From an uncultured virus (IMG/VR IMGVR_UViG_3300035698_013592) (taxonomy: Duplodnaviria > Heunggongvirae > Uroviricota > Caudoviricetes), in the IMG/VR virus record IMGVR_UViG_3300035698_013592: a stretch of DNA of 64,000 bases; one strand, written 5' to 3'. The first letter of the stretch is position 1. Every line of letters starts with the position of its first letter. Under the pieces are notes generated by a model. That model was not told the DNA's origin, made no database searches, and saw only the letters and a program-made list of their open reading frames with translations. A program made the position numbers and the translations under genes. Positions 1-64,000 of this stretch are shown here, piece by piece.

Positions 1-224
1 GAGTCCTATATAGGACGGTAATGTCCCCACGAGCGCCCTGGGCCGCGTAAGCGGTCATGATATAGTCCAAACTGTTGTGTCTGGAGAACGCGATGACACG
101 CGAGAAGAGATGTAAAGCGTGCGGAATAGATTTACCTCTTCAGAGCATTTCTAAAGGAGTATGTTCAGCGTTTTGTTCAAGCAACAGAATCTCCAGATAA
201 AGAGCTGGGGAGATAATACATTTG
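1..224 (+). mobile_element. 3' part of a group I self-splicing intron interrupting the DNA polymerase gene
   Basis: CCACGAGCGCCC then ATGATATAGTCC (57-68; J8/7-P7' signature). P9-type pairings CTGTTG(72-77)/CAACAG(182-187) and CTCCAG-ATAAAGAG-CTGGGG. Terminal G224 is directly followed by in-frame ATT CAA TCC ACG (IQST). Confidence 0.8.
93..200 (+). pseudogene. 35-aa Cys-rich mini-ORF inside the intron; possible remnant of a homing endonuclease zinc finger
   Basis: GGAG RBS, then MTREKRCKACGIDLPLQSISKGVCSAFCSSNRISR* (CxxC...CxxxC), located in the P9 region. Confidence 0.4.
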
Positions 225-548
225 ATTCAATCCACGGTGGCGGACATTCTCAGCGTAGCCGCCTACAAGCTGTGGGTCTACAGGTACTTTCACCCGGACT
301 CCCCGGACTTCAAGATCATCTTGGCAATCCATGACGCGCTCCTTGTTGAGTGTAGGGCCGCAGACGCCCGTAAGGTTGCTACGATCTTGGAAGCATGTAT
401 GTGCAGTGTCAGAGTACCAAACTACGGGTTCTCGTTGGGCGTTGACGTTGATGTCTTCGTCCAGTGGGGGACGCATCCAACGAAGGAGGAACTTATAGAA
501 AGAGGTATGCCCGCAGAGCACGCAGAGATGTACGCCGCGCATGAATAG
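225..548 (+). CDS. polA: Family A DNA polymerase, 3' exon (C-terminus)
   Basis: IQSTVADI (cf. N-x-PIQGTAADI) and motif C LAIHDALLVE. Confidence 0.85.
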   Translation: MQSTVADILSVAAYKLWVYRYFHPDSPDFKIILAIHDALLVECRAADARKVATILEACMCSVRVPNYGFSLGVDVDVFVQWGTHPTKEELIERGMPAEHAEMYAAHE

Positions 549-594
549 TGACTACGTCAAACGTAAACGCAAGTGAAGACAAGGAGATCACGGA

Positions 595-2001
595 ATGTCT
601 TACAAAGATCAACGCGGTGGTGGGGACGGTCTGGATTCCATCCCCGGTTTCGTTATCAAGCAGAAGGGGCAGTCGCACGAGACGTTCTCACCCTCGTTCA
701 AGGATGGCCACGTGCTGGTCTTCCGGCCTTTCCCGGAGATGTTGGCTGACGGAACTGAGGCCCCATGGCGAATGGGTCCCAACGAGTTCGAGTTCGGCAA
801 TCAGATGAGGGCCGTGAAGGTCGTCCGCTATTGGGGCGACATTTACAAGTTCACCTTCATCTGCACATTGCCGGAGTCGGAGGGTGGCATGGACGTTGCC
901 AGCCCCACGGAACGGTTCTACCGCGCCATCAAGGCCGCTGTGGACAAAAAGGATCCACTGTACCCGCTTTCGTGGTACGAGTGGTTCCAGGGTAGCCAGA
1001 ATCAAGGCGAGGCTCTCTCGGCTCCCAAGATTCACCTGATGCTTCAGGGCGCCCTCCTTCAGAACGGGCAGACGAAGTACGTCGACCCGACAACAGGGTC
1101 TATCTCTCCCAAGATGCCGATTCTCCTCATGCTTCCCGTCTCCGCACGTATGGAGATTGAGCGGAAGTTGAACTCAGAGGTGAAGGGCTTCTCGGGTTCG
1201 ATTGAAGACTACGCCAGTCGTTTCGAGATGGGCGATATCTTCAGCTGTGCCGGTGGTCGTGGGATTCAGATTTACAAGGCCCCCCCGGCTCCCAACGTAC
1301 GGCCGCATTACGACGTAATCCCGACGGATAACCCGCTGCCGATCCCGGAAGCTACGGTCACGCAGCATTGGCGTCCGTGGGATGACCTCCTCTACCACAT
1401 GCCCCTCATTGAGCAGATTCGTCTGATCGAGCGGGCATTCTCAGCTGAGGCGGTCGATTACGCTTTTAGCGGCACGGATCTTGCCGAATACCTGAGTGAT
1501 CGGGTTAAGGGTACGTGGACAGCATACCAGAACGCCAGGCAGCAGCAGGTGCTGCAGCAGTATGGCGCACCACCGCAGCAGTACGTACAGCCGCCCTCAC
1601 AGCCCCAGGGAGCTCCTCAGACGCCTTCCGGCGGCTATCCGGCTCCTCAGGTACCCCAGGTGCCTACACAGCCCCCTATGGCCCCTCCAGTGGCTCCTCC
1701 AGCACAGCAGGCAGCCTCTCAAGTGTCTGATATGCTGGGCAAGCAGCCACAGCAGCCGTCCATCGGCGCTATGCCTCCGGTCGATTGGGGCCAGGGAGGG
1801 GCAGCAGCAGCTACAACGCCTCCCCCAGCTCCGACGACACCCCCGACGGCAGCTGCCGTTCCCGCACAGAATCCCGTAGGGGATCCTGCGCAGAACGACA
1901 CAATGATGTCGGATGCAATGGCTGAGATGGATGCGGCGCAGAGGCTGGCAAGTGGCCAGCCGACGCCCCCGGTACCGCCACCAGTTACCCCTCAAGGGTA
2001 G
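595..2001 (+). CDS. Putative ssDNA-binding/recombination accessory protein with Pro/Gln-rich C-terminal tail
   Basis: 468-aa ORF with AAGGAG RBS, between the polymerase and RecA; VFRPFP recalls gp32-like proteins; function is inference. Confidence 0.4.
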   Translation: MSYKDQRGGGDGLDSIPGFVIKQKGQSHETFSPSFKDGHVLVFRPFPEMLADGTEAPWRMGPNEFEFGNQMRAVKVVRYWGDIYKFTFICTLPESEGGMDVASPTERFYRAIKAAVDKKDPLYPLSWYEWFQGSQNQGEALSAPKIHLMLQGALLQNGQTKYVDPTTGSISPKMPILLMLPVSARMEIERKLNSEVKGFSGSIEDYASRFEMGDIFSCAGGRGIQIYKAPPAPNVRPHYDVIPTDNPLPIPEATVTQHWRPWDDLLYHMPLIEQIRLIERAFSAEAVDYAFSGTDLAEYLSDRVKGTWTAYQNARQQQVLQQYGAPPQQYVQPPSQPQGAPQTPSGGYPAPQVPQVPTQPPMAPPVAPPAQQAASQVSDMLGKQPQQPSIGAMPPVDWGQGGAAAATTPPPAPTTPPTAAAVPAQNPVGDPAQNDTMMSDAMAEMDAAQRLASGQPTPPVPPPVTPQG

Positions 2002-2020
2002 TGACGTGTTACAGACGTAT

Positions 2021-2050
2021 GTGGGGGTTGGGCTTGTGCCTAACCCCCAC
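2021..2050 (+). terminator. GC-rich hairpin (terminator or processing site)
   Basis: GTGGGGGTTGGGC-TTGT-GCCTAACCCCCAC; no U-tract. Confidence 0.45.
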
Positions 2051-2091
2051 ACCCTATGCCGCTGAGTTGTTCTGAGTATCGGAGAGAAGTA

Positions 2092-3327
2092 ATGGCGAAG
2101 CGAGCAAAGAAGTCAAATAAGGTATCCCCCGCTAGCTTTGTGAAGTCGATGTGTTCGGTGGCACAGGCGAGGGCGGGAGCTGAAAAGGTTTACGTTGCCA
2201 AGGACCACGAGAAGCGTGAGTGGGGCTTGCCGATTCCATGGCTGGCTCTGCAGTGGTTGCTGCACAGTAACGTATTCCTTCTGCAGAAGGTGTGGGGCGC
2301 CGCTGGCCCTCCGCACAGCTGTAAGTCAGCGTTTCTCTTCGAGATGTTCCGGCTACACTGCATGTACGGCGGTGTTGGGGCGATCGTAGAGACAGAAGGG
2401 AAGTTCTCGCATGAGCTGTTCCGTGCGATTCTTGGTGATCTTGAAGAGAACATTCTGTTTCAGCGTGCCGGGTCAATTGATGAGGTACAGAACTCTGTAA
2501 CCAGCCTCATCGATTTCATCAAGAAGCAGAACGTGAACAAAGAGCAAGTTGTCATGATTGGTATTGACAGCCTTACAGGCACGCTAGGCGAAGAGATGCA
2601 GGCGAAGATTGAGAAGGAAGGCCATGCAGGTCGAGCCTTCCCGGAGACTGCGCTCAAGTATGCCCCTTACTTCCAGTGGCTGGCGGACGTTCTCGTAGGT
2701 TGGCCTACTACGACCGCGTTCACCAATCATCGTAAGAAGAACATAGACGGCGGAGCGGATCGAACCCCTGGTGGAGACGCGCAGGATTTTCATGCGTCGA
2801 TCTACCTTTGGATGGATCGTATGGGCTCTGACCGGCCGAAGGCTGACGGTAGCGAAGGTCGTATGATCAAGTTCCGCGCGAAGAAGAACTCGTACGGCCC
2901 TAACGATCGACGCATCTGTTGCGAGTTCAAGTGGTGGTGGGACGTGAACCAGGAGACAGGTAAGCGGTATCAACGAGCTATCTGGGACTGGGATGCGGCT
3001 ACGACGCTGATGCTCGGGCAGAAGTTCATCGATACCGGGATGCCTACGAAGACGGCCGATATCGTCGATGTGAAGGTTACCGGCCTGAAGTGTACCAGCA
3101 AGGTTCTCGGTATGAAAGACGTCACTGCTCATGAGATGGGCGTGGCTATCCACAGTGACCCGAAGATGATGGAAGATCTTGGAGACGCGCTGGCAATTCA
3201 CCGGTACGAGTCTTACGGAGGTATGCAGGCGATCGAGGCGGTCCTTGACGAGGAGGCTGCTGCGCGTGCTATCGCTCCTGACGCTACAGACTGGGACCCC
3301 GGCGAAGGAGAGAGCGTTGATATGTGA
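2092..3327 (+). CDS. RecA/UvsX-like recombinase
   Basis: Variant Walker A GPPHSCKS, VETEGK, Walker B MIGIDSL, TNH, TPGGDAQDFHAS, KKNSYG. Confidence 0.85.
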   Translation: MAKRAKKSNKVSPASFVKSMCSVAQARAGAEKVYVAKDHEKREWGLPIPWLALQWLLHSNVFLLQKVWGAAGPPHSCKSAFLFEMFRLHCMYGGVGAIVETEGKFSHELFRAILGDLEENILFQRAGSIDEVQNSVTSLIDFIKKQNVNKEQVVMIGIDSLTGTLGEEMQAKIEKEGHAGRAFPETALKYAPYFQWLADVLVGWPTTTAFTNHRKKNIDGGADRTPGGDAQDFHASIYLWMDRMGSDRPKADGSEGRMIKFRAKKNSYGPNDRRICCEFKWWWDVNQETGKRYQRAIWDWDAATTLMLGQKFIDTGMPTKTADIVDVKVTGLKCTSKVLGMKDVTAHEMGVAIHSDPKMMEDLGDALAIHRYESYGGMQAIEAVLDEEAAARAIAPDATDWDPGEGESVDM

Positions 3328-3329
3328 CC

Positions 3330-3358
3330 TTGACACAGGATGTACCTTCGGATAGCAT
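3330..3358 (+). promoter_or_regulatory. sigma70-like promoter
   Basis: TTGACA-17nt-TAGCAT. Confidence 0.5.
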
Positions 3359-3398
3359 GAGGGCTGATAAAACTCCCTACAAGTCGGAGGTACTCTTG

Positions 3399-3980
3399 AT
3401 GGAAATTCAGGTCGCAGCTAAGTCCACAATCACAACGGACGGTGGCCTTTGCATCGCTGAAGAAGGAACAGAGGGAGTCGCGTTTAGTGGCGAGTGCCCC
3501 ACACAGGCACAGAACATCGGTAGAGTCGCTGTTCAGTGGAGTGGTAAGAGCCGTATCTACTGGGTTGAAGTTGATGACCTCAGCGTACCTGACGGTGTTG
3601 ATCCGCAGTCTCTTACGTCACAACCACCGCGAAAGCGCCGACTGACCTTACCGGAGTACCCTACGTCATCATTCCATTTTGGTACGAGCCTTCGCATGTT
3701 TCGTAAAGCGAGAGGTCTCGGCCAGAGTGCTTTGGCTGACAGGATGGGTGGCACGATAGGTCAGACGACGATTTCGTTTTGGGAACGTAAGGCGGAATGC
3801 CCCTCGGGTGAGTTCGTCAAGACTGTAGCTGATGCGCTTGACATTCCTCCGTTCTTCTTCTTCGTTAGTAACGGCGTTACAGACCCGTCACAGCAGGAGC
3901 AATTTATGGCAAACCTCTGTGATAGCGTCGAGGATGGGCTGACATTTCTCAGGCTGTTGAAGGCTGAAGCCTGTGGCTAA
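3399..3980 (+). CDS. XRE-family HTH transcriptional regulator
   Basis: LRMFRKARGLGQSALADRMGGTIGQTTISFWER...VADALDIP; start moved to ATG 3399 behind GGAGG. Confidence 0.8.
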   Translation: MEIQVAAKSTITTDGGLCIAEEGTEGVAFSGECPTQAQNIGRVAVQWSGKSRIYWVEVDDLSVPDGVDPQSLTSQPPRKRRLTLPEYPTSSFHFGTSLRMFRKARGLGQSALADRMGGTIGQTTISFWERKAECPSGEFVKTVADALDIPPFFFFVSNGVTDPSQQEQFMANLCDSVEDGLTFLRLLKAEACG

Positions 3981-4476
3981 AAAACCCTTCTTCAGTGGGT
4001 TTGAGGAGAAAGCGTTACGCAGCGACATCGATAGGTTGGACATATTCGGTGTTAAAATTGTGCGCAGGATTTTGGCAAAGATGGGGGCGTCTGATGAAGA
4101 CCGCAAAGTCATCGAGCAGCAGCTAGGGTTTGAGTATAGTATCTCAGACTTCTGCGAGCAGATGAGTTTTCCGGTCTTTCTTGTTCCCTGTAAGGTGGAG
4201 GCTTTCCAGTTTCAGAGATTCTTCACCGCTTTCCCGAAGAACCCAGCCTACCAGGAGCTTCTAGACGTTATCAGCTCCTTAGGTGACTCTAATCGGGTGG
4301 GTATCGTATTCTCCGCGTGGAGAAGGCCGTGGATCATGCACACGTATTGGGAAATTCCAGAAGCGCCGGGCCATTCGCGATTGCGTCGCTGCGGAAAGAC
4401 AGAAGGCGTTGGCATCGTGGCGGAGTTGGTCGACAGCTTTGCGGAAGCAATCAGAAACGTGTGGAGCTATGAGTGA
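3973..4476 (+). CDS. Hypothetical protein
   Basis: 167-aa ORF coupled to neighbours. Confidence 0.6.
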   Translation: MAKKPFFSGFEEKALRSDIDRLDIFGVKIVRRILAKMGASDEDRKVIEQQLGFEYSISDFCEQMSFPVFLVPCKVEAFQFQRFFTAFPKNPAYQELLDVISSLGDSNRVGIVFSAWRRPWIMHTYWEIPEAPGHSRLRRCGKTEGVGIVAELVDSFAEAIRNVWSYE

Positions 4477-4919
4477 ATGATATCCGTCCTGAGAAACAAT
4501 ATTCTGAGCCGGACATACAGGTCAAAGATCTGATAGAGTTCGGTCGTGAACTCATCGAGAAAGGCGTTTCAGAAGAGACGCGTGACAAGTTTGCCTCCCT
4601 CGCAGTTAAGCCTCCGATGGTACGTCTTGCGATAAATATACGCTCGCTGATTTCGTGTCTAGCGAGTAAAAACAACTACCGTGACGTGCTGATGGCTGGC
4701 CTGACAGATGATGAACGGAAGGTGCTTGTTGAGCTGGATATACGCAGCGTATCTTCCCGGAGCAGGGAAGTTGCGCACGGCTTGCTTAACATCCACGAGA
4801 GGTGGATGGTCTCCAGGCGTGTCGGCCCCGTCTTTCAGAAGGCGAGGACTAGGCGACATGAATACATTAACCTACATGAGATCTTTGACCCAGATGACTT
4901 CAAGGGAGGAGTACAGTGA
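4473..4919 (+). CDS. Hypothetical protein
   Basis: 148-aa ORF with overlapping start/stop. Confidence 0.6.
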   Translation: MNDIRPEKQYSEPDIQVKDLIEFGRELIEKGVSEETRDKFASLAVKPPMVRLAINIRSLISCLASKNNYRDVLMAGLTDDERKVLVELDIRSVSSRSREVAHGLLNIHERWMVSRRVGPVFQKARTRRHEYINLHEIFDPDDFKGGVQ

Positions 4920-6175
4920 GTCCAAGTTACGTAGCTCGCGGTGTGACTCTGCGTGGACGTAAGACCCCCGCAGAGATACTCAAAGAACTGGAACGTCAGA
5001 AGGAGTCAGCGCGCGACTATGTGCTGAGTACCTCCGACGTTAGGTTCGAGGTTCATCCGAGGACGGGTGATCTAGTCTTTGAGATGGACATTGAGGAGAA
5101 TGGCCAAGAGCCCGAGACGATGCGAGTACCTCTCAATGCCCGGACGCATGCGCAGATAGCGCAATACGTTGGACTTCCTATGCGTTCTGCGTTATACCGG
5201 AGGTTCAAGAGCGGAGTAGAGAAAAATAACAGTCTCTACTATGACACATGGGCACGGACGTACAACGACGTGCTGCACAAGGAGCCTTCACGTAGGCTAT
5301 TTCGTACAGTGGAGAACTCAGACGGAGAACCGTATCTCCGAGCTTTCCTTTCCAGTCGCTACATGATCATTGATAACTCTGATGTCTTCTTCGCTGCCGC
5401 TGAGGCCATGGAGAAGGTTGGGGCGGAGATTGTACACGCGCGTCTGGATGACGACCACTTCCACCTTTATGCTGTGGCGCCGGGCATTAGCGCACAGGTA
5501 TCGTCTGACCGTGTCTTCAAAGATGCGTCAGGTCGAGAGGTTCGTTGGTCTGGTAGCGAGGATGACGTGCTCAACGCAGCAATCAGTATCTCCAACTCTG
5601 AGACTGGTGAAGGCCAGTGTGAGATTCGTCCGGCTATCTTCCGGCGTGTTTCACAGACCTATTCAGTGTGGGACAGTGTGTTGGCTAAGCGGCATGTTGG
5701 AGGCACAGACGCAGCTGATGCGGCTATGCTGACGGAAGATACGAGACGTAAGAAGAATGACGTATTCTACAGCGAGATTCGTGACTGGGTTGCAGGTACG
5801 TTTACGCCTGAGACGCTGGAGAAGTACGTCAGGATGATCGAGGGCGCTGCTGTCGATGAGGTTGTTGACCCCGTCGCTGCGGTAGAGGCTTTGCGTGTCA
5901 GTTACGATATCACCGATGACCGCAAGGATGCTATTCGTGACCGCTTCCTGCGTCAAGGCGACAGGAGTCGTTACGGGCTGGCCCAGGCGATTATGGAAGA
6001 ATCTGCTGGGGATCTGCCTCCTTCCGAGGGCACTACGCTTGAGCGTATCAGTGCCAAGGTTATGGAGTCAACAACCTCTGCAGAGCTCATCAGCATCGGA
6101 CAGCGGGAGATCAACTCTCGTGAGGACAAGACACCGGAGACGGTTGGTTCCGTCTTGGGTGACGTGGATATTTAG
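4916..6175 (+). CDS. DUF932-like phage/plasmid protein
   Basis: AHAQIAQ, LRAFLSSRYMIIDN, ISNSETGEG, KRHVG pattern. Confidence 0.6.
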   Translation: MSPSYVARGVTLRGRKTPAEILKELERQKESARDYVLSTSDVRFEVHPRTGDLVFEMDIEENGQEPETMRVPLNARTHAQIAQYVGLPMRSALYRRFKSGVEKNNSLYYDTWARTYNDVLHKEPSRRLFRTVENSDGEPYLRAFLSSRYMIIDNSDVFFAAAEAMEKVGAEIVHARLDDDHFHLYAVAPGISAQVSSDRVFKDASGREVRWSGSEDDVLNAAISISNSETGEGQCEIRPAIFRRVSQTYSVWDSVLAKRHVGGTDAADAAMLTEDTRRKKNDVFYSEIRDWVAGTFTPETLEKYVRMIEGAAVDEVVDPVAAVEALRVSYDITDDRKDAIRDRFLRQGDRSRYGLAQAIMEESAGDLPPSEGTTLERISAKVMESTTSAELISIGQREINSREDKTPETVGSVLGDVDI

Positions 6176-6200
6176 GAGCGTGCGGTTGAACTCGGATAAG

Positions 6201-6524
6201 ATGAAAGCGTGCGCCGAGGTCCTTCAGGTTTATTGGGACCTCGGTGAATCTCTGCATTCGATGGACGACATCGATCAAAACATGACGTGTCTCGAACTAG
6301 AGATATCCGTAGATGACGCAGAGGGCGCGTTGATTTTTCGCGATGCGTACAGTCGGTTGCAGCTCAAAACGGCACAGAAGAGAGGCTTTACCTGGGCTGA
6401 TATCAAGCTGCTCATACGTGTCAAGAATAAACGCAATCGCGCTGCGTTGGAGCGCATACGGGCATCCGAGGTACTCAGTACTAAGGAGTTTGTCAGGCAG
6501 GTTAATCGACTCATAGAGGAGTAA
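6201..6524 (+). CDS. Hypothetical protein, paralog of the next gene (DUF1016 N-terminal-like)
   Basis: Shares EVLQVYWDLG with 6529..7215. Confidence 0.5.
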   Translation: MKACAEVLQVYWDLGESLHSMDDIDQNMTCLELEISVDDAEGALIFRDAYSRLQLKTAQKRGFTWADIKLLIRVKNKRNRAALERIRASEVLSTKEFVRQVNRLIEE

Positions 6525-6528
6525 CACG

Positions 6529-7215
6529 ATGACGAAAGCATCTCCCCCCACTACGGCGAATGCCACTGAGCTCAAAGAGGGCGACAAGAGGTACAACAGT
6601 GTCATTATCGAGTTTCGTGGCCGCATTGCGGGTCTCTCGAAGGAAGTGCTGCAGGTCTACTGGGATCTCGGCACGCAACTGAACGCCCTGGCGGACAAGC
6701 CGGGATACTTTGGGTCTCATGGAGTGGAAGACGTTGGAATGTCCCTCAACCTTTCGGGCGAGACGCTCCGTGCCGCGATGCGGTTCCGGCGAGTCTATAC
6801 GAAGACGCAGCTGGAAGGACTCCAGGGTCGACGCATCAGCTGGCACAGCACTGTGGCGCTTCTCTCGGTGGACAGCGTTGAGCAGCGTACAGAACTGGAA
6901 AAGAAGCTGGCCGAGGGTAAGATGAAGGTCAAGGAGCTCCCCACCGTGGTGAAGCGTATCACCGAAGCGGAGCGCAAGGCTGGTAACAAGACGAGACGTG
7001 GCGGGAGCTCAGCTACTACCGCGCTTCGCAAGGCATCGTCGTTGACGGCCGATCTCGGCACGTACCTGTCCGCTGACGCCACTCAGGCGCTCAAGGACTA
7101 TGACATGATGGAAGACGACAAGAAGGAGAAGGCTACCGGGTATCGTACCGAACTGAAGAAGAACCTTAGGGCTCTCGTCAAGCGGGCCGAGGCGGTGCTG
7201 TCGTACTTCGAGTAG
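6529..7215 (+). CDS. Putative DNA-binding protein (DUF1016/YhcG N-terminal-like)
   Basis: YWDLG...LRAAMRFRRVY...ISWHS pattern; GAGGAG RBS. Confidence 0.5.
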   Translation: MTKASPPTTANATELKEGDKRYNSVIIEFRGRIAGLSKEVLQVYWDLGTQLNALADKPGYFGSHGVEDVGMSLNLSGETLRAAMRFRRVYTKTQLEGLQGRRISWHSTVALLSVDSVEQRTELEKKLAEGKMKVKELPTVVKRITEAERKAGNKTRRGGSSATTALRKASSLTADLGTYLSADATQALKDYDMMEDDKKEKATGYRTELKKNLRALVKRAEAVLSYFE

Positions 7216-7233
7216 GTAACCGCTTACACTCCT

Positions 7234-7268
7234 GAGGGTCGGTGCTAACGCACCGGCCCTCTTTGTTT
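7234..7268 (+). terminator. Rho-independent terminator
   Basis: GAGGGTCGGTGC-TAAC-GCACCGGCCCTC-TTTGTTT. Confidence 0.7.
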
Positions 7269-7281
7269 GTAAAGGATCAAC

Positions 7282-7704
7282 ATGGCAACATGGGAAAAGG
7301 ATGGTAGGACGATGGTCCGCTGCTCGAACTGCGGGCTTGTGAAGATGCTCGATGAGTGTTTTGTCTTCAGTGCAGGCTTTGGTGGTATCGTAGCCGGTAG
7401 TCCGTCCGATACGGGCGCGATTCAATGCCCTCAGTGTAAGTGTCAGATTAATGAGGGTGAGGCTATGCTCGTGTCTGATTACGAAAGTTCACGTGCGGCG
7501 ATTCTTTCTGCTGCGTCAACGCTTATACATCTGGTCCAGGCGCATCACGGGCACGCTGTACGGGCACTTCGTCTGGTTGGTAGGCCCGAGGGCACTGAGC
7601 CTTGGGACTTGGTCGTCGATAGCGAGTACGACAAAGACACTTACGGAATAGGCGTGCCTCAAGCACCAAGACATTCAGAACTGGTGCGTCCTGATGGGAG
7701 TTAA
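7282..7704 (+). CDS. Zinc-ribbon hypothetical protein
   Basis: CSNC...CPQC. Confidence 0.55.
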   Translation: MATWEKDGRTMVRCSNCGLVKMLDECFVFSAGFGGIVAGSPSDTGAIQCPQCKCQINEGEAMLVSDYESSRAAILSAASTLIHLVQAHHGHAVRALRLVGRPEGTEPWDLVVDSEYDKDTYGIGVPQAPRHSELVRPDGS

Positions 7705-8053
7705 CGCTACTTACGACGAAGAACTGAACACATTCACGTACGAAGTTGATATGGTTGCCTCGTTGCAGTTTCGCACGAGGAAGAAACTTACGGACGCGGA
7801 TATGTGTATGATTAAGGAGATAGTGCGTAGGGAGTTGGAAAAGCGGTCGTTTTATCCAACAGAGATCATGCTGGCACACGGCATAGATCCGTCGTCACCT
7901 GCGCACCGTACCAGAGCTGCTTGCATGCCTTCATGGTATGACTTTTCAGGGGAGGATCCTCCTGGAGGTAACGTCGATGTGACTGCGGCAGTTGTAAATC
8001 TTCGTCTTCAAGAGGAAGAATCAGATGACATCGGAGGACAGATGGTGGGATAG
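7694..8053 (+). CDS. Hypothetical protein
   Basis: 119-aa coupled ORF. Confidence 0.5.
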   Translation: MGVNATYDEELNTFTYEVDMVASLQFRTRKKLTDADMCMIKEIVRRELEKRSFYPTEIMLAHGIDPSSPAHRTRAACMPSWYDFSGEDPPGGNVDVTAAVVNLRLQEEESDDIGGQMVG

Positions 8054-8420
8054 TACAACGTATCTCGCGTTTGAGGCCTACGTTCGCGTAAGTCACGATA
8101 GCTTGGGATGCGGTAGGCGAGGCCTATGGCTAGTCGCGTGCGACGGTAAACGGATACGCCTATTAGACGTCATGAAGATAGAGCACGTCATACCCGTCGA
8201 GATTCTCGGAAGTGTACGGTTCCGTCGTCATGATCACAAGATCGACAAGGAGACAGGACATATTCTGTTGCGCATCAAGGGCAACAAGACGTGGACTGAC
8301 CATGGACCTTGGTCCAAGTATGAAAAGGATCGCGACATTTCTAAGCAGGAGCCTAAGACCGATTTGAGCCGTAAGTTCTCTATTCGCAGGGTAATCGAAG
8401 AATCGCCGTTAGATTTCTGA
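8025..8420 (+). CDS. Hypothetical protein
   Basis: 131-aa ORF. Confidence 0.5.
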   Translation: MTSEDRWWDSTTYLAFEAYVRVSHDSLGCGRRGLWLVACDGKRIRLLDVMKIEHVIPVEILGSVRFRRHDHKIDKETGHILLRIKGNKTWTDHGPWSKYEKDRDISKQEPKTDLSRKFSIRRVIEESPLDF

Positions 8421-8432
8421 GGCAAAAGTCTG

Positions 8433-8470
8433 TTGACATTTCAGCGACAGGGCTGGTAAACTTGTCGAAG
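8433..8470 (+). promoter_or_regulatory. sigma70-like promoter, twin of 24647-24684
   Basis: TTGACA-18nt-TAAACT-TGTCGAAG. Confidence 0.6.
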
Positions 8471-8477
8471 AATAACT

Positions 8478-9521
8478 TTGGAGCGCGTAATGCACGAGAG
8501 TGAAATACCTTTCACACCTAGAGAACCCAGGGCCAAGATACGTGAAGGATACTCAAGTCCCGGGTACAAGTTCATATCACAACATACCCCGAAACATCCA
8601 GAGGTGCCCTGTCACGGGTACTCTATCCTGCACCAAGCCTACGGATGTCCGGGAAGATGTGCCTACTGTTACCTTGTAGGCGTCCTACAGAAGAAGACGT
8701 ACCCAACGTATTACACCAATTTCGACCGCATGAAGGCTGAAGTCAAACGATGGATGTCCTCTAACCATGGTCCCGCTGTTCTCAACGCCGGGTCTCTCTC
8801 CGATTCCTTTATGACCTCTACGCAGTGGCTACGTCACATAGGACCTCTCTTTGCAGAACAGAAGAAGCATCACCTCGTACTTGTGACGAAGGGGTGGCGT
8901 ACGAAGGACGGGGAAATGCCGCAGGAGCTTGCGTGGCTGTCTGAGAACTACACGTGGAAAGAGCGATCACGTATCATCACGGTCTACTCCCTCAACGCCC
9001 CAGACGTTGTCATGCTCTACGAGTCAGGTACACCGATGCTACGAGAACGGCTGAATCAATCTCACAGGCTCTGGTGCCACGGCTGGCGAATGCGTTTTCG
9101 TATCGACCCGATGATCCCCGTGCCGAGCTGGAAAGAACAGTACCGGTTCCTTGCGCAGCAGCTGGGCGAGTTGGGGAACATGCGGCCTTCGACGATCAAG
9201 ACCTCGACGCGCTGGCAGGCTGACTCAGAGTTCTATGACGCTTTTCCATACCCGGAGCGTATTGTGCTTGGCGCCTTACGTGGTACCAAGTCACTCATCA
9301 CGCTTTGCAAGGAGAGGAAGTGGCCTTATGAGCTTGATGAGAACGCTAAGCTGGAAGATGGTAAGTTGCGTATCGCAAATGCTTTGCGTGTCAAGATGTT
9401 CCAGCACATCAGCTTCCACTTGAGGAAGGCGCTCCCCGCGAGACCTATCGCACTCTGCAAAGAGCCAAAGGAGCTATGCAAATCGTTTTCATCCAAGTTG
9501 GAGTGTGTCTGTATACCTTGA
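8478..9521 (+). CDS. Spore photoproduct lyase (SplB)-like radical SAM protein
   Basis: GCPGRCAYCYL, NAGSLSDS, LVTKG, YSLNA, RFRIDPMIP, ALCKE. Confidence 0.75.
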   Translation: MERVMHESEIPFTPREPRAKIREGYSSPGYKFISQHTPKHPEVPCHGYSILHQAYGCPGRCAYCYLVGVLQKKTYPTYYTNFDRMKAEVKRWMSSNHGPAVLNAGSLSDSFMTSTQWLRHIGPLFAEQKKHHLVLVTKGWRTKDGEMPQELAWLSENYTWKERSRIITVYSLNAPDVVMLYESGTPMLRERLNQSHRLWCHGWRMRFRIDPMIPVPSWKEQYRFLAQQLGELGNMRPSTIKTSTRWQADSEFYDAFPYPERIVLGALRGTKSLITLCKERKWPYELDENAKLEDGKLRIANALRVKMFQHISFHLRKALPARPIALCKEPKELCKSFSSKLECVCIP

Positions 9522-9867
9522 CATCATGACAGAGCGACAAATATCAAGACAACGTGAATGTTTAGGGTGCGGGGCTACGTTCTTTAGTCGCGACTGCGGA
9601 AATCGTATCTGTAAAAAGTGCAGCCGTAAGCACGCGAGGGAACCAGCCCCACCTAAAATTTACGAAGTCTCTGGTAGTGATGTGGACATGTTGTCTAGTT
9701 CTCGTATGTCGTCATTTGGGTCCGGAAAGTCTATGTCAAAAGACTTGAACACAGAGACGTCGCTCAAGGTAAAAAAGCCGCAGAAACTGACCGTTAAGCA
9801 TAAGCGTGTACCCAAGGTACAAGTCAAACGAGTTCTGAAGGCTGACGATGGCTCTCTTGACTTTTGA
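9505..9867 (+). CDS. Zinc-finger hypothetical protein
   Basis: RECLGCGATFFS..GNRICKKC. Confidence 0.55.
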   Translation: MSVYLDIMTERQISRQRECLGCGATFFSRDCGNRICKKCSRKHAREPAPPKIYEVSGSDVDMLSSSRMSSFGSGKSMSKDLNTETSLKVKKPQKLTVKHKRVPKVQVKRVLKADDGSLDF

Positions 9868-10510
9868 GGAACCTGATATGATTGTAGCTTCAACGACTAA
9901 AGGTGTTGTCATTCGGTTTGAGTCTCCCAAGGAGGTCGATGGGTTTTGGCGTGAGCTGAAGAATCTTCATGATTGGGGGTGCCGACGACGTAACGCCAGC
10001 GCTGACAGTCATGAGCCGCAACTCGTTTTCTGCATCAATAACTCATCTCTGTCCGACGGCATCGCTGCGGATATTCGTAGGTTGGCGGAGGAGGTTGTAA
10101 TTCCTGCGTCATGCCCTGGAGCACATATGGTTCTCATCTCGACCCCTAGCGGATTTGCATTCCGCTTTCGTAGCATCGAAGATCTAAAGCAGGTGTGGAC
10201 TAACCTGCAGCAGATGTACCGCGAGGGTAGTCGGCTTGAGAAGAAGGAGAAGATTGACGTCGTACTGGTATACCTTATCCACGAGACGGGCCTCACGGAT
10301 GCCGAGAAAGAAGACCTTTTTGGGATTGGTAAGAGCCTTATGCCGTGGCATGCTGCCCTGGCAGAAGGTAGAGTTACAAACGAACCATCCGATGGGAACG
10401 TGATCCCAGGCATACCAATACCCGCGTTGGGAGGACAAAACTTTGGACCAAGAGTTGAAGGATTTCGGGTTATCCCCGGAGGAAAAGGCATCCCGCCTCG
10501 CCCTGCTTAA
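9848..10510 (+). CDS. Hypothetical protein with internal domain duplication
   Basis: MIVASTTKGVVIRFESPKEV vs MVLISTPSGFAFRFRSIEDL. Confidence 0.55.
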   Translation: MALLTFEEPDMIVASTTKGVVIRFESPKEVDGFWRELKNLHDWGCRRRNASADSHEPQLVFCINNSSLSDGIAADIRRLAEEVVIPASCPGAHMVLISTPSGFAFRFRSIEDLKQVWTNLQQMYREGSRLEKKEKIDVVLVYLIHETGLTDAEKEDLFGIGKSLMPWHAALAEGRVTNEPSDGNVIPGIPIPALGGQNFGPRVEGFRVIPGGKGIPPRPA

Positions 10511-10622
10511 GGAGCGTAACCTGGAAATTAAGAAGGCAGGTGTAGCGTTCAAGGAGGAGGTAGAGGAGGTACTTCTTGATACCGAGGATGACCCTGTCGA
10601 CGATGATGAAGACGCGGACTAG
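10443..10622 (+). CDS. Small acidic hypothetical protein (59 aa; below the ORF track cutoff)
   Basis: GGAGG then TTG: MDQELKDFGLSPEEKASRLALLKERNLEIKK...DDDEDAD*; followed by a terminator-like hairpin. Confidence 0.45.
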   Translation: MDQELKDFGLSPEEKASRLALLKERNLEIKKAGVAFKEEVEEVLLDTEDDPVDDDEDAD

Positions 10623-10655
10623 CTCGTACTTCGAGACGCACCCTGCGCAAGATGT

Positions 10656-11351
10656 TTGCCCGGGTGCGTTTTCTATTCACACGGTACAAACTGGAGAGTA
10701 GTTGTGGCTAAGAAAGACGACGGCTTGAGAACGTTTGACGTACACGCTTGCGAGGTTGTACGGATCAAGCTCCCAAATATCATTGCTAAGACTCCGGAAG
10801 AGGCTGTAGAGATCGCGCTGGAAAAGTACGATCCGCATCAACTTTTGGACATCACCCTTGGCGACGGTCCCATTGAATACGTTGAGTGGCAGGAGGAAAC
10901 GGTAGGTTTTCTCGTGGATACGATGGGTGACGGTGACATCGAGAGTACGTTGTGGTTCTACGGGGATGGCAAGACAATTGTTGCTCCCTGGATGCCCATC
11001 TCTGGCGAAGTGGTTCAGGACATGATCATGGAGGCCAGTGGAATGGAGATGACTCCGGATTTCGTAGGGGATACATCTCCGATCACGCAGTGTGATCTCA
11101 TTGAGCATTTCAAGACAAGGTACGACAACTTGCAACGCAAGTATGACGCGCTAGTAGCGGCGTTTGACATACCTGGCGCGGAGCGGCCTGAGAATGCTGT
11201 TTTTGACCGGCTGGACAACGCAGATGAGGACAACGCTATTGCAATGTCTGGCTACATCCTGCGTGAGATTCAGAGGATTTCGTGTGATCTGATTGGAGAA
11301 GATAGAAAGGCGGCTTCAGATGCCTGTCTCAGCCCGTCGCCCGCAGGTTAG
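10656..11351 (+). CDS. Hypothetical protein (true start probably downstream)
   Basis: 231-aa ORF. Confidence 0.55.
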   Translation: MPGCVFYSHGTNWRVVVAKKDDGLRTFDVHACEVVRIKLPNIIAKTPEEAVEIALEKYDPHQLLDITLGDGPIEYVEWQEETVGFLVDTMGDGDIESTLWFYGDGKTIVAPWMPISGEVVQDMIMEASGMEMTPDFVGDTSPITQCDLIEHFKTRYDNLQRKYDALVAAFDIPGAERPENAVFDRLDNADEDNAIAMSGYILREIQRISCDLIGEDRKAASDACLSPSPAG

Positions 11352-11598
11352 CACTGCTGTACTGATGACGTGTCGCCACGACCTTCGTAAGATGCTTGAC
11401 CAACGACTTGAAGAGAAAGGGCAGGGAGCATGGCTCTCGTCCCATGAGATCCTTGGCGTCGTTGGCGAGGAGTTTCATGAGCTACAGCATGCTGTGCATG
11501 ATAATAACATGCAGGAAGTACACAACGAGTTGTTGGACATCGCCGTGGCATGTATCTTTGGCATGGCTTGTATACGGGAAGAGAAGGTGCATTGGTAA
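11320..11598 (+). CDS. MazG-like NTP pyrophosphohydrolase
   Basis: GEEFHELQHAV...ELLDIA acidic helix pattern. Confidence 0.6.
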   Translation: MPVSARRPQVSTAVLMTCRHDLRKMLDQRLEEKGQGAWLSSHEILGVVGEEFHELQHAVHDNNMQEVHNELLDIAVACIFGMACIREEKVHW

Positions 11599-12200
11599 TG
11601 GGTGCTGACATGGTTGCCATTTGCCTACATTGGCCTACTGGTGAGACACACGAGGACACACAAGCAAACGCGAAACAGATGCTGGATACAGCCGAGGAGC
11701 GCATCAAGGGGCTCACGAAAGGTAACCTACCTAAGGAATATCTGAATCTCTGCTGGACCGATGTGCCAGATGAGCTCGACGCCAAAGAGCTTAAAGAGAT
11801 CAAGAAGGCTCTGGGAGAGTACCTCAAGACTATAAGGGGTGCCATCGCAGGTAACAATCGCGACGCGTGGGTCAACAATATAGGTGACAGAACGGTACTG
11901 TTCACTGGAGGTGCGTCTTGGGGAGACTCGCCTAATGATCTGTGGGATGCGATATACAACACGAGCGCGGCTGGCCTCTTCATTAAAGAGAAGGGCGTGG
12001 AGGATAAGCTGTCTGAGAAGTACGTCAAGGATTATGGCCGCTGCCCAATTTGCGGTGATTCCGATATCGTAGGAGAGTCCATCAACATTGATGGGGACGT
12101 AGCTACACAAGCTGTCTCGTGTTCAGCTTGTGGCTCATCATGGTACGACTGGTACAAGCTGCAAGGCCTGTTCAACCTACACATTAGTGAGGAGCTATAA
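11598..12200 (+). CDS. Hypothetical protein with C-terminal zinc ribbon
   Basis: CPICG...CSACG. Confidence 0.55.
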   Translation: MGADMVAICLHWPTGETHEDTQANAKQMLDTAEERIKGLTKGNLPKEYLNLCWTDVPDELDAKELKEIKKALGEYLKTIRGAIAGNNRDAWVNNIGDRTVLFTGGASWGDSPNDLWDAIYNTSAAGLFIKEKGVEDKLSEKYVKDYGRCPICGDSDIVGESINIDGDVATQAVSCSACGSSWYDWYKLQGLFNLHISEEL

Positions 12201-12203
12201 GGT

Positions 12204-12542
12204 ATGCCAGGATCGGGAGACATCATCGACAAGAAGTTCAACGTGGAAGCAGCAGAAGGTATGCTGCAGGGCGTTCGCATCGTCGCTAACGTGGATGGTA
12301 AGGAAGTACGTAACATTGTCACGCGACAGGAAGCGATGAAGCGTGCGGCCATCGTCAATGCAATTGCGAAGGAGCATCCTGAGTGGCGGGACGAGCTTCT
12401 TCCCAAGGTGGCGATGATCATCGACGCTTGCAACGAGTCGCGTAAGCTCAACAACCTCCCCGGCTATCAGTCTCAATTTGTGACGTCTGTCCTCAGCCAG
12501 CAAGAGGATGCACATCGCGACAGGGCAGGCGAGAGTGGCTGA
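12204..12542 (+). CDS. Hypothetical protein
   Basis: 112-aa ORF. Confidence 0.5.
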   Translation: MPGSGDIIDKKFNVEAAEGMLQGVRIVANVDGKEVRNIVTRQEAMKRAAIVNAIAKEHPEWRDELLPKVAMIIDACNESRKLNNLPGYQSQFVTSVLSQQEDAHRDRAGESG

Positions 12543-12614
12543 CGTAGAATTCGACGACCTCGTCGTCGAACATACAGATTTCCGTGTTACATTTAGCCGT
12601 GTAGCCTACCTACA

Positions 12615-13172
12615 GTGGGCTGCGCGGCTTTCTTTGCAGGAGAAGACCTTATGGTCATGATTGGATTCAACAATACTGACTGTGAAGATTGGGCGTGTCA
12701 GTTCGTCGATGTAGACGTCTCACCTACCGGTGAAGACGAGAGCTGGAAAGGGTATCACATTGCGTTCTGTGAGCCGGATAGGAGCGAGTTTGATATCGCC
12801 TTGGACAGAAGGACAGCGACTATCCTGTTTGCTAGGCTGATGTCTCACGCGAGTGATCTGTCCTCAGTGGTAATAGAGGAGATGGACCACGATGCGCAGA
12901 TGGCGTACTGTGGGATGTTCTTGGAGTATCATTACCGCAGTGGTCTTGGCTTATTTCACAAAAGCCTCTTTGATGCGATGCTTATTGCTGAGGGGGAGAA
13001 CCTGGAGGCTCTCCGTACGGCTTTCCCCGGTCTTGTTTGGGCTATGGAGATATGGCGACACGGAGGCGAGGAAGCACTGTGCAAGCGGTGTGAACCCGCG
13101 CTGGTTCGCCGTATCGTAGGTGAACAGATGTACAAGGCGTGCTTTGGGAGGAGCTACCCATGGCAGAGTTGA
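12615..13172 (+). CDS. Hypothetical protein (true start probably downstream)
   Basis: 185-aa ORF. Confidence 0.5.
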   Translation: MGCAAFFAGEDLMVMIGFNNTDCEDWACQFVDVDVSPTGEDESWKGYHIAFCEPDRSEFDIALDRRTATILFARLMSHASDLSSVVIEEMDHDAQMAYCGMFLEYHYRSGLGLFHKSLFDAMLIAEGENLEALRTAFPGLVWAMEIWRHGGEEALCKRCEPALVRRIVGEQMYKACFGRSYPWQS

Positions 13173-13733
13173 AGATCACCTGCCCAAATAATCCTAGTCA
13201 CAATCGCTTTGAGGCCCCGGCGCATGTAGCTGAGAGGTGGATTGTGGATGAAGAAGGCATATACATTTCTCACATACAAGGTGGAGATATAGTTCATGCG
13301 CCAGATGCAGAAGATTTCTTCATATGTGTTGAGTGTCATGCAGAGGCGGTAGCAACGTGTCTTCCTTAATGATGGCTTGCATCTTCGTTGAGAAGACAAA
13401 TACGGCTTGTCGGTTTTGTAAAAGTCGCAACGAGATCGAGAGTCGAGTTGTGGTATCTACTGCAAAGGATATTCACCGACCTCATATACGCAGGAGAAAG
13501 ACGCATTACTGCATTCAGTGCTTTCGTCGTCTTGTGAGAGTGGTGAAGGCCGTGCGTCCAGACGTTGTGGCGGAGATGATGAAGGCTGGCTCCTTATCGA
13601 GGATACTACTCGGTTACGGGAGGCACATGAACGTTGGCGCCACAACGGAGACGTTCTACGGGAGATCCGCGCACGTCAAAGGCATGGAGTGTCCCAATGA
13701 CGATATGTTTAGGCCTTTCTGGAAGGAGCTGCA

Positions 13734-14081
13734 ATGAACATCACTGTTTATGGTAAAGAGGGGTGCGATCTCTGCGAGGCGATCGAACAGCTGTTCTCTA
13801 AACACATATTGGGTGGACGCCTTGAAGCTGATCTGGCGACCTGCCAGTTCCCGGACGAGATACGGAGGCTCTCTCCAGATGATCTGGACAAAGTGCTCGA
13901 TGCAAAGGCTACAATGTCTATGGAAGACCTCGTGGACGTACCGGCCGTCATCATCACGTTGAACGATGAAGTCTTATGGAAGAAGGATTCTATTAAAGCA
14001 ATCACCGAGATCCCTACGGGGAAGATCATCCGAGCATCGAAAGGAGAGGCTGCTGACATCGCAGAGCTGCGAGGTCAGTGA
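13734..14081 (+). CDS. Glutaredoxin/thioredoxin-like protein
   Basis: ITVYGKEGCDLC...VPAVII. Confidence 0.65.
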   Translation: MNITVYGKEGCDLCEAIEQLFSKHILGGRLEADLATCQFPDEIRRLSPDDLDKVLDAKATMSMEDLVDVPAVIITLNDEVLWKKDSIKAITEIPTGKIIRASKGEAADIAELRGQ

Positions 14082-14093
14082 CACGTTACTGAC

Positions 14094-14696
14094 ATGGGAA
14101 GTGTTAATGCGATGAATTCTATCGACAGGGTACGCACCCTCTTCGGTAAGTTCTTTTTGGATGAGTACGAGACACTTAAAGGGTGTACCGTTACAGATAT
14201 CAGATCCATACAACGCCGTGGAGACGTGATGTGTATGGAGCTGACTCTTCGGGATCCACACGGCAAGGTTGAGAAGGTTGATACCTTTCCGACGGTTGAG
14301 TATTGCGAGGATGGCGTCTTTGGCGTGCAACTGGAGGAGTACGTTCACATCGAGCAGATTATACGACGTGTCTGTTCTGTGCTCATCGACTCAAGTGGTA
14401 CCGGTTCCAAAGATGTTGACCCGGCATGGGTACGTGAGAATAAGGCGGATCTGATTGAAGAGCTAGAGCTTATGGTGGACATGTTGGAACAAAACAGCAA
14501 CGAGATTCCACCTGGAGGCTACTTTGTTCTTCGCTGTGAGAACTGTGACTTTCTCATGCCTTCAGATATGGCTGTTCCGGTAAAGCATGCGGCTTTGCGC
14601 TTTGAGGTGGATAAGTACACGCCTTGGGAATGCCCCTGTTGTGGGGCGCTCTGTTACCCGAGGATGGCGCCAAAAGATGTTATGGCTGAGCCATGA
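14094..14696 (+). CDS. Hypothetical protein with C-terminal zinc ribbon
   Basis: CENC...ECPCCG. Confidence 0.55.
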   Translation: MGSVNAMNSIDRVRTLFGKFFLDEYETLKGCTVTDIRSIQRRGDVMCMELTLRDPHGKVEKVDTFPTVEYCEDGVFGVQLEEYVHIEQIIRRVCSVLIDSSGTGSKDVDPAWVRENKADLIEELELMVDMLEQNSNEIPPGGYFVLRCENCDFLMPSDMAVPVKHAALRFEVDKYTPWECPCCGALCYPRMAPKDVMAEP

Positions 14697-14702
14697 GTTG
14701 TC

Positions 14703-14731
14703 TTGCGTTTCAGCGGATCTGCGGCTATAAT
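14703..14731 (+). promoter_or_regulatory. sigma70-like promoter
   Basis: TTGCGT-17nt-TATAAT in an intergenic gap. Confidence 0.6.
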
Positions 14732-14763
14732 GAGAACAACTGGCAGGCGGAGGTCGGAGACCA

Positions 14764-15711
14764 ATGGCTATAAACGTGCATGACTACAAGCTGGGTAAGG
14801 TTGCCCAGCTGCGGCGAAAGATCCATGATAAGGTTCACTTCCTTAAACATTACCTGGGAGCGGAGCTTAGTGGCGAGATCTTTCAGGCGTATGTAGAAGC
14901 GCTAAGAGCTTGTCTCCGCCTGCCAGCTCGTTGCAGGCCGATGTTGGAGGCATCTCTTGCGCGCTTTGCGGGTAAGACGCTTACACGTACCCGCGCTCGC
15001 TACATCGAGTATATGCTTGCTGGTGAGCGGGGTCATCTTTTTGAAGGGTCGGTTGAGCCGCTGGAAGGTACAGTCGACTTTGACGGTCGCAGCAATCCGT
15101 ACCAATTAGATACGACATTTATTGAGGGTCAGGTGATTCTGCCCTTCCAGGGTGTTCGTTATTCTCAGTGGTTTCCCACGGAGATCGTTGGGGCGCGTGT
15201 TGCGGCCCTGAGCTCCAGGACTCACACAGTTCTTATCGAGCTCACGTTCATGATCGTTGCCGGACCTGGTTCAGGAGAGCTGCTGTCGTATAGAGTACCT
15301 AAAGGATTTGTCCATCACTTTGCGCTTGCGCTGGGCTTACCTCAGTACCGTGGATACCATCACCGAGAACTCGTGCAGATGTGGTTTACAGGTTTGTGGG
15401 ATGTCATTGATGACAAGGCCGTGTTGCAGAAGCAACGGGTTGAGCCTCATCACATGACACACAACCAGAAGATCAACAGATTGCGTGGGCATAAGTGTTT
15501 ACGTAAGTGGAATGTACTCTGCCACGATTGCCCCATTGGGTTCGAAGAATGCCCGAGGGGTACACACGGGCTGAGTTACGAGATGCGCGAGTGTAGGAAC
15601 GATCATCGAGGGTGGTTTAGCCCGGGTAGTAAGTCCCCGCTGTGTCTCAAGTGCAGCGAGGCAGCAGTTAGAAGGAGACACCGACGTGGCGTTACAAATG
15701 CGACCAAATGA
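14764..15711 (+). CDS. Hypothetical protein, Cys-rich C-terminus
   Basis: 315-aa ORF with GGAGG RBS. Confidence 0.6.
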   Translation: MAINVHDYKLGKVAQLRRKIHDKVHFLKHYLGAELSGEIFQAYVEALRACLRLPARCRPMLEASLARFAGKTLTRTRARYIEYMLAGERGHLFEGSVEPLEGTVDFDGRSNPYQLDTTFIEGQVILPFQGVRYSQWFPTEIVGARVAALSSRTHTVLIELTFMIVAGPGSGELLSYRVPKGFVHHFALALGLPQYRGYHHRELVQMWFTGLWDVIDDKAVLQKQRVEPHHMTHNQKINRLRGHKCLRKWNVLCHDCPIGFEECPRGTHGLSYEMRECRNDHRGWFSPGSKSPLCLKCSEAAVRRRHRRGVTNATK

Positions 15712-16216
15712 GGGTTCGGACAAGAGGCTGTACTGCCCAGATCGAGATGTTGTCTATCTCTTTCCGGCGCTCGTACGTCGTATGATGCATTCGTTTGACG
15801 ATCAAGGGATGGAAGAGGTTCGGTGGCTTGATGACTACACCAAGCTGATTGACTCCGCGAAGTCGATGTCTTTGTTCTGGGATATTGCGCGAGACGGAAC
15901 TATTCCGAAGGAGGACGTGTTGGAGCGGTGTGGGTTCAATGCGTTGGATCTCGATACTCGTCTTGCGTTGTCCCACAGATTCCTTCAGCTGTTCCTACAA
16001 TCGTACATCGTGTATCTGAGAGATATCACTATTCCGGGAGACCCCCTACCGGATAAGATCATCAGTGACTACAACCATCTGCGGTTTGCAGAGACATACA
16101 GATCCTGGGGACCTATTAGAAGGTGGACCCACAGAGCGGTGCGAACTGTACGTCGGTGGTTTGAAGCCACGAGCTACGACGCACCGGGAGAAACATGCCA
16201 GAAAGACAAGAACTGA
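15686..16216 (+). CDS. Hypothetical protein
   Basis: 176-aa ORF with AAGGAG RBS. Confidence 0.55.
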   Translation: MALQMRPNEGSDKRLYCPDRDVVYLFPALVRRMMHSFDDQGMEEVRWLDDYTKLIDSAKSMSLFWDIARDGTIPKEDVLERCGFNALDLDTRLALSHRFLQLFLQSYIVYLRDITIPGDPLPDKIISDYNHLRFAETYRSWGPIRRWTHRAVRTVRRWFEATSYDAPGETCQKDKN

Positions 16217-16908
16217 AAAGGCTGAACACTATGTTCAAGCAAATAGCCGATAGCTTTGGCTTCGAAACGCTGCCGGACAAATACCTCGTGCTTGACTGCG
16301 AGACGTCCGGAGTAGATTGTAATCGTGATAGCATCATCCAGGTGGGCTTCTGTGCCGTTGACGGCCGGAAGAGTCAGATGATGGGCGCCGTTAACATAAA
16401 GCGTCCTGATGGAGTTGTACGTGACTGGCCTACAATCACAAGGATCACAGGTATCACACAGGCCATGCTCGACGTGGCGCGTCCGCCCGAGGAAGTTCTT
16501 CCGAAGTTCGCGGACATGGTTCAGAGCTGGCTGGATGAGGGCCATCTTATTGTTGGCCATAACTTCCTTCGCTTTGATCTTCCTTTCTTCAATCGTTCGT
16601 TCGCTGAAGTGAAGGACAGGCGACGCATCCCCAAGGATCGTTGTCTTGACACGGGGATGATGGTGAAGGCTTCTCGTATCAATATGAGCATGCTTCCTAA
16701 CGAGACCTTCGATGCCTTTGCCTTGCGTGTGGACAGTATCCGACGCAAGGGACTTTATTGGTCGCTCGATAGGTACTGCATCGACGCCTATGGGCTGGAG
16801 AAGCGTGGAGTAGATAGAAGCCTTGCTCACAACGCGGGCTATGACTGTTTCATGACCCACATGCTCCTTGAGGTAATGCGCGAACAGTTCGAAGGGAAGC
16901 CACAATGA
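16195..16908 (+). CDS. DEDDh 3'-5' exonuclease (DnaQ-like)
   Basis: LDCETSG, VGHNFLRFDLPF, AHNAGYDC. Confidence 0.85.
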   Translation: MPERQELKRLNTMFKQIADSFGFETLPDKYLVLDCETSGVDCNRDSIIQVGFCAVDGRKSQMMGAVNIKRPDGVVRDWPTITRITGITQAMLDVARPPEEVLPKFADMVQSWLDEGHLIVGHNFLRFDLPFFNRSFAEVKDRRRIPKDRCLDTGMMVKASRINMSMLPNETFDAFALRVDSIRRKGLYWSLDRYCIDAYGLEKRGVDRSLAHNAGYDCFMTHMLLEVMREQFEGKPQ

Positions 16909-17246
16909 AGTACTGGAAAAAGACAGTAGTTGACGTAACTAGGTGGTTCAGGAATGGAGACCACCCAGAGGACGGTAAGGAGACTTTCATAAACGCTGAA
17001 GGCACACACCGTCGCGAGGGCAAGGTAGTCCGTCGCTATCGGCACCCTGCGGATGAGGCGTTGATGAAGTGCGCTCATTGTGGTTTGCTGATGCACGATC
17101 ACGGCTGGATCGATTCAATGGTAGTCAGCCATGTTGTTTGTCCTGGCGATTGGGTTATTACGGAAGCGTGTGGCAAGAGCTATCCAGTTAAGCCTGATGT
17201 CTTTGACGCGGAGTATGACCCGATGGAGGTTGATGACGATGGGTAG
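16905..17246 (+). CDS. Conserved phage protein (PGDW/PGDYG-like)
   Basis: VCPGDWVITEACGKSYPVKPDVFDAEY. Confidence 0.6.
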   Translation: MKYWKKTVVDVTRWFRNGDHPEDGKETFINAEGTHRREGKVVRRYRHPADEALMKCAHCGLLMHDHGWIDSMVVSHVVCPGDWVITEACGKSYPVKPDVFDAEYDPMEVDDDG

Positions 17247-17832
17247 ACTACTTGCTCTAGACCCCGGAACGAAGTGTGGTTACGCATTTGTTGATTTCAG
17301 CAAGGGCAACATGCCGGAGAAGGCAGACCCCAGCCTCTGTGGAGTGTGGGACCTGTCGGCTAAGCGACATGAAGGCGCAGGTATGCGCTTTGTGCGTTTG
17401 AAGAAGCTACTTTGCAGTATGGCCCCCACGATGATTCTTTACGAAGAGGTGCAGAGTCATTTTAAGTCCTCCGGGGCTGCACAGATGTACGGAGGCATCC
17501 GTAGCATCCTGACCTCGTACTGCGAGGAGCACAACGTTCCTTATGCGGGTATCCCGGTTGGTACGATCAAGAAGAGGGCTACAGGTAAGGGTAACGTCGG
17601 CAAGGCGCCGATGATCAAAGCCGCTATCGAGTACTTCGAAGCGGTACAGTTGGAAGTATCCAGGGCCGGAAAAGGCGACGATGATATCGCCGATGCCCTT
17701 TGGATTTGTCAGATAGGCATCGAGGAATACATCGAAGGAGCTACAGATGGTCAAGGGGAAGAAGTTCGAGATGAGGCTGTTGCTGGCAACAACGGAGAAG
17801 CAGCCTCTGATAAGAGTTCGGGAGAGAGTTGA
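17239..17832 (+). CDS. RuvC-like Holliday junction resolvase
   Basis: LALDPGTKCGYA, YEEV, IKKRATGKGN..K, DDIADAL. Confidence 0.85.
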   Translation: MGRLLALDPGTKCGYAFVDFSKGNMPEKADPSLCGVWDLSAKRHEGAGMRFVRLKKLLCSMAPTMILYEEVQSHFKSSGAAQMYGGIRSILTSYCEEHNVPYAGIPVGTIKKRATGKGNVGKAPMIKAAIEYFEAVQLEVSRAGKGDDDIADALWICQIGIEEYIEGATDGQGEEVRDEAVAGNNGEAASDKSSGES

Positions 17833-18085
17833 CGAAGATAGTTTCTCCCGTAAGTGGTGGCGTTTGGAAGTTGACGCTAGCGTATCGATGGGAACACTAC
17901 GAGAGTGGGTTAAGACTCACCTATTGGACTGTTCAGGTGAAGCCCGTTGCGAGAGTGCTCGCCAGCTATGGGGTCTTATACAGCGGGCGGCGCTGTCGTC
18001 GTTCGGTGTTGACATCTCATCGCACATGTCTGTACCTAACCCGTTGTGGCTGCGCTACGCCAAGCGCTTAGCGAATGGAGACTAA
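17747..18085 (+). CDS. Hypothetical protein
   Basis: 112-aa ORF with AAGGAG RBS. Confidence 0.5.
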   Translation: MVKGKKFEMRLLLATTEKQPLIRVRERVDEDSFSRKWWRLEVDASVSMGTLREWVKTHLLDCSGEARCESARQLWGLIQRAALSSFGVDISSHMSVPNPLWLRYAKRLANGD

Positions 18086-19079
18086 AGTGAGCAAGAGAAC
18101 CCAAATACTCGGGCCTGATGGCCAGCCTATCGAAGATCCGGAAGAGCTGAACTTGCTTCTGATTGAGGCTAGGAAGGCGCTGACGGACAACAAGACTACG
18201 TTGTTGGTAAACGCTATGACCAACGCCCATCAGCTTTACCAGTTTGCACGGTCAGAGATGGAGTTTCAGAACCTGTCGCCCGAGGTGATTCAACTGCTCG
18301 TAAAGTCGTCTACAGGAAAAGCAACTAAGGGTTTCACGCTACAGCAGCTGATACGCAGCCTCAAGAAAAGAACGCTTCCTTTCATCGAGCATCAGTTTAC
18401 GGAATATCGCCGTGCTGAGAACGAGCGCAAGGAGCGGGCAAAGAAGATCGAGCGTGCCCTGCCGCCAGTCGGTTTCCGCATGCCTCTCAAGTCTATGCAG
18501 GACAAGATAGAGCGTTTTACCCTATCTGATGCCTATATGGTCCTTGGCCGTGACCGCGCGGCCCGTAAGGGACTGCTCCGACATACGGCGCAGCACTTCA
18601 AGGATGCCGGGTTCCGTGTAGCGTACCTTAGTGGTTCTGACCATGAGCCTGATGAGGTTGTTCCGTGGGCTTCTATGATGATGCCTGCATCTTGGTGGGC
18701 AGGCGCGGCTGTTAACGCCGGACAGTTCCACGAGACGTTGGAGCCGGTGACTAGTGCAGACATGCACTTTCTCTTCGTGGAGAATCTCTCTATCGCCTGT
18801 GGCGTACAGGATTCCTTTGAGTCCATGCGTGATTGGATACAAAGGTCGGTGTCGTTGTTTGTTACATGGTGCAAGTCGAAGCGAGTGGCTCTCTTCATGG
18901 GCCTTGACATCTCGCAGGCTATGGACCAGGATAACCCGCAGAATGACTTCCCGTTTATCAACGACATACCGCACGTCGTTGCCTCAACCAAGCAAATTGA
19001 CGAAGAACCAGAGCCCGGTGTGTACATCGTCGTGGAAAACGATGTCATACCTTTGAAGGAGTATACAGATGGACCGTAA
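18075..19079 (+). CDS. Hypothetical protein, possibly a degenerate P-loop NTPase
   Basis: 334-aa ORF; strand pattern FRVAYLS/FLFVENL but no intact Walker A. Confidence 0.45.
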   Translation: METKVSKRTQILGPDGQPIEDPEELNLLLIEARKALTDNKTTLLVNAMTNAHQLYQFARSEMEFQNLSPEVIQLLVKSSTGKATKGFTLQQLIRSLKKRTLPFIEHQFTEYRRAENERKERAKKIERALPPVGFRMPLKSMQDKIERFTLSDAYMVLGRDRAARKGLLRHTAQHFKDAGFRVAYLSGSDHEPDEVVPWASMMMPASWWAGAAVNAGQFHETLEPVTSADMHFLFVENLSIACGVQDSFESMRDWIQRSVSLFVTWCKSKRVALFMGLDISQAMDQDNPQNDFPFINDIPHVVASTKQIDEEPEPGVYIVVENDVIPLKEYTDGP

Positions 19080-19683
19080 CACCCCGCTGTTTTTCGGGTT
19101 TAATCTTGAAGCTGTACCTAACTGGTCGGAGTACGTTCCCGATATCTCGGCCCCGTCCAACTACAAGGACAAAAACAAGATTGAGGCTTACATTGAGCGT
19201 CGGCGTGAAGAGATTAGGGACTCAGCACATACAGGTATGCTCACTGGTCGTATCTGTGACTTCTCGATTGTTGGCGACAACAAGGTGCTTGCTGAGGGCA
19301 GCTGCGCGATGGACCTGATGCAGGTGTTGGGCCCCAACGGTAAACTCCCAGTGTCTCCGTTGTTTGACATCGATTCAAATGACCTGTTACCGGTGCTGTG
19401 TCTTAATCGAACGCTTGTTGGGTTTGCGTTGAAGGACTACCTCCGTCAGGCGGCTATCGAGCTTGCGTCTTTGGACATCAGGCCTCCCGCGTGGATGTGG
19501 CAGACACCTACTTTCAACTCGCTTTCCTACCGGGTTATCGACCCGTTGCGTATCGCGGATTGCGGAGTGGACGAGATCCCGATACTTATGCATCGTCTGG
19601 GCCTGGACCTCTCCAAGTTCAGTTTCTCTTCGTCTCTTGACTTTGCGCAGGCGGCGCAGGCTATCTATGAAAGGTTTGTTTAG
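19069..19683 (+). CDS. Divergent PolB-type 3'-5' exonuclease-like protein
   Basis: FNLEAVP, APSNYKDKNKIEAYI, GRIC; acidic catalytic residues not intact. Confidence 0.35.
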   Translation: MDRNTPLFFGFNLEAVPNWSEYVPDISAPSNYKDKNKIEAYIERRREEIRDSAHTGMLTGRICDFSIVGDNKVLAEGSCAMDLMQVLGPNGKLPVSPLFDIDSNDLLPVLCLNRTLVGFALKDYLRQAAIELASLDIRPPAWMWQTPTFNSLSYRVIDPLRIADCGVDEIPILMHRLGLDLSKFSFSSSLDFAQAAQAIYERFV

Positions 19684-19684
19684 C

Positions 19685-20311
19685 ATGGTTGACCCGAAAG
19701 ATCTTCGGCAAGACGACGAGCCGGACACCCCGGAGTCTCCGGCTGGCGCAATCAAGAAGGTACGTACCCTTGCTGATCTTAAGAGCGAAGGGTACCGGCC
19801 GTTCTTGCTGTCGTTGCTGCACGAGTACGCGGGAGTTGACTTTGACGTCGTGGCGCGCTTTGCCAAGGAGAGCGGTAAGGATGTACGCACGATGGCAATC
19901 AACTTCCCCTTCCCACTTTTCAACCATGACTCTATGTGGTCACGGCTGATGCATGTCATCAACGATGATGTGTGGGAGGAGTTTCGCAACTTCATTATGG
20001 GTGTGACCCTTTCCAACACCACAACCAAAGAGTACTGGAGGATTGTCCCTGCTCTTGGTACTCTTCAAGATCCCTTTGCGCGTATGTCGGACCCAGTGAA
20101 GGAGCCCGAACGTTGCTCCATGGATGTTCTACTTCTCATCGGTAACACGAAGAGCGTAGGGATTCTGCCGTACACGGCAAACGTCAAAGATACAGAAGCC
20201 CCAGTTGACATCGGACAGGTGCCGACGATGATCAACCTCAAATGGGGACCCCCCGACCCGCAGGCGGTCGTGGAAGCTAACGCGGCATTCAACCCAGGAG
20301 GACAGCAGTGA
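19685..20311 (+). CDS. Hypothetical protein
   Basis: 3' part of ORF 19463..20311. Confidence 0.55.
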   Translation: MVDPKDLRQDDEPDTPESPAGAIKKVRTLADLKSEGYRPFLLSLLHEYAGVDFDVVARFAKESGKDVRTMAINFPFPLFNHDSMWSRLMHVINDDVWEEFRNFIMGVTLSNTTTKEYWRIVPALGTLQDPFARMSDPVKEPERCSMDVLLLIGNTKSVGILPYTANVKDTEAPVDIGQVPTMINLKWGPPDPQAVVEANAAFNPGGQQ

Positions 20312-20595
20312 AACTCGTTATCGCAATGCCCGACAGCATCGACGCAGAAAACGTAGGTGTCGTGAACCCGGACGCCGCAGTGGATGGACAGGTGCTTGGC
20401 TCGCACCACGAAGTTCACATGGAGCCCATCTTCTACTCGAAGACAGCCCTCGTGAACGGCCCTTCAGTCCGCCTCCTTGATGACGGCGGCAAAGTCATCT
20501 GTGCTGGTGTTCTGCGCATCTCTGGCAAGACAGGTCAGATTTCCTTTGAGAAGCGCATGAACCCGGTCAAGCCTGCAATCTCGGAACTTGCGTGA
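20308..20595 (+). CDS. Hypothetical protein
   Basis: AGGAGG RBS, coupled. Confidence 0.55.
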   Translation: MKLVIAMPDSIDAENVGVVNPDAAVDGQVLGSHHEVHMEPIFYSKTALVNGPSVRLLDDGGKVICAGVLRISGKTGQISFEKRMNPVKPAISELA

Positions 20596-21230
20596 TTCGC
20601 AGAGCTTTTATACGGGACACCGAGGGTAAGGTTGAGATCGTCGGTATGACTGGCGATCCTACCGAGGCAGATTTTCAAGTCTTGTCTAGTTGGGAGACTG
20701 CGGACGAGGCAGCGGCGGTATTGGAGTTATGCGGGTGGACAAGAGCATTGAAGATCAACGTTACGTGCGGCGCCGACATTGTGTGGCGCCCGCCTACGTT
20801 GGAGCCGTCTTTAGGTCCCCTACCTGGAGTACCTACCGCCTACGTCCCATTAAGCAGCTTGGAAGTCTGTCGCCCCCCGGTGCATTCCGTACATGTTCCC
20901 GAGCAGGGTGTCACGTATGACATTCTACCCGAGATTGTTGAAATAGATGACCGTAGGTTCCGCCACGTTTATGGGTTCACGTATTATGTGGAACCGGATA
21001 TTCGCTCAGCGTCCACATTCGGATACGGTCCGGTGTTTGATGTTCTCAGCGAGAGGTCAGGCGTTGGCATACGGTCTATTGGTTTTTGGTTGCGGCTTGA
21101 GGATGCGCAGTCCGCCGCATATCAATACTTTCAAGATCTTATGAGGAGAGATAGCGATGGGAGTTTCTATGCGGCGCTTCGTGCGTACGTTTACCGAGGT
21201 GCGCTATCAGACAAGAGTGCCGGGCGGTGA
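20592..21230 (+). CDS. Hypothetical protein
   Basis: 212-aa coupled ORF. Confidence 0.5.
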   Translation: MIRRAFIRDTEGKVEIVGMTGDPTEADFQVLSSWETADEAAAVLELCGWTRALKINVTCGADIVWRPPTLEPSLGPLPGVPTAYVPLSSLEVCRPPVHSVHVPEQGVTYDILPEIVEIDDRRFRHVYGFTYYVEPDIRSASTFGYGPVFDVLSERSGVGIRSIGFWLRLEDAQSAAYQYFQDLMRRDSDGSFYAALRAYVYRGALSDKSAGR

Positions 21231-21699
21231 CGATAAGCATTGGAAGACAGAGATGTCGACCGACCCTATCGATGAGCAGGTCAACAAGTGGATTAAGGAT
21301 GAGGACGTGGTAATCGTCTCTATCCATCCTGAGACCAAAGTGTCTGAACGCTCGAGCGACCCGAACGTTTCTGGGCAGCGTACGATGATTATGCGTTACG
21401 TTGTCCTTTACATGCCCGCCGACAAGTATTTCGAGTCTGAGGCGCATCTTCGACAGGCTACGCTGGCTGGTATGATGCAAGGCGTCCCGATTGATGCGTT
21501 GAAGCCGCAGCCACCCAGGCAGCAACAGGCTCAGGCTGTGGCGGGTATCCCGCCTCAACCGCCTGTGATTTCTCAACCCCCTATGCCCCTAGCTCCGGGG
21601 CCAGGGATAGTACAGCAACGCGTTACAGACCACGCGCCCGTAGTTGAGGGTGGTAGCGTCGCACAAGGTCATGCGAATCTCGACTTCTTCGCACAATAA
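21157..21699 (+). CDS. Hypothetical protein with Pro/Gln-rich tail
   Basis: GAGGAG RBS; 180 aa. Confidence 0.55.
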   Translation: MGVSMRRFVRTFTEVRYQTRVPGGDDKHWKTEMSTDPIDEQVNKWIKDEDVVIVSIHPETKVSERSSDPNVSGQRTMIMRYVVLYMPADKYFESEAHLRQATLAGMMQGVPIDALKPQPPRQQQAQAVAGIPPQPPVISQPPMPLAPGPGIVQQRVTDHAPVVEGGSVAQGHANLDFFAQ

Positions 21700-21710
21700 A
21701 GGTATCTATC

Positions 21711-22046
21711 ATGGCTGAGCCTAAGTTTTGGCTGGTGATTGTTGGCGACTCTGACGATCCGGAGTGCGTTGAGATCGCAAATCAGGAAGAGCTGACGAAG
21801 GTTGTACGCGAGCGAGTTCTCGATGCCTCTGAGCCTCTGTGGGCTTACCTCTTCCACGGAGACAAGCTGACGATCCAGAATCCGATTGCGTCCTGTTCAA
21901 TAAAGGGTGCGGGCATCGACCTGGAGGTTGACGGTGTCGGCGGTGGTAAGTCCACCAAGGACAAGTTCACCCCGTTGAGGTATGTACGTGATGTTAACTT
22001 TGACCCAGACGGCCCCCCTCCAGCCGCCAAAGACGCCGGAGAGTAA
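21711..22046 (+). CDS. Hypothetical protein
   Basis: 111-aa ORF. Confidence 0.55.
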   Translation: MAEPKFWLVIVGDSDDPECVEIANQEELTKVVRERVLDASEPLWAYLFHGDKLTIQNPIASCSIKGAGIDLEVDGVGGGKSTKDKFTPLRYVRDVNFDPDGPPPAAKDAGE

Positions 22047-23387
22047 GGCTGCGCTTGCAGCGATTGCAAGCCAAGTAGGTGGTGCTGACGCATTGATGCG
22101 ACTGGCTGCGAAGCACGCTAATCAGATGTGTGGGCAGAATCTGTTTACCCACATCCCTGGTAGCTCTGCTTTCAGCCAGTATGGAAGAGCGGAGGTAGAC
22201 CCTGAGGACCCAAATGTACTCAAGGTTTTTGTAACGCCTCCTTGGTATCCGCAAAACATTACGATTGACTTTGTCATCGGAGAGCCGATGGTTACAAATT
22301 TTGAAGGAGTGAAACCAGGTGAGAAGTGTTGGGTATCACTGACGGAGGGATTTGGGTGGTACGAGGCGGAGGTTGGATCCCGTGCCGAGTCTCTAGTGAC
22401 ATCAACGTCGATGCGTTTGGGCGAAGATCGAGTCTTGACCTTACGCTCCCTCCACTCCCAGATGCCTGTCCGAACGAGGAAGACAAAGCTGTGGTACGCT
22501 ACGTACGACAGGAGACTCGCGCGAACCGGCCAACAGGACCCGTTCTTAGAGCCGGGAGACTTCCAGTACGAGAACAAGGTGTTGAAGTTCTGGCTGAAGA
22601 ACAAGGATGGCATGGTCCATATCTGTTCCTGCCACGTGTACAGCCTAAGCGGGGAGTCGGAGGGTGGCGCAGAGACAGTGGTATTTATCGGAGGCCCTCC
22701 ACACAGCAGCAGTACCAGCTCGGCGCAATCAACTATGAACAGCTCGCCCTCAACAGGCCGGTGTTCAAGTACAAGCCACACATTACCCGGAAGGGCCGCA
22801 TCAGGTACTTCCAAGCAGATACCGATGTCGCACGGCAGCGAGTTCGGCCGCTTTGTGAGGGCGATGAAGCGCTCCATGTGCAAGGCTTTATCGATTCCGA
22901 GGAGGATGCTGCAGTGAGGCCGCATGTTCGTGTTACCTTTGACGACGGTTTCTCGTGGTATGTCACGAGATTTCACATGGCGTCAGAGAGCAAAACACAA
23001 CGTATGTTTGCCCTAGATGGTAACAAACCCTTTAGCATCCCTTCTCAGAAGAGTACCAGTCATTTTGTCTTCGAGGATCTGACGCTTGAGCCTCCGAAGA
23101 TACAGAGTCTGCTCTGGGCTAACATGCGAAAGCAGAGATTACGTAGGCTGAGCCGCGTTGACCCTGGCGTTATCATGGATACGGATGGATGTGACCCTCT
23201 CGGCTTTGGTACCGCGTGTGCGTTTATGCACTCGAGCATAAGCGGGCAGCGCTGGTGTATCACAGGCTTACTCAAGAACATCAAAGCAGAAGGTGATGGC
23301 CTTCGTGCGGAGATGTCTGTGAATAAACTCGACGAGTATACAAGGCCATACCCGTTACGTGACGACGAACTTGAAGATCTGTGGTAA
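21982..23387 (+). CDS. Hypothetical protein(s): two overlapping ORFs, possibly one gene with a -1 frameshift near 22690
   Basis: ORFs 21982..22917 and 22326..23387 overlap by ~590 nt. Confidence 0.4.
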
Positions 23388-23426
23388 CTGAATAGCTGCT
23401 GGGCTGGGAGTTACTATAAGGTGACA
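23387..23426 (+). promoter_or_regulatory. Phage promoter-like motif, repeated at 39088-39127
   Basis: ACTGAAT-16nt-GTTACTATAAGGTGACA. Confidence 0.55.
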
Positions 23427-23454
23427 GTCCAGCAGCTAGCCTTGGTCTCATCAT

Positions 23455-23489
23455 AGCCCCGGCGGATGTCGCTGGGGTTTTTTCTTTTT
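23455..23489 (+). terminator. Rho-independent terminator
   Basis: AGCCCCGGCG-GATGT-CGCTGGGGTT-TTT. Confidence 0.7.
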
Positions 23490-23500
23490 ACCCCCGTTTC

Positions 23501-24583
23501 ATGGAGGAGGAGCCTATGCAGGAGGTATTGGATCGTGCACGCGAAATGTGTATGGAAGAGGCGGTCTTCGGCGTTTATGAAAGAGACCCCTCTCCTGACC
23601 ATCGACTGGTACCATGTCAGGACGTCGTAGCTGTATGCTTGGAATCCTCATACGGGGTACCGAAAGCACATTGCTTTCCGTTCGTGAACGTAGGTGATCG
23701 CGTGATTGTTGGCGGTCACGTAGGCAAGGTACCGAAAGGGAAGTACAAAGGCCTCTTCTTCGAGAGGGACAAAGCGCCTGAGGATAAAGGAAACACAAGG
23801 CTGATGGCTGCTGGAGTAACCAAACGCCTTGTTGCTGGTTCCAGCGCCGACACCTTTCGTGACGACTCAGAGCCGGATAGCAGACTGTTTGGTTGGGTTC
23901 AAGATCTTGTTGACCACAAGGCTCAGATTACGAAGACCACGGAGTTCACTATCCCTGAGTGTTACATCTGTGCAGATGATGTGATGGATGTCATTCCGGG
24001 ACGTAACATTGACCATGCTGTGCTGCGCACGTCGCAGTTCGGTACGATTGACGGCGTACCCCGTGCCCCGAGGGCCGGACTTGTTGAGAAGCATACGAAG
24101 GTCGGGCTCATTTTAGACGGAGAACTCATCAGGGCGGACGCAGGCGAGATAGAGAAGCGAGCAGAGCCCATGTTTGGCCCTGTGGTTATCTCGCTGTACC
24201 CGATACCGAAAGAGGGTGAACGTGTAAAGGAAGGGCAGGCGCTCTTTACGCCGTTCCCTATGTCTCCGCAGATTCAGACCCGCCCGGAAGTGGACAAGCT
24301 ACCCAACGCAAGAGTACTGAGGTGGCTGGTTCTTCAGGATTCGTTGTTACAGCATGACGGGATGACGCTTGCGCCCTTGTCGTGTATCAGTCCTGAGAGT
24401 TCTGTAGGTGAGAAGTTCGTGGATATTCAATGCACGCGGCGGACGCGTGTCAGTATGGCGTTTAACCCGCGAACAGATCCTATCTGGATCAAGGGCGGCG
24501 GTGGCACTGAGGTAAACTTCAGATTCACGTGGCATCGTAACTTCATCCTAGGCTCCGATAGGGCGGCTAAGCGGGTGAGGTAG
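23501..24583 (+). CDS. Hypothetical protein
   Basis: 360-aa ORF. Confidence 0.6.
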   Translation: MEEEPMQEVLDRAREMCMEEAVFGVYERDPSPDHRLVPCQDVVAVCLESSYGVPKAHCFPFVNVGDRVIVGGHVGKVPKGKYKGLFFERDKAPEDKGNTRLMAAGVTKRLVAGSSADTFRDDSEPDSRLFGWVQDLVDHKAQITKTTEFTIPECYICADDVMDVIPGRNIDHAVLRTSQFGTIDGVPRAPRAGLVEKHTKVGLILDGELIRADAGEIEKRAEPMFGPVVISLYPIPKEGERVKEGQALFTPFPMSPQIQTRPEVDKLPNARVLRWLVLQDSLLQHDGMTLAPLSCISPESSVGEKFVDIQCTRRTRVSMAFNPRTDPIWIKGGGGTEVNFRFTWHRNFILGSDRAAKRVR

Positions 24584-24600
24584 CCCGTTATCACTATCTG

Positions 24601-24633
24601 AAACAGGTCGACTAGATCGTCGGCCTGTTTTTT
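24601..24633 (+). terminator. Rho-independent terminator
   Basis: AAACAGGTCGA...TCGGCCTGTTT-TTT. Confidence 0.65.
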
Positions 24634-24646
24634 AGCTCTTGAGTTG

Positions 24647-24684
24647 TTGACATCTTAGCAGGGTTGCTGCTAGACTTGTCGAAG
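24647..24684 (+). promoter_or_regulatory. sigma70-like promoter, twin of 8433-8470
   Basis: TTGACA-18nt-TAGACT-TGTCGAAG. Confidence 0.6.
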
Positions 24685-24708
24685 AGAGGTCACATTAGGA
24701 GCTTGGAT

Positions 24709-25326
24709 ATGACAGTACTCGGTTTAGGACCGGATCAATACTTCGGCGAAGATCGTCAAAAGGATTACGGCAAGGGCATCGTTGGAGGCGTACGCATACC
24801 TTCCCATGAGGCTGGAAAAGGCGGAGGCTCCTGTGGCTTCGACCCGCACAAACCGCCACCGTATCAGGTTATAGATATGAGCGGCGACTCCATGGACGTA
24901 GTTGGTACTGTTGATCCGATGGCGGACGTAGCAGTAGCTGAGGCAGAGGTCGTCCCGCCGACACCAGATGTAGAAGAGTTGTCCCCGGAGGGGGCGTTGA
25001 GCGCGCCCAGCCCAGACGTTCATGCAGCGTCTGTCGCTCCGCCCCCTCCACCCCCACCTTCCGCGTCAAAACCCATGAAGAAAGTCACGTTTCTCGGCTT
25101 CGGCGAGTTCACTGTCCCGTACAACGATGTCTTTCTTGATGGCATGTGTTTGGTTTTGGTGTATGATAGAGGAAATGAAGTCACGTTCGATCCACCTATA
25201 GACGCTGACAATGCCATCAGTCTCAGGTATGCCGGTAACGTCATGAAGGTGTACTCGAGTGGTATCCGATTCGTGGAGCCTGGTACTAACCGGGTCTTCA
25301 CGGTTCTTTTGATTGATCGATCATGA
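24709..25326 (+). CDS. Hypothetical protein with poly-Pro linker
   Basis: AGGAG RBS before ATG 24709. Confidence 0.55.
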   Translation: MTVLGLGPDQYFGEDRQKDYGKGIVGGVRIPSHEAGKGGGSCGFDPHKPPPYQVIDMSGDSMDVVGTVDPMADVAVAEAEVVPPTPDVEELSPEGALSAPSPDVHAASVAPPPPPPPSASKPMKKVTFLGFGEFTVPYNDVFLDGMCLVLVYDRGNEVTFDPPIDADNAISLRYAGNVMKVYSSGIRFVEPGTNRVFTVLLIDRS

Positions 25327-25520
25327 ATAAAGACGGATCTACAAAGCCCGGCGTAACGCCATGTGAAGCATGCGGTGAGCCTTCCACGGTGACTGATAAG
25401 AGCGGCCGATGCCTGTGCGGTCGTTGCCTGTCCTTGGAGAAATCCAGCAGTGTCCGGGAGACCCCGGCAGATTCCCTACGAACAGCAGGCGAAGATCTGG
25501 CTGAAAAACACCGGGGGTAG
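25323..25520 (+). CDS. Small zinc-finger protein
   Basis: CEACG...CLCGRC; coupled to the portal-like gene. Confidence 0.5.
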   Translation: MNKDGSTKPGVTPCEACGEPSTVTDKSGRCLCGRCLSLEKSSSVRETPADSLRTAGEDLAEKHRG

Positions 25521-25522
25521 GT

Positions 25523-27364
25523 ATGGCTGATAACTTCCCGCTTTTCTCAAATACGGCTGCTGGTTCGGGTAACGCGATAGACCGCTACTCGTCAGAGTTC
25601 GGTAACCCCTTCTATCACTACGCCACAGACGCAATGCCCAATCAGCTCAGCGATGTCTTTAAGCTCGCCGAGCACCTGTGGCTAACCGACAGCACGTATA
25701 AGAAAGCGATGCAACGCGTCGTCCGTTATTTCTTGACCTCTGTTGAGCTCAAGGATATAGAGGCCGACGAGAAGGTGAAGTGGGACGAGTTTCTGTACGA
25801 GACGTTTGACGTCACCACACAGGCTGCCCTCATCGGCGACGACTTTATTGGTTACGGCAACAGCTTCACCTCCATCTATGTACCTTTTCGCCGTTACCTC
25901 GTCTGTCCTGGTTGCTTGGTTCATCGCCCTATCGAGAAAGTGGACTACAAGTTCGACGAGTTTAGGTTCATGTCTAAGTGCCCCGCGTGTCAGTACAGCG
26001 GGGAGATGAGGCGTATTGACCGCCGCACGGCAGAGCAGGACAAGCTCAAGATTATTCGCTGGCCCGTGCATGAGATGAAGTTGCTCTACAACCCGATCAG
26101 CCAAGCAACCTGCTACGAATGGGTAGTGAGCGCGGATATGCAGAAGCATGTCACGAAGGGTACAGACCATTTCATCAACACTACCCCTTGGGAGATCATC
26201 GACACAATCAAGCAGAAGAAGACGCTCTTCCGCTTTAACCCTGACATCATCCACCACATGAAAGAGGACACGCTCGCGGGTGTTCCTCTCCACGGATGGG
26301 GCTTGCCGCCTATCTTGTCGAGTTTCAAGCAGGCTTGGGTGCGACAGATCCTCCGAAGGTACAACGAAGCCATCGCGTTGGACTACATCGTCCCCTTCCG
26401 TCTTCTGACCCCGGGCAAGGGTTCTCCCGCAGCTGACCCCCTCATCCATCAGAACCTGGGTGATTTTACCCGTAACATCATGGCCCAGATTAAAGAGCAC
26501 AAGCGTGACCCAACGTCATGGCATGTCGTGCCTCACCCTGTTGAGTACATGCCTATTGGTGGCGACGCGAAGGACCTTGCGCCACATGAGCTTCTGCAGT
26601 TTGAAGATGATGAGCTGCTCAATGGCCTGGGTGTGCCTGCGGAGCTGTACAGGGGCACCATTCAGGTACAGGCGGCTCCAACAGCCCTACGTCTCTTCGA
26701 GCGCACGTGGACCCATTACGTCACCGCACAGAACGCATGGCTGCGATGGTTGGCCGATACTTGCGCCGATCTCCTCAACTGGGAGCGCGTCAGCGGACGC
26801 TGGCAACCCGTTACGCTCGCTGAGGACATCGAGAAGAAGCAGGTGCAGCTCGAACTCGCCGCAGGTATGCAGATCTCACGCGGTACAGCCTACGCCCCGT
26901 TCGGTATTGATTACCGCGAAGAAATTCGTAGAATGTTCCAAGAAGAGCGTTTCTATCAGGAAGAGCAGAAACGCTTCGAAGAGGAACAGGCGCAGCGATC
27001 TGAGATGGAGCAGCAGATGGCAACAGGCGGACCCCAAGGTGGCGGGGGTGGCGCAGTTGGTGGTATGTCGCCGGGTATGCCTGCGGGTATGCCAGGGTCT
27101 ATGGGTTCACCTATGGGAGCAGGCGGCGGTGGCGGCGCAGTTACTCCAGAGGCCCTCTCAGCTCAGGCTGAGGAGCTCGCCTACCAGATGCTATCGATGC
27201 CCTACGAGTCCCGCCGTTCGCAGCTTTCACAGATCAAACAAAGCAATCGTGAGCTCCATGCTATCACGATGGCAAAAATGCAGGAGATTCGGGACAAGGC
27301 TGCAAGCGAAGGGCAGCAGGAGAAGTTGCAGCAGTTGCAAGGCGGCGCCGGTCCCGGCATGTGA
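25523..27364 (+). CDS. Putative phage portal protein with zinc-ribbon insertion
   Basis: 613 aa; DFIGYGNSF, IIHHMKE..GWGLPPI, LNGLGVPAEL; CPGC...CPAC insertion; Gly/Met/Gln-rich tail. Confidence 0.6.
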   Translation: MADNFPLFSNTAAGSGNAIDRYSSEFGNPFYHYATDAMPNQLSDVFKLAEHLWLTDSTYKKAMQRVVRYFLTSVELKDIEADEKVKWDEFLYETFDVTTQAALIGDDFIGYGNSFTSIYVPFRRYLVCPGCLVHRPIEKVDYKFDEFRFMSKCPACQYSGEMRRIDRRTAEQDKLKIIRWPVHEMKLLYNPISQATCYEWVVSADMQKHVTKGTDHFINTTPWEIIDTIKQKKTLFRFNPDIIHHMKEDTLAGVPLHGWGLPPILSSFKQAWVRQILRRYNEAIALDYIVPFRLLTPGKGSPAADPLIHQNLGDFTRNIMAQIKEHKRDPTSWHVVPHPVEYMPIGGDAKDLAPHELLQFEDDELLNGLGVPAELYRGTIQVQAAPTALRLFERTWTHYVTAQNAWLRWLADTCADLLNWERVSGRWQPVTLAEDIEKKQVQLELAAGMQISRGTAYAPFGIDYREEIRRMFQEERFYQEEQKRFEEEQAQRSEMEQQMATGGPQGGGGGAVGGMSPGMPAGMPGSMGSPMGAGGGGGAVTPEALSAQAEELAYQMLSMPYESRRSQLSQIKQSNRELHAITMAKMQEIRDKAASEGQQEKLQQLQGGAGPGM

Positions 27365-27399
27365 GGTTAGTATCCGTGAGAATCTCGAGGAGGGAAACG

Positions 27400-28482
27400 A
27401 TGAAGCAAGATATTTTGGAATGTCGGCGAGGTATGTCGGATCTTCGGAAGCTAACCTCACAGGTGAGCGCTGAGATTAGCCTGCGTAAAGAAGCTGAGGA
27501 ACGCTTCCGAGCGATGTTTGAGCAGGGCGTACATGCGATGGCGCTCATAGACGCCGAGACACACCAGTTTGTTGAGGTCAACGATACTGTCTCTGTTCTA
27601 CTTGGGTACACAAAAGAAGAGTTGAAGTCCATGACCCTTTTTGACATTGAGGTCAACGAGACTCAAGAAGAGACAGAGGAGCATACCCGTACGATCATAC
27701 GTACGGCTGGTCGCATTCGTGAGTTCCAGACTAGGCATCGCCGGATGGATGGCGACATTCGTGACGTACATGTTCGTGTCCGGTGCATTACGCTTCGTGG
27801 TACGACGTACCTCCAGGCCAGCTGGAAGGATATCACGGACATCAAGCGATTACGCGGTAGGCAGGGTCTGGCGCTTTCGGTCTTACAGGCGCTCAATGAC
27901 ACGCCACCTACTAACGGAGCTATCCAGAAGATCACAGAGTTGATCAAGGAGTTCATGAGCTTCACGTCGGTAGGTGTTCGGCTGGTTCGTGACGACGACT
28001 ACCCATATTATGCCCACATAGGTTTCCCTCCGAAGTTTATTGAGGTGGAGAACAGCCTATGTATCTCTGGCCCTGATGGGGCTACAGTACTCTCCGAAGG
28101 CGGCGTCGCCGAATTAGACTGCGTCTGTGGCGCGGTTATATCTGGAGATACGAAACGACATTGCTGTGAATACTTCACGCCTACAGGTAGCTTCTTTACC
28201 AATAGTACCACAGATCTTATAGACGGCGGCGGTATTTCAACGCTAGAGCATACTCGCAATGTGTGCCATGAGCAGGGGTACGAGTCCGTCGCTATTATCC
28301 CCCTTTGTCATGCAGGCGGCGTCATCGGAGCTTTGCACATCGCGGATACGCGTAGAGATCTGTTCAATGAGGAGCTGATAACATTCTTTGAGTCTTTGGC
28401 AAACGCTGTGGGTATTGCGTTTGCGCGTGATCAACATATCTTGAGACTTCGAGTGGAATTGGACGCATTGAGGGGTAAGTAG
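27400..28482 (+). CDS. PAS-GAF sensor protein without output domain
   Basis: EERFRAMFE...EVNDTVSVLLGYTKEEL...DITDIKR (PAS); GYESVAIIPL..VIGALHIAD (GAF). Confidence 0.85.
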   Translation: MKQDILECRRGMSDLRKLTSQVSAEISLRKEAEERFRAMFEQGVHAMALIDAETHQFVEVNDTVSVLLGYTKEELKSMTLFDIEVNETQEETEEHTRTIIRTAGRIREFQTRHRRMDGDIRDVHVRVRCITLRGTTYLQASWKDITDIKRLRGRQGLALSVLQALNDTPPTNGAIQKITELIKEFMSFTSVGVRLVRDDDYPYYAHIGFPPKFIEVENSLCISGPDGATVLSEGGVAELDCVCGAVISGDTKRHCCEYFTPTGSFFTNSTTDLIDGGGISTLEHTRNVCHEQGYESVAIIPLCHAGGVIGALHIADTRRDLFNEELITFFESLANAVGIAFARDQHILRLRVELDALRGK

Positions 28483-28484
28483 TT

Positions 28485-28877
28485 ATGGCACGAAGCACCA
28501 TAGATTCGGGCAGCTCGGATGATAAGATTTTTGATCTTTGGTTCAAGCGTATTTTGAACCAAATGGATGGACTTATCGATAAGTATGGGAACTTACATAC
28601 AGAGCTTGTGGTGTTGAGAACACGGGTTGGACTGTTGGCCGCCAGTATCGCATTTGTGGTGAGTCTCATTCTTTCAGGCGTGGTGGGTTACATCGTAAGG
28701 TCCGCCAGTCAGGCGCGCATTGCAGAGCAACAGGTTGAGATCGATCAGTTGCGGCAAACTGTTAAGCAGGCGTCTACGTTGACAACGACCCCTACGGACA
28801 TGAAGAAAGAGATTGAGATACTGAAGAGGATGATCGAGAAGGTGCATAAGCAAAACGCGGCGAGAACAAGACCGTAA
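28485..28877 (+). CDS. Single-pass membrane protein with coiled coil (holin/spanin-like?)
   Basis: Hydrophobic VGLLAASIAFVVSLILSGVVGYIV. Confidence 0.5.
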   Translation: MARSTIDSGSSDDKIFDLWFKRILNQMDGLIDKYGNLHTELVVLRTRVGLLAASIAFVVSLILSGVVGYIVRSASQARIAEQQVEIDQLRQTVKQASTLTTTPTDMKKEIEILKRMIEKVHKQNAARTRP

Positions 28878-28902
28878 GGGCGTACTTGAGGAGGCCGGTG
28901 GC

Positions 28903-29823
28903 ATGGCGAAGCGCGCAAACAAGTGGCTATGTGCTCAGATTATGACGACGTCGGTTTGTCCGGCGTCTTGCTTCTATTGTGCTTACCCCGACGGATGGCA
29001 CAAGCAGCATCCGGGACACATGACGGAAGAGACGTTTGAGCTACTGCTCGAGCGCCTTCGGCAGGTTGGGGACTTCTCTCGCGGCAAGATTTGCATGTAT
29101 CTGATGAACGAACCTCTCGCCGACCCAGACATCTGTCACCGCATCGAGCGCGTGCAGCAGTCCTTCCCGGGTACTCTCATTGAGATCAACACAAACGCGT
29201 TACTACTCAATGAGGAAAGAGGCAAGCAGCTCGCTAAGGTGATAGAGAAGCAACGCCACCAGATTCATATTCACCTGTCCGGGTACGACGAAGAGACGAG
29301 TCAGCGGGCGATGGGGTTACCCTTCCAGGTTCGGTACGACAATGTCGATCGGTTCCTCGGCCTCACCGCTGACCACAACATCCATGTAGAGATTGAAGGC
29401 TTTTACCGTGCGGAGCCCAACAACGGTCCTATCCTCTTCAGCTACCACCCATGGCATGCGAAGATGAAAGAGCTGAGTAGTGGCCGTGCAAAGAGCTGCG
29501 ACCTGTACAGATTCCACGACCGTGCTGGAACGATCAAGAGGCACGGTGACGTTAACTTTGGGGTGCGTCGTGACTGCGATTGCGACAAGCCGGGCGAGCC
29601 TTGCCGTCGTGTCCACGAGTGGATTCATGTAGACTGGCAAGGGCGCCTACGTATCTGCTGTAACGACTATCACCGAGAGATTGTACTGAAGACAATACAT
29701 GAGATCCCGAATTTGAAGGAGTTCTTAGAGGGTCCTGAGTGGGAATTCGTGCAGCGGCTATCGCAGGGTATCGAAGAATCCCTCGACACCTTTATTTGTA
29801 AACGGTGTCGCGGCAACCGGTAG
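28903..29823 (+). CDS. Radical SAM/SPASM-twitch protein
   Basis: CPASCFYC, NEPL, INTNA, C-terminal C...CC..D...CKRC. Confidence 0.85.
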   Translation: MAKRANKWLCAQIMTTSVCPASCFYCAYPDGWHKQHPGHMTEETFELLLERLRQVGDFSRGKICMYLMNEPLADPDICHRIERVQQSFPGTLIEINTNALLLNEERGKQLAKVIEKQRHQIHIHLSGYDEETSQRAMGLPFQVRYDNVDRFLGLTADHNIHVEIEGFYRAEPNNGPILFSYHPWHAKMKELSSGRAKSCDLYRFHDRAGTIKRHGDVNFGVRRDCDCDKPGEPCRRVHEWIHVDWQGRLRICCNDYHREIVLKTIHEIPNLKEFLEGPEWEFVQRLSQGIEESLDTFICKRCRGNR

Positions 29824-29905
29824 GTTAGTAACAGGTTACAGATATTCTTGTGTGGACGGCGCGAACTCGCGTGTCGTCCATTTTGTTTGTTCTAAGGAGA
29901 AACCG

Positions 29906-30286
29906 ATGAACGGGAACACCTATGATTACAGGGGCCTCGACAAAGACGTTCAGTTGCTCTGTGGAGGTAAAGCCCCTGCGGGCGAGGTCACGTCACAGAA
30001 CATCACAATCCCAAAGATGACGGAGCGTATCCTGCACATGACGCAGGAAGAGGCGCAGCTGCAGGGCATGTGTACGCCCGCATCTCTTCACTTGCTTAAG
30101 GAGAGCATCAGGCAGGTGTTGAACAGCCCCCTGCGTACAGTCTCAGGTCATGTTGACGAGGGCCGTCCAATGGATGCTACGCGTGTTGCGGTGGCTGAGG
30201 ACCTGCTGGGTAAGCTGGCCCTCTACATGTACGCGACGATCAACTTCGCCGCGCAGGAACCCCCGAATGACAGTGAGGCATGCTAG
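29906..30286 (+). CDS. Hypothetical protein
   Basis: AAGGAG RBS downstream of a terminator hairpin. Confidence 0.55.
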   Translation: MNGNTYDYRGLDKDVQLLCGGKAPAGEVTSQNITIPKMTERILHMTQEEAQLQGMCTPASLHLLKESIRQVLNSPLRTVSGHVDEGRPMDATRVAVAEDLLGKLALYMYATINFAAQEPPNDSEAC

Positions 30287-31216
30287 ATGTTTTCCAGCCC
30301 GTGTGGATTGATGTTTCATCACTTTCTTGGCGATGGCCATATTCACGGCCAAGGAGCGCTTCGGCGTGAAGATTTTGCAAGTATCCTAGATCAGCTTGGT
30401 TCTCGCGTCGTATGCGCTAGGCAGTGGATGTACCTAGCCCTAACGGGTAAGCTCGACGATCAGGTGTGTATCACGTTTGACGATGGTTTGAAGTCGCAGT
30501 ATGACGTCGCTAGGCCTGAACTTGAAGCCCGGGACCTCGCGGCATTCTTCTTCATCTATACGTCGCATCTTGTTGGGAGCCCGGAACGGCTTGAGGTTTA
30601 CCGTAAGTTTCGCACCACCAAGTTTGAGACGGTAGGCGACTTTTACGATGAGTTCATTACGCGAGTCGCTGTCATTTTCCCGGAGCTCATGACTACTCGC
30701 AGCATGGCACCGTCGCACACTTACCTACATGAGCATGCGTTTTACACTGTAGCTGATAGGATCTTCCGGTTTATCAGAGACAAGCTACTCACTCAGGAGC
30801 AATATACATGCCTGATGGACTCGTGGATTGAGTCTGAGGTTGGTGACTTTAACAAGTTCGTTAGTGGGCTGTGGGTCGACGCTGATAATATCCGTAGCTT
30901 GGCTAGCGCCGGGCATGTCATTGGTCTACACGCTCACAACCATCCAACGACCCTTGTAGGCTTTGAGCAGTACACTGAGTACTACACGAACCGCGAGATA
31001 CTTCGAGGGGTAATCGGATACGAGCCAACAACAGCGTCTTACCCTTCTGACCTGTTTAACTTTGAAACTCACAGAGTAATGGGAAGGTTGAATGTTCTTT
31101 TGGGCTTTAGGGCTAAACCAACGCACACCGGCACCTGTTTACTGCAGTTACCCAGAGAGGATTGCGCAGACCTATGCACATCACCGTCTTCACAAGCAAC
31201 CAACCGCGACATCTAG
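30287..31216 (+). CDS. Polysaccharide deacetylase (CE4/NodB-like)
   Basis: LMFHH, ITFDDG, IGLHAHNH, SYP. Confidence 0.85.
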   Translation: MFSSPCGLMFHHFLGDGHIHGQGALRREDFASILDQLGSRVVCARQWMYLALTGKLDDQVCITFDDGLKSQYDVARPELEARDLAAFFFIYTSHLVGSPERLEVYRKFRTTKFETVGDFYDEFITRVAVIFPELMTTRSMAPSHTYLHEHAFYTVADRIFRFIRDKLLTQEQYTCLMDSWIESEVGDFNKFVSGLWVDADNIRSLASAGHVIGLHAHNHPTTLVGFEQYTEYYTNREILRGVIGYEPTTASYPSDLFNFETHRVMGRLNVLLGFRAKPTHTGTCLLQLPREDCADLCTSPSSQATNRDI

Positions 31217-32001
31217 CCCTGCTTCATCGGCTGCAGGGCCTATGTGATGACTTGACGGTAGTAATGGAGTGCAATACCATCTTCCCCGGTTCCACCGAGG
31301 ATTTCTTTCCTAAGTCTGATGTCATGCAGGAGTATTTCGAGCATGTCATTGATGCGGAGCAACAGGTCTTTGGCCATACCCCGAGCTTCACCCCATATAA
31401 TGCCACAGTCTTCCCTCTGCGTATGGGAGACTTGGGTCGAGTACCGTTGAGGTCACTCTACTCGATATTCAGCTCAGACTACTTCTTTGTGTTTGGATCT
31501 TCATTTATTCCCGGTCTTCTTCTTGGGCATTTGGTGGGTAATCGGGCGATCAACATTCATATGGGTATCTCCCCTTATTACCGGGGTAGCTCATGTAACT
31601 TCTGGGCGATGTACGACCGGAACCCGCAGTATGTAGGTGCGACCATCCATTATCTTAGTGACAAGCTGGATGGTGGCGACATCCTTTTTCATGCGCTGCC
31701 ATCGGCTCAAGCCGTGGATCCGTTCGTGTATGGGATGCTCAGTGTCCGTGCCGCGATTGAGGGTGTATGTGAGAAATTAGTCTGCTCTACCGAGATATCA
31801 GGTCCTGGTGTACCTCAGTCAAGGCTTAGTAACACGTTACGGTATAGCCGCAACAGGGAATTTACCGATGAGGTAGCTGAGGAGTATCTGGGCAGGCTCA
31901 TGCCGAAGGAGGAGCTGTTGCGAACTTTGGAGTGCTTACCTCATCAGTTTGAGCAGGTACCCTCGTACGTAGCTACCCAATGGACAGAGGGCCAAGATTG
32001 A
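31174..32001 (+). CDS. Formyltransferase (sugar N-formyltransferase/Fmt-like)
   Basis: AINIHMGISPYYRGS, GATIHYL..LDGGDI. Confidence 0.85.
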   Translation: MHITVFTSNQPRHLALLHRLQGLCDDLTVVMECNTIFPGSTEDFFPKSDVMQEYFEHVIDAEQQVFGHTPSFTPYNATVFPLRMGDLGRVPLRSLYSIFSSDYFFVFGSSFIPGLLLGHLVGNRAINIHMGISPYYRGSSCNFWAMYDRNPQYVGATIHYLSDKLDGGDILFHALPSAQAVDPFVYGMLSVRAAIEGVCEKLVCSTEISGPGVPQSRLSNTLRYSRNREFTDEVAEEYLGRLMPKEELLRTLECLPHQFEQVPSYVATQWTEGQD

Positions 32002-32762
32002 TTACCGCAGTCATCCCCATCAGGCAGACAGAAGTACATAACAGGTCGTGGGATAGGCTACAGATGGGCATTGTGTCCTTACGGCGATTCGTACCAGCCG
32101 TACACGAGATCTTTGTCGTTGACAGCGGCTCAGAAGAGCCATGGGCTTCACAGCTGATTGATATCTGCAAAGATTTCAACGTTACGCTTTGGCGCCTGGA
32201 TGGCCTTGATCACTGGAACAAGTGCAAGACCATGAATGCGGCGATAAAGAAGGCGACGATGCCGTACATCATGCAATTCGACGTGGACATGATCGTTACT
32301 ACACCCTACGTCAACCAGGCTATCGCAGATCATCTAGGCTCAAACATCTTCTTGACGTTCCTCATCCACAATTTATGCCATCCGATGACGGTGGACCGCA
32401 TGAGTACAGAGCCCTGCGTGCAGCTACATGACTGGTGTATTCCGCACAGCAAGCTCCGGTCGGGTGGTCGGTCTACAGGTGGCATTCAGATCTTTTACAA
32501 AGATTGGTTTGAGAAGGTTCAGGGGTATGACGAGGAATACTCGCTATGGGGACGTGAAGATGATGATATGGTGAAGCGAGCTGGGCTGGATGGGATCGAG
32601 CACATCCACGATAAGACGATCGTATTTCACCTTGGCCATAAGGTGCCGCCAAAGCCGATTGAGCAAAAGCGTGCAAATGAGGAGCGTTATAAGAGACTTG
32701 ATACCGTCGTACGAAACGACCCAGCAACGTGGGGCGGCATGCCCCTGAGGAGACTAACATGA
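31998..32762 (+). CDS. Glycosyltransferase (GT2 with GT7-like C-terminus)
   Basis: VVDSGS, FDVDM, GYDEEYSLWGREDDD. Confidence 0.85.
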   Translation: MITAVIPIRQTEVHNRSWDRLQMGIVSLRRFVPAVHEIFVVDSGSEEPWASQLIDICKDFNVTLWRLDGLDHWNKCKTMNAAIKKATMPYIMQFDVDMIVTTPYVNQAIADHLGSNIFLTFLIHNLCHPMTVDRMSTEPCVQLHDWCIPHSKLRSGGRSTGGIQIFYKDWFEKVQGYDEEYSLWGREDDDMVKRAGLDGIEHIHDKTIVFHLGHKVPPKPIEQKRANEERYKRLDTVVRNDPATWGGMPLRRLT

Positions 32763-33784
32763 AGCCGGACACGAAGCCTATCATCAATCACAACGAGCGC
32801 GTTGTCTATCAAGGCGGTGCGCTCGACCTCTGGCTCGCAAAGCGGAAGCCAGGGTATGCAGCTTACCGTCAAGCATGGGCGGAGAACCCTGGAAGTCAGA
32901 CTGTAGGGGAGTTCCCTATCCACCTGGACTTTGAGGTGACCAGCAGGTGTAACCTTAAGTGTACGTTCTGCATGCGTACAGGTATGATCCGAGAGGGTAA
33001 CATCGAAAACTTTTGGCTCGGAGATCTGAAGCCTTCTACGTATTTCAAGTGCGTAGGTGAGGGCGAGCCAAAGGGACTCAAGTCTGTCAAGTACAACTAT
33101 CTGGGCGAGTCGTTGCTTGTTGGACCTGAGAGGATGTACGCGTACATCAAATACGCTACTTCGCTTGACGGTATCATGGACACCCTGCTCAACACGAACG
33201 CGTGCCTGCTTGACCACGATATGGCGATGGTGCTTCTCGAGGCTGGACTGGACAAGCTGATCATCTCGATAGACTCCCCTGACAAGGAGACCTATGAGGC
33301 AGTCAGGGTTGGTGCTAACTTCGAGAAGGTGGTCGGTAACATCCGGCACTTCATCGAGATGCGTAACGCTGGACGGTTCCACAAGACCCTTGTTCGCGTG
33401 CAGATGACCGTTGTCGAGGATAACAAGAGTCAGGTTGCGGACTTCATCGACATGTGGAAGCCCTACGCTGACGAGGTGACAGCCAACATCGCATGTGCCA
33501 TCATCGAGAACGAGACGCGGGATGCGTTCATCAACGATCCCAACAGGTTGATGTCATGCCCGGCGCCGTGGCAGCGTCTGGTTGTTTTGGCTGACGGACG
33601 CGTTGCCCCTTGTTGTGGTGACCATCATCGCATATACGTTTTGGGAGACGCTATGACGGATACCATTTCTGACATCTGGAAGGGCGCCAAGATGCGCGCG
33701 CTTCGTAAGGTGATCGCTGCTGGTGATATCGATAAGATGCCGGTCTGTGAGATTTGTAGCGGTAGAAGGATGAGGCCCATTTAA
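32759..33784 (+). CDS. Radical SAM/SPASM-twitch protein
   Basis: CNLKCTFC, GESLL, NTNA, CPAPW...PCC...CEIC. Confidence 0.85.
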   Translation: MKPDTKPIINHNERVVYQGGALDLWLAKRKPGYAAYRQAWAENPGSQTVGEFPIHLDFEVTSRCNLKCTFCMRTGMIREGNIENFWLGDLKPSTYFKCVGEGEPKGLKSVKYNYLGESLLVGPERMYAYIKYATSLDGIMDTLLNTNACLLDHDMAMVLLEAGLDKLIISIDSPDKETYEAVRVGANFEKVVGNIRHFIEMRNAGRFHKTLVRVQMTVVEDNKSQVADFIDMWKPYADEVTANIACAIIENETRDAFINDPNRLMSCPAPWQRLVVLADGRVAPCCGDHHRIYVLGDAMTDTISDIWKGAKMRALRKVIAAGDIDKMPVCEICSGRRMRPI

Positions 33785-35220
33785 TGTCTATCCTGGCCGT
33801 GATCCCAGCTCGAGGTGGCTCACAGAGGGTCCCCCGTAAGAATATGCGTATGTTAGGCGGACGGCCGCTTGTCGAGCATACGATTGATTGCGCAAAAGGG
33901 ATAAAGGGGATCTCTGAGATCGTCGTATCTACAGGCGATCCAGAGATCTCTCGTGTGGCTAAGGCACAGGGCGTTCATGTTGTAGATCGCCCGGTTGAGC
34001 TGCGGGGTCCCGGCGTCTGGGGCTTCCCAGTGACGCGTGACGCTGTCTTGCAGATGACTAGCCTGCTGGACAAAGACTTCTTGTACGTTGTACACCTGCA
34101 GCCTACTAGCCCTTTCCGTAAGCCTGAGCTGATTGAACGTGCCTTGAAGATTGCAGAAGAGTACAAGCCTCAGATGGTGACTTCAGTTGCATCGGCTCCA
34201 AAGTATCACCACCCTGCATTTCTTCTTGATGATGCAGCACCAGCAGCTCCGTGGATGTTATCCTGGAATAGTCAACTCCCGGCGGGTATACAGGGACGTA
34301 CGGAGTGGTGGAAGAACAACCCAGGGTATTATGCTACGGGTAGCGTCGCTGTGCTTGAGCTACCGTGGCTTCTAAACTGCGACATGCCAAAGCTAACGAA
34401 CATAACATGGCCAGAGGGTACGGACGTACGCGTTGTTGTTGAGGATGACGGGATCGCTAACCTTGACATAGATACCGAGATGGACTTTCAGTTCGCGGAA
34501 TTCGTTGCACAGTCCAGGAAAAAGAAAGAGACCACTATGGATCTTTACCCGTTTGAAGGTCACCTGGACAACATGACCGGGAAGCGTGTAGCTGTCGTTG
34601 GCAATTCTTCGGCCATGCTCGAATCTGGCTATGGTAAGGTTATCGACAGCCACGACGAAATCATTCGGATGAATATTGCTGCAACACGCGGGTTTGAAGA
34701 AGACGTAGGGTCAAAGATAACCGTGTGGGTGACGTGCCTGCCCAGACGTGAGGCCTGGAGAGGACAACAGCTTCGGGATAAAGGTGTTCACAGCATATGG
34801 CTTAGTAACATAGGTCCTACGAGACAGCGAGACATTCGACTCAGCAAGTACACCACCTTCCCTATCTACTGGTACGACTATGACGAGCTAGCGCGTATTC
34901 ATAAACTCATGGATCAACGACCGACAACCGGGTTTATCGTCTTGCACGCGCTGCTTAACCATAGCTCTCCCGCAGAGATCTTCTTATGTGGGTTCACGTT
35001 TCTCAAGGAGATGAAACTCAAAGACGCGGAGCTGGCTTACGCTGCGCGTCCTGAGCTCAGGTATGGTAACGGTAGTGGTGAGCACAAGAGGATGAAGAAC
35101 GAAATAGCCATGGCGCGGGATCTGATACGGAACGCTACGAATACGAAGTTCAAGATTGCAGCGCATACAAACGATATACTCAATCTAGGCCAAGAGGATC
35201 ACGTGGAGATTGTTCCGTGA
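33784..35220 (+). CDS. neuA: CMP-nonulosonate synthetase (NeuA-like) fused to a GT29-type sialyltransferase
   Basis: N-terminal IPARGGSQRVPRKN, LQPTSPFR, DIDTEMDF; C-terminal sialylmotif L (VAVVGNS...IDSHDEIIRMN...DVGSK) and S (PTTGF...LCGF). Confidence 0.85.
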   Translation: MSILAVIPARGGSQRVPRKNMRMLGGRPLVEHTIDCAKGIKGISEIVVSTGDPEISRVAKAQGVHVVDRPVELRGPGVWGFPVTRDAVLQMTSLLDKDFLYVVHLQPTSPFRKPELIERALKIAEEYKPQMVTSVASAPKYHHPAFLLDDAAPAAPWMLSWNSQLPAGIQGRTEWWKNNPGYYATGSVAVLELPWLLNCDMPKLTNITWPEGTDVRVVVEDDGIANLDIDTEMDFQFAEFVAQSRKKKETTMDLYPFEGHLDNMTGKRVAVVGNSSAMLESGYGKVIDSHDEIIRMNIAATRGFEEDVGSKITVWVTCLPRREAWRGQQLRDKGVHSIWLSNIGPTRQRDIRLSKYTTFPIYWYDYDELARIHKLMDQRPTTGFIVLHALLNHSSPAEIFLCGFTFLKEMKLKDAELAYAARPELRYGNGSGEHKRMKNEIAMARDLIRNATNTKFKIAAHTNDILNLGQEDHVEIVP

Positions 35221-36251
35221 ACTACAAGACATTCTTAGACGTTGATATCACGACGATGCCGTTTGTCGTAGCTGAGGTGGGACATAACCACGAGGGTAGT
35301 TTTGATGTAGCTCGACAGCTCATCTACAAGGCGAAAGCGGGTGGAGCTGATGCTGTCAAGTTTCAGACGATCGTTCCTGGTCGTCTGGTGTCGCCTAGCT
35401 TCCCCGTGAAAGCGGCATACGCTGAAGAGATGCGGAAGGCTTCGTCATTCTCCTTACCTTTTGACGACTTCCCGAAGCTGCAAGAGGAAGCTAAGAAGGT
35501 TGGCATCATCTTTCTCTCAACGCCCTTTGACGTTCCGAGTGCAAGGCTTCTAGCTGGCATGAAGGTACCTGCGTACAAGATTGGGTCTGGTCAGATCGAT
35601 TTGTGGCCAATGCTGGACGTGGTTGCCAATACGTGTAAGCCTGTGATTCTTTCAACTGGGGCGTCATCTGTTGCAGACGTCAGCGCGGCAATTACGCATA
35701 TCAAGCGTGGCTGGGGCAGGTATAAGTGGCATGACCAGATAGTCCTACTCAACTGTACGTCGATGTACCCTGTGATAGCGAGTCACGTCCACTTACGCCG
35801 TATGCAGTCGCTCAAGCGGTTGACCCGTCTTGTTGGATTCTCTGACCACACGGAGGACATTCTTGCCTCAGTACTTGCGGCTGTGATGTTTGACGCAGTG
35901 ATCATTGAGAAGCACTTCACGATGGATAAGGACTTCTCTGACTTCTGCGACCATAAGATCTCCGCTACTATGTATGACCTTCAGCGTATGATCTGTATGA
36001 TTCGACAGGGGAAGGCAATGATCGGTTGTGAAGCTCGTCCGGTACTCGAGGAAGAGAATCAACATCTGATTAGACACTCCGCGTGTGCGGCACGCGCGTT
36101 AAGTGTTGGGCATATTATGACCAAGGACGATATTGTATGGTTACGTCCTCAGCATGGGGTAAAACCAGGCGAGGAGGGCCAGCTCTTTGGGAAGACGCTC
36201 AAGTCGGCGAAGGAGGATGGAGAAACGATCAAGTTAGACGACGTAAAATAG
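35217..36251 (+). CDS. neuB: N-acetylneuraminate/nonulosonate synthase
   Basis: AEVGHNHEGS, ADAVKFQ, STPFD, KIGS, LSTG, GFSDHT, IEKHFT, C-terminal SAF-like domain. Confidence 0.9.
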   Translation: MNYKTFLDVDITTMPFVVAEVGHNHEGSFDVARQLIYKAKAGGADAVKFQTIVPGRLVSPSFPVKAAYAEEMRKASSFSLPFDDFPKLQEEAKKVGIIFLSTPFDVPSARLLAGMKVPAYKIGSGQIDLWPMLDVVANTCKPVILSTGASSVADVSAAITHIKRGWGRYKWHDQIVLLNCTSMYPVIASHVHLRRMQSLKRLTRLVGFSDHTEDILASVLAAVMFDAVIIEKHFTMDKDFSDFCDHKISATMYDLQRMICMIRQGKAMIGCEARPVLEEENQHLIRHSACAARALSVGHIMTKDDIVWLRPQHGVKPGEEGQLFGKTLKSAKEDGETIKLDDVK

Positions 36252-36263
36252 GAGACCGATATT

Positions 36264-37877
36264 ATGCTTGAACCCTTTGTTCCCACCAAGAGGGATGTGA
36301 TAGACTTATTGCGTCCGTGTAACGCTAACTGCGAGTTTTGCTATTATCGCTGGACAGGTGGTAGCGGCGGCTTCGGCCACGCGCAGAACTGGAGTATGCC
36401 TGTCGACGAGGCTCTTGCCAAGCTCGATGAGATCAAACGACGCGGCAATGACTTTGTGGACTTCACAGGGGGTGAGCCCACCATCTACAAGGCTTTGCCC
36501 ATGCTGCTTGAGCACTGCAAGAACATAGGGCTTATACCCTGTATCATTACCAATGGGCTGGCTGACCACTTCAAGTTTGAGGAGTACCTTGACGTCAACC
36601 CGGACACGCGATTTCTCTTGTCCCTCCACGGTGTCACGCCAGAAACGCACGATGAGGCTGTCGGGGTAACCGGTGCGTTTTCAAAGCTGAGCAGTGTTAT
36701 GAAGCTGCTTCGTGATCGTGACGTTTTCTTCCGCACCAATACCGTGATCACCCGACGGAACCACAGGGAGCTCGCCAGGATAGCAGACTACGCACGACTC
36801 TGCGGGTCTCGCATGTCCAACTTCATCTTCTTCCAGCCGTTTCATGACTGGGATCAGGAGAAGAACGACAACGTACAAGTCCCGCCAGATGTGGCTGCCC
36901 CCTACATTGAGGCTGCAATCCAATGTGCGCGTAGGATGAACTACTGGGTGCAGCTTCGGTATTACCCGTTTTGTTGCTTGTCACAGGACTGTTGGCAACA
37001 CATCTGTGGCGTTCACCAAGTCATGTTTGACCCTTATGAGTGGTCGTACAATGCGCCGTCGCGTGACGTGCCGTTCTTCCTGAAGAAGGGGAGAGAGCGT
37101 GCGCGTGACCGCTACGGTAAGGGCAACGACGTTTGTGATCTGTGCCAGATACGCGGTGTATGTGGCGGTAACTACGAGACACGCACGAACATGTATGGCA
37201 CGGATGGTCTGAAAGCAATGGTAAGTATGCACGCAGATCACATCTTTCAGTTCCGTGAAGACCTGCGAGTTGATATCATCATCCCGTCGTATAGGGCAGA
37301 AGCTCTGCCAGGTATAATGGAGGAGATCGTAAGAACGACAGTACAGCCTTACCGCATCATTATTCAGGGCGATGAGACGCATGCTTGCGTTAACCGGCAG
37401 CGTGGCCTAGAAGCCGCGAATGCCCCCTACGTGATTATGGTTGACGATGACATCCGAAACCTACCTATAGGATGGAACAGAGATCTTGTTGAAGCTCTTC
37501 GAGCAAATCCACAACTCTGCGCCCTGTCCGCAAGGCTGATCGACAGCAATGGTAAGTTTGCCCCTAACTCAGCCAACAATTTCGATGGTTCAAAAAGTCT
37601 TGTGCGCGTACCGCTAATCCCAACAGCGTGTTGTATCTTCCGCCGACCCTCTGAAGCCTCATTTGACTTAAGGTATCGAGGCAGCGGGTTCGAGGATACT
37701 GACTTCTTCCTGCAGCTCAAGAAGGACATGGGCGAAGGTTGTGAAGGTATCGCTATCTGTAATGACGTGCGGGTCACGCACCTGCACGAGAAGAAGGAGC
37801 AAGGACGATTCTACAATTACAACAAGAACCTTTTCGAGTCGAAGTGGGGGTCTCTCAGAAAAATCATGGGGGGATAA
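36264..37877 (+). CDS. Radical SAM-glycosyltransferase (GT2) fusion
   Basis: CNANCEFC, FTGGEPT; C-terminal DIIIPSY, MVDDD, GFEDTDF. Confidence 0.8.
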   Translation: MLEPFVPTKRDVIDLLRPCNANCEFCYYRWTGGSGGFGHAQNWSMPVDEALAKLDEIKRRGNDFVDFTGGEPTIYKALPMLLEHCKNIGLIPCIITNGLADHFKFEEYLDVNPDTRFLLSLHGVTPETHDEAVGVTGAFSKLSSVMKLLRDRDVFFRTNTVITRRNHRELARIADYARLCGSRMSNFIFFQPFHDWDQEKNDNVQVPPDVAAPYIEAAIQCARRMNYWVQLRYYPFCCLSQDCWQHICGVHQVMFDPYEWSYNAPSRDVPFFLKKGRERARDRYGKGNDVCDLCQIRGVCGGNYETRTNMYGTDGLKAMVSMHADHIFQFREDLRVDIIIPSYRAEALPGIMEEIVRTTVQPYRIIIQGDETHACVNRQRGLEAANAPYVIMVDDDIRNLPIGWNRDLVEALRANPQLCALSARLIDSNGKFAPNSANNFDGSKSLVRVPLIPTACCIFRRPSEASFDLRYRGSGFEDTDFFLQLKKDMGEGCEGIAICNDVRVTHLHEKKEQGRFYNYNKNLFESKWGSLRKIMGG

Positions 37878-38170
37878 TGGAACCACAACACAGGTTATAC
37901 CGTGGTCTTCCTTGCTTAGCATGGCAGGCGAAGACAGAGACAGAGGTTGAAAGTGTGCTGGGAGACGTAAAGGTTGAGCCGGGCGATTGGATATTGCAGT
38001 ATCGTAAAACGAATATTCGACTTGTCTTGGGTGATGCCGAGTACCAGCAAGACACAGTGCCTAGCCCTGACGAAGTAGTAGCACACGCCCCTGAAGTATC
38101 CACGTGAACTTTACTAGGGGTTAGTGACCCGTTACAGAGATTCGTATTTACAATAACGGAGGTAAGGCAA

Positions 38171-39088
38171 GTGAGTAAGCGACAGGATCTTGCTCGAAAA
38201 GTAGTTACGCCGGAGTTTGAAGCAGGCGTCAAAGAACTTGCAGGGTGCTCTGAGGTTGTTCGAGATGCCATCAGTAAGCCCCTTGACTATGAGGATTTCA
38301 GCCCTCTTGCTATGGTCGTTACGTGCAAGGGTAGGCTCAATCATCTGAAAGCAACTATTGAGTCTAAGTTTGCGCTGCGTGGTGTGGATAAGATTGTCAT
38401 AGTTGATTACGATGACCCCAGTGACTCGTTTGGGTGGGCCTGTAAGCTAGACGACCCCCGAGTCGTGGCTATCCGCGTACATGACCGACATTTCTACCAC
38501 CATGGTAAGGCGCGTAACATCGGCCTACGCGTGGCTATCGAACATCTGAAAGCAAAGGGCATACTGCTCACTGACGCTGACATTGGCTTTAAGCCTTACT
38601 TCGTTGAGCACTGTAAAGACGTGTTGGTAAAACACCCGCACGAGATCTGTGTGGTCAGTAACTGCAAGAACAAGTTCAGCGGCGGGGCTGGTACAGTATT
38701 CTCTTCTGCACAGCTTGTTGCTGACGTGCATGGTAACCAGGAACTGATGGATCATTGCTGGGGCGCGGACGACACAGATCTGAAGCGACGCATGGAGCAT
38801 TATGCCCATGAGACACGAGGGTACCCGCATCCCTGCCCTGAGTTTCAAGGGGAGCTCCTGCGTGTCATAAACCACAGTTCTAACGATCGTACACGCCACT
38901 ATGCGATCGCGGCCATGGGTGAAGGAGAACGACGTAACACGAAGATCGCTCTTGCGTGGCAGAAGAAGCACGGCTGGGTGGCTAACCCTGATGGGTGGGG
39001 CTGTTGCGTTGGTACCATTTATGAGGCAGGAGAGGTAGCCGGATTGGAGGTGACTAAAGAGTACGTGCGTACCGTATGGTGCGTCTGA
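38171..39088 (+). CDS. Glycosyltransferase (GT2/GT7-like)
   Basis: TCKGRLNHLK, IVDY, KARNIG, TDAD, WGADDTD. Confidence 0.8.
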   Translation: MSKRQDLARKVVTPEFEAGVKELAGCSEVVRDAISKPLDYEDFSPLAMVVTCKGRLNHLKATIESKFALRGVDKIVIVDYDDPSDSFGWACKLDDPRVVAIRVHDRHFYHHGKARNIGLRVAIEHLKAKGILLTDADIGFKPYFVEHCKDVLVKHPHEICVVSNCKNKFSGGAGTVFSSAQLVADVHGNQELMDHCWGADDTDLKRRMEHYAHETRGYPHPCPEFQGELLRVINHSSNDRTRHYAIAAMGEGERRNTKIALAWQKKHGWVANPDGWGCCVGTIYEAGEVAGLEVTKEYVRTVWCV

Positions 39089-39127
39089 CTGAATCCACAT
39101 GACGCGAAGCGTTACTATAAGGTGACA
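39088..39127 (+). promoter_or_regulatory. Phage promoter-like motif (second copy)
   Basis: ACTGAAT-16nt-GTTACTATAAGGTGACA. Confidence 0.55.
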
Positions 39128-39182
39128 CCCGCCTCTTAGCGTTGTGCTAGAGGACTTTTTCTTTCCTTGTTGGAGAAGTCTC

Positions 39183-39761
39183 ATGAGCTTGACAGTTCGA
39201 GAAAAGGACCACTGGCGCAAACGCATTGCCGATCGCATTGACAAGCGTATCGAGCAGTTGGTCGCTGAAGCGGATCCGCTGTATCTTGAGCGTATCAAGT
39301 CGGCAGCTACCGAGAAGGCGATTACGTCTCTTGGACTCGATGACCTTGAGGATCTACGCGTCGAATCTGACGTCGAGCTGAAAAAGCTGCTCAAGGCCAG
39401 GAAGCTGATCCTTGCCAGAATGGCCGCGAAGATCAATGGTACGGACGTTGACGAAGAAATTAGCAACGTCTACTCCTGCCACTACAGCTTGTCCAGTTTG
39501 CCCTCCGACGTATTGGTGGCGATCAGTAAGAGGGCGACAGCTTTGCGCTCGTCTGTCATGTTAGAAACCGAGCTTGGCCAGCAGATTCTCCAGCTGGAAA
39601 CCGAGAAGGAAGGTTTGCTCGACACCGTGTGGCTCGCTACGTCCACCGCGCAAATCAAGAGTTTGTGGGAATCGGTTACCGGGCTCTTGCACTTTGAGCC
39701 GACAGTGCTTGAGCAGAACGCGCTTGACCTGCCCCCTATGGACCCAAACAAGGAGGGCTAA
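39183..39761 (+). CDS. Hypothetical protein
   Basis: GGAG RBS before MSLTVREK. Confidence 0.6.
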   Translation: MSLTVREKDHWRKRIADRIDKRIEQLVAEADPLYLERIKSAATEKAITSLGLDDLEDLRVESDVELKKLLKARKLILARMAAKINGTDVDEEISNVYSCHYSLSSLPSDVLVAISKRATALRSSVMLETELGQQILQLETEKEGLLDTVWLATSTAQIKSLWESVTGLLHFEPTVLEQNALDLPPMDPNKEG

Positions 39762-40276
39762 ACGTGGGTTCACAGGTAGAGACCCCCGACCCTACCAACG
39801 AACTGTTAGGCGAGAAGTGCAACACGTGTCGTAAGGTATGTGTTGACGTCATCCCGCGCACGGATTGTGGGTTGGCATCGGGTACACATTGTGACAGCTG
39901 TTGGGACCGACTCGTCACAGACGCGAGGTCCTGCGGCTGCTGATCCCCCAGGGCGTCGGAGACGTGCCCCACAACGTGCGGGCTACCCCCGCGCGTTGGT
40001 CTTCGGCGCCCACTTTTCCAGAAGGAGCAGAGAGGAGAACGCAATGATCGTTGTGTTCACGCTGTTGTTTACGTTTATCTTGGGGGGAGCTACAGGATTC
40101 CTCCTGGGACGGTGGTGTGGCATTGAGGTTGGCGCGAAGCGTGAAGCCGCCAACTATGCCAAGCCGGAAGACTGGCAGAGAGATCAGGTCGAGAAGCATT
40201 TGAATCTTGGCCCACGGGGACGCGGCTAATTGTAGCTACGCCCGAGAACGTACACATTGCATGAAGGAGATGTAAC

Positions 40277-41704
40277 TTGTCCGATTACTCGACGCGTACA
40301 AAGAAGCTCAGCCGTATGCAGATCTCGGCGATTGCGATCGTTGCGCTGGGTATCGTCATTGTTGGCGCCTTGGCGAAGACGTCGGTCCATATCAACTACG
40401 ACCAGAACTACCAGGTCTACCAGACCCCCGGTGGTACGGTTGACATCCGTGACCAGCCGGGTTGGTACTTCCAGTTCGCCGCGACGAAATGGACTTACCC
40501 TCGTGCCATCCAGAGGTTCTGGTCGGCCGCGAAGGATGAAGGCGGCGTCAAGGATGAATCGATCCGTGTTACCTACAACGACGGCGGAACCGCGCAGGTC
40601 AGTACGATGATTCAATATCAGACACCCATTACGAAGGAAGCGCGCCTGGACGCCCACCGCACGTTCGCTGGTAACCCCGAGAACATGACTATGGCCATTC
40701 GTTCGCACCTTATCAACTGCATCAAGAGCACAGGCCCTCTGATGAGCGCCTCGGAGAACCAGAGCGCCAGGAAGGCTGAGTTCACGCAGATCATCAGAGA
40801 CCAGCTTGAGAAGGGTCTGTACGCGATGAAGCGTATCCAGATCCCAAGCCCAGACCGCAAGGACGCCGACGGTAATCCGCAGATGATTTCCGCTACCCAG
40901 CCGGTTTTGGACAAGGAAGGTGTACCGGTCATTACACAGACTAGCCCGCTGGCCAAGTACGACGTGCAGATCCTGCAGTTCTCCATCACCAACATCGACT
41001 ACGACCCGGAGACTCTACGCCAATTCGCCGCCAAGAAAAAGTCGTACCTCGCCGCCGAGCAGTCCAAGGCTGTGCAGGAGCAGGAGAACCAAAAGAAACT
41101 GGAGATCCAGGCTCAGTACGCCCGCGAGATTGCGGAGTCGACAGGCAAGGCTGAGATGATCAAGGCCCAGGCCGTCATCAAGGCCCAGCAGGAAAAGGAA
41201 TTGGCTGAGATTGATGCTGAGCAGAAGGTTGCAGTTGAGACGCTTGCCGCCCAGGAAGCTGAGGTCAAGGCCAACAAAGAGAAGAAGATGGCTGAGATCG
41301 CCGCCGAGCAGAAGGTTGCGGTAGCTGTCCTTACGAAGACGGAAGCTGAGACGAAGGCCACGCAGGAGCTGGAAGTTGCGAAGCTCCACGCTCAGGCAGC
41401 CATCGAGGACGCCAAGGCTGTGCGCGAGTTGGCCGCAGCGGAGGAGGAACGTATCCAGAAGGCTGGCGCTATGACGGAGAAGGAACGCGTCGCCCTTGAG
41501 ATCGACTCCAAACGCCAGATCGGTATCGCTCATGCGGTTAGTCAAGGTATCTCTCGTTGGACTTTGCCCGGCACCCTCATCGTGGGCGGCGGAGGTAACA
41601 GCGACGACGCGAAGGGTGGCAACATCCAAGCGTTGCTGAAGATGTGGCTTCTGAAGCAGATCGGAGCCACCAAGCAGGTGATCAACCCGCTGGCTAGACG
41701 ATGA
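40277..41704 (+). CDS. SPFH/band 7 (flotillin-like) membrane protein
   Basis: N-terminal TM helix, QPGWYF, ITNIDYD, Ala/Glu/Lys-rich coiled coil. Confidence 0.8.
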   Translation: MSDYSTRTKKLSRMQISAIAIVALGIVIVGALAKTSVHINYDQNYQVYQTPGGTVDIRDQPGWYFQFAATKWTYPRAIQRFWSAAKDEGGVKDESIRVTYNDGGTAQVSTMIQYQTPITKEARLDAHRTFAGNPENMTMAIRSHLINCIKSTGPLMSASENQSARKAEFTQIIRDQLEKGLYAMKRIQIPSPDRKDADGNPQMISATQPVLDKEGVPVITQTSPLAKYDVQILQFSITNIDYDPETLRQFAAKKKSYLAAEQSKAVQEQENQKKLEIQAQYAREIAESTGKAEMIKAQAVIKAQQEKELAEIDAEQKVAVETLAAQEAEVKANKEKKMAEIAAEQKVAVAVLTKTEAETKATQELEVAKLHAQAAIEDAKAVRELAAAEEERIQKAGAMTEKERVALEIDSKRQIGIAHAVSQGISRWTLPGTLIVGGGGNSDDAKGGNIQALLKMWLLKQIGATKQVINPLARR

Positions 41705-41991
41705 GTGAGCCTATTCAGGCCGTTCAACAGATCACTGTGGACATGACACCATGGATCGGCGTGCTCAGCTCCATCATCGGGTGGATCTGCTTCATTGTCG
41801 TCCTCGGCATGATCCGCAACTTCATCATCCACGGCTTCTCCATGGCTCTCGCGGGGTTCCTCGTACACAGGAGCACCGACGACGGTACACGGGAGAAGCT
41901 GACGAGGTGGTTGGCAAGCGGCGACCTCATTCTCGAGGAGACCCGCAAGCTCGCCAAGCACCTGGAAGCAACGTCGGGTCAAGGAGGTTAA
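41701..41991 (+). CDS. Small membrane protein
   Basis: Hydrophobic helix; coupled to the SPFH gene. Confidence 0.55.
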   Translation: MSEPIQAVQQITVDMTPWIGVLSSIIGWICFIVVLGMIRNFIIHGFSMALAGFLVHRSTDDGTREKLTRWLASGDLILEETRKLAKHLEATSGQGG

Positions 41992-41998
41992 GAGTCCC

Positions 41999-42070
41999 TT
42001 GACAAGCAGCAACTCAGGTGCTAAGATTTGAACTACATGGCGTGTAAGGCCATCGTGATTCTTTGACAAC
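41999..42070 (+). promoter_or_regulatory. sigma70-like promoter plus boxA-like element heading the ncRNA island
   Basis: TTGACA-17nt-TAAGAT (41999-42027); TCTTTGACAAC (42060-42070). Confidence 0.6.
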
Positions 42071-42088
42071 CTGGGATATTGACTACGT

Positions 42089-42171
42089 ACAATTTTCAGG
42101 CGCCTTCAGGTTGGGGGTACTTCCCTTGAAACGAAATAACCCCCCATTCCGACTATCGGCGCCGAATTTGT
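42089..42171 (+). ncRNA. Short Y-RNA-like stem element (no tRNA module)
   Basis: GGCGCC/GGCGCC closing stem with the shared CTTCAGG...GGTACTTC motif. Confidence 0.55.
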
Positions 42172-42179
42172 CGAACCTA

Positions 42180-42379
42180 ACGCGTACGCACTTCAATGTG
42201 GGCATACTTCTATGACATAGCAAACAACAGGTTGTGAGTCTGTAAGCTACCGAGGATAGCAACCATGTCATTTGAGTATCGGTGCCTTGGGTAAGCCTGT
42301 GTCCTGGCGAGCCCTCGACTGTAAGGCCTAAGGATGCACAATGTACAACCTAGGCCCATGTGACCATTGGCGTAAGCGT
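42180..42379 (+). ncRNA. Y-RNA-like stem carrying a large non-tRNA insert
   Basis: ACGCGTACGC/GCGTAAGCGT and ATGTGGGC/GCCCATGT stems; CTTCA..ATACTTC and GACCATTG motifs. Confidence 0.55.
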
Positions 42380-42554
42380 GATGTCAGTTCAGGATAGCTG
42401 CGAGGATCACTACGGCAGGAGAAGTCGTAAGGCAGCTTCACGTTCCTTCACGTGGTGTTGTTCCTCAATGTTGTTCTGTGCTGCGGTTCTTTTGTGGTGG
42501 CGGGCTACTCATCAGAGTAGTCCGCCACCTATCACTACCGACTACTCTCTACAC

Positions 42555-42920
42555 GGGGGTGAAAGGTATCGACTGGACGTGGCAAATGTAGATTGCGTGT
42601 CGGAGTTGGTCAGATGGCTCCGTTATCAAACTGACCTCACTAAACTAAGTGACGAAGTTCCCATGCTTGCCGCTGCATAGCGGCCCCGACCCAGGCGAGA
42701 TAGCCTTGGTAGCTTGACGTTGGGACCACACAAAGGTTGACGGTCGGAAAGACAACTGACACCTGGAAAGACAGGCACGGAATGGTTACTTCGTGTACCA
42801 CAGAAACTGAGGCTTGCTCGGAATGGGCCTCGCCGTTTTGGCAAATCATCTGAGATACACACGTAGACGTCTGCGTAGAAGCGTTACAGGAACGGAGTTC
42901 GATTCTCCGCACCTCCACCA
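42555..42920 (+). ncRNA. ssrA: tmRNA
   Basis: GGGGGTG/CACCTCC acceptor with G3-U, T arm CGGAG-TTCGATT-CTCCG, 3' ACCA, tag frame ...DEVPMLAAA*. Confidence 0.92.
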
Positions 42921-42922
42921 AT

Positions 42923-43053
42923 TGAGGGTGTACTTCAGGACAGGGATACTTCCAATAGGTTGTCGGTTCGAATCCGACCCCCGCCCGGTGGGCGGTGCAG
43001 CTCAATTGGTCGAGCACTTGCTACAGTTCCCTATCCGCCCATTGTCACCCTCA
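42923..43053 (+). ncRNA. YrlA-like Y RNA, copy 1 (permuted tRNA module)
   Basis: TGAGGGTG/CACCCTCA stem; order is T arm (GTCGG-TTCGAAT-CCGAC), closed acceptor hairpin, D arm (GCTC-AATTGGTC-GAGC). Confidence 0.75.
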
Positions 43054-43060
43054 TTCTTTT

Positions 43061-43209
43061 TGCTGGCGCCTTCAGTCAAGGGATACTTCCAAATCAGACG
43101 CCCTCGGGCTTCGTCGGTTCGAATCCGACTCACCCTCTTTCGAGAGAGTGGTATCCAAGTGGTTAAAGGAATCTGCCCATAAAAACCCTAGACGTCTATT
43201 GGCGCCGCA
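43061..43209 (+). ncRNA. YrlA-like Y RNA, copy 2 (with variable arm)
   Basis: GGCGCC stems; GCCC-TC-GGGC arm, T arm, UUCG-capped acceptor, D-like TCC-AAGTGGTTAAA-GGA. Confidence 0.7.
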
Positions 43210-43220
43210 CTTATTCAGTT

Positions 43221-43362
43221 TGCTTCAAGCATCTTCAGGACGAGGGTTACTTCCATGTTAAGGACGAGACCTAGGTTCGATCCCTGGCGGGCACACATGT
43301 GCCGGTAGCTCAACTGGACAGAGCGCGTAAAATCTCCCTTTCCATTTATTGGTGCTGAAGCA
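43221..43362 (+). ncRNA. YrlA-like Y RNA, copy 3
   Basis: TGCTTCA/TGAAGCA stem; CTAGG-TTCGATC-CCTGG, GGCACA/TGTGCC, GCTC-AACTGGACA-GAGC. Confidence 0.75.
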
Positions 43363-43375
43363 TTTGTTTCCCAGT

Positions 43376-43519
43376 TTGCCCTAGATATTCTTCAGGATAG
43401 AGTTACATCCCTTCGGAGGGCGAGGTTATGGGTTCGAGTCCCATCACCCGAGTGATCGGGTGTAGCTCAACTGGCAGAGCGCGCTTGTTCACTCTTTCCG
43501 ATTATCGGTATCAGGGCAA
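43376..43519 (+). ncRNA. YrlA-like Y RNA, copy 4
   Basis: TTGCCC/GGGCAA stem; ATGGG-TTCGAGT-CCCAT, CACCCGA-GTGA-TCGGGTG, GCTC-AACTGGCA-GAGC. Confidence 0.75.
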
Positions 43520-43529
43520 TTTTGCATTT

Positions 43530-43755
43530 CAACGCATGATAGTCGTCGATCCTGCACGTGACCAGCGTCGGGCGTTAACCCCAAGTAGGAAGCCCACGAG
43601 GTGTACGAAAGGGTAGTAGCGCGGGCGACGGCCTGTAAGTTTGTGGACCATCAAACACTGTCCGTCTGCATTTATTTGCTTGCGGAGGCCGATCTATCGG
43701 ATCAGGCGGTGTAAATCCGTCAGAAAGGGACCCGGCGCGTCGACTATTATTGTTG
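43530..43755 (+). ncRNA. Unidentified structured RNA
   Basis: Long closing stem ATGATAGTCG/CGACTATTAT; no convincing ORF. Confidence 0.4.
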
Positions 43756-43822
43756 CAAGATTCAGCGCATTTCAGAATCAAGGCAATTTTACATTCAACT
43801 TCAACAGCAAGGACGGAGACCG

Positions 43823-44608
43823 ATGGCAGATGACGCAAAGAAGAAACCTGTACTTCATCAGATCTTGGCGGTGACCCAGGACGCAAAGGGCCGGGCCAAG
43901 CGGCTGATGGAGGAAACAGCGGTAACGTTCGACAAGCGTGCCGAGCATTTTCGCTCGCACGTCCGTACCCTTCAGTCTGCCGACGACGGCGTGGACGACA
44001 AGGAGCTGGACAGATCGGAGATGGTGACCACCGTCTACGCCAAGCTGGCCTATCTGCTCCAGGAGTCATGGGTGGGCATGGTGGATATACTCGCTACGCG
44101 TGACCGCACCAACCAGGAAGCGCGCGGAGATATCACGCTCCCGGACGGCGACGTCATTGAGAACGTTCCGGCGACGACGCTGCTGCAGCTGGAGACGGAC
44201 ATCGCCGAACTCCGCAAGTGTTGCGAGCGTATCCCTACGCTTCGACCCCACGTAGTGTGGGAAGCAGATGCATCGCAAGGCGCCCACATCGTCAAGAACG
44301 GGCATCCCAAGGTCGCCGAGCACAAACACCCTGAGTCGAAGCGACACCGCTTTCAGGAAGTTGCCCCGGCGACGGACAAGCACCCGGCTCAAGTGGAGAA
44401 GTGGACTGAGCCCGTCATCTTGGGCCAGACCATTTTGCAGGAGTGGAGTTCCGAGCTCACGCCTGCCGCGAAGAGTGATCTTCTCGGCGGCATTGACAGT
44501 ATCCTCGACGCTGTTCGTTCAGCCCGACAGGCCGCGAACTGCACCGAGGTTGTCCCCGTAAACATCGGCAAGGCGATCGCGGACGCGATTCTCAGCCCGA
44601 TTGCATAG
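43823..44608 (+). CDS. Hypothetical protein embedded in the RNA island
   Basis: 261-aa ORF, GGAG RBS; LHQILAV, VPATTLLQLE, IPTL, ATDKHPAQV. Confidence 0.7.
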   Translation: MADDAKKKPVLHQILAVTQDAKGRAKRLMEETAVTFDKRAEHFRSHVRTLQSADDGVDDKELDRSEMVTTVYAKLAYLLQESWVGMVDILATRDRTNQEARGDITLPDGDVIENVPATTLLQLETDIAELRKCCERIPTLRPHVVWEADASQGAHIVKNGHPKVAEHKHPESKRHRFQEVAPATDKHPAQVEKWTEPVILGQTILQEWSSELTPAAKSDLLGGIDSILDAVRSARQAANCTEVVPVNIGKAIADAILSPIA

Positions 44609-44935
44609 ATTCAGGATAACCTCAGACTCAGACTCAAGCTCACAGCACGCCGTCGGCTTCAATGAGGAGACGGAGGGTACTATCCTTCTCCGGGCACCAA
44701 AAAGAATGCCCGGATCGTCCAGATAGTTAGGACACCTCTCGGCGTAACGTGTTTCAGTCTTGTCCTTTTACCTGACAAGCTGAAAAACTACCTGTCCCTA
44801 TGAGTACGTTGACGACATGATCCATCCGGATGTTGAGGGTTCGAGTCCCTCCCTCCCCTCCAGAAAATTTGGGGAGGTAGCTCAATTGGCTAGAGCGCTG
44901 GATGATACCTCAAAATAAACTGTGTCGTTGCAACA
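44609..44935 (+). ncRNA. Structured RNA with two circularly permuted tRNA modules, each with encoded CCA
   Basis: TCCGGGC-ACCA...GCCCGGA and CCTCCCC-TCCA...GGGGAGG, each preceded by a T arm and followed by a D arm. Confidence 0.6.
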
Positions 44936-45043
44936 ACACCGGGAAAACAGGTTGACATTCCATGTTGGTAATCCCAGCAGGGTACAAACAATGGGGCCAG
45001 CGGCTCGGATAGTAGTCGCTGGTCCCTTATTTCGAAATCAAAT

Positions 45044-45156
45044 GATGTCATTGGTAACGTTGGGAATAACGCCCCAACGCATGGGACATAGCCTGCCCAG
45101 TTAAAATTAGGCCAGTTAGCCAAGGTACTGACGAGTGTTCAGCGATGACATCACCA
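45044..45156 (+). ncRNA. Cloverleaf-like RNA ending in ACCA
   Basis: 10-bp closing stem GATGTCATTG/CGATGACATC followed by ACCA; internal hairpins. Confidence 0.4.
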
Positions 45157-45159
45157 ATA

Positions 45160-45343
45160 GATGACTGCGGTGTGGAAAGTAGACACACAGCGTAGGTTTT
45201 GGTAGGGAAGCTAGCTATACGTTTAATCCCTACCTCGGCAGCGCCCGATGGTTCGCCCCTAGGGAGTCAGGCCACCCTATTGTGCCGAACGAAACCGACC
45301 TTTCATGTGGCGCTTAGCGGGGATAACGTCCCGCCAGTCATCT
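45160..45343 (+). ncRNA. tRNA-like RNA with ~115-nt insert in place of the anticodon loop
   Basis: GATGACTG/CAGTCATC acceptor, GTGT..ACAC D-like arm, GCGGG/CCCGC T-like arm. Confidence 0.45.
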
Positions 45344-45980
45344 TATTTTGACATAGACGGAATGCTAGTATCAATTCAGTTGAGGCAGTTGGCGGGTAAC
45401 AACGATGATCCCAACAATGTGTTGCTCCACACCCAGGAACTCCCTAGGATAAGTTCTTGGCGCGAGATGGCGCTGAGGTGATCGGTGCACCGCCCGCCAC
45501 TGCTTCTACCTTATGTTCTGCTCGGGGGTGTAGCTCCCTCCTTCCTGCCTTGTAATGAGGCTGGACGTACTCTCCATTGGCTGGCCCGCCGGTGTAAGTA
45601 CGGAATCCAAATAGGCCCCGCTACCGGGCGGGCCTAGTTGTAACTGCCGAAAGGACTATGTGGCATGAACCCTTAGAGGGTTGTAGTCGATGTCCGAGTA
45701 CGTGTATGAACAGCTATGCAGACTTCAGTCTTTTGAGGGCGTTGGTGTATACGCGTTATCACTACGTCGATCGAGAGTCACCGGTACGAGCCTCTCGCGG
45801 CTCGGGGCAGTTCACATTTCACTTTGCCGCCAGGGTCTTCGGTCAGGCCCGCGACAGCGCCATCCCCTCGGCGTTGTTCGGAGGCCCTGGCGACGTATGC
45901 CCCTATCTCAAGATGAGGGAGTCTGCGAAGCCCCCTAACGTTCCGTACGGTGCGTTTGCACATCTGGGGTAGGGGCTTTT

Positions 45981-46059
45981 GAGGTTATTGTTGCTCTTCA
46001 GAGTTCGGATACTTCTATTCACAAGAAACCCCCGTACTCGACCATTGGCAACTAGCCTC
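45981..46059 (+). ncRNA. Short Y-RNA-like stem element (no tRNA module)
   Basis: GAGGTTA/TAGCCTC and GTTGCT/GGCAAC stems; CTTCAG..GGATACTTC and GACCATTG. Confidence 0.55.
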
Positions 46060-46097
46060 TCCATTTGATGTTTCCGTGGAACCTAAAAGGAGACGCG

Positions 46098-46490
46098 ATG
46101 TCCAAACTCAACGAGCTTATAGCTGAGGCTGATGAGCTCACAAAAGCTGCTAGGGAGGCTCGCATTAAGTTGGATAAGCTGAAGACGCTGACATTTTCAA
46201 GAGGTCAGCATGCACTGATTCTGAGCGGCGGCCTGTCTATGACGTTTCAGCTGAGCGGTAAGTCGCTGACGATTGAGATGGTCTTGAAGACCGCCGACTG
46301 GCTACGCTCGCTCGGTTTTACCCTTGAGGAGCAGGGGGAAGAGAAAACGGCAGATGTGACGGATACCAACGATGAGCCACAATTGAAGATCAGTTGTTGT
46401 AGCTGTGGCGCCGTCGTATTCTACAGGAGAACATGGCCGCCCAGTGCAGGACGGATTGATGTTGTACCATGCGGTTGCGCGGGACGCTAG
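46098..46490 (+). CDS. Hypothetical protein
   Basis: AAGGAG RBS; C-terminal Cys cluster. Confidence 0.55.
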   Translation: MSKLNELIAEADELTKAAREARIKLDKLKTLTFSRGQHALILSGGLSMTFQLSGKSLTIEMVLKTADWLRSLGFTLEEQGEEKTADVTDTNDEPQLKISCCSCGAVVFYRRTWPPSAGRIDVVPCGCAGR

Positions 46491-46584
46491 CCGCTGTGGA
46501 TGCTTGTACTCGTGACCGCTTCTTTATTTCGTTGTTGTTTCTTGGCAGCCGTGTGCTGCTCTTAGGAAGAAATGGAGGAAACCG

Positions 46585-48408
46585 ATGGCACAGTCGTTTC
46601 GACGCACACTGCAAGACGGAGCTCGTAAGCGCATTCTTCCTTCTGAGCGCTCGGATGTTACGCTCAATCGGGCGGGCGGGATCACCTTTGACATCTCCGA
46701 CCCAGGGGTTAAGCTTGTCACCATGACGGGTGGCGGCTTCTTCGGTGAGCCCAAATTCTACTCAGGCGACGCTTGTATCCCCACGCGCGGCGCCGGTGGT
46801 AAGCTCGCGAAGCTCGCGGCTCGTCTGGAGATCAACTCCAGCAAGGCTGTGTCTTTCGCTCGGTGTGAAGAACTCAACGACGTAGCACAGGAAGTCATCG
46901 CGACGACCCTGGCTGTCCTCGACAGCGACACACCAGAAGACGCGCTCATCATCGCAGCGTGGCTCCGCAACGACGTCAACATCAGGCTCACCCCGCAAGT
47001 CATCCTCACGCTGGCCTCGCATCACGACAACGGTCAGCCGTTCGTACGCAAGTACGCGCCAAAGATCATGCTTCGGCCGGACGAGGTAAAGACGAACCTC
47101 CTGCTCAACAGGTTCTTCTTCGGCTCGAAGGCGCTGCCCAACAGTATGAACAGGGCAATGGGCGACGCCATGGCTCGCTTCGGTGAGTTTGGGCTTATCA
47201 AGTACGACAGCCCGGCTTTCCCGAGGTGGAAGGATGTGTTGTGCTGGATTAGGCGGCATAACGACTGGCCGCTGCCCGGCGCTCTGGCTCGATACTTCAT
47301 TCGTGGAGACGTCGACCCCGAAGGTACGCCGATCGCGTACGCCCGCAAGCTCCTCGCGCGGAAGGAACGCTTCGACGACGAGGCGAAGGATCTCATTGTG
47401 CGTTCTCGTGCCAACTGGGAAGTTGTGATTTCGCAGTTCGGCGCCAGCGACAAGCGAGAGGCGTGGGCGTTCCTGGTTGATAATGACCTTCTCGGCTATA
47501 TGGCGCTTCTCCGTAACCTTCGTAACATGGCCCAGGCTAAGGTCAGCGACGAGACAGTCGCGAAGGTGTACGAGAAGCTCACGAACCCCGAGGAAGTCGC
47601 TAAGAGCAGGCAGCTGCCGTTCCGCTTCCTTGCCGCCAGCAATGCCCTCTGGGACCGAGGAGTCCGCTTCACCGGTAACAGTACCGAGCAACGTAACTTT
47701 GATTGGAAGCCCTATGCGTCCCAAGCCAGTCTCGGTGACGCCCATAGCCTGCAGTCCTTCATGGACGCCATTGACGAGGCATCAGATCAGTCGGTCTGTA
47801 ACCTCCCCGAACTGCCTGGGCAGACAGCGGTCTGCGTGGATGAAAGCGGGTCGATGAGCCAGCCGATCTCGGCGAAGAGCCAGATGCTGTGCTGCGACGT
47901 GGCTAACATGCTGGCGGGTATTATTGGGCGTGTCTCCAAGAATGCGATTCTGCTACCCTTTGGGGCTATCACCTGCCGTGTTCCGTGTATGAAGCGGGAT
48001 ACCGTCATGTCGATTGCCGAAAGGTGTTCGTCCGCCAACGTAGGTCACGCCACCAACACGCACCTGACGATTCAGTACCTGAGCCAGCATGACATTACTC
48101 CTGACCGGATCGTTATCCTGTCGGATATGCAGGCTTGGACCAACTACCGCTACAGCTGCGGCAACGTGGTGGATGTGGCGAAGCAATATCGTCGTCGCTC
48201 AGCTGCGGCGAGGAACACGTGGATCCACTCGATCCACATCAACGGTTACGGTGACGATTCCTTCAGTCCTGACGACAAGCGGATCAACCTGATGAGTGGT
48301 TGGACCGACAAGGTCGTTACGACGATGCTTCGAGCGGAAGGTAGCGTCGACGAGAAGGCTGTGCCTACTCTTGACCAGATCCGAGCGGACTGGACGATCG
48401 TCGACTAA
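46585..48408 (+). CDS. rsr: Ro60/Rsr TROVE-domain RNA-binding protein
   Basis: NRAGG N-terminus, YMALLRNLRNM, SRQLPFRFL, vWA MIDAS VDESGSM, DRIVILSDMQ. Confidence 0.9.
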   Translation: MAQSFRRTLQDGARKRILPSERSDVTLNRAGGITFDISDPGVKLVTMTGGGFFGEPKFYSGDACIPTRGAGGKLAKLAARLEINSSKAVSFARCEELNDVAQEVIATTLAVLDSDTPEDALIIAAWLRNDVNIRLTPQVILTLASHHDNGQPFVRKYAPKIMLRPDEVKTNLLLNRFFFGSKALPNSMNRAMGDAMARFGEFGLIKYDSPAFPRWKDVLCWIRRHNDWPLPGALARYFIRGDVDPEGTPIAYARKLLARKERFDDEAKDLIVRSRANWEVVISQFGASDKREAWAFLVDNDLLGYMALLRNLRNMAQAKVSDETVAKVYEKLTNPEEVAKSRQLPFRFLAASNALWDRGVRFTGNSTEQRNFDWKPYASQASLGDAHSLQSFMDAIDEASDQSVCNLPELPGQTAVCVDESGSMSQPISAKSQMLCCDVANMLAGIIGRVSKNAILLPFGAITCRVPCMKRDTVMSIAERCSSANVGHATNTHLTIQYLSQHDITPDRIVILSDMQAWTNYRYSCGNVVDVAKQYRRRSAAARNTWIHSIHINGYGDDSFSPDDKRINLMSGWTDKVVTTMLRAEGSVDEKAVPTLDQIRADWTIVD

Positions 48409-48442
48409 CTCTGTAGACACACATCGTAAATGTGTCTGTAAC

Positions 48443-48476
48443 GGGAGTGGGTTCTTCGGAACCTGCTCCCTTTTTT
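48443..48476 (+). terminator. Rho-independent terminator
   Basis: GGGAGTGGGTTC-TTCG-GAACCTGCTCCC-TTTTTT. Confidence 0.8.
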
Positions 48477-48498
48477 AGTTCAACCCTGGAGGTCACTC

Positions 48499-49452
48499 GT
48501 GGATATTTGGACTCACAGCGGGAATGCTCACGCTGATGAGGTCATGTCGATAGCATTGCTTGTGCTAAAACAAGAAGCGGTGCGCGCTGCGTACCAGCGT
48601 AAAGACCTTGGCATCAGGCGTGTGTCTCAGATCGACGAAGATGAGGTCAAAGATGGTGATTGGGTGCTCGACGTTGGTATGGAACATGACCCGCGTCGTA
48701 ACCGATATGACCATCATCAGCAGCAACCGCCGGTAGACAGCACGTTCAGCCTACTGGCAAAGGAGTACGGACTTCACGACACCCTATCGAGTTGTACTGC
48801 CTGGTACGGACAGATCGTACTGGTGGACATTTACGGCCCGGTGGAGTATCTGCGGACCCTGGGGTTCCAGGATCCAACGATGGAGACTTTCATTCTCATC
48901 TTTTCTACCAGTATCTTCCGCTGGTTCATCAGCAAGTTTGAGCAGCATCCCCTTATGGGGATAGATGTAGCGTTACCCTGGCTCGACGAGCGTATTCGAG
49001 AAGCTCAAGCGCTTCGGCCCAGGGTGGACAAGCTGTTGGATACCATGCAAGTCTTTGGTAATATCGTTGCTTTTCCGTTTGCCAAAACATCTGTAGGCAC
49101 TGGCCTTGCGATTCGTCGGATGGGACGATCCCGGGCTGAGTTCTCGGACTTTGTCATATCCATCATGCCGGATAACCGTGAGACAGGGATGTGGTCGCTC
49201 ATGCGGTTAGATGACGACACAAGGGTGGACATGCATCGCATTGAAGAGTCTGACTTCGTAGAGTTCGTGCATGCCAACGGCTTTCTTGCGAAGGTCAAGT
49301 GTTCTCTACATCAGGCTGTCGCATTCGCAGAACAATCTATAGTGGAGGATGAGGATGTCCGAGGCCGAAAGCAAACCAGATGGGAGCTCGAGCGAAGCGC
49401 CGACGCCGCAGCAACAAGCGGAGACGATTCGAGAGCTGAAGAAGGAACTTGA
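48499..49452 (+). CDS. MYG1-family (DHH) exonuclease
   Basis: THSGNAHADE, LDVG..DP..NRYDHHQ, FVHANGF. Confidence 0.8.
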   Translation: MDIWTHSGNAHADEVMSIALLVLKQEAVRAAYQRKDLGIRRVSQIDEDEVKDGDWVLDVGMEHDPRRNRYDHHQQQPPVDSTFSLLAKEYGLHDTLSSCTAWYGQIVLVDIYGPVEYLRTLGFQDPTMETFILIFSTSIFRWFISKFEQHPLMGIDVALPWLDERIREAQALRPRVDKLLDTMQVFGNIVAFPFAKTSVGTGLAIRRMGRSRAEFSDFVISIMPDNRETGMWSLMRLDDDTRVDMHRIEESDFVEFVHANGFLAKVKCSLHQAVAFAEQSIVEDEDVRGRKQTRWELERSADAAATSGDDSRAEEGT

Positions 49453-49756
49453 GAACACGAAGCAGGAGCTGTACGTGTCGAAGGCGGCACACCAGTCGTT
49501 GGCTCAGGTTATCGCGTCGAAGGATGAGGAGATCGATAAGGACGGCAACCGTAGGCAGGCACTCGCCAGATGGGTGGTTTACTACCACGCCAAGCTCGTG
49601 GGTATTCAGTCAGCTCTAAGGGCTAACTTTGTGCTCTCCTGTGATATCGACCTCAAGTTCGCTGACTTCAAGAGGGAGCCGCCCGATATTGGTGATGCGC
49701 TCCAGCAAGCTGTAGCGGAGGCAGTAGCCGAAGGTCGTCGTGCGAAGCGCCCGTAG
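49349..49756 (+). CDS. Coiled-coil hypothetical protein
   Basis: 135-aa ORF. Confidence 0.5.
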   Translation: MRMSEAESKPDGSSSEAPTPQQQAETIRELKKELENTKQELYVSKAAHQSLAQVIASKDEEIDKDGNRRQALARWVVYYHAKLVGIQSALRANFVLSCDIDLKFADFKREPPDIGDALQQAVAEAVAEGRRAKRP

Positions 49757-50168
49757 GCCCTGCACTCAATGTGCGCGTTGTTGCAATACGGCGCCGTGTC
49801 TCATTCAGGCGCGGTATGAGGAACAGTTACGCGCCACTTGTCGTAATATAGGTGTCAGGTTTCACCGTAAGTGGGAGCTTTGCGTCGTTAGCTGGCCGAC
49901 AAAAAACAAAGTGGATCCATGTATTGCACGTGTCCCAAAGGTGTCGGCAACAGATACGATTCCACGGAGCTTTCACTATAGGCCGCGCTTTCGGCGTGGT
50001 CGATGTCCCTTCCTAACCGATAACAATAAGTGTCGGTTCTTTTATCATGTCGATGGCGACCTTCAGGGTCAGCCTCGAGATTCTACGCTCGCTCAGCGTT
50101 TGGTCGACGCTGGTAAAGGCTGTACGTTTAAGCCTCCTGTCGTACGTCACACGAGCAGCAAGGACTAG
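49740..50168 (+). CDS. CxxCxxCC (YkgJ-like) cysteine-cluster protein
   Basis: CTQCARCC...CPFLTDNNKC. Confidence 0.55.
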   Translation: MRSARRPCTQCARCCNTAPCLIQARYEEQLRATCRNIGVRFHRKWELCVVSWPTKNKVDPCIARVPKVSATDTIPRSFHYRPRFRRGRCPFLTDNNKCRFFYHVDGDLQGQPRDSTLAQRLVDAGKGCTFKPPVVRHTSSKD

Positions 50169-50171
50169 AGC

Positions 50172-50651
50172 GTGATAGACACAGGCCATTATTTGGTCAA
50201 GTGGAGAATCGAAGGAGTTACCCACCATGGCATCGTTGATAACTTTAGTGACGATGCTGAACAGCTTTATGCTTCGGGTACGCTCCTTATCGACGACGCG
50301 ATCTTGCATTTGCAGTACGAGGTACCAGAGGTCGACGTCACGGACGTACAAGTATTTCGGGACCCTCAGGACGAGCATCACGCGTACATTGACGCTGAGT
50401 TTCAGCGTACACTGGCTCACGCACAGTCTCTTCCCGAAGGCCTTAGGCCTGGTAAGCTGATTCGCACTAACGTTGCGGACGGCTACGCCTGGTACGTCGT
50501 CACCAAGGTAACGCGTAAGTACGCGTATATCGAGTGGCGAGGATTTTGCCCTGACCGCTGGTACGATCAGGTTCTTGGATCCGGAGGGCGTTTCGATCGA
50601 GATATTATCGAGAGGCTCGCCCGGCAGTACGAGTTACTTCTTTCCCTGTAG
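50172..50651 (+). CDS. Hypothetical protein
   Basis: 159-aa ORF (VADGYAWYVV). Confidence 0.55.
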   Translation: MIDTGHYLVKWRIEGVTHHGIVDNFSDDAEQLYASGTLLIDDAILHLQYEVPEVDVTDVQVFRDPQDEHHAYIDAEFQRTLAHAQSLPEGLRPGKLIRTNVADGYAWYVVTKVTRKYAYIEWRGFCPDRWYDQVLGSGGRFDRDIIERLARQYELLLSL

Positions 50652-50684
50652 GTCAACCCCCACGCCCTTTTACGAGGAAAACAG

Positions 50685-51044
50685 ATGAGAGTCAGAGTTT
50701 ACCCGCTGGCCGCCAGCCCCATGGACGTTGAACTTCCCGACGACGCACAGGGCGTCACCGTCAAGCACGTATTCTCGCAGCCCGGCACCGGCCGTGTCTT
50801 CGGCGACGAAGAGAACACCATCATGGGCGTCATCCAAGCCCGCTACGGCGCCTTTGAGCGGTACGGCACCGTGCATGTCAACGGCTCGCCCGCCGACCTC
50901 GGCACCATCCTGGAAGACGGCGCCAACATTATGCTGGTCCCCCGCGTCGAAGGCGGCAACCCTGCCGACAGTGGCCGCAGCGACCGCAGTGGCCGCAGAG
51001 GGTTCAAGTACTTCTTGCTGGCGCTGTTTGGCGTCAGGGTGTAG
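50685..51044 (+). CDS. Ubiquitin-like (MoaD/ThiS beta-grasp) protein with GG motif and C-terminal extension
   Basis: VHVNGSPADLGTILEDGANIMLVPRVEGG followed by 28 further residues. Confidence 0.75.
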   Translation: MRVRVYPLAASPMDVELPDDAQGVTVKHVFSQPGTGRVFGDEENTIMGVIQARYGAFERYGTVHVNGSPADLGTILEDGANIMLVPRVEGGNPADSGRSDRSGRRGFKYFLLALFGVRV

Positions 51045-51058
51045 CATCAACGCGTTTG

Positions 51059-51094
51059 GAGCCCCGGTCGATGCTGGCCGGGGCTCTTCCTTTT
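51059..51094 (+). terminator. Hairpin/terminator between the Ubl and E2 genes
   Basis: GAGCCCCGGTC...GGCCGGGGCTC-TTCCTTTT. Confidence 0.6.
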
Positions 51095-51111
51095 CCTGGA
51101 GACTTCAGTAA

Positions 51112-52635
51112 ATGGAAGTGACTGTCGAAGCTGCAAACATTCCTATTTCCCCCGAGGCGATTGTCCCTCCGCTATACTTCATGTCTCATCAGCTGAATAA
51201 ACCGGTGAGGGTGAAGTCGTGGAGTGATGATCTAACCAAAGCGGAATGTATCGATACGAGTGAGATCGTTGTTTGCTTTACCGATAACCAGACCCTGTCC
51301 TGTGCGAAGAGCATGGCGGCTAGCCTCGGCGGTTATAAGGCTGTTGTTGCCGATGACTCCCCTGAAGGAGTGGGGTGGGCGCCGGGCATCGCCGTCAGTA
51401 ACGCGTTGCTACTGTCTAACGACATGGTGAAAACACAATCTCACTTAGCTGCGGCCGTACGCGTAGCAATTCCCTTTTTGGCTCAGCTGAAGCATAAGAC
51501 GCCTCGCGTACTGACGAATGCGTTTATTCGCCAAGTGCGTCATGGGTTTGAGGCCCATTACGAACATGCCCGCGATTTACACCGTCTGGGAGTTGAAAGG
51601 GCAAAGGAGGGGCTTAACTCCGCGCTGTCTCAAGTGGAAGAATACCGTCGTCAGGTACTCGGGGAGCAGCGGCTATACGACGCCTGTACCATTAGTCAGG
51701 ATCGTCTCGTGAATGGTAAGGTTCGTATGGCTGCCCACAAACTGGCTAACTTGCAGGCAATGGGCCTGTATAGGTATATCCATTTCAGCTCAAACTCGCT
51801 GATTGCAAGAACGAAGCACATTGATATCCAGTGGCAAGGGTATGCAATCCCTATGGGTATTTTCGAAGCGCGTATCTCCTTTGACGCTGGTAGCATTCAG
51901 GTTGTGCCCGTTGATATCTTGCACAACAAGCCTGAAGGCTACCCACATCCGCATATCACGCACAATGGAAACGTCTGTTGGGGTACGGCTAGCCCTGCCG
52001 TCTCCCGAGCTCTTTCTGAGATGCAGTGGGCAGATGCGCTGATCTATGCTCATGCCTTGCTGCAGTCCTATGAGCCCAGCAACCCGTACGTCAAGATCTC
52101 TCTCTTCTCTACAGCGGAAAAAGCTGTTCCACAGGATGTCCTCAACAGTCAAGACGATGAAGATAGTGACCCCTGTGAAGAGTGTGACGAGCGTAATTCG
52201 CCCTATTGCATCTTTGACTGCGAGTACAACGAAGGTATGTACGGCGTCAGCGACTGTTGTGATCATCGGTCGGTGTTCTGCTACACGGAATGCTCACGTA
52301 ATGGAAATTCGTGCGATATTTCCCCCTGTGACGACTGTGCGCCCCCACGCTTGCTCAACGTTTGCGCTGCATGCGAGTACAACGAAGCTTTTGATCTTGT
52401 TAACATCTGTGAGGAGTGCGATGCCGGAGAATACAAAAACGACTGTGACGCCTGTGAGCACAGAGAAGCCGTTGAACACGCCATCTCAATCGGCGCAACC
52501 GACTTCCGGTCAATCGACGAGCGACCTGCAGAAGACGACGACGACGGGGAAGCTAATGACAGCGGCACAGAAGTGGCAGAAGCATCAGGCGATGCCGAAG
52601 GCGCCCAAGAAGCCAACACTTCCACAGAAGCCTGA
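51112..52635 (+). CDS. Prokaryotic E2-like conjugating enzyme with coiled coil and Cys-rich tail
   Basis: YPHPHITHNGNVCWG (HP-x-I...C, E2-like active site); many C-terminal CxxC. Confidence 0.65.
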   Translation: MEVTVEAANIPISPEAIVPPLYFMSHQLNKPVRVKSWSDDLTKAECIDTSEIVVCFTDNQTLSCAKSMAASLGGYKAVVADDSPEGVGWAPGIAVSNALLLSNDMVKTQSHLAAAVRVAIPFLAQLKHKTPRVLTNAFIRQVRHGFEAHYEHARDLHRLGVERAKEGLNSALSQVEEYRRQVLGEQRLYDACTISQDRLVNGKVRMAAHKLANLQAMGLYRYIHFSSNSLIARTKHIDIQWQGYAIPMGIFEARISFDAGSIQVVPVDILHNKPEGYPHPHITHNGNVCWGTASPAVSRALSEMQWADALIYAHALLQSYEPSNPYVKISLFSTAEKAVPQDVLNSQDDEDSDPCEECDERNSPYCIFDCEYNEGMYGVSDCCDHRSVFCYTECSRNGNSCDISPCDDCAPPRLLNVCAACEYNEAFDLVNICEECDAGEYKNDCDACEHREAVEHAISIGATDFRSIDERPAEDDDDGEANDSGTEVAEASGDAEGAQEANTSTEA

Positions 52636-52666
52636 TACGGGCTTCTTAGCGTATGGTGGTGGAGTC

Positions 52667-53809
52667 GTGTCTGATTCACCTGTCGAAATCACCATAATGC
52701 AACAGGCTTACCAGAAGATCTGTGCTTACACCAGCGCTGGCAACAGCGTTGAGATCAGCACACTAGGCCTTGTTGATGTTATCCCTCATGCGAACAGTGT
52801 CACGGAGTTGCGTATCGACGATATGTTCCTCCTCAAGCAAGTGGGATTCAGCGCAGGTACAGAGATGGACCCCGGCGCTATCGCTGACGTCATGATGGAA
52901 ATGGTCCAAGCTGGCAAGGATCCGTCGCGCATTCGCTGTTGGCATCATTCGCACAGCGAAATGGGCGTATTCTGGTCCGGCACCGATCATCAAACCGCTG
53001 AGCGTATCTGCGCTGAGTGGCTTGTCTGTCTCGTTACGAACGTCAAGGGAGACATGCTCGCGCGCCTTGACGTCAATCAGCCCTTCCCGCTCACGATCGA
53101 CAAAGTGCCCGTCCGTGTGATATTGGACGGCGAGGACGACGTGTGGGATGAATGTCAGAGTGAAGTAATTTCAAAGGTCAAAGAGACCGTCTATGCCGGT
53201 GCAACTCTCCACGGAGGTAATGTGTGGGGTGGCGTGGCTGTAGGCGGCTACTATGGCTACGGCGGAGCAGCGGTTGGAATGCCTGGTCCGCGAGACATGT
53301 TTGATGACGTACATGGAGACGGATTTACGGTGTTCGATGAAGTTGGCAGAACCACCGGAGAACATCCTTACGCCTCCCTAACCGCCATCGAACAAGCGGA
53401 CATGATGCCCGAAGATGTGAAGCTTTACTGTCCGTTCTGTGAGGAGTTTCATGAAGTTGATACCCTTTGCGATGCCCTCAGCAACTGTGGACCGTTGAGG
53501 AACAAGGAGATCATCAGCATCATGGCGCAAGAGATGGATCACCGAGGTATCCTTTGGTGCCCAGATTGTTGTGGTCAAGGTGGGGGCGAATACGCTTACT
53601 GCGCGGCCTGCCGCGATTACGGGTATCTTTCGGATAATGACTTCACCGAGCTCATATCTGGTGTTGCTACGGTGAATCCTAGAATGTGCCCCATCGTAGA
53701 CGACGACGATGAGAAGAAACCCGTCATAGCTAAGGTCGAAGTGAAAAAAGACGGGGAAGACACGGACGTTCTTGAGGTCACGGATATGGACGGGCTCCCC
53801 AATGACTGA
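52667..53809 (+). CDS. JAB/MPN+ metallo-isopeptidase (start uncertain)
   Basis: VEISTLG (Glu), WHHSHSEMGVFWSGTD (HxH-x7-S-x2-D). Confidence 0.8.
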   Translation: MSDSPVEITIMQQAYQKICAYTSAGNSVEISTLGLVDVIPHANSVTELRIDDMFLLKQVGFSAGTEMDPGAIADVMMEMVQAGKDPSRIRCWHHSHSEMGVFWSGTDHQTAERICAEWLVCLVTNVKGDMLARLDVNQPFPLTIDKVPVRVILDGEDDVWDECQSEVISKVKETVYAGATLHGGNVWGGVAVGGYYGYGGAAVGMPGPRDMFDDVHGDGFTVFDEVGRTTGEHPYASLTAIEQADMMPEDVKLYCPFCEEFHEVDTLCDALSNCGPLRNKEIISIMAQEMDHRGILWCPDCCGQGGGEYAYCAACRDYGYLSDNDFTELISGVATVNPRMCPIVDDDDEKKPVIAKVEVKKDGEDTDVLEVTDMDGLPND

Positions 53810-54491
53810 GAGCTCCGAAGCTGTGGTCGATGAAACCCGCGTCTCGTACCTTCGTCAGCTTGATATTTGTCCGCCCGACGTGCTTCAGTTCCCGATCACA
53901 GTGATCGGGGCTGGCGCCATTGGATCTGCCGTCGTTCTCGCCATATCGAAGATGGGATGCCAAAACATCACCGTCTTCGACCATGACACTCTGGAAGAGC
54001 ACAATGTGCCCAACCAGATCTGTCTAGCGGCGGAGATAGGACATAGTAAGGTCGATGCTCTCGATGCATTGACAAGGCAGCTGTGCGGCTATGGACTCCA
54101 AAACGCTAGGGCTCGCAAGTATGTGGGTCAACCGGTAGAGGGAGTACTCGTACTTGCTGTGGACACCATGGATACCCGACTTGACATTTGGAACTGGGTT
54201 CGTGGCTCACGCCGTAAGCCGGACCTCCTCATTGACGCCCGCATGGGCGCCGAGGTAGGACGTATACACTCAGCTCACCTCGACAGTGCGATTGAGATGG
54301 AGAACTACGAGAAGAACCTCTACCCGAGCAGCGAAGCCATCGCGCTTCCTTGCTCCGCACGTTCTATCGTGTTCTGCCCCATCACCTTAGGTGGTATCGT
54401 TGCCGCGCTCATTAAGAGACATGCGATGGACCAGCCGTTACCTAAGGACGTCATGATTGACATGGTGAACCTCAACGTGATGAGCTTTTGA
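53802..54491 (+). CDS. ThiF/E1-like activating enzyme
   Basis: RQLD, VIGAGAIGS, FDHDTLEEHN.PNQ, KVDAL, AVDTM, DARMG, PCSARS. Confidence 0.85.
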   Translation: MTESSEAVVDETRVSYLRQLDICPPDVLQFPITVIGAGAIGSAVVLAISKMGCQNITVFDHDTLEEHNVPNQICLAAEIGHSKVDALDALTRQLCGYGLQNARARKYVGQPVEGVLVLAVDTMDTRLDIWNWVRGSRRKPDLLIDARMGAEVGRIHSAHLDSAIEMENYEKNLYPSSEAIALPCSARSIVFCPITLGGIVAALIKRHAMDQPLPKDVMIDMVNLNVMSF

Positions 54492-54574
54492 GCTCAACAG
54501 TTACATGGAGGGGGGCCCTTGAGGGTCTCCCTCCACTCATTCCTTTCCTTTAGCTGCCCAGAGGAGGAAACTCA

Positions 54575-55420
54575 GTGCCAACAGGATACACCACGCAACT
54601 CGAAGACACAGGTTATGACCTGCGTGCCTGGTTCCTTCAACGCTTGCCGTTAGCCTTCGCCATGTTCGTTCACCTGCGTGACACATGTACTGATGGATGG
54701 TCATCGGCGAAGATGAAGAGAAGCATGGAGGAAGCCAGGTCGAATCGGATCGAAGTAGCCAGAGCAAGGCTTGCGGAGCAACGGGAGGAGTGCATCCTCT
54801 TTCATAACCGGACGCTGGACGAGTGGCGTGAAGAGCTCTTCCGTTCAATGAAGGTCAACTACGAGGCGGAAAAGACCTACCGAGAGGGCGAGCAGGCTGA
54901 GATTAACGGCTATCTTGCCTCGTATGCAGCTGTCAGTCGGCTCTTGGCGGAAGCACCCACGTATGAAGACCCGGAAGTCGTCGGTTACGGCAACATCATT
55001 CAGGCTTTCCTCGACTTTGCCCAGACTCAGCTGTATGAGGGCATGCCTTTCTACGCCAAAGACCTTCTGGACGGTACAGTCAGCACCCGCCGCCCTGCGG
55101 AGCTTCCCTCTACCATAATGGATATCCACAGAGATATCTTGTCCGATCACATCGCGGACAGGGTCGAAAAGGCTGATCGTATCTTGGACTTCAGACAAAA
55201 AGACTACGACAAAGCGTGTTCTACTCTGAAGGACGGCGCACGTATGTTCGATGAGTGGGTTCAATGGGTAGAGGAGAACGTATTGCCCGGCCCGCCCCCT
55301 CCTGCTGATCTCGGATCGGATCCTTCGGCGTACCTTGAGCTCATGGACACTATCGACACCGTACTCGAGAAGCCCATCTACATCAAACCCGTCTTGGTTG
55401 AGGGGGTATGCATTGACTGA
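54575..55420 (+). CDS. Hypothetical protein (MPTGYT N-terminus)
   Basis: GAGGAGG RBS; 281 aa. Confidence 0.6.
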   Translation: MPTGYTTQLEDTGYDLRAWFLQRLPLAFAMFVHLRDTCTDGWSSAKMKRSMEEARSNRIEVARARLAEQREECILFHNRTLDEWREELFRSMKVNYEAEKTYREGEQAEINGYLASYAAVSRLLAEAPTYEDPEVVGYGNIIQAFLDFAQTQLYEGMPFYAKDLLDGTVSTRRPAELPSTIMDIHRDILSDHIADRVEKADRILDFRQKDYDKACSTLKDGARMFDEWVQWVEENVLPGPPPPADLGSDPSAYLELMDTIDTVLEKPIYIKPVLVEGVCID

Positions 55421-56177
55421 GTACAACCTCAATCTCCACAAGTCTGGGCACATCCTCAGTCTCCCGGCGCTTGAGCAGTTACCTCAAGTAGCTCAGGCAG
55501 ATGTAGACGGTAACCTGATCATCCACCTAGGGTTCCATGCTTTCGGCCGTACGTATTACTGTGCGTCCTACCGCGACAACGCCTTCTGGTGTTGGGTTGA
55601 GGAAAATAACAGGGGCTACGAGAAGCATGTGACTGAGAGGTACCTCATGAGTGACCCTGACCACTACATGATTCACATCCATCGGCCAACACCCATCAAC
55701 CTCTTGGCGCCGCATGCTGTGCGTGAGGGTGAATTACTCCGTGAAGTAGCTGTTTGTCACGACTGTGGAGCCTTGGAGGGTGCGCTACACCACTCAGGCT
55801 GTGACATGGAGCGTTGTCCCTTCTGCGGTGGTCAGTTGATCAGTTGTGACTGTGTCTACAAGCTGTGGGGTCTTTATGACACAGAGAAGTACACAGAGGC
55901 CACGTCCTTTCTACCCCGACACATCTACGAGAAAGGCCTCAACGAGTTACAGTCAGAGACGTGGGATGGGATGCTGCGAGCTAAGGGTCTGATCCCCTAC
56001 ATCCGGTATCCCAACCTCTGTTACTACTGTGGAATGAAGTGGCCGCCCATGTTCCAAGTCTCTGATGAGGAGTGGAACCGCTACATCGAGCCATGCGCAC
56101 GCAGTAAGATGATCTGCCAGGTATGCTACACGCGTATCAAGCAACTCATCGATGCTGCTAAAGAACCCGAAGAGTAA
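55335..56177 (+). CDS. Cys-rich hypothetical protein (true start probably ~55413)
   Basis: CHDCG..H..GCDMERCPFCGGQLISCDC. Confidence 0.55.
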   Translation: MSSWTLSTPYSRSPSTSNPSWLRGYALTEYNLNLHKSGHILSLPALEQLPQVAQADVDGNLIIHLGFHAFGRTYYCASYRDNAFWCWVEENNRGYEKHVTERYLMSDPDHYMIHIHRPTPINLLAPHAVREGELLREVAVCHDCGALEGALHHSGCDMERCPFCGGQLISCDCVYKLWGLYDTEKYTEATSFLPRHIYEKGLNELQSETWDGMLRAKGLIPYIRYPNLCYYCGMKWPPMFQVSDEEWNRYIEPCARSKMICQVCYTRIKQLIDAAKEPEE

Positions 56178-56715
56178 ACGTTACTATTACTTGAATATGG
56201 GTGACCGGTGAAACTCGGGATAACAACCCCAGAGGTGATCTCATGTCACTTGCAACTTAGGCCCATCTGCCACGGTAGACTGGACCGCGAAGGCCACTCC
56301 CCCCACACCCAAGGAGGAGCAGCCTGACTTTCGTTATGCTCTGCAAGTATGGAGGCCCAAGAGAGGGCAGCCCAGCCCTGCAAAGGAAATGACGTAAATG
56401 GCTTGTAGGAAAGAGCTTAGAGACACAGTGGCATATTTCCACGGATAAACCACCGTACTCATTCTTTCTTTGGCCATGTCATGGATTGTCCTCTCAGGCC
56501 TCTCTTGCGTGTGTCGTAGCGGGTACCAGAGCATGTTTACATCGCGGTACGTTGCGGTAGATATGCGGTACATCTGGTGTTGTTAGGTAGTAACGCGTTG
56601 GTATCTTTACATGTTTCTGTGTAGACACGGCGCAGGTTGTCGTGTATCATACGGTTGAGGTCGCTAAGGATGTAGGAGACTCAAGCGACCTCACAGCTAA
56701 AGAAAGGAGGATGGT

Positions 56716-57081
56716 GTGAGTGATTCACCCATCAACCCGTTTGATGACAAAGTACCAGACAACTTGATCTCTGCGGACATCGGTGACTTTACCATCCTGA
56801 TAGACGGGGATCACCTGGAACAGCGGATCGCTACGCTCAGGGCGTGGTTCGAAGAGGGTCCGCCGGAAGAGTGGACGTTTACGCAAATGCTCTCCGTTGC
56901 GGTGACTGCCACATCTGTCGGCCTGATCAGTCAAGGAGTTCCCCCTCACGTTGCCCGAAGAACCGTGATGCACCCGCTCTCGATGTATCGTATTGCCTGT
57001 AGCATGATCCGTGATAAAGAAAGGATCGTAAGACAGGCACATTCGTTGCGTGAGCCACTGGAGGACGATGACAATGGGTGA
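56716..57081 (+). CDS. Hypothetical protein
   Basis: AAGGAGG RBS. Confidence 0.55.
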   Translation: MSDSPINPFDDKVPDNLISADIGDFTILIDGDHLEQRIATLRAWFEEGPPEEWTFTQMLSVAVTATSVGLISQGVPPHVARRTVMHPLSMYRIACSMIRDKERIVRQAHSLREPLEDDDNG

Positions 57082-57751
57082 GTATACTCCCGAAGCAGCC
57101 AAAGGGATGGAAAAGATAGCGGGCATCTTGAAGTTTAACGCTGAGCGCCCGTTTGCTGACGTACAGCCTGAGGATATCCCGCTTCTGAGCGAGTTGGGTG
57201 TCAACTCCGACGAGATGTTGATTAGTATGCTCTCAGATATCTCTGACGACCCGGTGCTGCCTCAGTTACTCCGAGAAGCGGTAGCAAAATCCAAAGGGAC
57301 AGCGCCGAGCGTAGGAGGCTGTTACTCTAGCGCACCGCTCTGCCCAAACTGTGGCTCGCCTAAGACATCCGGCGATCAGGAAGTGCCGGATGGGTACGGG
57401 GATGAGGACGAGATGGATGGCCCCGCAGACGACGACGTAGAAGGTAGGCGACTGTTGGGTGAGGCCCTCAAGGTTGCACATAGTTACCACGAGGGAGGCC
57501 TGAAGCATCTGACAGAGAAAGACAAGGAAGATGTGATGGCCCACATACTGATCGCCGTGGTCTGTGAAGCGGGGATGAACTCGCAAACGACCGTATCGTT
57601 GGCCACGCTGGGTGCTTTTCGTGATCGGGCGCGGTTCTTGCTCGACACGGAGACGAAAGATGCACACCGTGCTATTGACGCCTGGCTTATCGCGCTGTGG
57701 AAACAACACGGTCACCGCTACGAAGATCTTTGTGGAGACAAACAAGGATGA
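57050..57751 (+). CDS. Hypothetical protein (true start probably downstream)
   Basis: 233-aa ORF. Confidence 0.55.
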   Translation: MSHWRTMTMGEYTPEAAKGMEKIAGILKFNAERPFADVQPEDIPLLSELGVNSDEMLISMLSDISDDPVLPQLLREAVAKSKGTAPSVGGCYSSAPLCPNCGSPKTSGDQEVPDGYGDEDEMDGPADDDVEGRRLLGEALKVAHSYHEGGLKHLTEKDKEDVMAHILIAVVCEAGMNSQTTVSLATLGAFRDRARFLLDTETKDAHRAIDAWLIALWKQHGHRYEDLCGDKQG

Positions 57752-58350
57752 CAGCTAACATCATTAGCTTTACCGCCATCGTGACCATAGCGTTCTCTGT
57801 CTGGCGCTGCTGTCGGTCGATGAGGGTCATGCGCAATTCGATTGACATGTGGCGTGAGACAACGGAGGCCAACGGTTGTGAGTTCAGTGCGTGGGTTAGG
57901 AACTCCATCGTTACGGATAGGCAAGTGGCGCTGGACATCAACGAATTGCGAGGCATCATTGCTAGTATGGCGGAGCAGGCCAGGAATAGCTTTGGCGCGG
58001 CTGAAGCTCTCAGCATACTCGCTGTAAACAGGTTCGTTGAGCAGACGGACTGGATACAGCTGAAGGCGCAGAAGCTGTTCCTCATCAACTATGTTGACGA
58101 CAACATACACGCACGAGGCATACTTCATTTCCTCGATGCGTTGCAGGACATGTTGGTTGATGGCGTCGGCATACCCCAAGAGACGATCTTTGGGCCGTTG
58201 GACGATGATGAAAACGCGAATCTCTCAGAGGAGATGACCGACGAAGCAATCGACAAACAGTCGATGGACAAGGGCCGAACTCACACCATAGCAGAGCGTT
58301 TCGGCAGGGCCAAAGTTGAAGAAGACCAAACCGAAGCCGGGCCGGTTTAG
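57697..58350 (+). CDS. Hypothetical membrane-anchored protein
   Basis: Hydrophobic IISFTAIVTIAFSVW; likely start at MTANI. Confidence 0.5.
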   Translation: METTRSPLRRSLWRQTRMTANIISFTAIVTIAFSVWRCCRSMRVMRNSIDMWRETTEANGCEFSAWVRNSIVTDRQVALDINELRGIIASMAEQARNSFGAAEALSILAVNRFVEQTDWIQLKAQKLFLINYVDDNIHARGILHFLDALQDMLVDGVGIPQETIFGPLDDDENANLSEEMTDEAIDKQSMDKGRTHTIAERFGRAKVEEDQTEAGPV

Positions 58351-58674
58351 GACTCGGCATGTACCACGTGTGACGAAGGTTGAAGGTAGAGGCTATGTAT
58401 AACTTGCAGTCGAGAGCTCAATCGCCTGGCCCTCCCCTGTTGGACGAGAGCCACAGCGAGCTGAGTGCGTTGGTATCACTTCTCAGTGAGGATCTGTGTC
58501 GTAGTATGTCCCAGTACTTCTCTAAGGAGGAGTTCGACTGGAAGACATTTGCACAGGAACCACAAGTGAGACGGTATATCGGCATGTGGCTAGCCAAGCA
58601 CCCGGATAGGGCGTTGGCACGAGCTGTCATTCTGTCTGCGGCATAGTTCTACGTACAGCAAGCGAACCGTATAG

Positions 58675-58702
58675 GAGCCGTCCCTCTTCGGAGGGGCGGC
58701 TC
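58675..58702 (+). terminator. UUCG-capped hairpin upstream of the RAMP locus
   Basis: GAGCCGTCCCTC-TTCG-GAGGGGCGGCTC. Confidence 0.55.
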
Positions 58703-58848
58703 ATCTTGTTACGAGGCCTTCGGGGTCAGGCTTTTCTTTAGCACTCGCCTGTGACGCGTTACTATACCTTGAACCCTGCGGCTACCCTGTTGAGTGGCCG
58801 CGACCTCCACCCGTTGGTAGCGGGTATCTTTACGAAGGGAGTACGAGC

Positions 58849-59631
58849 ATGGAGTACACGCAAGCAGAACTGGACACGCTGTTGGAGGCCGAACGCTGCA
58901 AGGCCACGATCCGCTGCAGGATGCTCCGGCCTTTGGCTGGTGGGCAGCCTGCGGGCAGGGAGGGCGTCGAAGCGTTCGTGCATTATCAGTGCAAGATCGA
59001 CCCAGAGTCCGAAGAAGGTCAGGCTGCCGTCAACCGTATCCTCAAGGATGAGATCGGCGAGCGGGAGACAACCCCGGACGGTGGCGAAGTGAACGAAGCC
59101 GAGAGCTACGGCATCAACGTGATCCGTCGCACCGAACTCGGCCCGTACATTGGCCACCACCAGCTGAAGGCTATGCTCAAGCAGGCGGCGTCTCGCCTTG
59201 GCCTATTCAAAAAGAAGATAGGCAGCAAAGGCGATCTCGTCGAGCTCGGTACCGTCAGTGCCGTCGGGCGTTCCCTGGCTGACCCCGCGCGTCCGTGGGA
59301 GGTGTACCTGTACAAGGTCGACTCCGGCGGCCCGGACGACAACGAGGAGTGCTTCGCTCCGGCGGACACTCACTTCGACAGGCTTCAGGGCAAGGTCAGC
59401 ACTCCTGCTGGGATGAAGAGTATCCAGCATGACACAGAAGTGGCTGAGGAAAGCACGCAGTTCCACTTCGAGCTTCGCTGGCCCACCAAGAAGTTGAAGG
59501 AGGAGGACATGGCGTTGGTCATCGCGGCCGCAACGCAGATCGGCATCGGGTCTTGCCTGTCGCTCGGGTACGGCCGGTTTGAGGTGATGCTGATGACGGT
59601 CGGCGAGCCCCCTGTAGTGGTGGTCGGATAG
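58849..59631 (+). CDS. Stand-alone RAMP/Cas7-like (Csm3-like fold) RNA-binding protein
   Basis: N-terminal strand IRCRMLRPLAGG, PYIGHHQLKAMLKQAA (cf. PxIPGSSLKGxLR), TQFHFELRW, C-terminal Gly-rich loop GIGSCLSLGYGRFEV; no other cas genes in the window. Confidence 0.75.
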   Translation: MEYTQAELDTLLEAERCKATIRCRMLRPLAGGQPAGREGVEAFVHYQCKIDPESEEGQAAVNRILKDEIGERETTPDGGEVNEAESYGINVIRRTELGPYIGHHQLKAMLKQAASRLGLFKKKIGSKGDLVELGTVSAVGRSLADPARPWEVYLYKVDSGGPDDNEECFAPADTHFDRLQGKVSTPAGMKSIQHDTEVAEESTQFHFELRWPTKKLKEEDMALVIAAATQIGIGSCLSLGYGRFEVMLMTVGEPPVVVVG

Positions 59632-59636
59632 TCTAA

Positions 59637-59675
59637 GCGTACACCCCGCAGATTAACACTCTGCGGGGTGTATGT
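59637..59675 (+). other. Perfect hairpin between the RAMP gene and the array (leader/processing element)
   Basis: TACACCCCGCAGA-TTAACAC-TCTGCGGGGTGTA; no U-tract. Confidence 0.75.
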
Positions 59676-59685
59676 GTCGTAACCT

Positions 59686-61350
59686 AGCGGCAAAGCAGGG
59701 CGGAGCGTGACAAAGACGTAGCGGCAAAGCACGACAAGGCATGACCGCGCCGGACTTAGCGGCAAGTCATGGCGCCACGGTACGCTACCTAGAGGCAAAG
59801 CTGCACATTACGGCACAACGCTGTACCTAGCGGCGTGGCCCTACGACACGACACACTACGAAGCGGCATTACGGGACAGCACCAGACCTCACGGAGCGGC
59901 GCAACAAGACATGGCTGTACCACACAAAGCGGTGCAACCAGACATGACCTTACGGTATGGAGCGGCAGGACGGTACGAGACGCAACAGCATGGAGCGGCG
60001 AAACGGAACCAAGCCATACGCTACAGCGCGGCCTCGCCTGTCCCCACCCGACGCAGCGGCAACATAACACAAAACAACACGGAGAGGCACAACAAAACTC
60101 AACACAGCGGCGGAACCCGACGTTACTGAGCTTAACCCGACGCAGCGGCAGAACAAGGCGGGACGGAACAAGACGGAGCGGTATGACATCACGCCCCTCG
60201 ACTCAGCGGCGGAGCTGAACTGAACGTCAACGGAGCGGCAATACGAGGCAGATCGAGACTGAGCAGAACGCAGCGGCAAAGCTGAACTGACCGTTACGGG
60301 ACAAAGCGGCAACACAAAACAAAACGACACGGAGCGGCGAAACCAGGCATGCCTCGACTCAGCGGCGATACGAGACGAAACGGAGCTAAACGTAACGTAG
60401 CGGCTACACAGGACAAGACTATACACATCTCAGCCTCACGAGGCGGCATGACGAAATAGAGCTGTACAGCACGGAGCGGCGAGACATCATAGTACTTCAC
60501 CGTAGCGGCGTGGCAGGGCGAAACTAGACAAAGCGGCAAGGCTCGACGGTCCCGGACAAAACGCAGCGGCAAGTCAGAACAACACAGCACGCCACAAAGC
60601 GGCAGGACAACGCGGAACTCCACGCAGCGGCACTACGGAACCGGACGCAACGGCAATATAGGACAACCCCAAACTGAGCGGCAGAACATGGCTCCACTCG
60701 ACCGGGCGGCATGACATGACTTCACAGTACGAAGCGGCATAGCTGAACAGAACATCGCGGCATAACAACACAAAACTGGACTAAGCGGTAGTACACCACT
60801 AGACGGCACAGGACCTAGCGGCAAAACAGGACAAGTCAGGACATGACCGGACTTAGCGGCAAGGCCCGACGCCACAAAACTGAACACGGCGGCTATACAT
60901 AGCACAACTCAGCGGCAGGACAGCACACCACTCAGCCTAGCGGTGAGGCCCGACGCTACGAGACGCAGCGGCACAACAAAACTTGACGGAGCATAGCGGC
61001 CTGACGGGGCCGGACCAAACGCTACAAAGCGGCTGAACAGCACCAAACTTGACCCAGCGGCTAGGCAAGACTCAACAATACGGAACATTACAAAGCGGCA
61101 GGGCAGGACTGGACCCAACAACACCTGGCGGCTATACACCGCCTGACGTAACGGGACTAAGCGGCAAAACAGGACCTGACGATACGCAGCGGCAAAACCC
61201 AACTTGACATTACTCAGCGGCAGGACAAGGCTGGACGGGACACGCCCGAACCCTACTAAGCGGCGAAACCAGACGCAACACTGCGGCAGTACAGCACCCA
61301 ACGCTACGCCACAGTACGGTGACACACGACCCGACAGAACACTACTCAAC
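59686..61350 (+). repeat. Non-coding array of ~52-53 units, AGCGGC-(NNN-AC)3-7-NN; candidate guide-RNA array
   Basis: Manual parse, e.g. from 60305: AGCGGC aacac aaaac aaaac gacac gg AGCGGC gaaac caggc atgcc tcgac tc AGCGGC gatac gagac gaaac ggagc taaac gtaac gt; unit lengths 8+5n. Confidence 0.9.
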
Positions 61351-61362
61351 AAGGAGAAACGC

Positions 61363-61602
61363 GTGAGGAAAACTGACGCCAAGGCGTTCGCGGCTATAGA
61401 GGCCTGGATTAGCGAGAAGAATGAGTACAGGCATGCCACTCTGGAGATCGGAGGTAAGAACTTCGAGTGTACCCTACACGACGAGTTCCATGGGCTGCAC
61501 GTACACGAGAGTGGTGCGACACCGTTCTGGGCCGCTAAGGCTGCGATAAAGAAGCACAAGACCATGGCTGCTGAGCAGTGGGGGTTGAAGTGGAGACCTT
61601 AA
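61363..61602 (+). CDS. Small hypothetical protein directly after the array
   Basis: AAGGAG RBS then GTG (MRKTDAKAF...). Confidence 0.55.
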   Translation: MRKTDAKAFAAIEAWISEKNEYRHATLEIGGKNFECTLHDEFHGLHVHESGATPFWAAKAAIKKHKTMAAEQWGLKWRP

Positions 61603-61617
61603 CGAGAGGAGGTACCT

Positions 61618-62658
61618 ATGATCTTTGACATGCTGTGCAGGCTGCCAAAGCTGATCGAGCGCTCAAATGAACCACTGGCTCAGAGCGTGGACGTGCGTAC
61701 GCTCCGGGGAGCGCTAAAGCGTTCGAAGTTGTTGCTTGTCCCTCCCCTCTTTATTGGGAAGGAGGATAAGGATTGGAACTCACTCCCTGCCAACACAGTA
61801 GCAGAGTTCTTGCCTCCGTTCCCGGTTTCAGCGGTTGAGACTCCTTTTAATCTCACGATCTTCGATGCTTCGGGACGAATCCCCTTCGATTTTCAAGGAG
61901 ATAAGCAGCCAGAGTACGTGGCGCCGGGCACACCAGGTCTTCTTCATCGCTGGGGGTATGTTTCCTGCGCTCGTATGGCTCAGTGGATGGTGGACGAGCA
62001 GGAGGCTGATGGGGTTCTACCTGGCTTCAATGACCTGGATGTCGAGGCAGACTTACGGGCTGGGGTAGAAATTCACTTTGCCAACTTTGGGTTTATGCAG
62101 GTCTTAGGGTCTGAACCGACAGAGACTGGACGAGTGATGTTGGACGTTACGGGTATCTCGTCTCTCTCCATTCCGTTCTCTAAAGACCGAGTGTACTACT
62201 TTAACCTTGACCCTGAACAGCAGGATTTCAAAGAGGGGTCTGTTGACTCCGCTAAAGATCGTGTGCAGCGTTCCCTAGACGGTATGTGTCTAAAGCTACG
62301 GGACTTGACAGAGCTCAACGCTCCCGACAAGTTTATCCTTGAGACCACGCCGATACTGAGCCCTAAGGCGGAGACGCGCTTGTGTCGTAGTGAGCAGAAG
62401 GTTGGTCACATCAGGCGATCGACCGAGCGCCCTGTCTACACGATACTGAAGCCGCACGACATTCGTAAGAAGATGGGTGTCTCAACCCCCACAGGGAGGA
62501 AGATAGGCTCGCACGAGCGACGAGGGCACCCTCGTACGTATCGCAGTGCCGTATTCAAGAACATGAAGGGCAAGACCGTGTGGATTGAGTCGACGTGGGT
62601 CGGCTGCTCCGAGAAGATCGAAGGCAACAAGCGGTACAAGGTACTGCTGGACAAATGA
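61618..62658 (+). CDS. Hypothetical phage protein with HxRRGH motif
   Basis: GGAGG RBS; SHERRGHPRTY...VWIESTWVG. Confidence 0.6.
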   Translation: MIFDMLCRLPKLIERSNEPLAQSVDVRTLRGALKRSKLLLVPPLFIGKEDKDWNSLPANTVAEFLPPFPVSAVETPFNLTIFDASGRIPFDFQGDKQPEYVAPGTPGLLHRWGYVSCARMAQWMVDEQEADGVLPGFNDLDVEADLRAGVEIHFANFGFMQVLGSEPTETGRVMLDVTGISSLSIPFSKDRVYYFNLDPEQQDFKEGSVDSAKDRVQRSLDGMCLKLRDLTELNAPDKFILETTPILSPKAETRLCRSEQKVGHIRRSTERPVYTILKPHDIRKKMGVSTPTGRKIGSHERRGHPRTYRSAVFKNMKGKTVWIESTWVGCSEKIEGNKRYKVLLDK

Positions 62659-63128
62659 GGAGGACGCCGATGCTGAACTGGAGTATTAAGCCTCACCCGT
62701 GGTTCCAGGATGTTGTGCGGTGGTCGCTTCAGAGAGTGTGTGTGGAGTTGCAGATACCAAAATGTATCAACTCGACGCCGTTCTCCGACACTTTGGGGCT
62801 CGACCCAGTAAGTGACTCTGCGCTTAACTGCATTTGTGCTGAGCTTCTGCGCGGATCGGAGCACGCACTGATGCATAAGCCTACTGGATACCAGTTTCTC
62901 GTTCTTGACCGCGTGTTGCGGTGGTCGCTCAGTGAGTGCGAGCAGGTCGCGGATGGTGCGATAGCTCGTATTCGTGATCGCTACTTCTGGGACAGAGACT
63001 ACGAACAGTACTGTGGCGAGTACCCGCTTTATAACGACCTTACGGTGGGGATAAGTGGCGAGGGGCCGAACAAAAACCACAACGACCCTGCCGAAGAGTT
63101 GAGCAAGCTGCTCTACTCTGACGTATGA
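62595..63128 (+). CDS. Hypothetical protein (true start probably downstream)
   Basis: 177-aa ORF. Confidence 0.5.
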   Translation: MGRLLREDRRQQAVQGTAGQMRRTPMLNWSIKPHPWFQDVVRWSLQRVCVELQIPKCINSTPFSDTLGLDPVSDSALNCICAELLRGSEHALMHKPTGYQFLVLDRVLRWSLSECEQVADGAIARIRDRYFWDRDYEQYCGEYPLYNDLTVGISGEGPNKNHNDPAEELSKLLYSDV

Positions 63129-63141
63129 AAGGAGATGCACG

Positions 63142-63573
63142 ATGGCCGTAGTGTATTCGTATGCAGGGTGGGGTCTCAAGCTACCCCATAGTGAGTTGAC
63201 GGTCCGGCGTAGCCACCCAGCCTGTAAGCATGACTTCCCTTCAGGTAGCAACTTCTGCCCAGAGTGCGGGACGAAGAGCATATGGGCGAGCGAGGTACTT
63301 CGCTGTGGCGTGAATTTGGTCGCCCAGGAGTACAACTCGCTGCAGCTCATCTCAGGGTATAAGTTTGGGGAGGACAAATACGACGTATTCATCGGTATCT
63401 TTGACTCCATCGGTATCTTTGACTCCATGCCTGACTGTACGCTGCCGAAGAATGCTTACGAGGCTGTTACGGAGAATGGGCTCGGAGGCAAACACATTCG
63501 TGATGAGATCAGCGATGAACTACGGGCGTTAGGCGAGTGGGGTTTCTGGCTCTTCACGGTCTGGAAACCATAA
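63142..63573 (+). CDS. Zinc-ribbon hypothetical protein
   Basis: AAGGAG RBS; CKH...NFCPECG. Confidence 0.6.
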   Translation: MAVVYSYAGWGLKLPHSELTVRRSHPACKHDFPSGSNFCPECGTKSIWASEVLRCGVNLVAQEYNSLQLISGYKFGEDKYDVFIGIFDSIGIFDSMPDCTLPKNAYEAVTENGLGGKHIRDEISDELRALGEWGFWLFTVWKP

Positions 63574-63601
63574 CCGAGGGCAACACTAGAGGAGACACAG
63601 G

Positions 63602-64000
63602 ATGTCAACATCAGTAATTTCGTACATCGGGTGGGGCTACAAGCTACCCAAGAGTGCACTGACAACAATACGTACCTCCCCGGGTTGCGGGCACGACGAG
63701 GTCGCCGAAGGCAACAAGTTCTGCCCGGAGTGTGGCAACAAGGGACCCTGCGAACAGGAGGTACCCGTAGACGGCGTGGACATGGACGATGGGATGTACA
63801 AAGGTAGCCTGCAGATCGTTGTTGGGCAGGGCTTTGGATATGACAACGATGACGTATTCATCGGTATCTTCGAGGCTATCAAGTCTGACGGCAACGCTAC
63901 CTCGCCAGAGAACCTCTGGAGCCTGGGTAGGGGTGACAACGGGCGTGAAAGATGCGAGCAGATTGCGGCCGTAGTTACCAACGAGCTGGCCGAAAAGGGT
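63602..64000 (+). CDS. Paralog of the preceding gene, truncated by the window end
   Basis: MSTSVISYIGWGYKLP...KFCPECG...DVFIGIF. Confidence 0.6.
   Translation, partial: MSTSVISYIGWGYKLPKSALTTIRTSPGCGHDEVAEGNKFCPECGNKGPCEQEVPVDGVDMDDGMYKGSLQIVVGQGFGYDNDDVFIGIFEAIKSDGNATSPENLWSLGRGDNGRERCEQIAAVVTNELAEKG

Follow-up and report, generated by a model that had tools for sequence, protein, structure and literature searches.

A punctuated pentamer array beside a stand-alone RAMP-fold gene of a large phage: a likely VIPR-type locus

What kind of system is formed by a lone phage gene of the RAMP fold and the long array of pentamers, cut into units by a recurrent hexamer, that follows it on the same strand? 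The question arises from a 64,000-nucleotide stretch of DNA of an uncultured virus (IMG/VR record IMGVR_UViG_3300035698_013592), referred to below as the window. According to the accessible text of their first description in 2026, VIPR systems are RNA-guided silencers that combine a RAMP protein, Vipr, with RNAs made of pentamer repeats, the vrRNAs (10.64898/2026.04.26.720920). A VIPR-type system carried by a large phage is likely to be the best explanation for the gene and its array, and the branch of these silencers to which the locus fits is little studied. The window contains phage-type genes, including those of a UvsX-like recombinase and a RuvC-like resolvase, and its region 57000-63900 has no megablast match among isolate phages. 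The phage is large and its source habitat is a salt lake.

The RAMP-fold protein and the flanks of the array

The vipr-like gene (58849..59631, + strand) encodes a protein of 260 aa, P0001, which has no match in Pfam or PHROG and weak Cmr6 matches in PADLOC. Comparison of its family profile with PDB sequences gives noise (E 0.81), as does a tblastn search of P0001 against isolate phages (E 9). Its AlphaFold2 model (pLDDT 89.8) shows a predicted Cas7-like fold, that of a Cas7/Csm3-type RAMP: Foldseek returns 218 PDB matches at E<=1e-3, headed by type VII Cas7 and type III Csm3, and VIA-align gives Z scores of 11.9 and 11.5 against Csm3. A glycine-rich loop, GIGSCLSLGYGRF, is located near the C-terminus. 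P0001 is the only RAMP ORF of its kind in the window, and no cas gene besides it was found by Pfam, PADLOC and PHROGs over the scanned window ORFs. A stand-alone RAMP-fold protein outside a CRISPR-Cas locus, which is one of the traits that define VIPR, is therefore present here. Carriage by phages or mobile elements, another of these traits, is also found, since 10 relatives are located on IMG/VR viral contigs. An alignment-based scan of viral contigs recovered relatives, and a scan with a single protein as query found none. The family includes 95 word-indexed homologues and, by profile, 659 representative clusters at E<=1e-3.

Between the stop codon of the gene and the first boundary of the array lies a GC-rich hairpin (59637..59675) with a 16-bp stem and a 7-nt loop, seen in the sequence and in the RNAfold prediction, where it is the main stem of the 80 nt 3' of the stop codon (-37.1 kcal/mol). 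Similar hairpins are present in the related loci L009/L013 and L015. The hairpin of the window is devoid of a U-tract on both strands and was not called by the terminator scan, which reported two terminator-like sites, fewer than expected from shuffles. A sigma-70 promoter scan gave 0 sites on either strand. Furthermore, Rfam at gathering thresholds identified tmRNA only, with no ribozyme in or near the array.

At its other end, the array runs into the ribosome-binding site AAGGAG (61351-61356, + strand) of the next gene, a 79-aa ORF with a GTG start (61363..61602, + strand) that is located directly 3' of the array. This ORF belongs to no known family (best Pfam match E 0.11, noise) and has no relatives in L001-L004 (blastp, 1e-5) or in 51 related loci (1e-4). 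The neighbours of the array carry no recognisable domain, and no vap (accessory) gene with a DNA-binding or nuclease domain was recognised among them. A small helical protein is encoded upstream of the arrays in 10 non-redundant loci and is absent from the window. Pfam searches of the candidate accessory proteins at E<=1 gave weak zinc-ribbon matches only, on one protein of another locus.

Grammar and turnover of the array

The punctuated array extends from 59686 to 61287 on the + strand, its first AGCGGC lying at 59686-59691 and its last boundary ending at 61287. It is followed by a tail (61288..61350, + strand) of about 12 more NNNAC-like pentamers that lacks a closing boundary. The array is not an assembly artefact, since contigs of four public DNA runs match pieces of it at 99% identity or more, without indels or joints. 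The nine runs listed as containing the stretch include no RNA run. The initial annotation had described pentamers made of NNN, then A or G, then C, and the base-identity autocorrelation bears this out: it reaches 0.429 at lag 5 and 0.399 at lag 10, against 0.20-0.25 at neighbouring lags, with more peaks (0.40-0.46) at lags 23, 28, 33 and 38, whereas values stay level (0.23-0.275) over a control stretch taken from the window. The array is the only stretch of the window with a sustained period of 5 and contains 38 of its 58 AGCGGC motifs; Tandem Repeats Finder recovers it as fragments only.

Parsed over 59686-61350, the array consists of about 51 units of the form (NNN-R-Y)n, R being A or G, each closed by NNAGC plus GGC. 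The length is 5n+3 in 48 of the 51 units, the three others (34, 29 and 29 nt) having one extra base. The regular units are mostly of 28 nt (17 units) or 33 nt (16), followed by 38 nt (6), 23 nt (5) and 43 nt (2); a single unit of 18 nt and another of 53 nt are probably one mis-split. They comprise 3-8 pentamers each and 272 in all. The boundary hexamer is AGCGGC in 37 cases, AGCGGT and GGCGGC in four each, CGCGGC in two, and AGAGGC, AACGGC and TGCGGC in one each; one further boundary, CACGGT, is probably mis-split. These figures agree with the earlier estimates of 52-53 units, about 250 pentamers and about three one-base slips, and all five boundary variants listed at that stage (AGAGGC, AGCGGT, GGCGGC, CGCGGC and AACGGC) reappear in the parse.

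Within internal pentamers, positions 1-3 carry 0.14, 0.06 and 0.11 bits, whereas position 4 carries 0.98 bits (A 0.78, G 0.16) and position 5 carries 1.78 bits (C 0.97). Triplets are diverse: 58 of the 64 are present, and free positions predict 57.1 +/- 2.3. The strand is strongly skewed (AT skew 0.556 at 60001-61000). Moreover, the weak structure expected by the initial annotation is observed, since a piece of 601 nt (60000-60600) has a poorer predicted fold than 20 of 20 dinucleotide shuffles on both strands, with z of +2.36 on the + strand and +3.43 on the - strand.

The same grammar recurs beside relatives of P0001. GCGGY motifs with a spacing of 5n+3 form one or more clusters in 43 of 51 related metagenomic or viral loci, and all clusters with six or more such motifs are on the strand of the gene. 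Among the eight remaining loci, five have period-5 tracts, with variant boundaries in the three of these that were inspected, and the other three are cut at the 5' end of the gene. Beside a more distant group of proteins, NNNAC arrays are located 3' of the gene in five of six loci. When the window and 40 loci are pooled, 561 of 731 boundary intervals are of 5n+3, positions 1-3 carry 0.04, 0.00 and 0.10 bits, position 4 is A (0.745) or G (0.166) and position 5 is C (0.865) or T (0.129). The unit grammar thus persists among loci with no more than 33-61% protein identity.

Arrays of related phages change by whole units, and far faster than the flanking genes. For instance, L013 and L014 have most units in common and in the same order, with gains and losses of whole units. 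L010 and L013, which are 87.5% identical in the gene region, have about 4 of 32 units in common. In L009 and L010, the gene regions are 97% identical and the arrays align over only 79 nt, while the arrays of L040 and L041 are unalignable between flanks that are 90-94% identical.

Comparison with published VIPR systems and probable strand of the putative RNA

The experimental reference is the type II VIPR of Escherichia phage SUSP1 (KT454805.2; vipr at 28474-29061, minus strand), as described in the accessible parts of two papers (10.64898/2026.04.26.720920, 10.64898/2026.04.26.720927), the second of which reports one Vipr protomer per 5-nt repeat. Both loci are phage-encoded and comprise a single small RAMP protein with a glycine-rich loop, other cas genes being absent. 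In both, the gene is flanked by tandem pentanucleotide repeats that intersperse fixed with hypervariable bases, a defining trait of VIPR that is found here, and arrays are possible on either side of the gene. In addition, the profiles of the two proteins are distantly similar over helix 1 and the G-loop. Sequence profiles suggest no more than a distant link between the P0001 family and SUSP1 Vipr: a direct hhalign comparison of the two families yields 86% over 60 columns, and an intermediate group is linked at 100% to the P0001 family and at 93% (E 2.9e-7, 121 columns) to the SUSP1 family. The best match of the SUSP1-family HMM among the window ORFs is the vipr-like gene (E 0.005), and direct HMM cross-matches between the families do not reach significance at the scale of a database (E 6 at best).

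The differences concern both partners. P0001 is longer than SUSP1 Vipr (260 versus 195 aa), and a BLASTP alignment indicates that the SUSP1 residues that read G1, G2 and the pyrimidine are replaced (D177 by S235, W178 by C236, E71/M72 by H104/Q105), D177 and W178 being the G-reading ones. The fixed part of the pentamer is R-Y (A-C) with three free bases here, versus GGY with two in SUSP1, where the repeats are YNNGG on the vipr strand. Units here have 3-8 pentamers closed by AGCGGC and lack a structured 3' tail, whereas type II vrRNAs are described, in the text available, as 9-16 repeats followed by a pseudoknot tail of about 40 nt; about 51 units lie head to tail here, versus four separate vrRNAs in SUSP1. 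The type II architecture is excluded for this array, but VIPR as a whole is not, because other published types differ in architecture.

Those other types come closer, as far as the published text and legends allow comparison. Repeat variants NNNGG, YNNNG and NNNNG and "staggered" contiguous arrays are reported (10.64898/2026.04.26.720920), as are clusters of the non-canonical motifs GAC/NN, CAC/NN, WGT/NN and TGH/NN next to Vipr-like folds (10.64898/2026.10.21.760802). In the notation NAC/NN, the NNNAC repeat includes both GAC/NN and CAC/NN, and units abut without a spacer here as in the published description of staggered arrays. Read on the strand of the gene, NNN-A-C matches none of the NNNGG, YNNNG and NNNNG forms, but its complement is YNNNG in another phase. 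In the accessible text of these papers, a decoding rule, "two bases read, one skipped", is given for the GGY/NN type only, and none is given for the YNNNG, NNNGG, NNNNG, staggered, GAC/NN, CAC/NN, WGT/NN or TGH/NN variants.

The phase raises the question of the strand. We infer, with a modest preference, that the RNA is the A/C-rich strand of the gene itself and is co-transcribed with it. Arrays 3' of the gene start at a median of 56 nt after its stop codon, and arrays 5' of it end at a median of 73 nt before its start; in L026, L054 and L055, the first boundary directly adjoins the stop codon or overlaps it. A VIPR-type system with an RNA from the minus strand is possible, though the less probable arrangement. 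Its unit would be 5'-GCC-GCUNN-(GYNNN)n, i.e. YNNNG in another phase, and the protein would keep a G-pyrimidine anchor like G2-Y3 of GGY. Indeed, complementing NNN-R-Y gives first G (0.865), next Y (T 0.745, C 0.166) and finally NNN, a strict G ahead of a degenerate pyrimidine that resembles GGY. YNNNG figures among the alternative vrRNA repeats in the available text of one paper (10.64898/2026.04.26.720920), and WGT/NN and TGH/NN motifs in that of another (10.64898/2026.10.21.760802); the minus strand avoids structure as well (z +3.43). However, the arrays are wedged between genes of the same strand: the gap from the stop codon to the array is 1-14 nt in six loci, and that from the array to a start codon is 25-37 nt in five. 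An antisense promoter would need to sit within a coding region, and sense read-through would yield complementary RNA. Furthermore, the SUSP1 repeats are on the vipr strand, and promoter-like sites were found on neither strand of the window.

Putative guide function and competing explanations

By analogy with SUSP1 Vipr, protomers of P0001 would coat the RNA made from the array, one per five bases, clamping the fixed purine-pyrimidine pair and presenting the variable bases, which would pair in a gapped manner with the DNA of competing mobile elements and thereby silence it. The array is a string of about 51 units of 3-8 pentamers each, which would be putative mini-guides. The AGCGGC punctuation, which would amount to a 3-nt stutter within a register of 5 nt, may mark either the cut site between guides or the end of a filament.

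The proposal of the initial annotation that each unit is a non-contiguous guide fits the published VIPR logic, the adjacency of the RAMP gene, the recurrence in dozens of loci and the whole-unit turnover, but in searches of 0.40-0.45 Mb no model, gapped or ungapped, gave more matches than the shuffled controls, barring array-to-array homology. With 5 or 6 exact triplets and skips of 0-3, matches to 0.40 Mb (window and loci, arrays masked) show no excess over 20 nucleotide shuffles; five triplets with skip 0 give 3 matches versus 0.7 expected, and the skip-2 matches are unmasked homologous arrays. When full-length units (the first 150 of the 287 distinct units with at least six triplets) are compared with 0.45 Mb at skips of 0, 1 and 2, real and shuffled units have similar mismatch distributions, and the zero-mismatch matches at skip 2 are to self or to an array. 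A codon-phase test gives z of +2.0 (skip 0 or 3), -2.1 (skip 1) and +1.2 (skip 2). In a codon-model test, the contiguous reading of NNN reaches z 2.24, a value attained by 1 of 100 whole-triplet shuffles and weak as one of nine tests; the other eight rules give z from -2.4 to +1.4.

Were just two bases read in each pentamer, the information in a unit would come to 6-16 bases, few for recognising DNA specifically, which counts against a VIPR-type system. The branch may instead have a code of its own, in which all three variable bases pair with three consecutive target bases, A-C alone flips out of the guide and the target is read without skips, while the AGCGGC stutter cuts the transcript into about 51 mini-guides or sets the length of the filament, without a ribozyme, a structured tail or Cas6. 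We consider such a code rather unlikely.

It is less probable still that the RNA of the array is a scaffold, a store or a decoy that soaks up the phage's own Vipr-like protein or that of a rival, its variable bases being devoid of any address. The lack of target matches under every rule searched (0.40-0.45 Mb), the short units and the seemingly unconstrained positions 1-3 agree with this reading. However, fixed anchors would suffice for a decoy, which leaves unexplained both the turnover of whole units ahead of their flanks and the strict 5n+3 structure across loci with 33-61% protein identity; the slightly coding-like character of the concatenated triplets (z 2.24), weak as it is, also points away from it.

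It is highly improbable that the units form a CRISPR array in degenerate or miniature form, with a repeat remnant of 8 nt, spacers of 15-35 nt and a relict Cas7. The nearest solved folds to P0001 are indeed those of the Cas7 backbone of Class 1 CRISPR-Cas (Csm3, Cmr4, Csf2 and type VII Cas7, from types III, IV and VII), whose subunits, as the VIPR papers state, each grip a fixed number of guide bases and flip bases out. Moreover, NNAGCGGC has the same length as the 5' handle of crRNAs, which is 8 nt. But the period is 5 here instead of 6, and the positions that would be flipped are fixed in sequence. The "spacers" bear a fixed dinucleotide every 5 nt and could not be copied from arbitrary invader DNA. 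The array has no direct repeat of 23-50 nt, its sole repeated element being a motif of 6-8 nt, and no adaptation or nuclease genes: cas1, cas2, cas5, cas6, cas10 and a nuclease partner were not found by Pfam, PADLOC and PHROGs in the scanned ORFs.

Least credible of all is a DNA-level repeat (a decaying pentamer microsatellite, a protein-binding array or an origin-like region) that neighbours an unrelated gene by chance: a tandem repeat with such strand asymmetry (AT skew 0.556) might suggest it, but neutral decay, which the initial annotation had named as the alternative, should affect the five positions alike and is ruled out by fixed positions 4-5 (0.98-1.78 bits) beside positions 1-3 near maximal entropy (0.06-0.14 bits) across loci with 33-61% protein identity, while the pairing and co-orientation of gene and array recur in 43 of 51 loci and the adjoining protein has a predicted RNA-binding RAMP fold. 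TRAP-like and CsrA-like systems, a Rho-loading RNA and a filament packaging signal had also been considered and were dropped on the basis of the RAMP fold and of the VIPR papers.

The locus probably adds a member to the recently described VIPR kind. It is a clean and large example of the branch in which two bases of the pentamer are fixed and three are free, its roughly 51 units lying by a confidently folded protein, and this branch is large, as its 659 representative clusters indicate. The 731 boundary intervals of the window and 40 loci constitute a data set for the targeting rule of the branch, which is also suited to the study of how a 6-nt punctuation would replace tails or ribozymes. If the rule proves to be "read two, skip one", the locus would be an ordinary addition to the VIPR catalogue. 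If it differs, the branch would provide a second compact programmable code for DNA recognition and, if the contiguous three-base code is true, a second programmable code by which RNA recognises DNA, with arrays that punctuate themselves.

Array grammar in the window

The array at window 59686-61350 is strand-asymmetric and highly regular, and the initial annotation, made by manual parsing, described it well. Base identity within it reaches 0.429 at lag 5 and 0.399 at lag 10, whereas a control stretch is flat, and further peaks (0.40-0.46) are found at lags 23, 28, 33 and 38. Cutting the array at GGY boundaries gave 51 units: 48 are 5n+3 long and three carry one extra base, corresponding to the three or so 1-nt register slips noticed by eye. 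The 272 pentamers within regular units read NNN-R-Y. Positions 1-3, thought to vary freely, hold only 0.14, 0.06 and 0.11 bits, whereas the near-fixed position 4 is A (0.78) or G (0.16) and position 5 is C (0.97). Of the 64 triplets, 58 are present, for an expectation of 57.1 +/- 2.3 with three free positions. Units close with NNAGC and then GGC; 37/51 units have AGCGGC as the boundary hexamer, the others having the variants already listed in the initial annotation (AGAGGC, AGCGGT, GGCGGC, CGCGGC and AACGGC). Clear paralogues account for 6 of 47 units (three pairs), the remainder being unique. Within the window, a sustained period-5 tract is found only in the array. As anticipated for a weakly structured strand, a 601-nt piece of the array folds more weakly than 20/20 dinucleotide shuffles on both strands. 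Furthermore, parts of the array recur in contigs from four public DNA runs, at >=99% identity and without indels; therefore, the array is real DNA. None of the nine public runs listed for the stretch derives from RNA.

The RAMP gene and its relation to SUSP1 Vipr

The 260-aa ORF located directly upstream (58849-59631, +), whose product is P0001, ends 55 nt ahead of the array. P0001 has no match in Pfam or PHROG, and weak PADLOC matches to Cmr6 fall on its glycine-rich C-terminal loop. Its AlphaFold2 model (pLDDT 89.8, with 33 homologues as alignment input) gave 218 PDB matches in Foldseek at E<=1e-3, the top ones being type VII Cas7, type III-A Csm3 and type IV Csf2, and an independent structural aligner gave Z scores of 11.9 and 11.5 against Csm3. 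These folds and scores indicate that P0001, as modelled, is a stand-alone Cas7-like RAMP. No further cas gene was detected by Pfam, PADLOC or PHROGs among the window ORFs scanned, and no second RAMP copy was found in the window. The P0001 family includes 95 word-indexed homologues, and a profile search reached 659 representative clusters at E<=1e-3, 101 of them at E<=1e-30.

VIPR systems are phage RNA-guided silencers in which Vipr, described as a lone phage-encoded RAMP of about 20 kDa, is partnered by vrRNAs that combine 9-16 YNNGG repeats with a structured tail. Pairing with double-stranded DNA is through the NN bases, each third target base being skipped. Seven types are described, with NNNGG, YNNNG and NNNNG as alternative repeats, and arrays may be 'staggered', the next vrRNA starting at the end of the preceding one, or hammerhead-interspersed (10.64898/2026.04.26.720920). 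In the reported Vipr structure, each 5-nt repeat corresponds to one protomer; in Vipr of Escherichia phage SUSP1, G1 is read by H17 and D177, G2 by R138 and W178, and the pyrimidine pocket includes E71 and M72 (10.64898/2026.04.26.720927). Furthermore, 99 period-5 clusters have been reported, 21 of them with non-canonical cores, and those lying beside Vipr-like folds include GAC/NN, CAC/NN, WGT/NN and TGH/NN (10.64898/2026.10.21.760802).

The SUSP1 locus consists of a 195-aa gene flanked by YNNGG repeats on the same strand; in contrast, the NNN-R-Y pentamer of the window has two fixed and three free bases. Direct HMM cross-matches between the P0001 and SUSP1 families are insignificant at database scale, and profile comparison gave a probability of 86% over 60 C-terminal columns only. 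An intermediate protein group links them, matching the P0001 family at 100% and the SUSP1 family at 93% (E 2.9e-7, 121 columns spanning helix 1 through the G-loop). Aligned pairwise, SUSP1 residues D177, W178 and E71/M72 fall opposite S235, C236 and H104/Q105 of P0001, S235 being invariant throughout the family. In this alignment, the G-reading residues are thus replaced in P0001, consistent with a different fixed motif.

Gene-array pairing and genomic neighbourhood

Among 51 loci carrying P0001 relatives (4 viral and 47 metagenomic), 43 show one or more clusters of GCGGY motifs, spaced mostly by 5n+3, and all clusters with at least six motifs are on the gene's strand. Five of the eight remaining loci carry period-5 tracts; the three of these inspected by reading all have variant boundaries, and one variant locus is AT-rich, with NNNAT pentamers and AGCAGT boundaries. 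The final three are truncated at the 5' end of the gene and have no downstream array. When the window and 40 loci are pooled, 561 of 731 boundary intervals are 5n+3 and the pentamer logo is that of the window. NNNAC arrays also directly follow the gene in five of six viral loci from a more distant protein group (26-58% identity to its own query).

Arrays start at a median of 56 nt past the RAMP stop codon (1-14 nt in six loci), and those preceding the gene end at a median of 73 nt ahead of its start codon. The first boundary directly adjoins the stop codon, or overlaps it, in loci L026, L054 and L055. It is possible that the functional array RNA is the minus strand, since the complement reads G-Y-NNN, i.e. 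the published YNNNG in another phase, and its strict G and loose pyrimidine resemble GGY. However, the tight operon packing and the overlaps between stop codons and boundaries point to the gene's strand, which is probably that of the array RNA.

By blastp at 1e-4, the RAMP gene is the only gene of window 48001-64000 with a counterpart in the 51 related loci. Ten non-redundant related loci (L001 5841-6071, L003 6858-7190, L004 7212-7523, L016 1687-1989, L027, L028, L032, L035, L038 and L047) encode a small helical protein (76-128 aa) immediately 5' of the array, with a zinc-ribbon tail in L003. This protein belongs to no Pfam family and the window lacks it; it is a candidate accessory protein for P0001's VIPR branch. 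In L048 (600-960), the RAMP gene is followed by a six-residue-repeat protein gene holding about 20 tandem copies of an 18-nt repeat (GGCGACGGGGTGAAGCTC-like).

The window looks like a portion of a large phage. Nearly all its ORFs lie on one strand. Few of them belong to known families; among these are a UvsX-like recombinase and a RuvC-like resolvase, alongside members of several phage families without a known function. A full-length tmRNA gene (42555-42920, +; Rfam 92.9 bits; ARAGORN tag peptide of 30 residues) is found within this phage-like genome. A Ro60/TROVE protein with a vWA domain (607 aa) and then a MYG1-like exonuclease-family protein (317 aa) are encoded at 46585-49452 (+) and could be a phage RNA-quality-control pair. 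At 52046-54491 (+), a 587-aa protein with a weak JAB-like match overlaps a 239-aa ThiF/E1-like protein matching PADLOC E1-E2 models (best E 4e-13); the two may form a module for ubiquitin-like conjugation or counter-defence. A sugar-modification gene run (28903-37877, +) encodes three radical-SAM proteins, NeuB, a cytidylyltransferase fused to a sialyltransferase-like domain, a formyltransferase-like protein, a polysaccharide deacetylase and glycosyltransferases, and looks like a phage-carried nonulosonic-acid-type glycan pathway. Two adjoining small proteins have weak zinc-ribbon matches (63142-63573 and 63602-64000, +), the first ORF containing an exact 18-nt tandem repeat (63390-63428, 2.2 copies).

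Array turnover and proposed mechanism

Arrays change by whole units, at a rate above that of their flanks. For instance, most units of the related loci L013 and L014 are shared and collinear, gains and losses being unit-sized, and L010 and L013 share about 4/32 units with gene regions 87.5% identical. Gene regions of L009 and L010 are 97% identical and their arrays align over only 79 nt, while the arrays of L040 and L041 are unalignable between flanks that are 90-94% identical. L002 carries three consecutive near-identical units in one array (2620-2760), and another unit recurs about 280 nt apart (2573/2855); therefore, local duplication can generate units. Together, fixed anchors, free bases between them and cassette turnover would be expected of an address list. 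Neutral decay of a pentamer microsatellite, the reading that the initial annotation had set against its own, does not match these three features combined.

The mechanism that we propose builds on the Cas7-like fold, the conserved co-oriented gene-array pair and the unit-wise turnover, as well as on the observed 5-nt register of two fixed and three free bases and the 3-nt stutter (GGC) closing each unit. By analogy with VIPR, one protomer would sit on each pentamer, gripping the R-Y pair, and the free bases would be left exposed for gapped pairing with foreign DNA. At the stutter, two anchors would lie 3 nt apart, which would interrupt the filament or flag a cleavage site, the outcome being about 51 mini-guides of 3-8 pentamers each.

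The proposal that each unit is a non-contiguous guide anticipated a mechanism already in print, but none of the decoding rules, including the gapped matching suggested as a check, gave an excess over shuffled controls in the 0.40-0.45 Mb searched. Concatenated triplets are slightly more coding-like than triplet-shuffled units (z 2.24, 1/100 shuffles), one weak result in nine tests. The window locus is best filed as a VIPR member from a little-characterised branch in which two bases are fixed and three are free.
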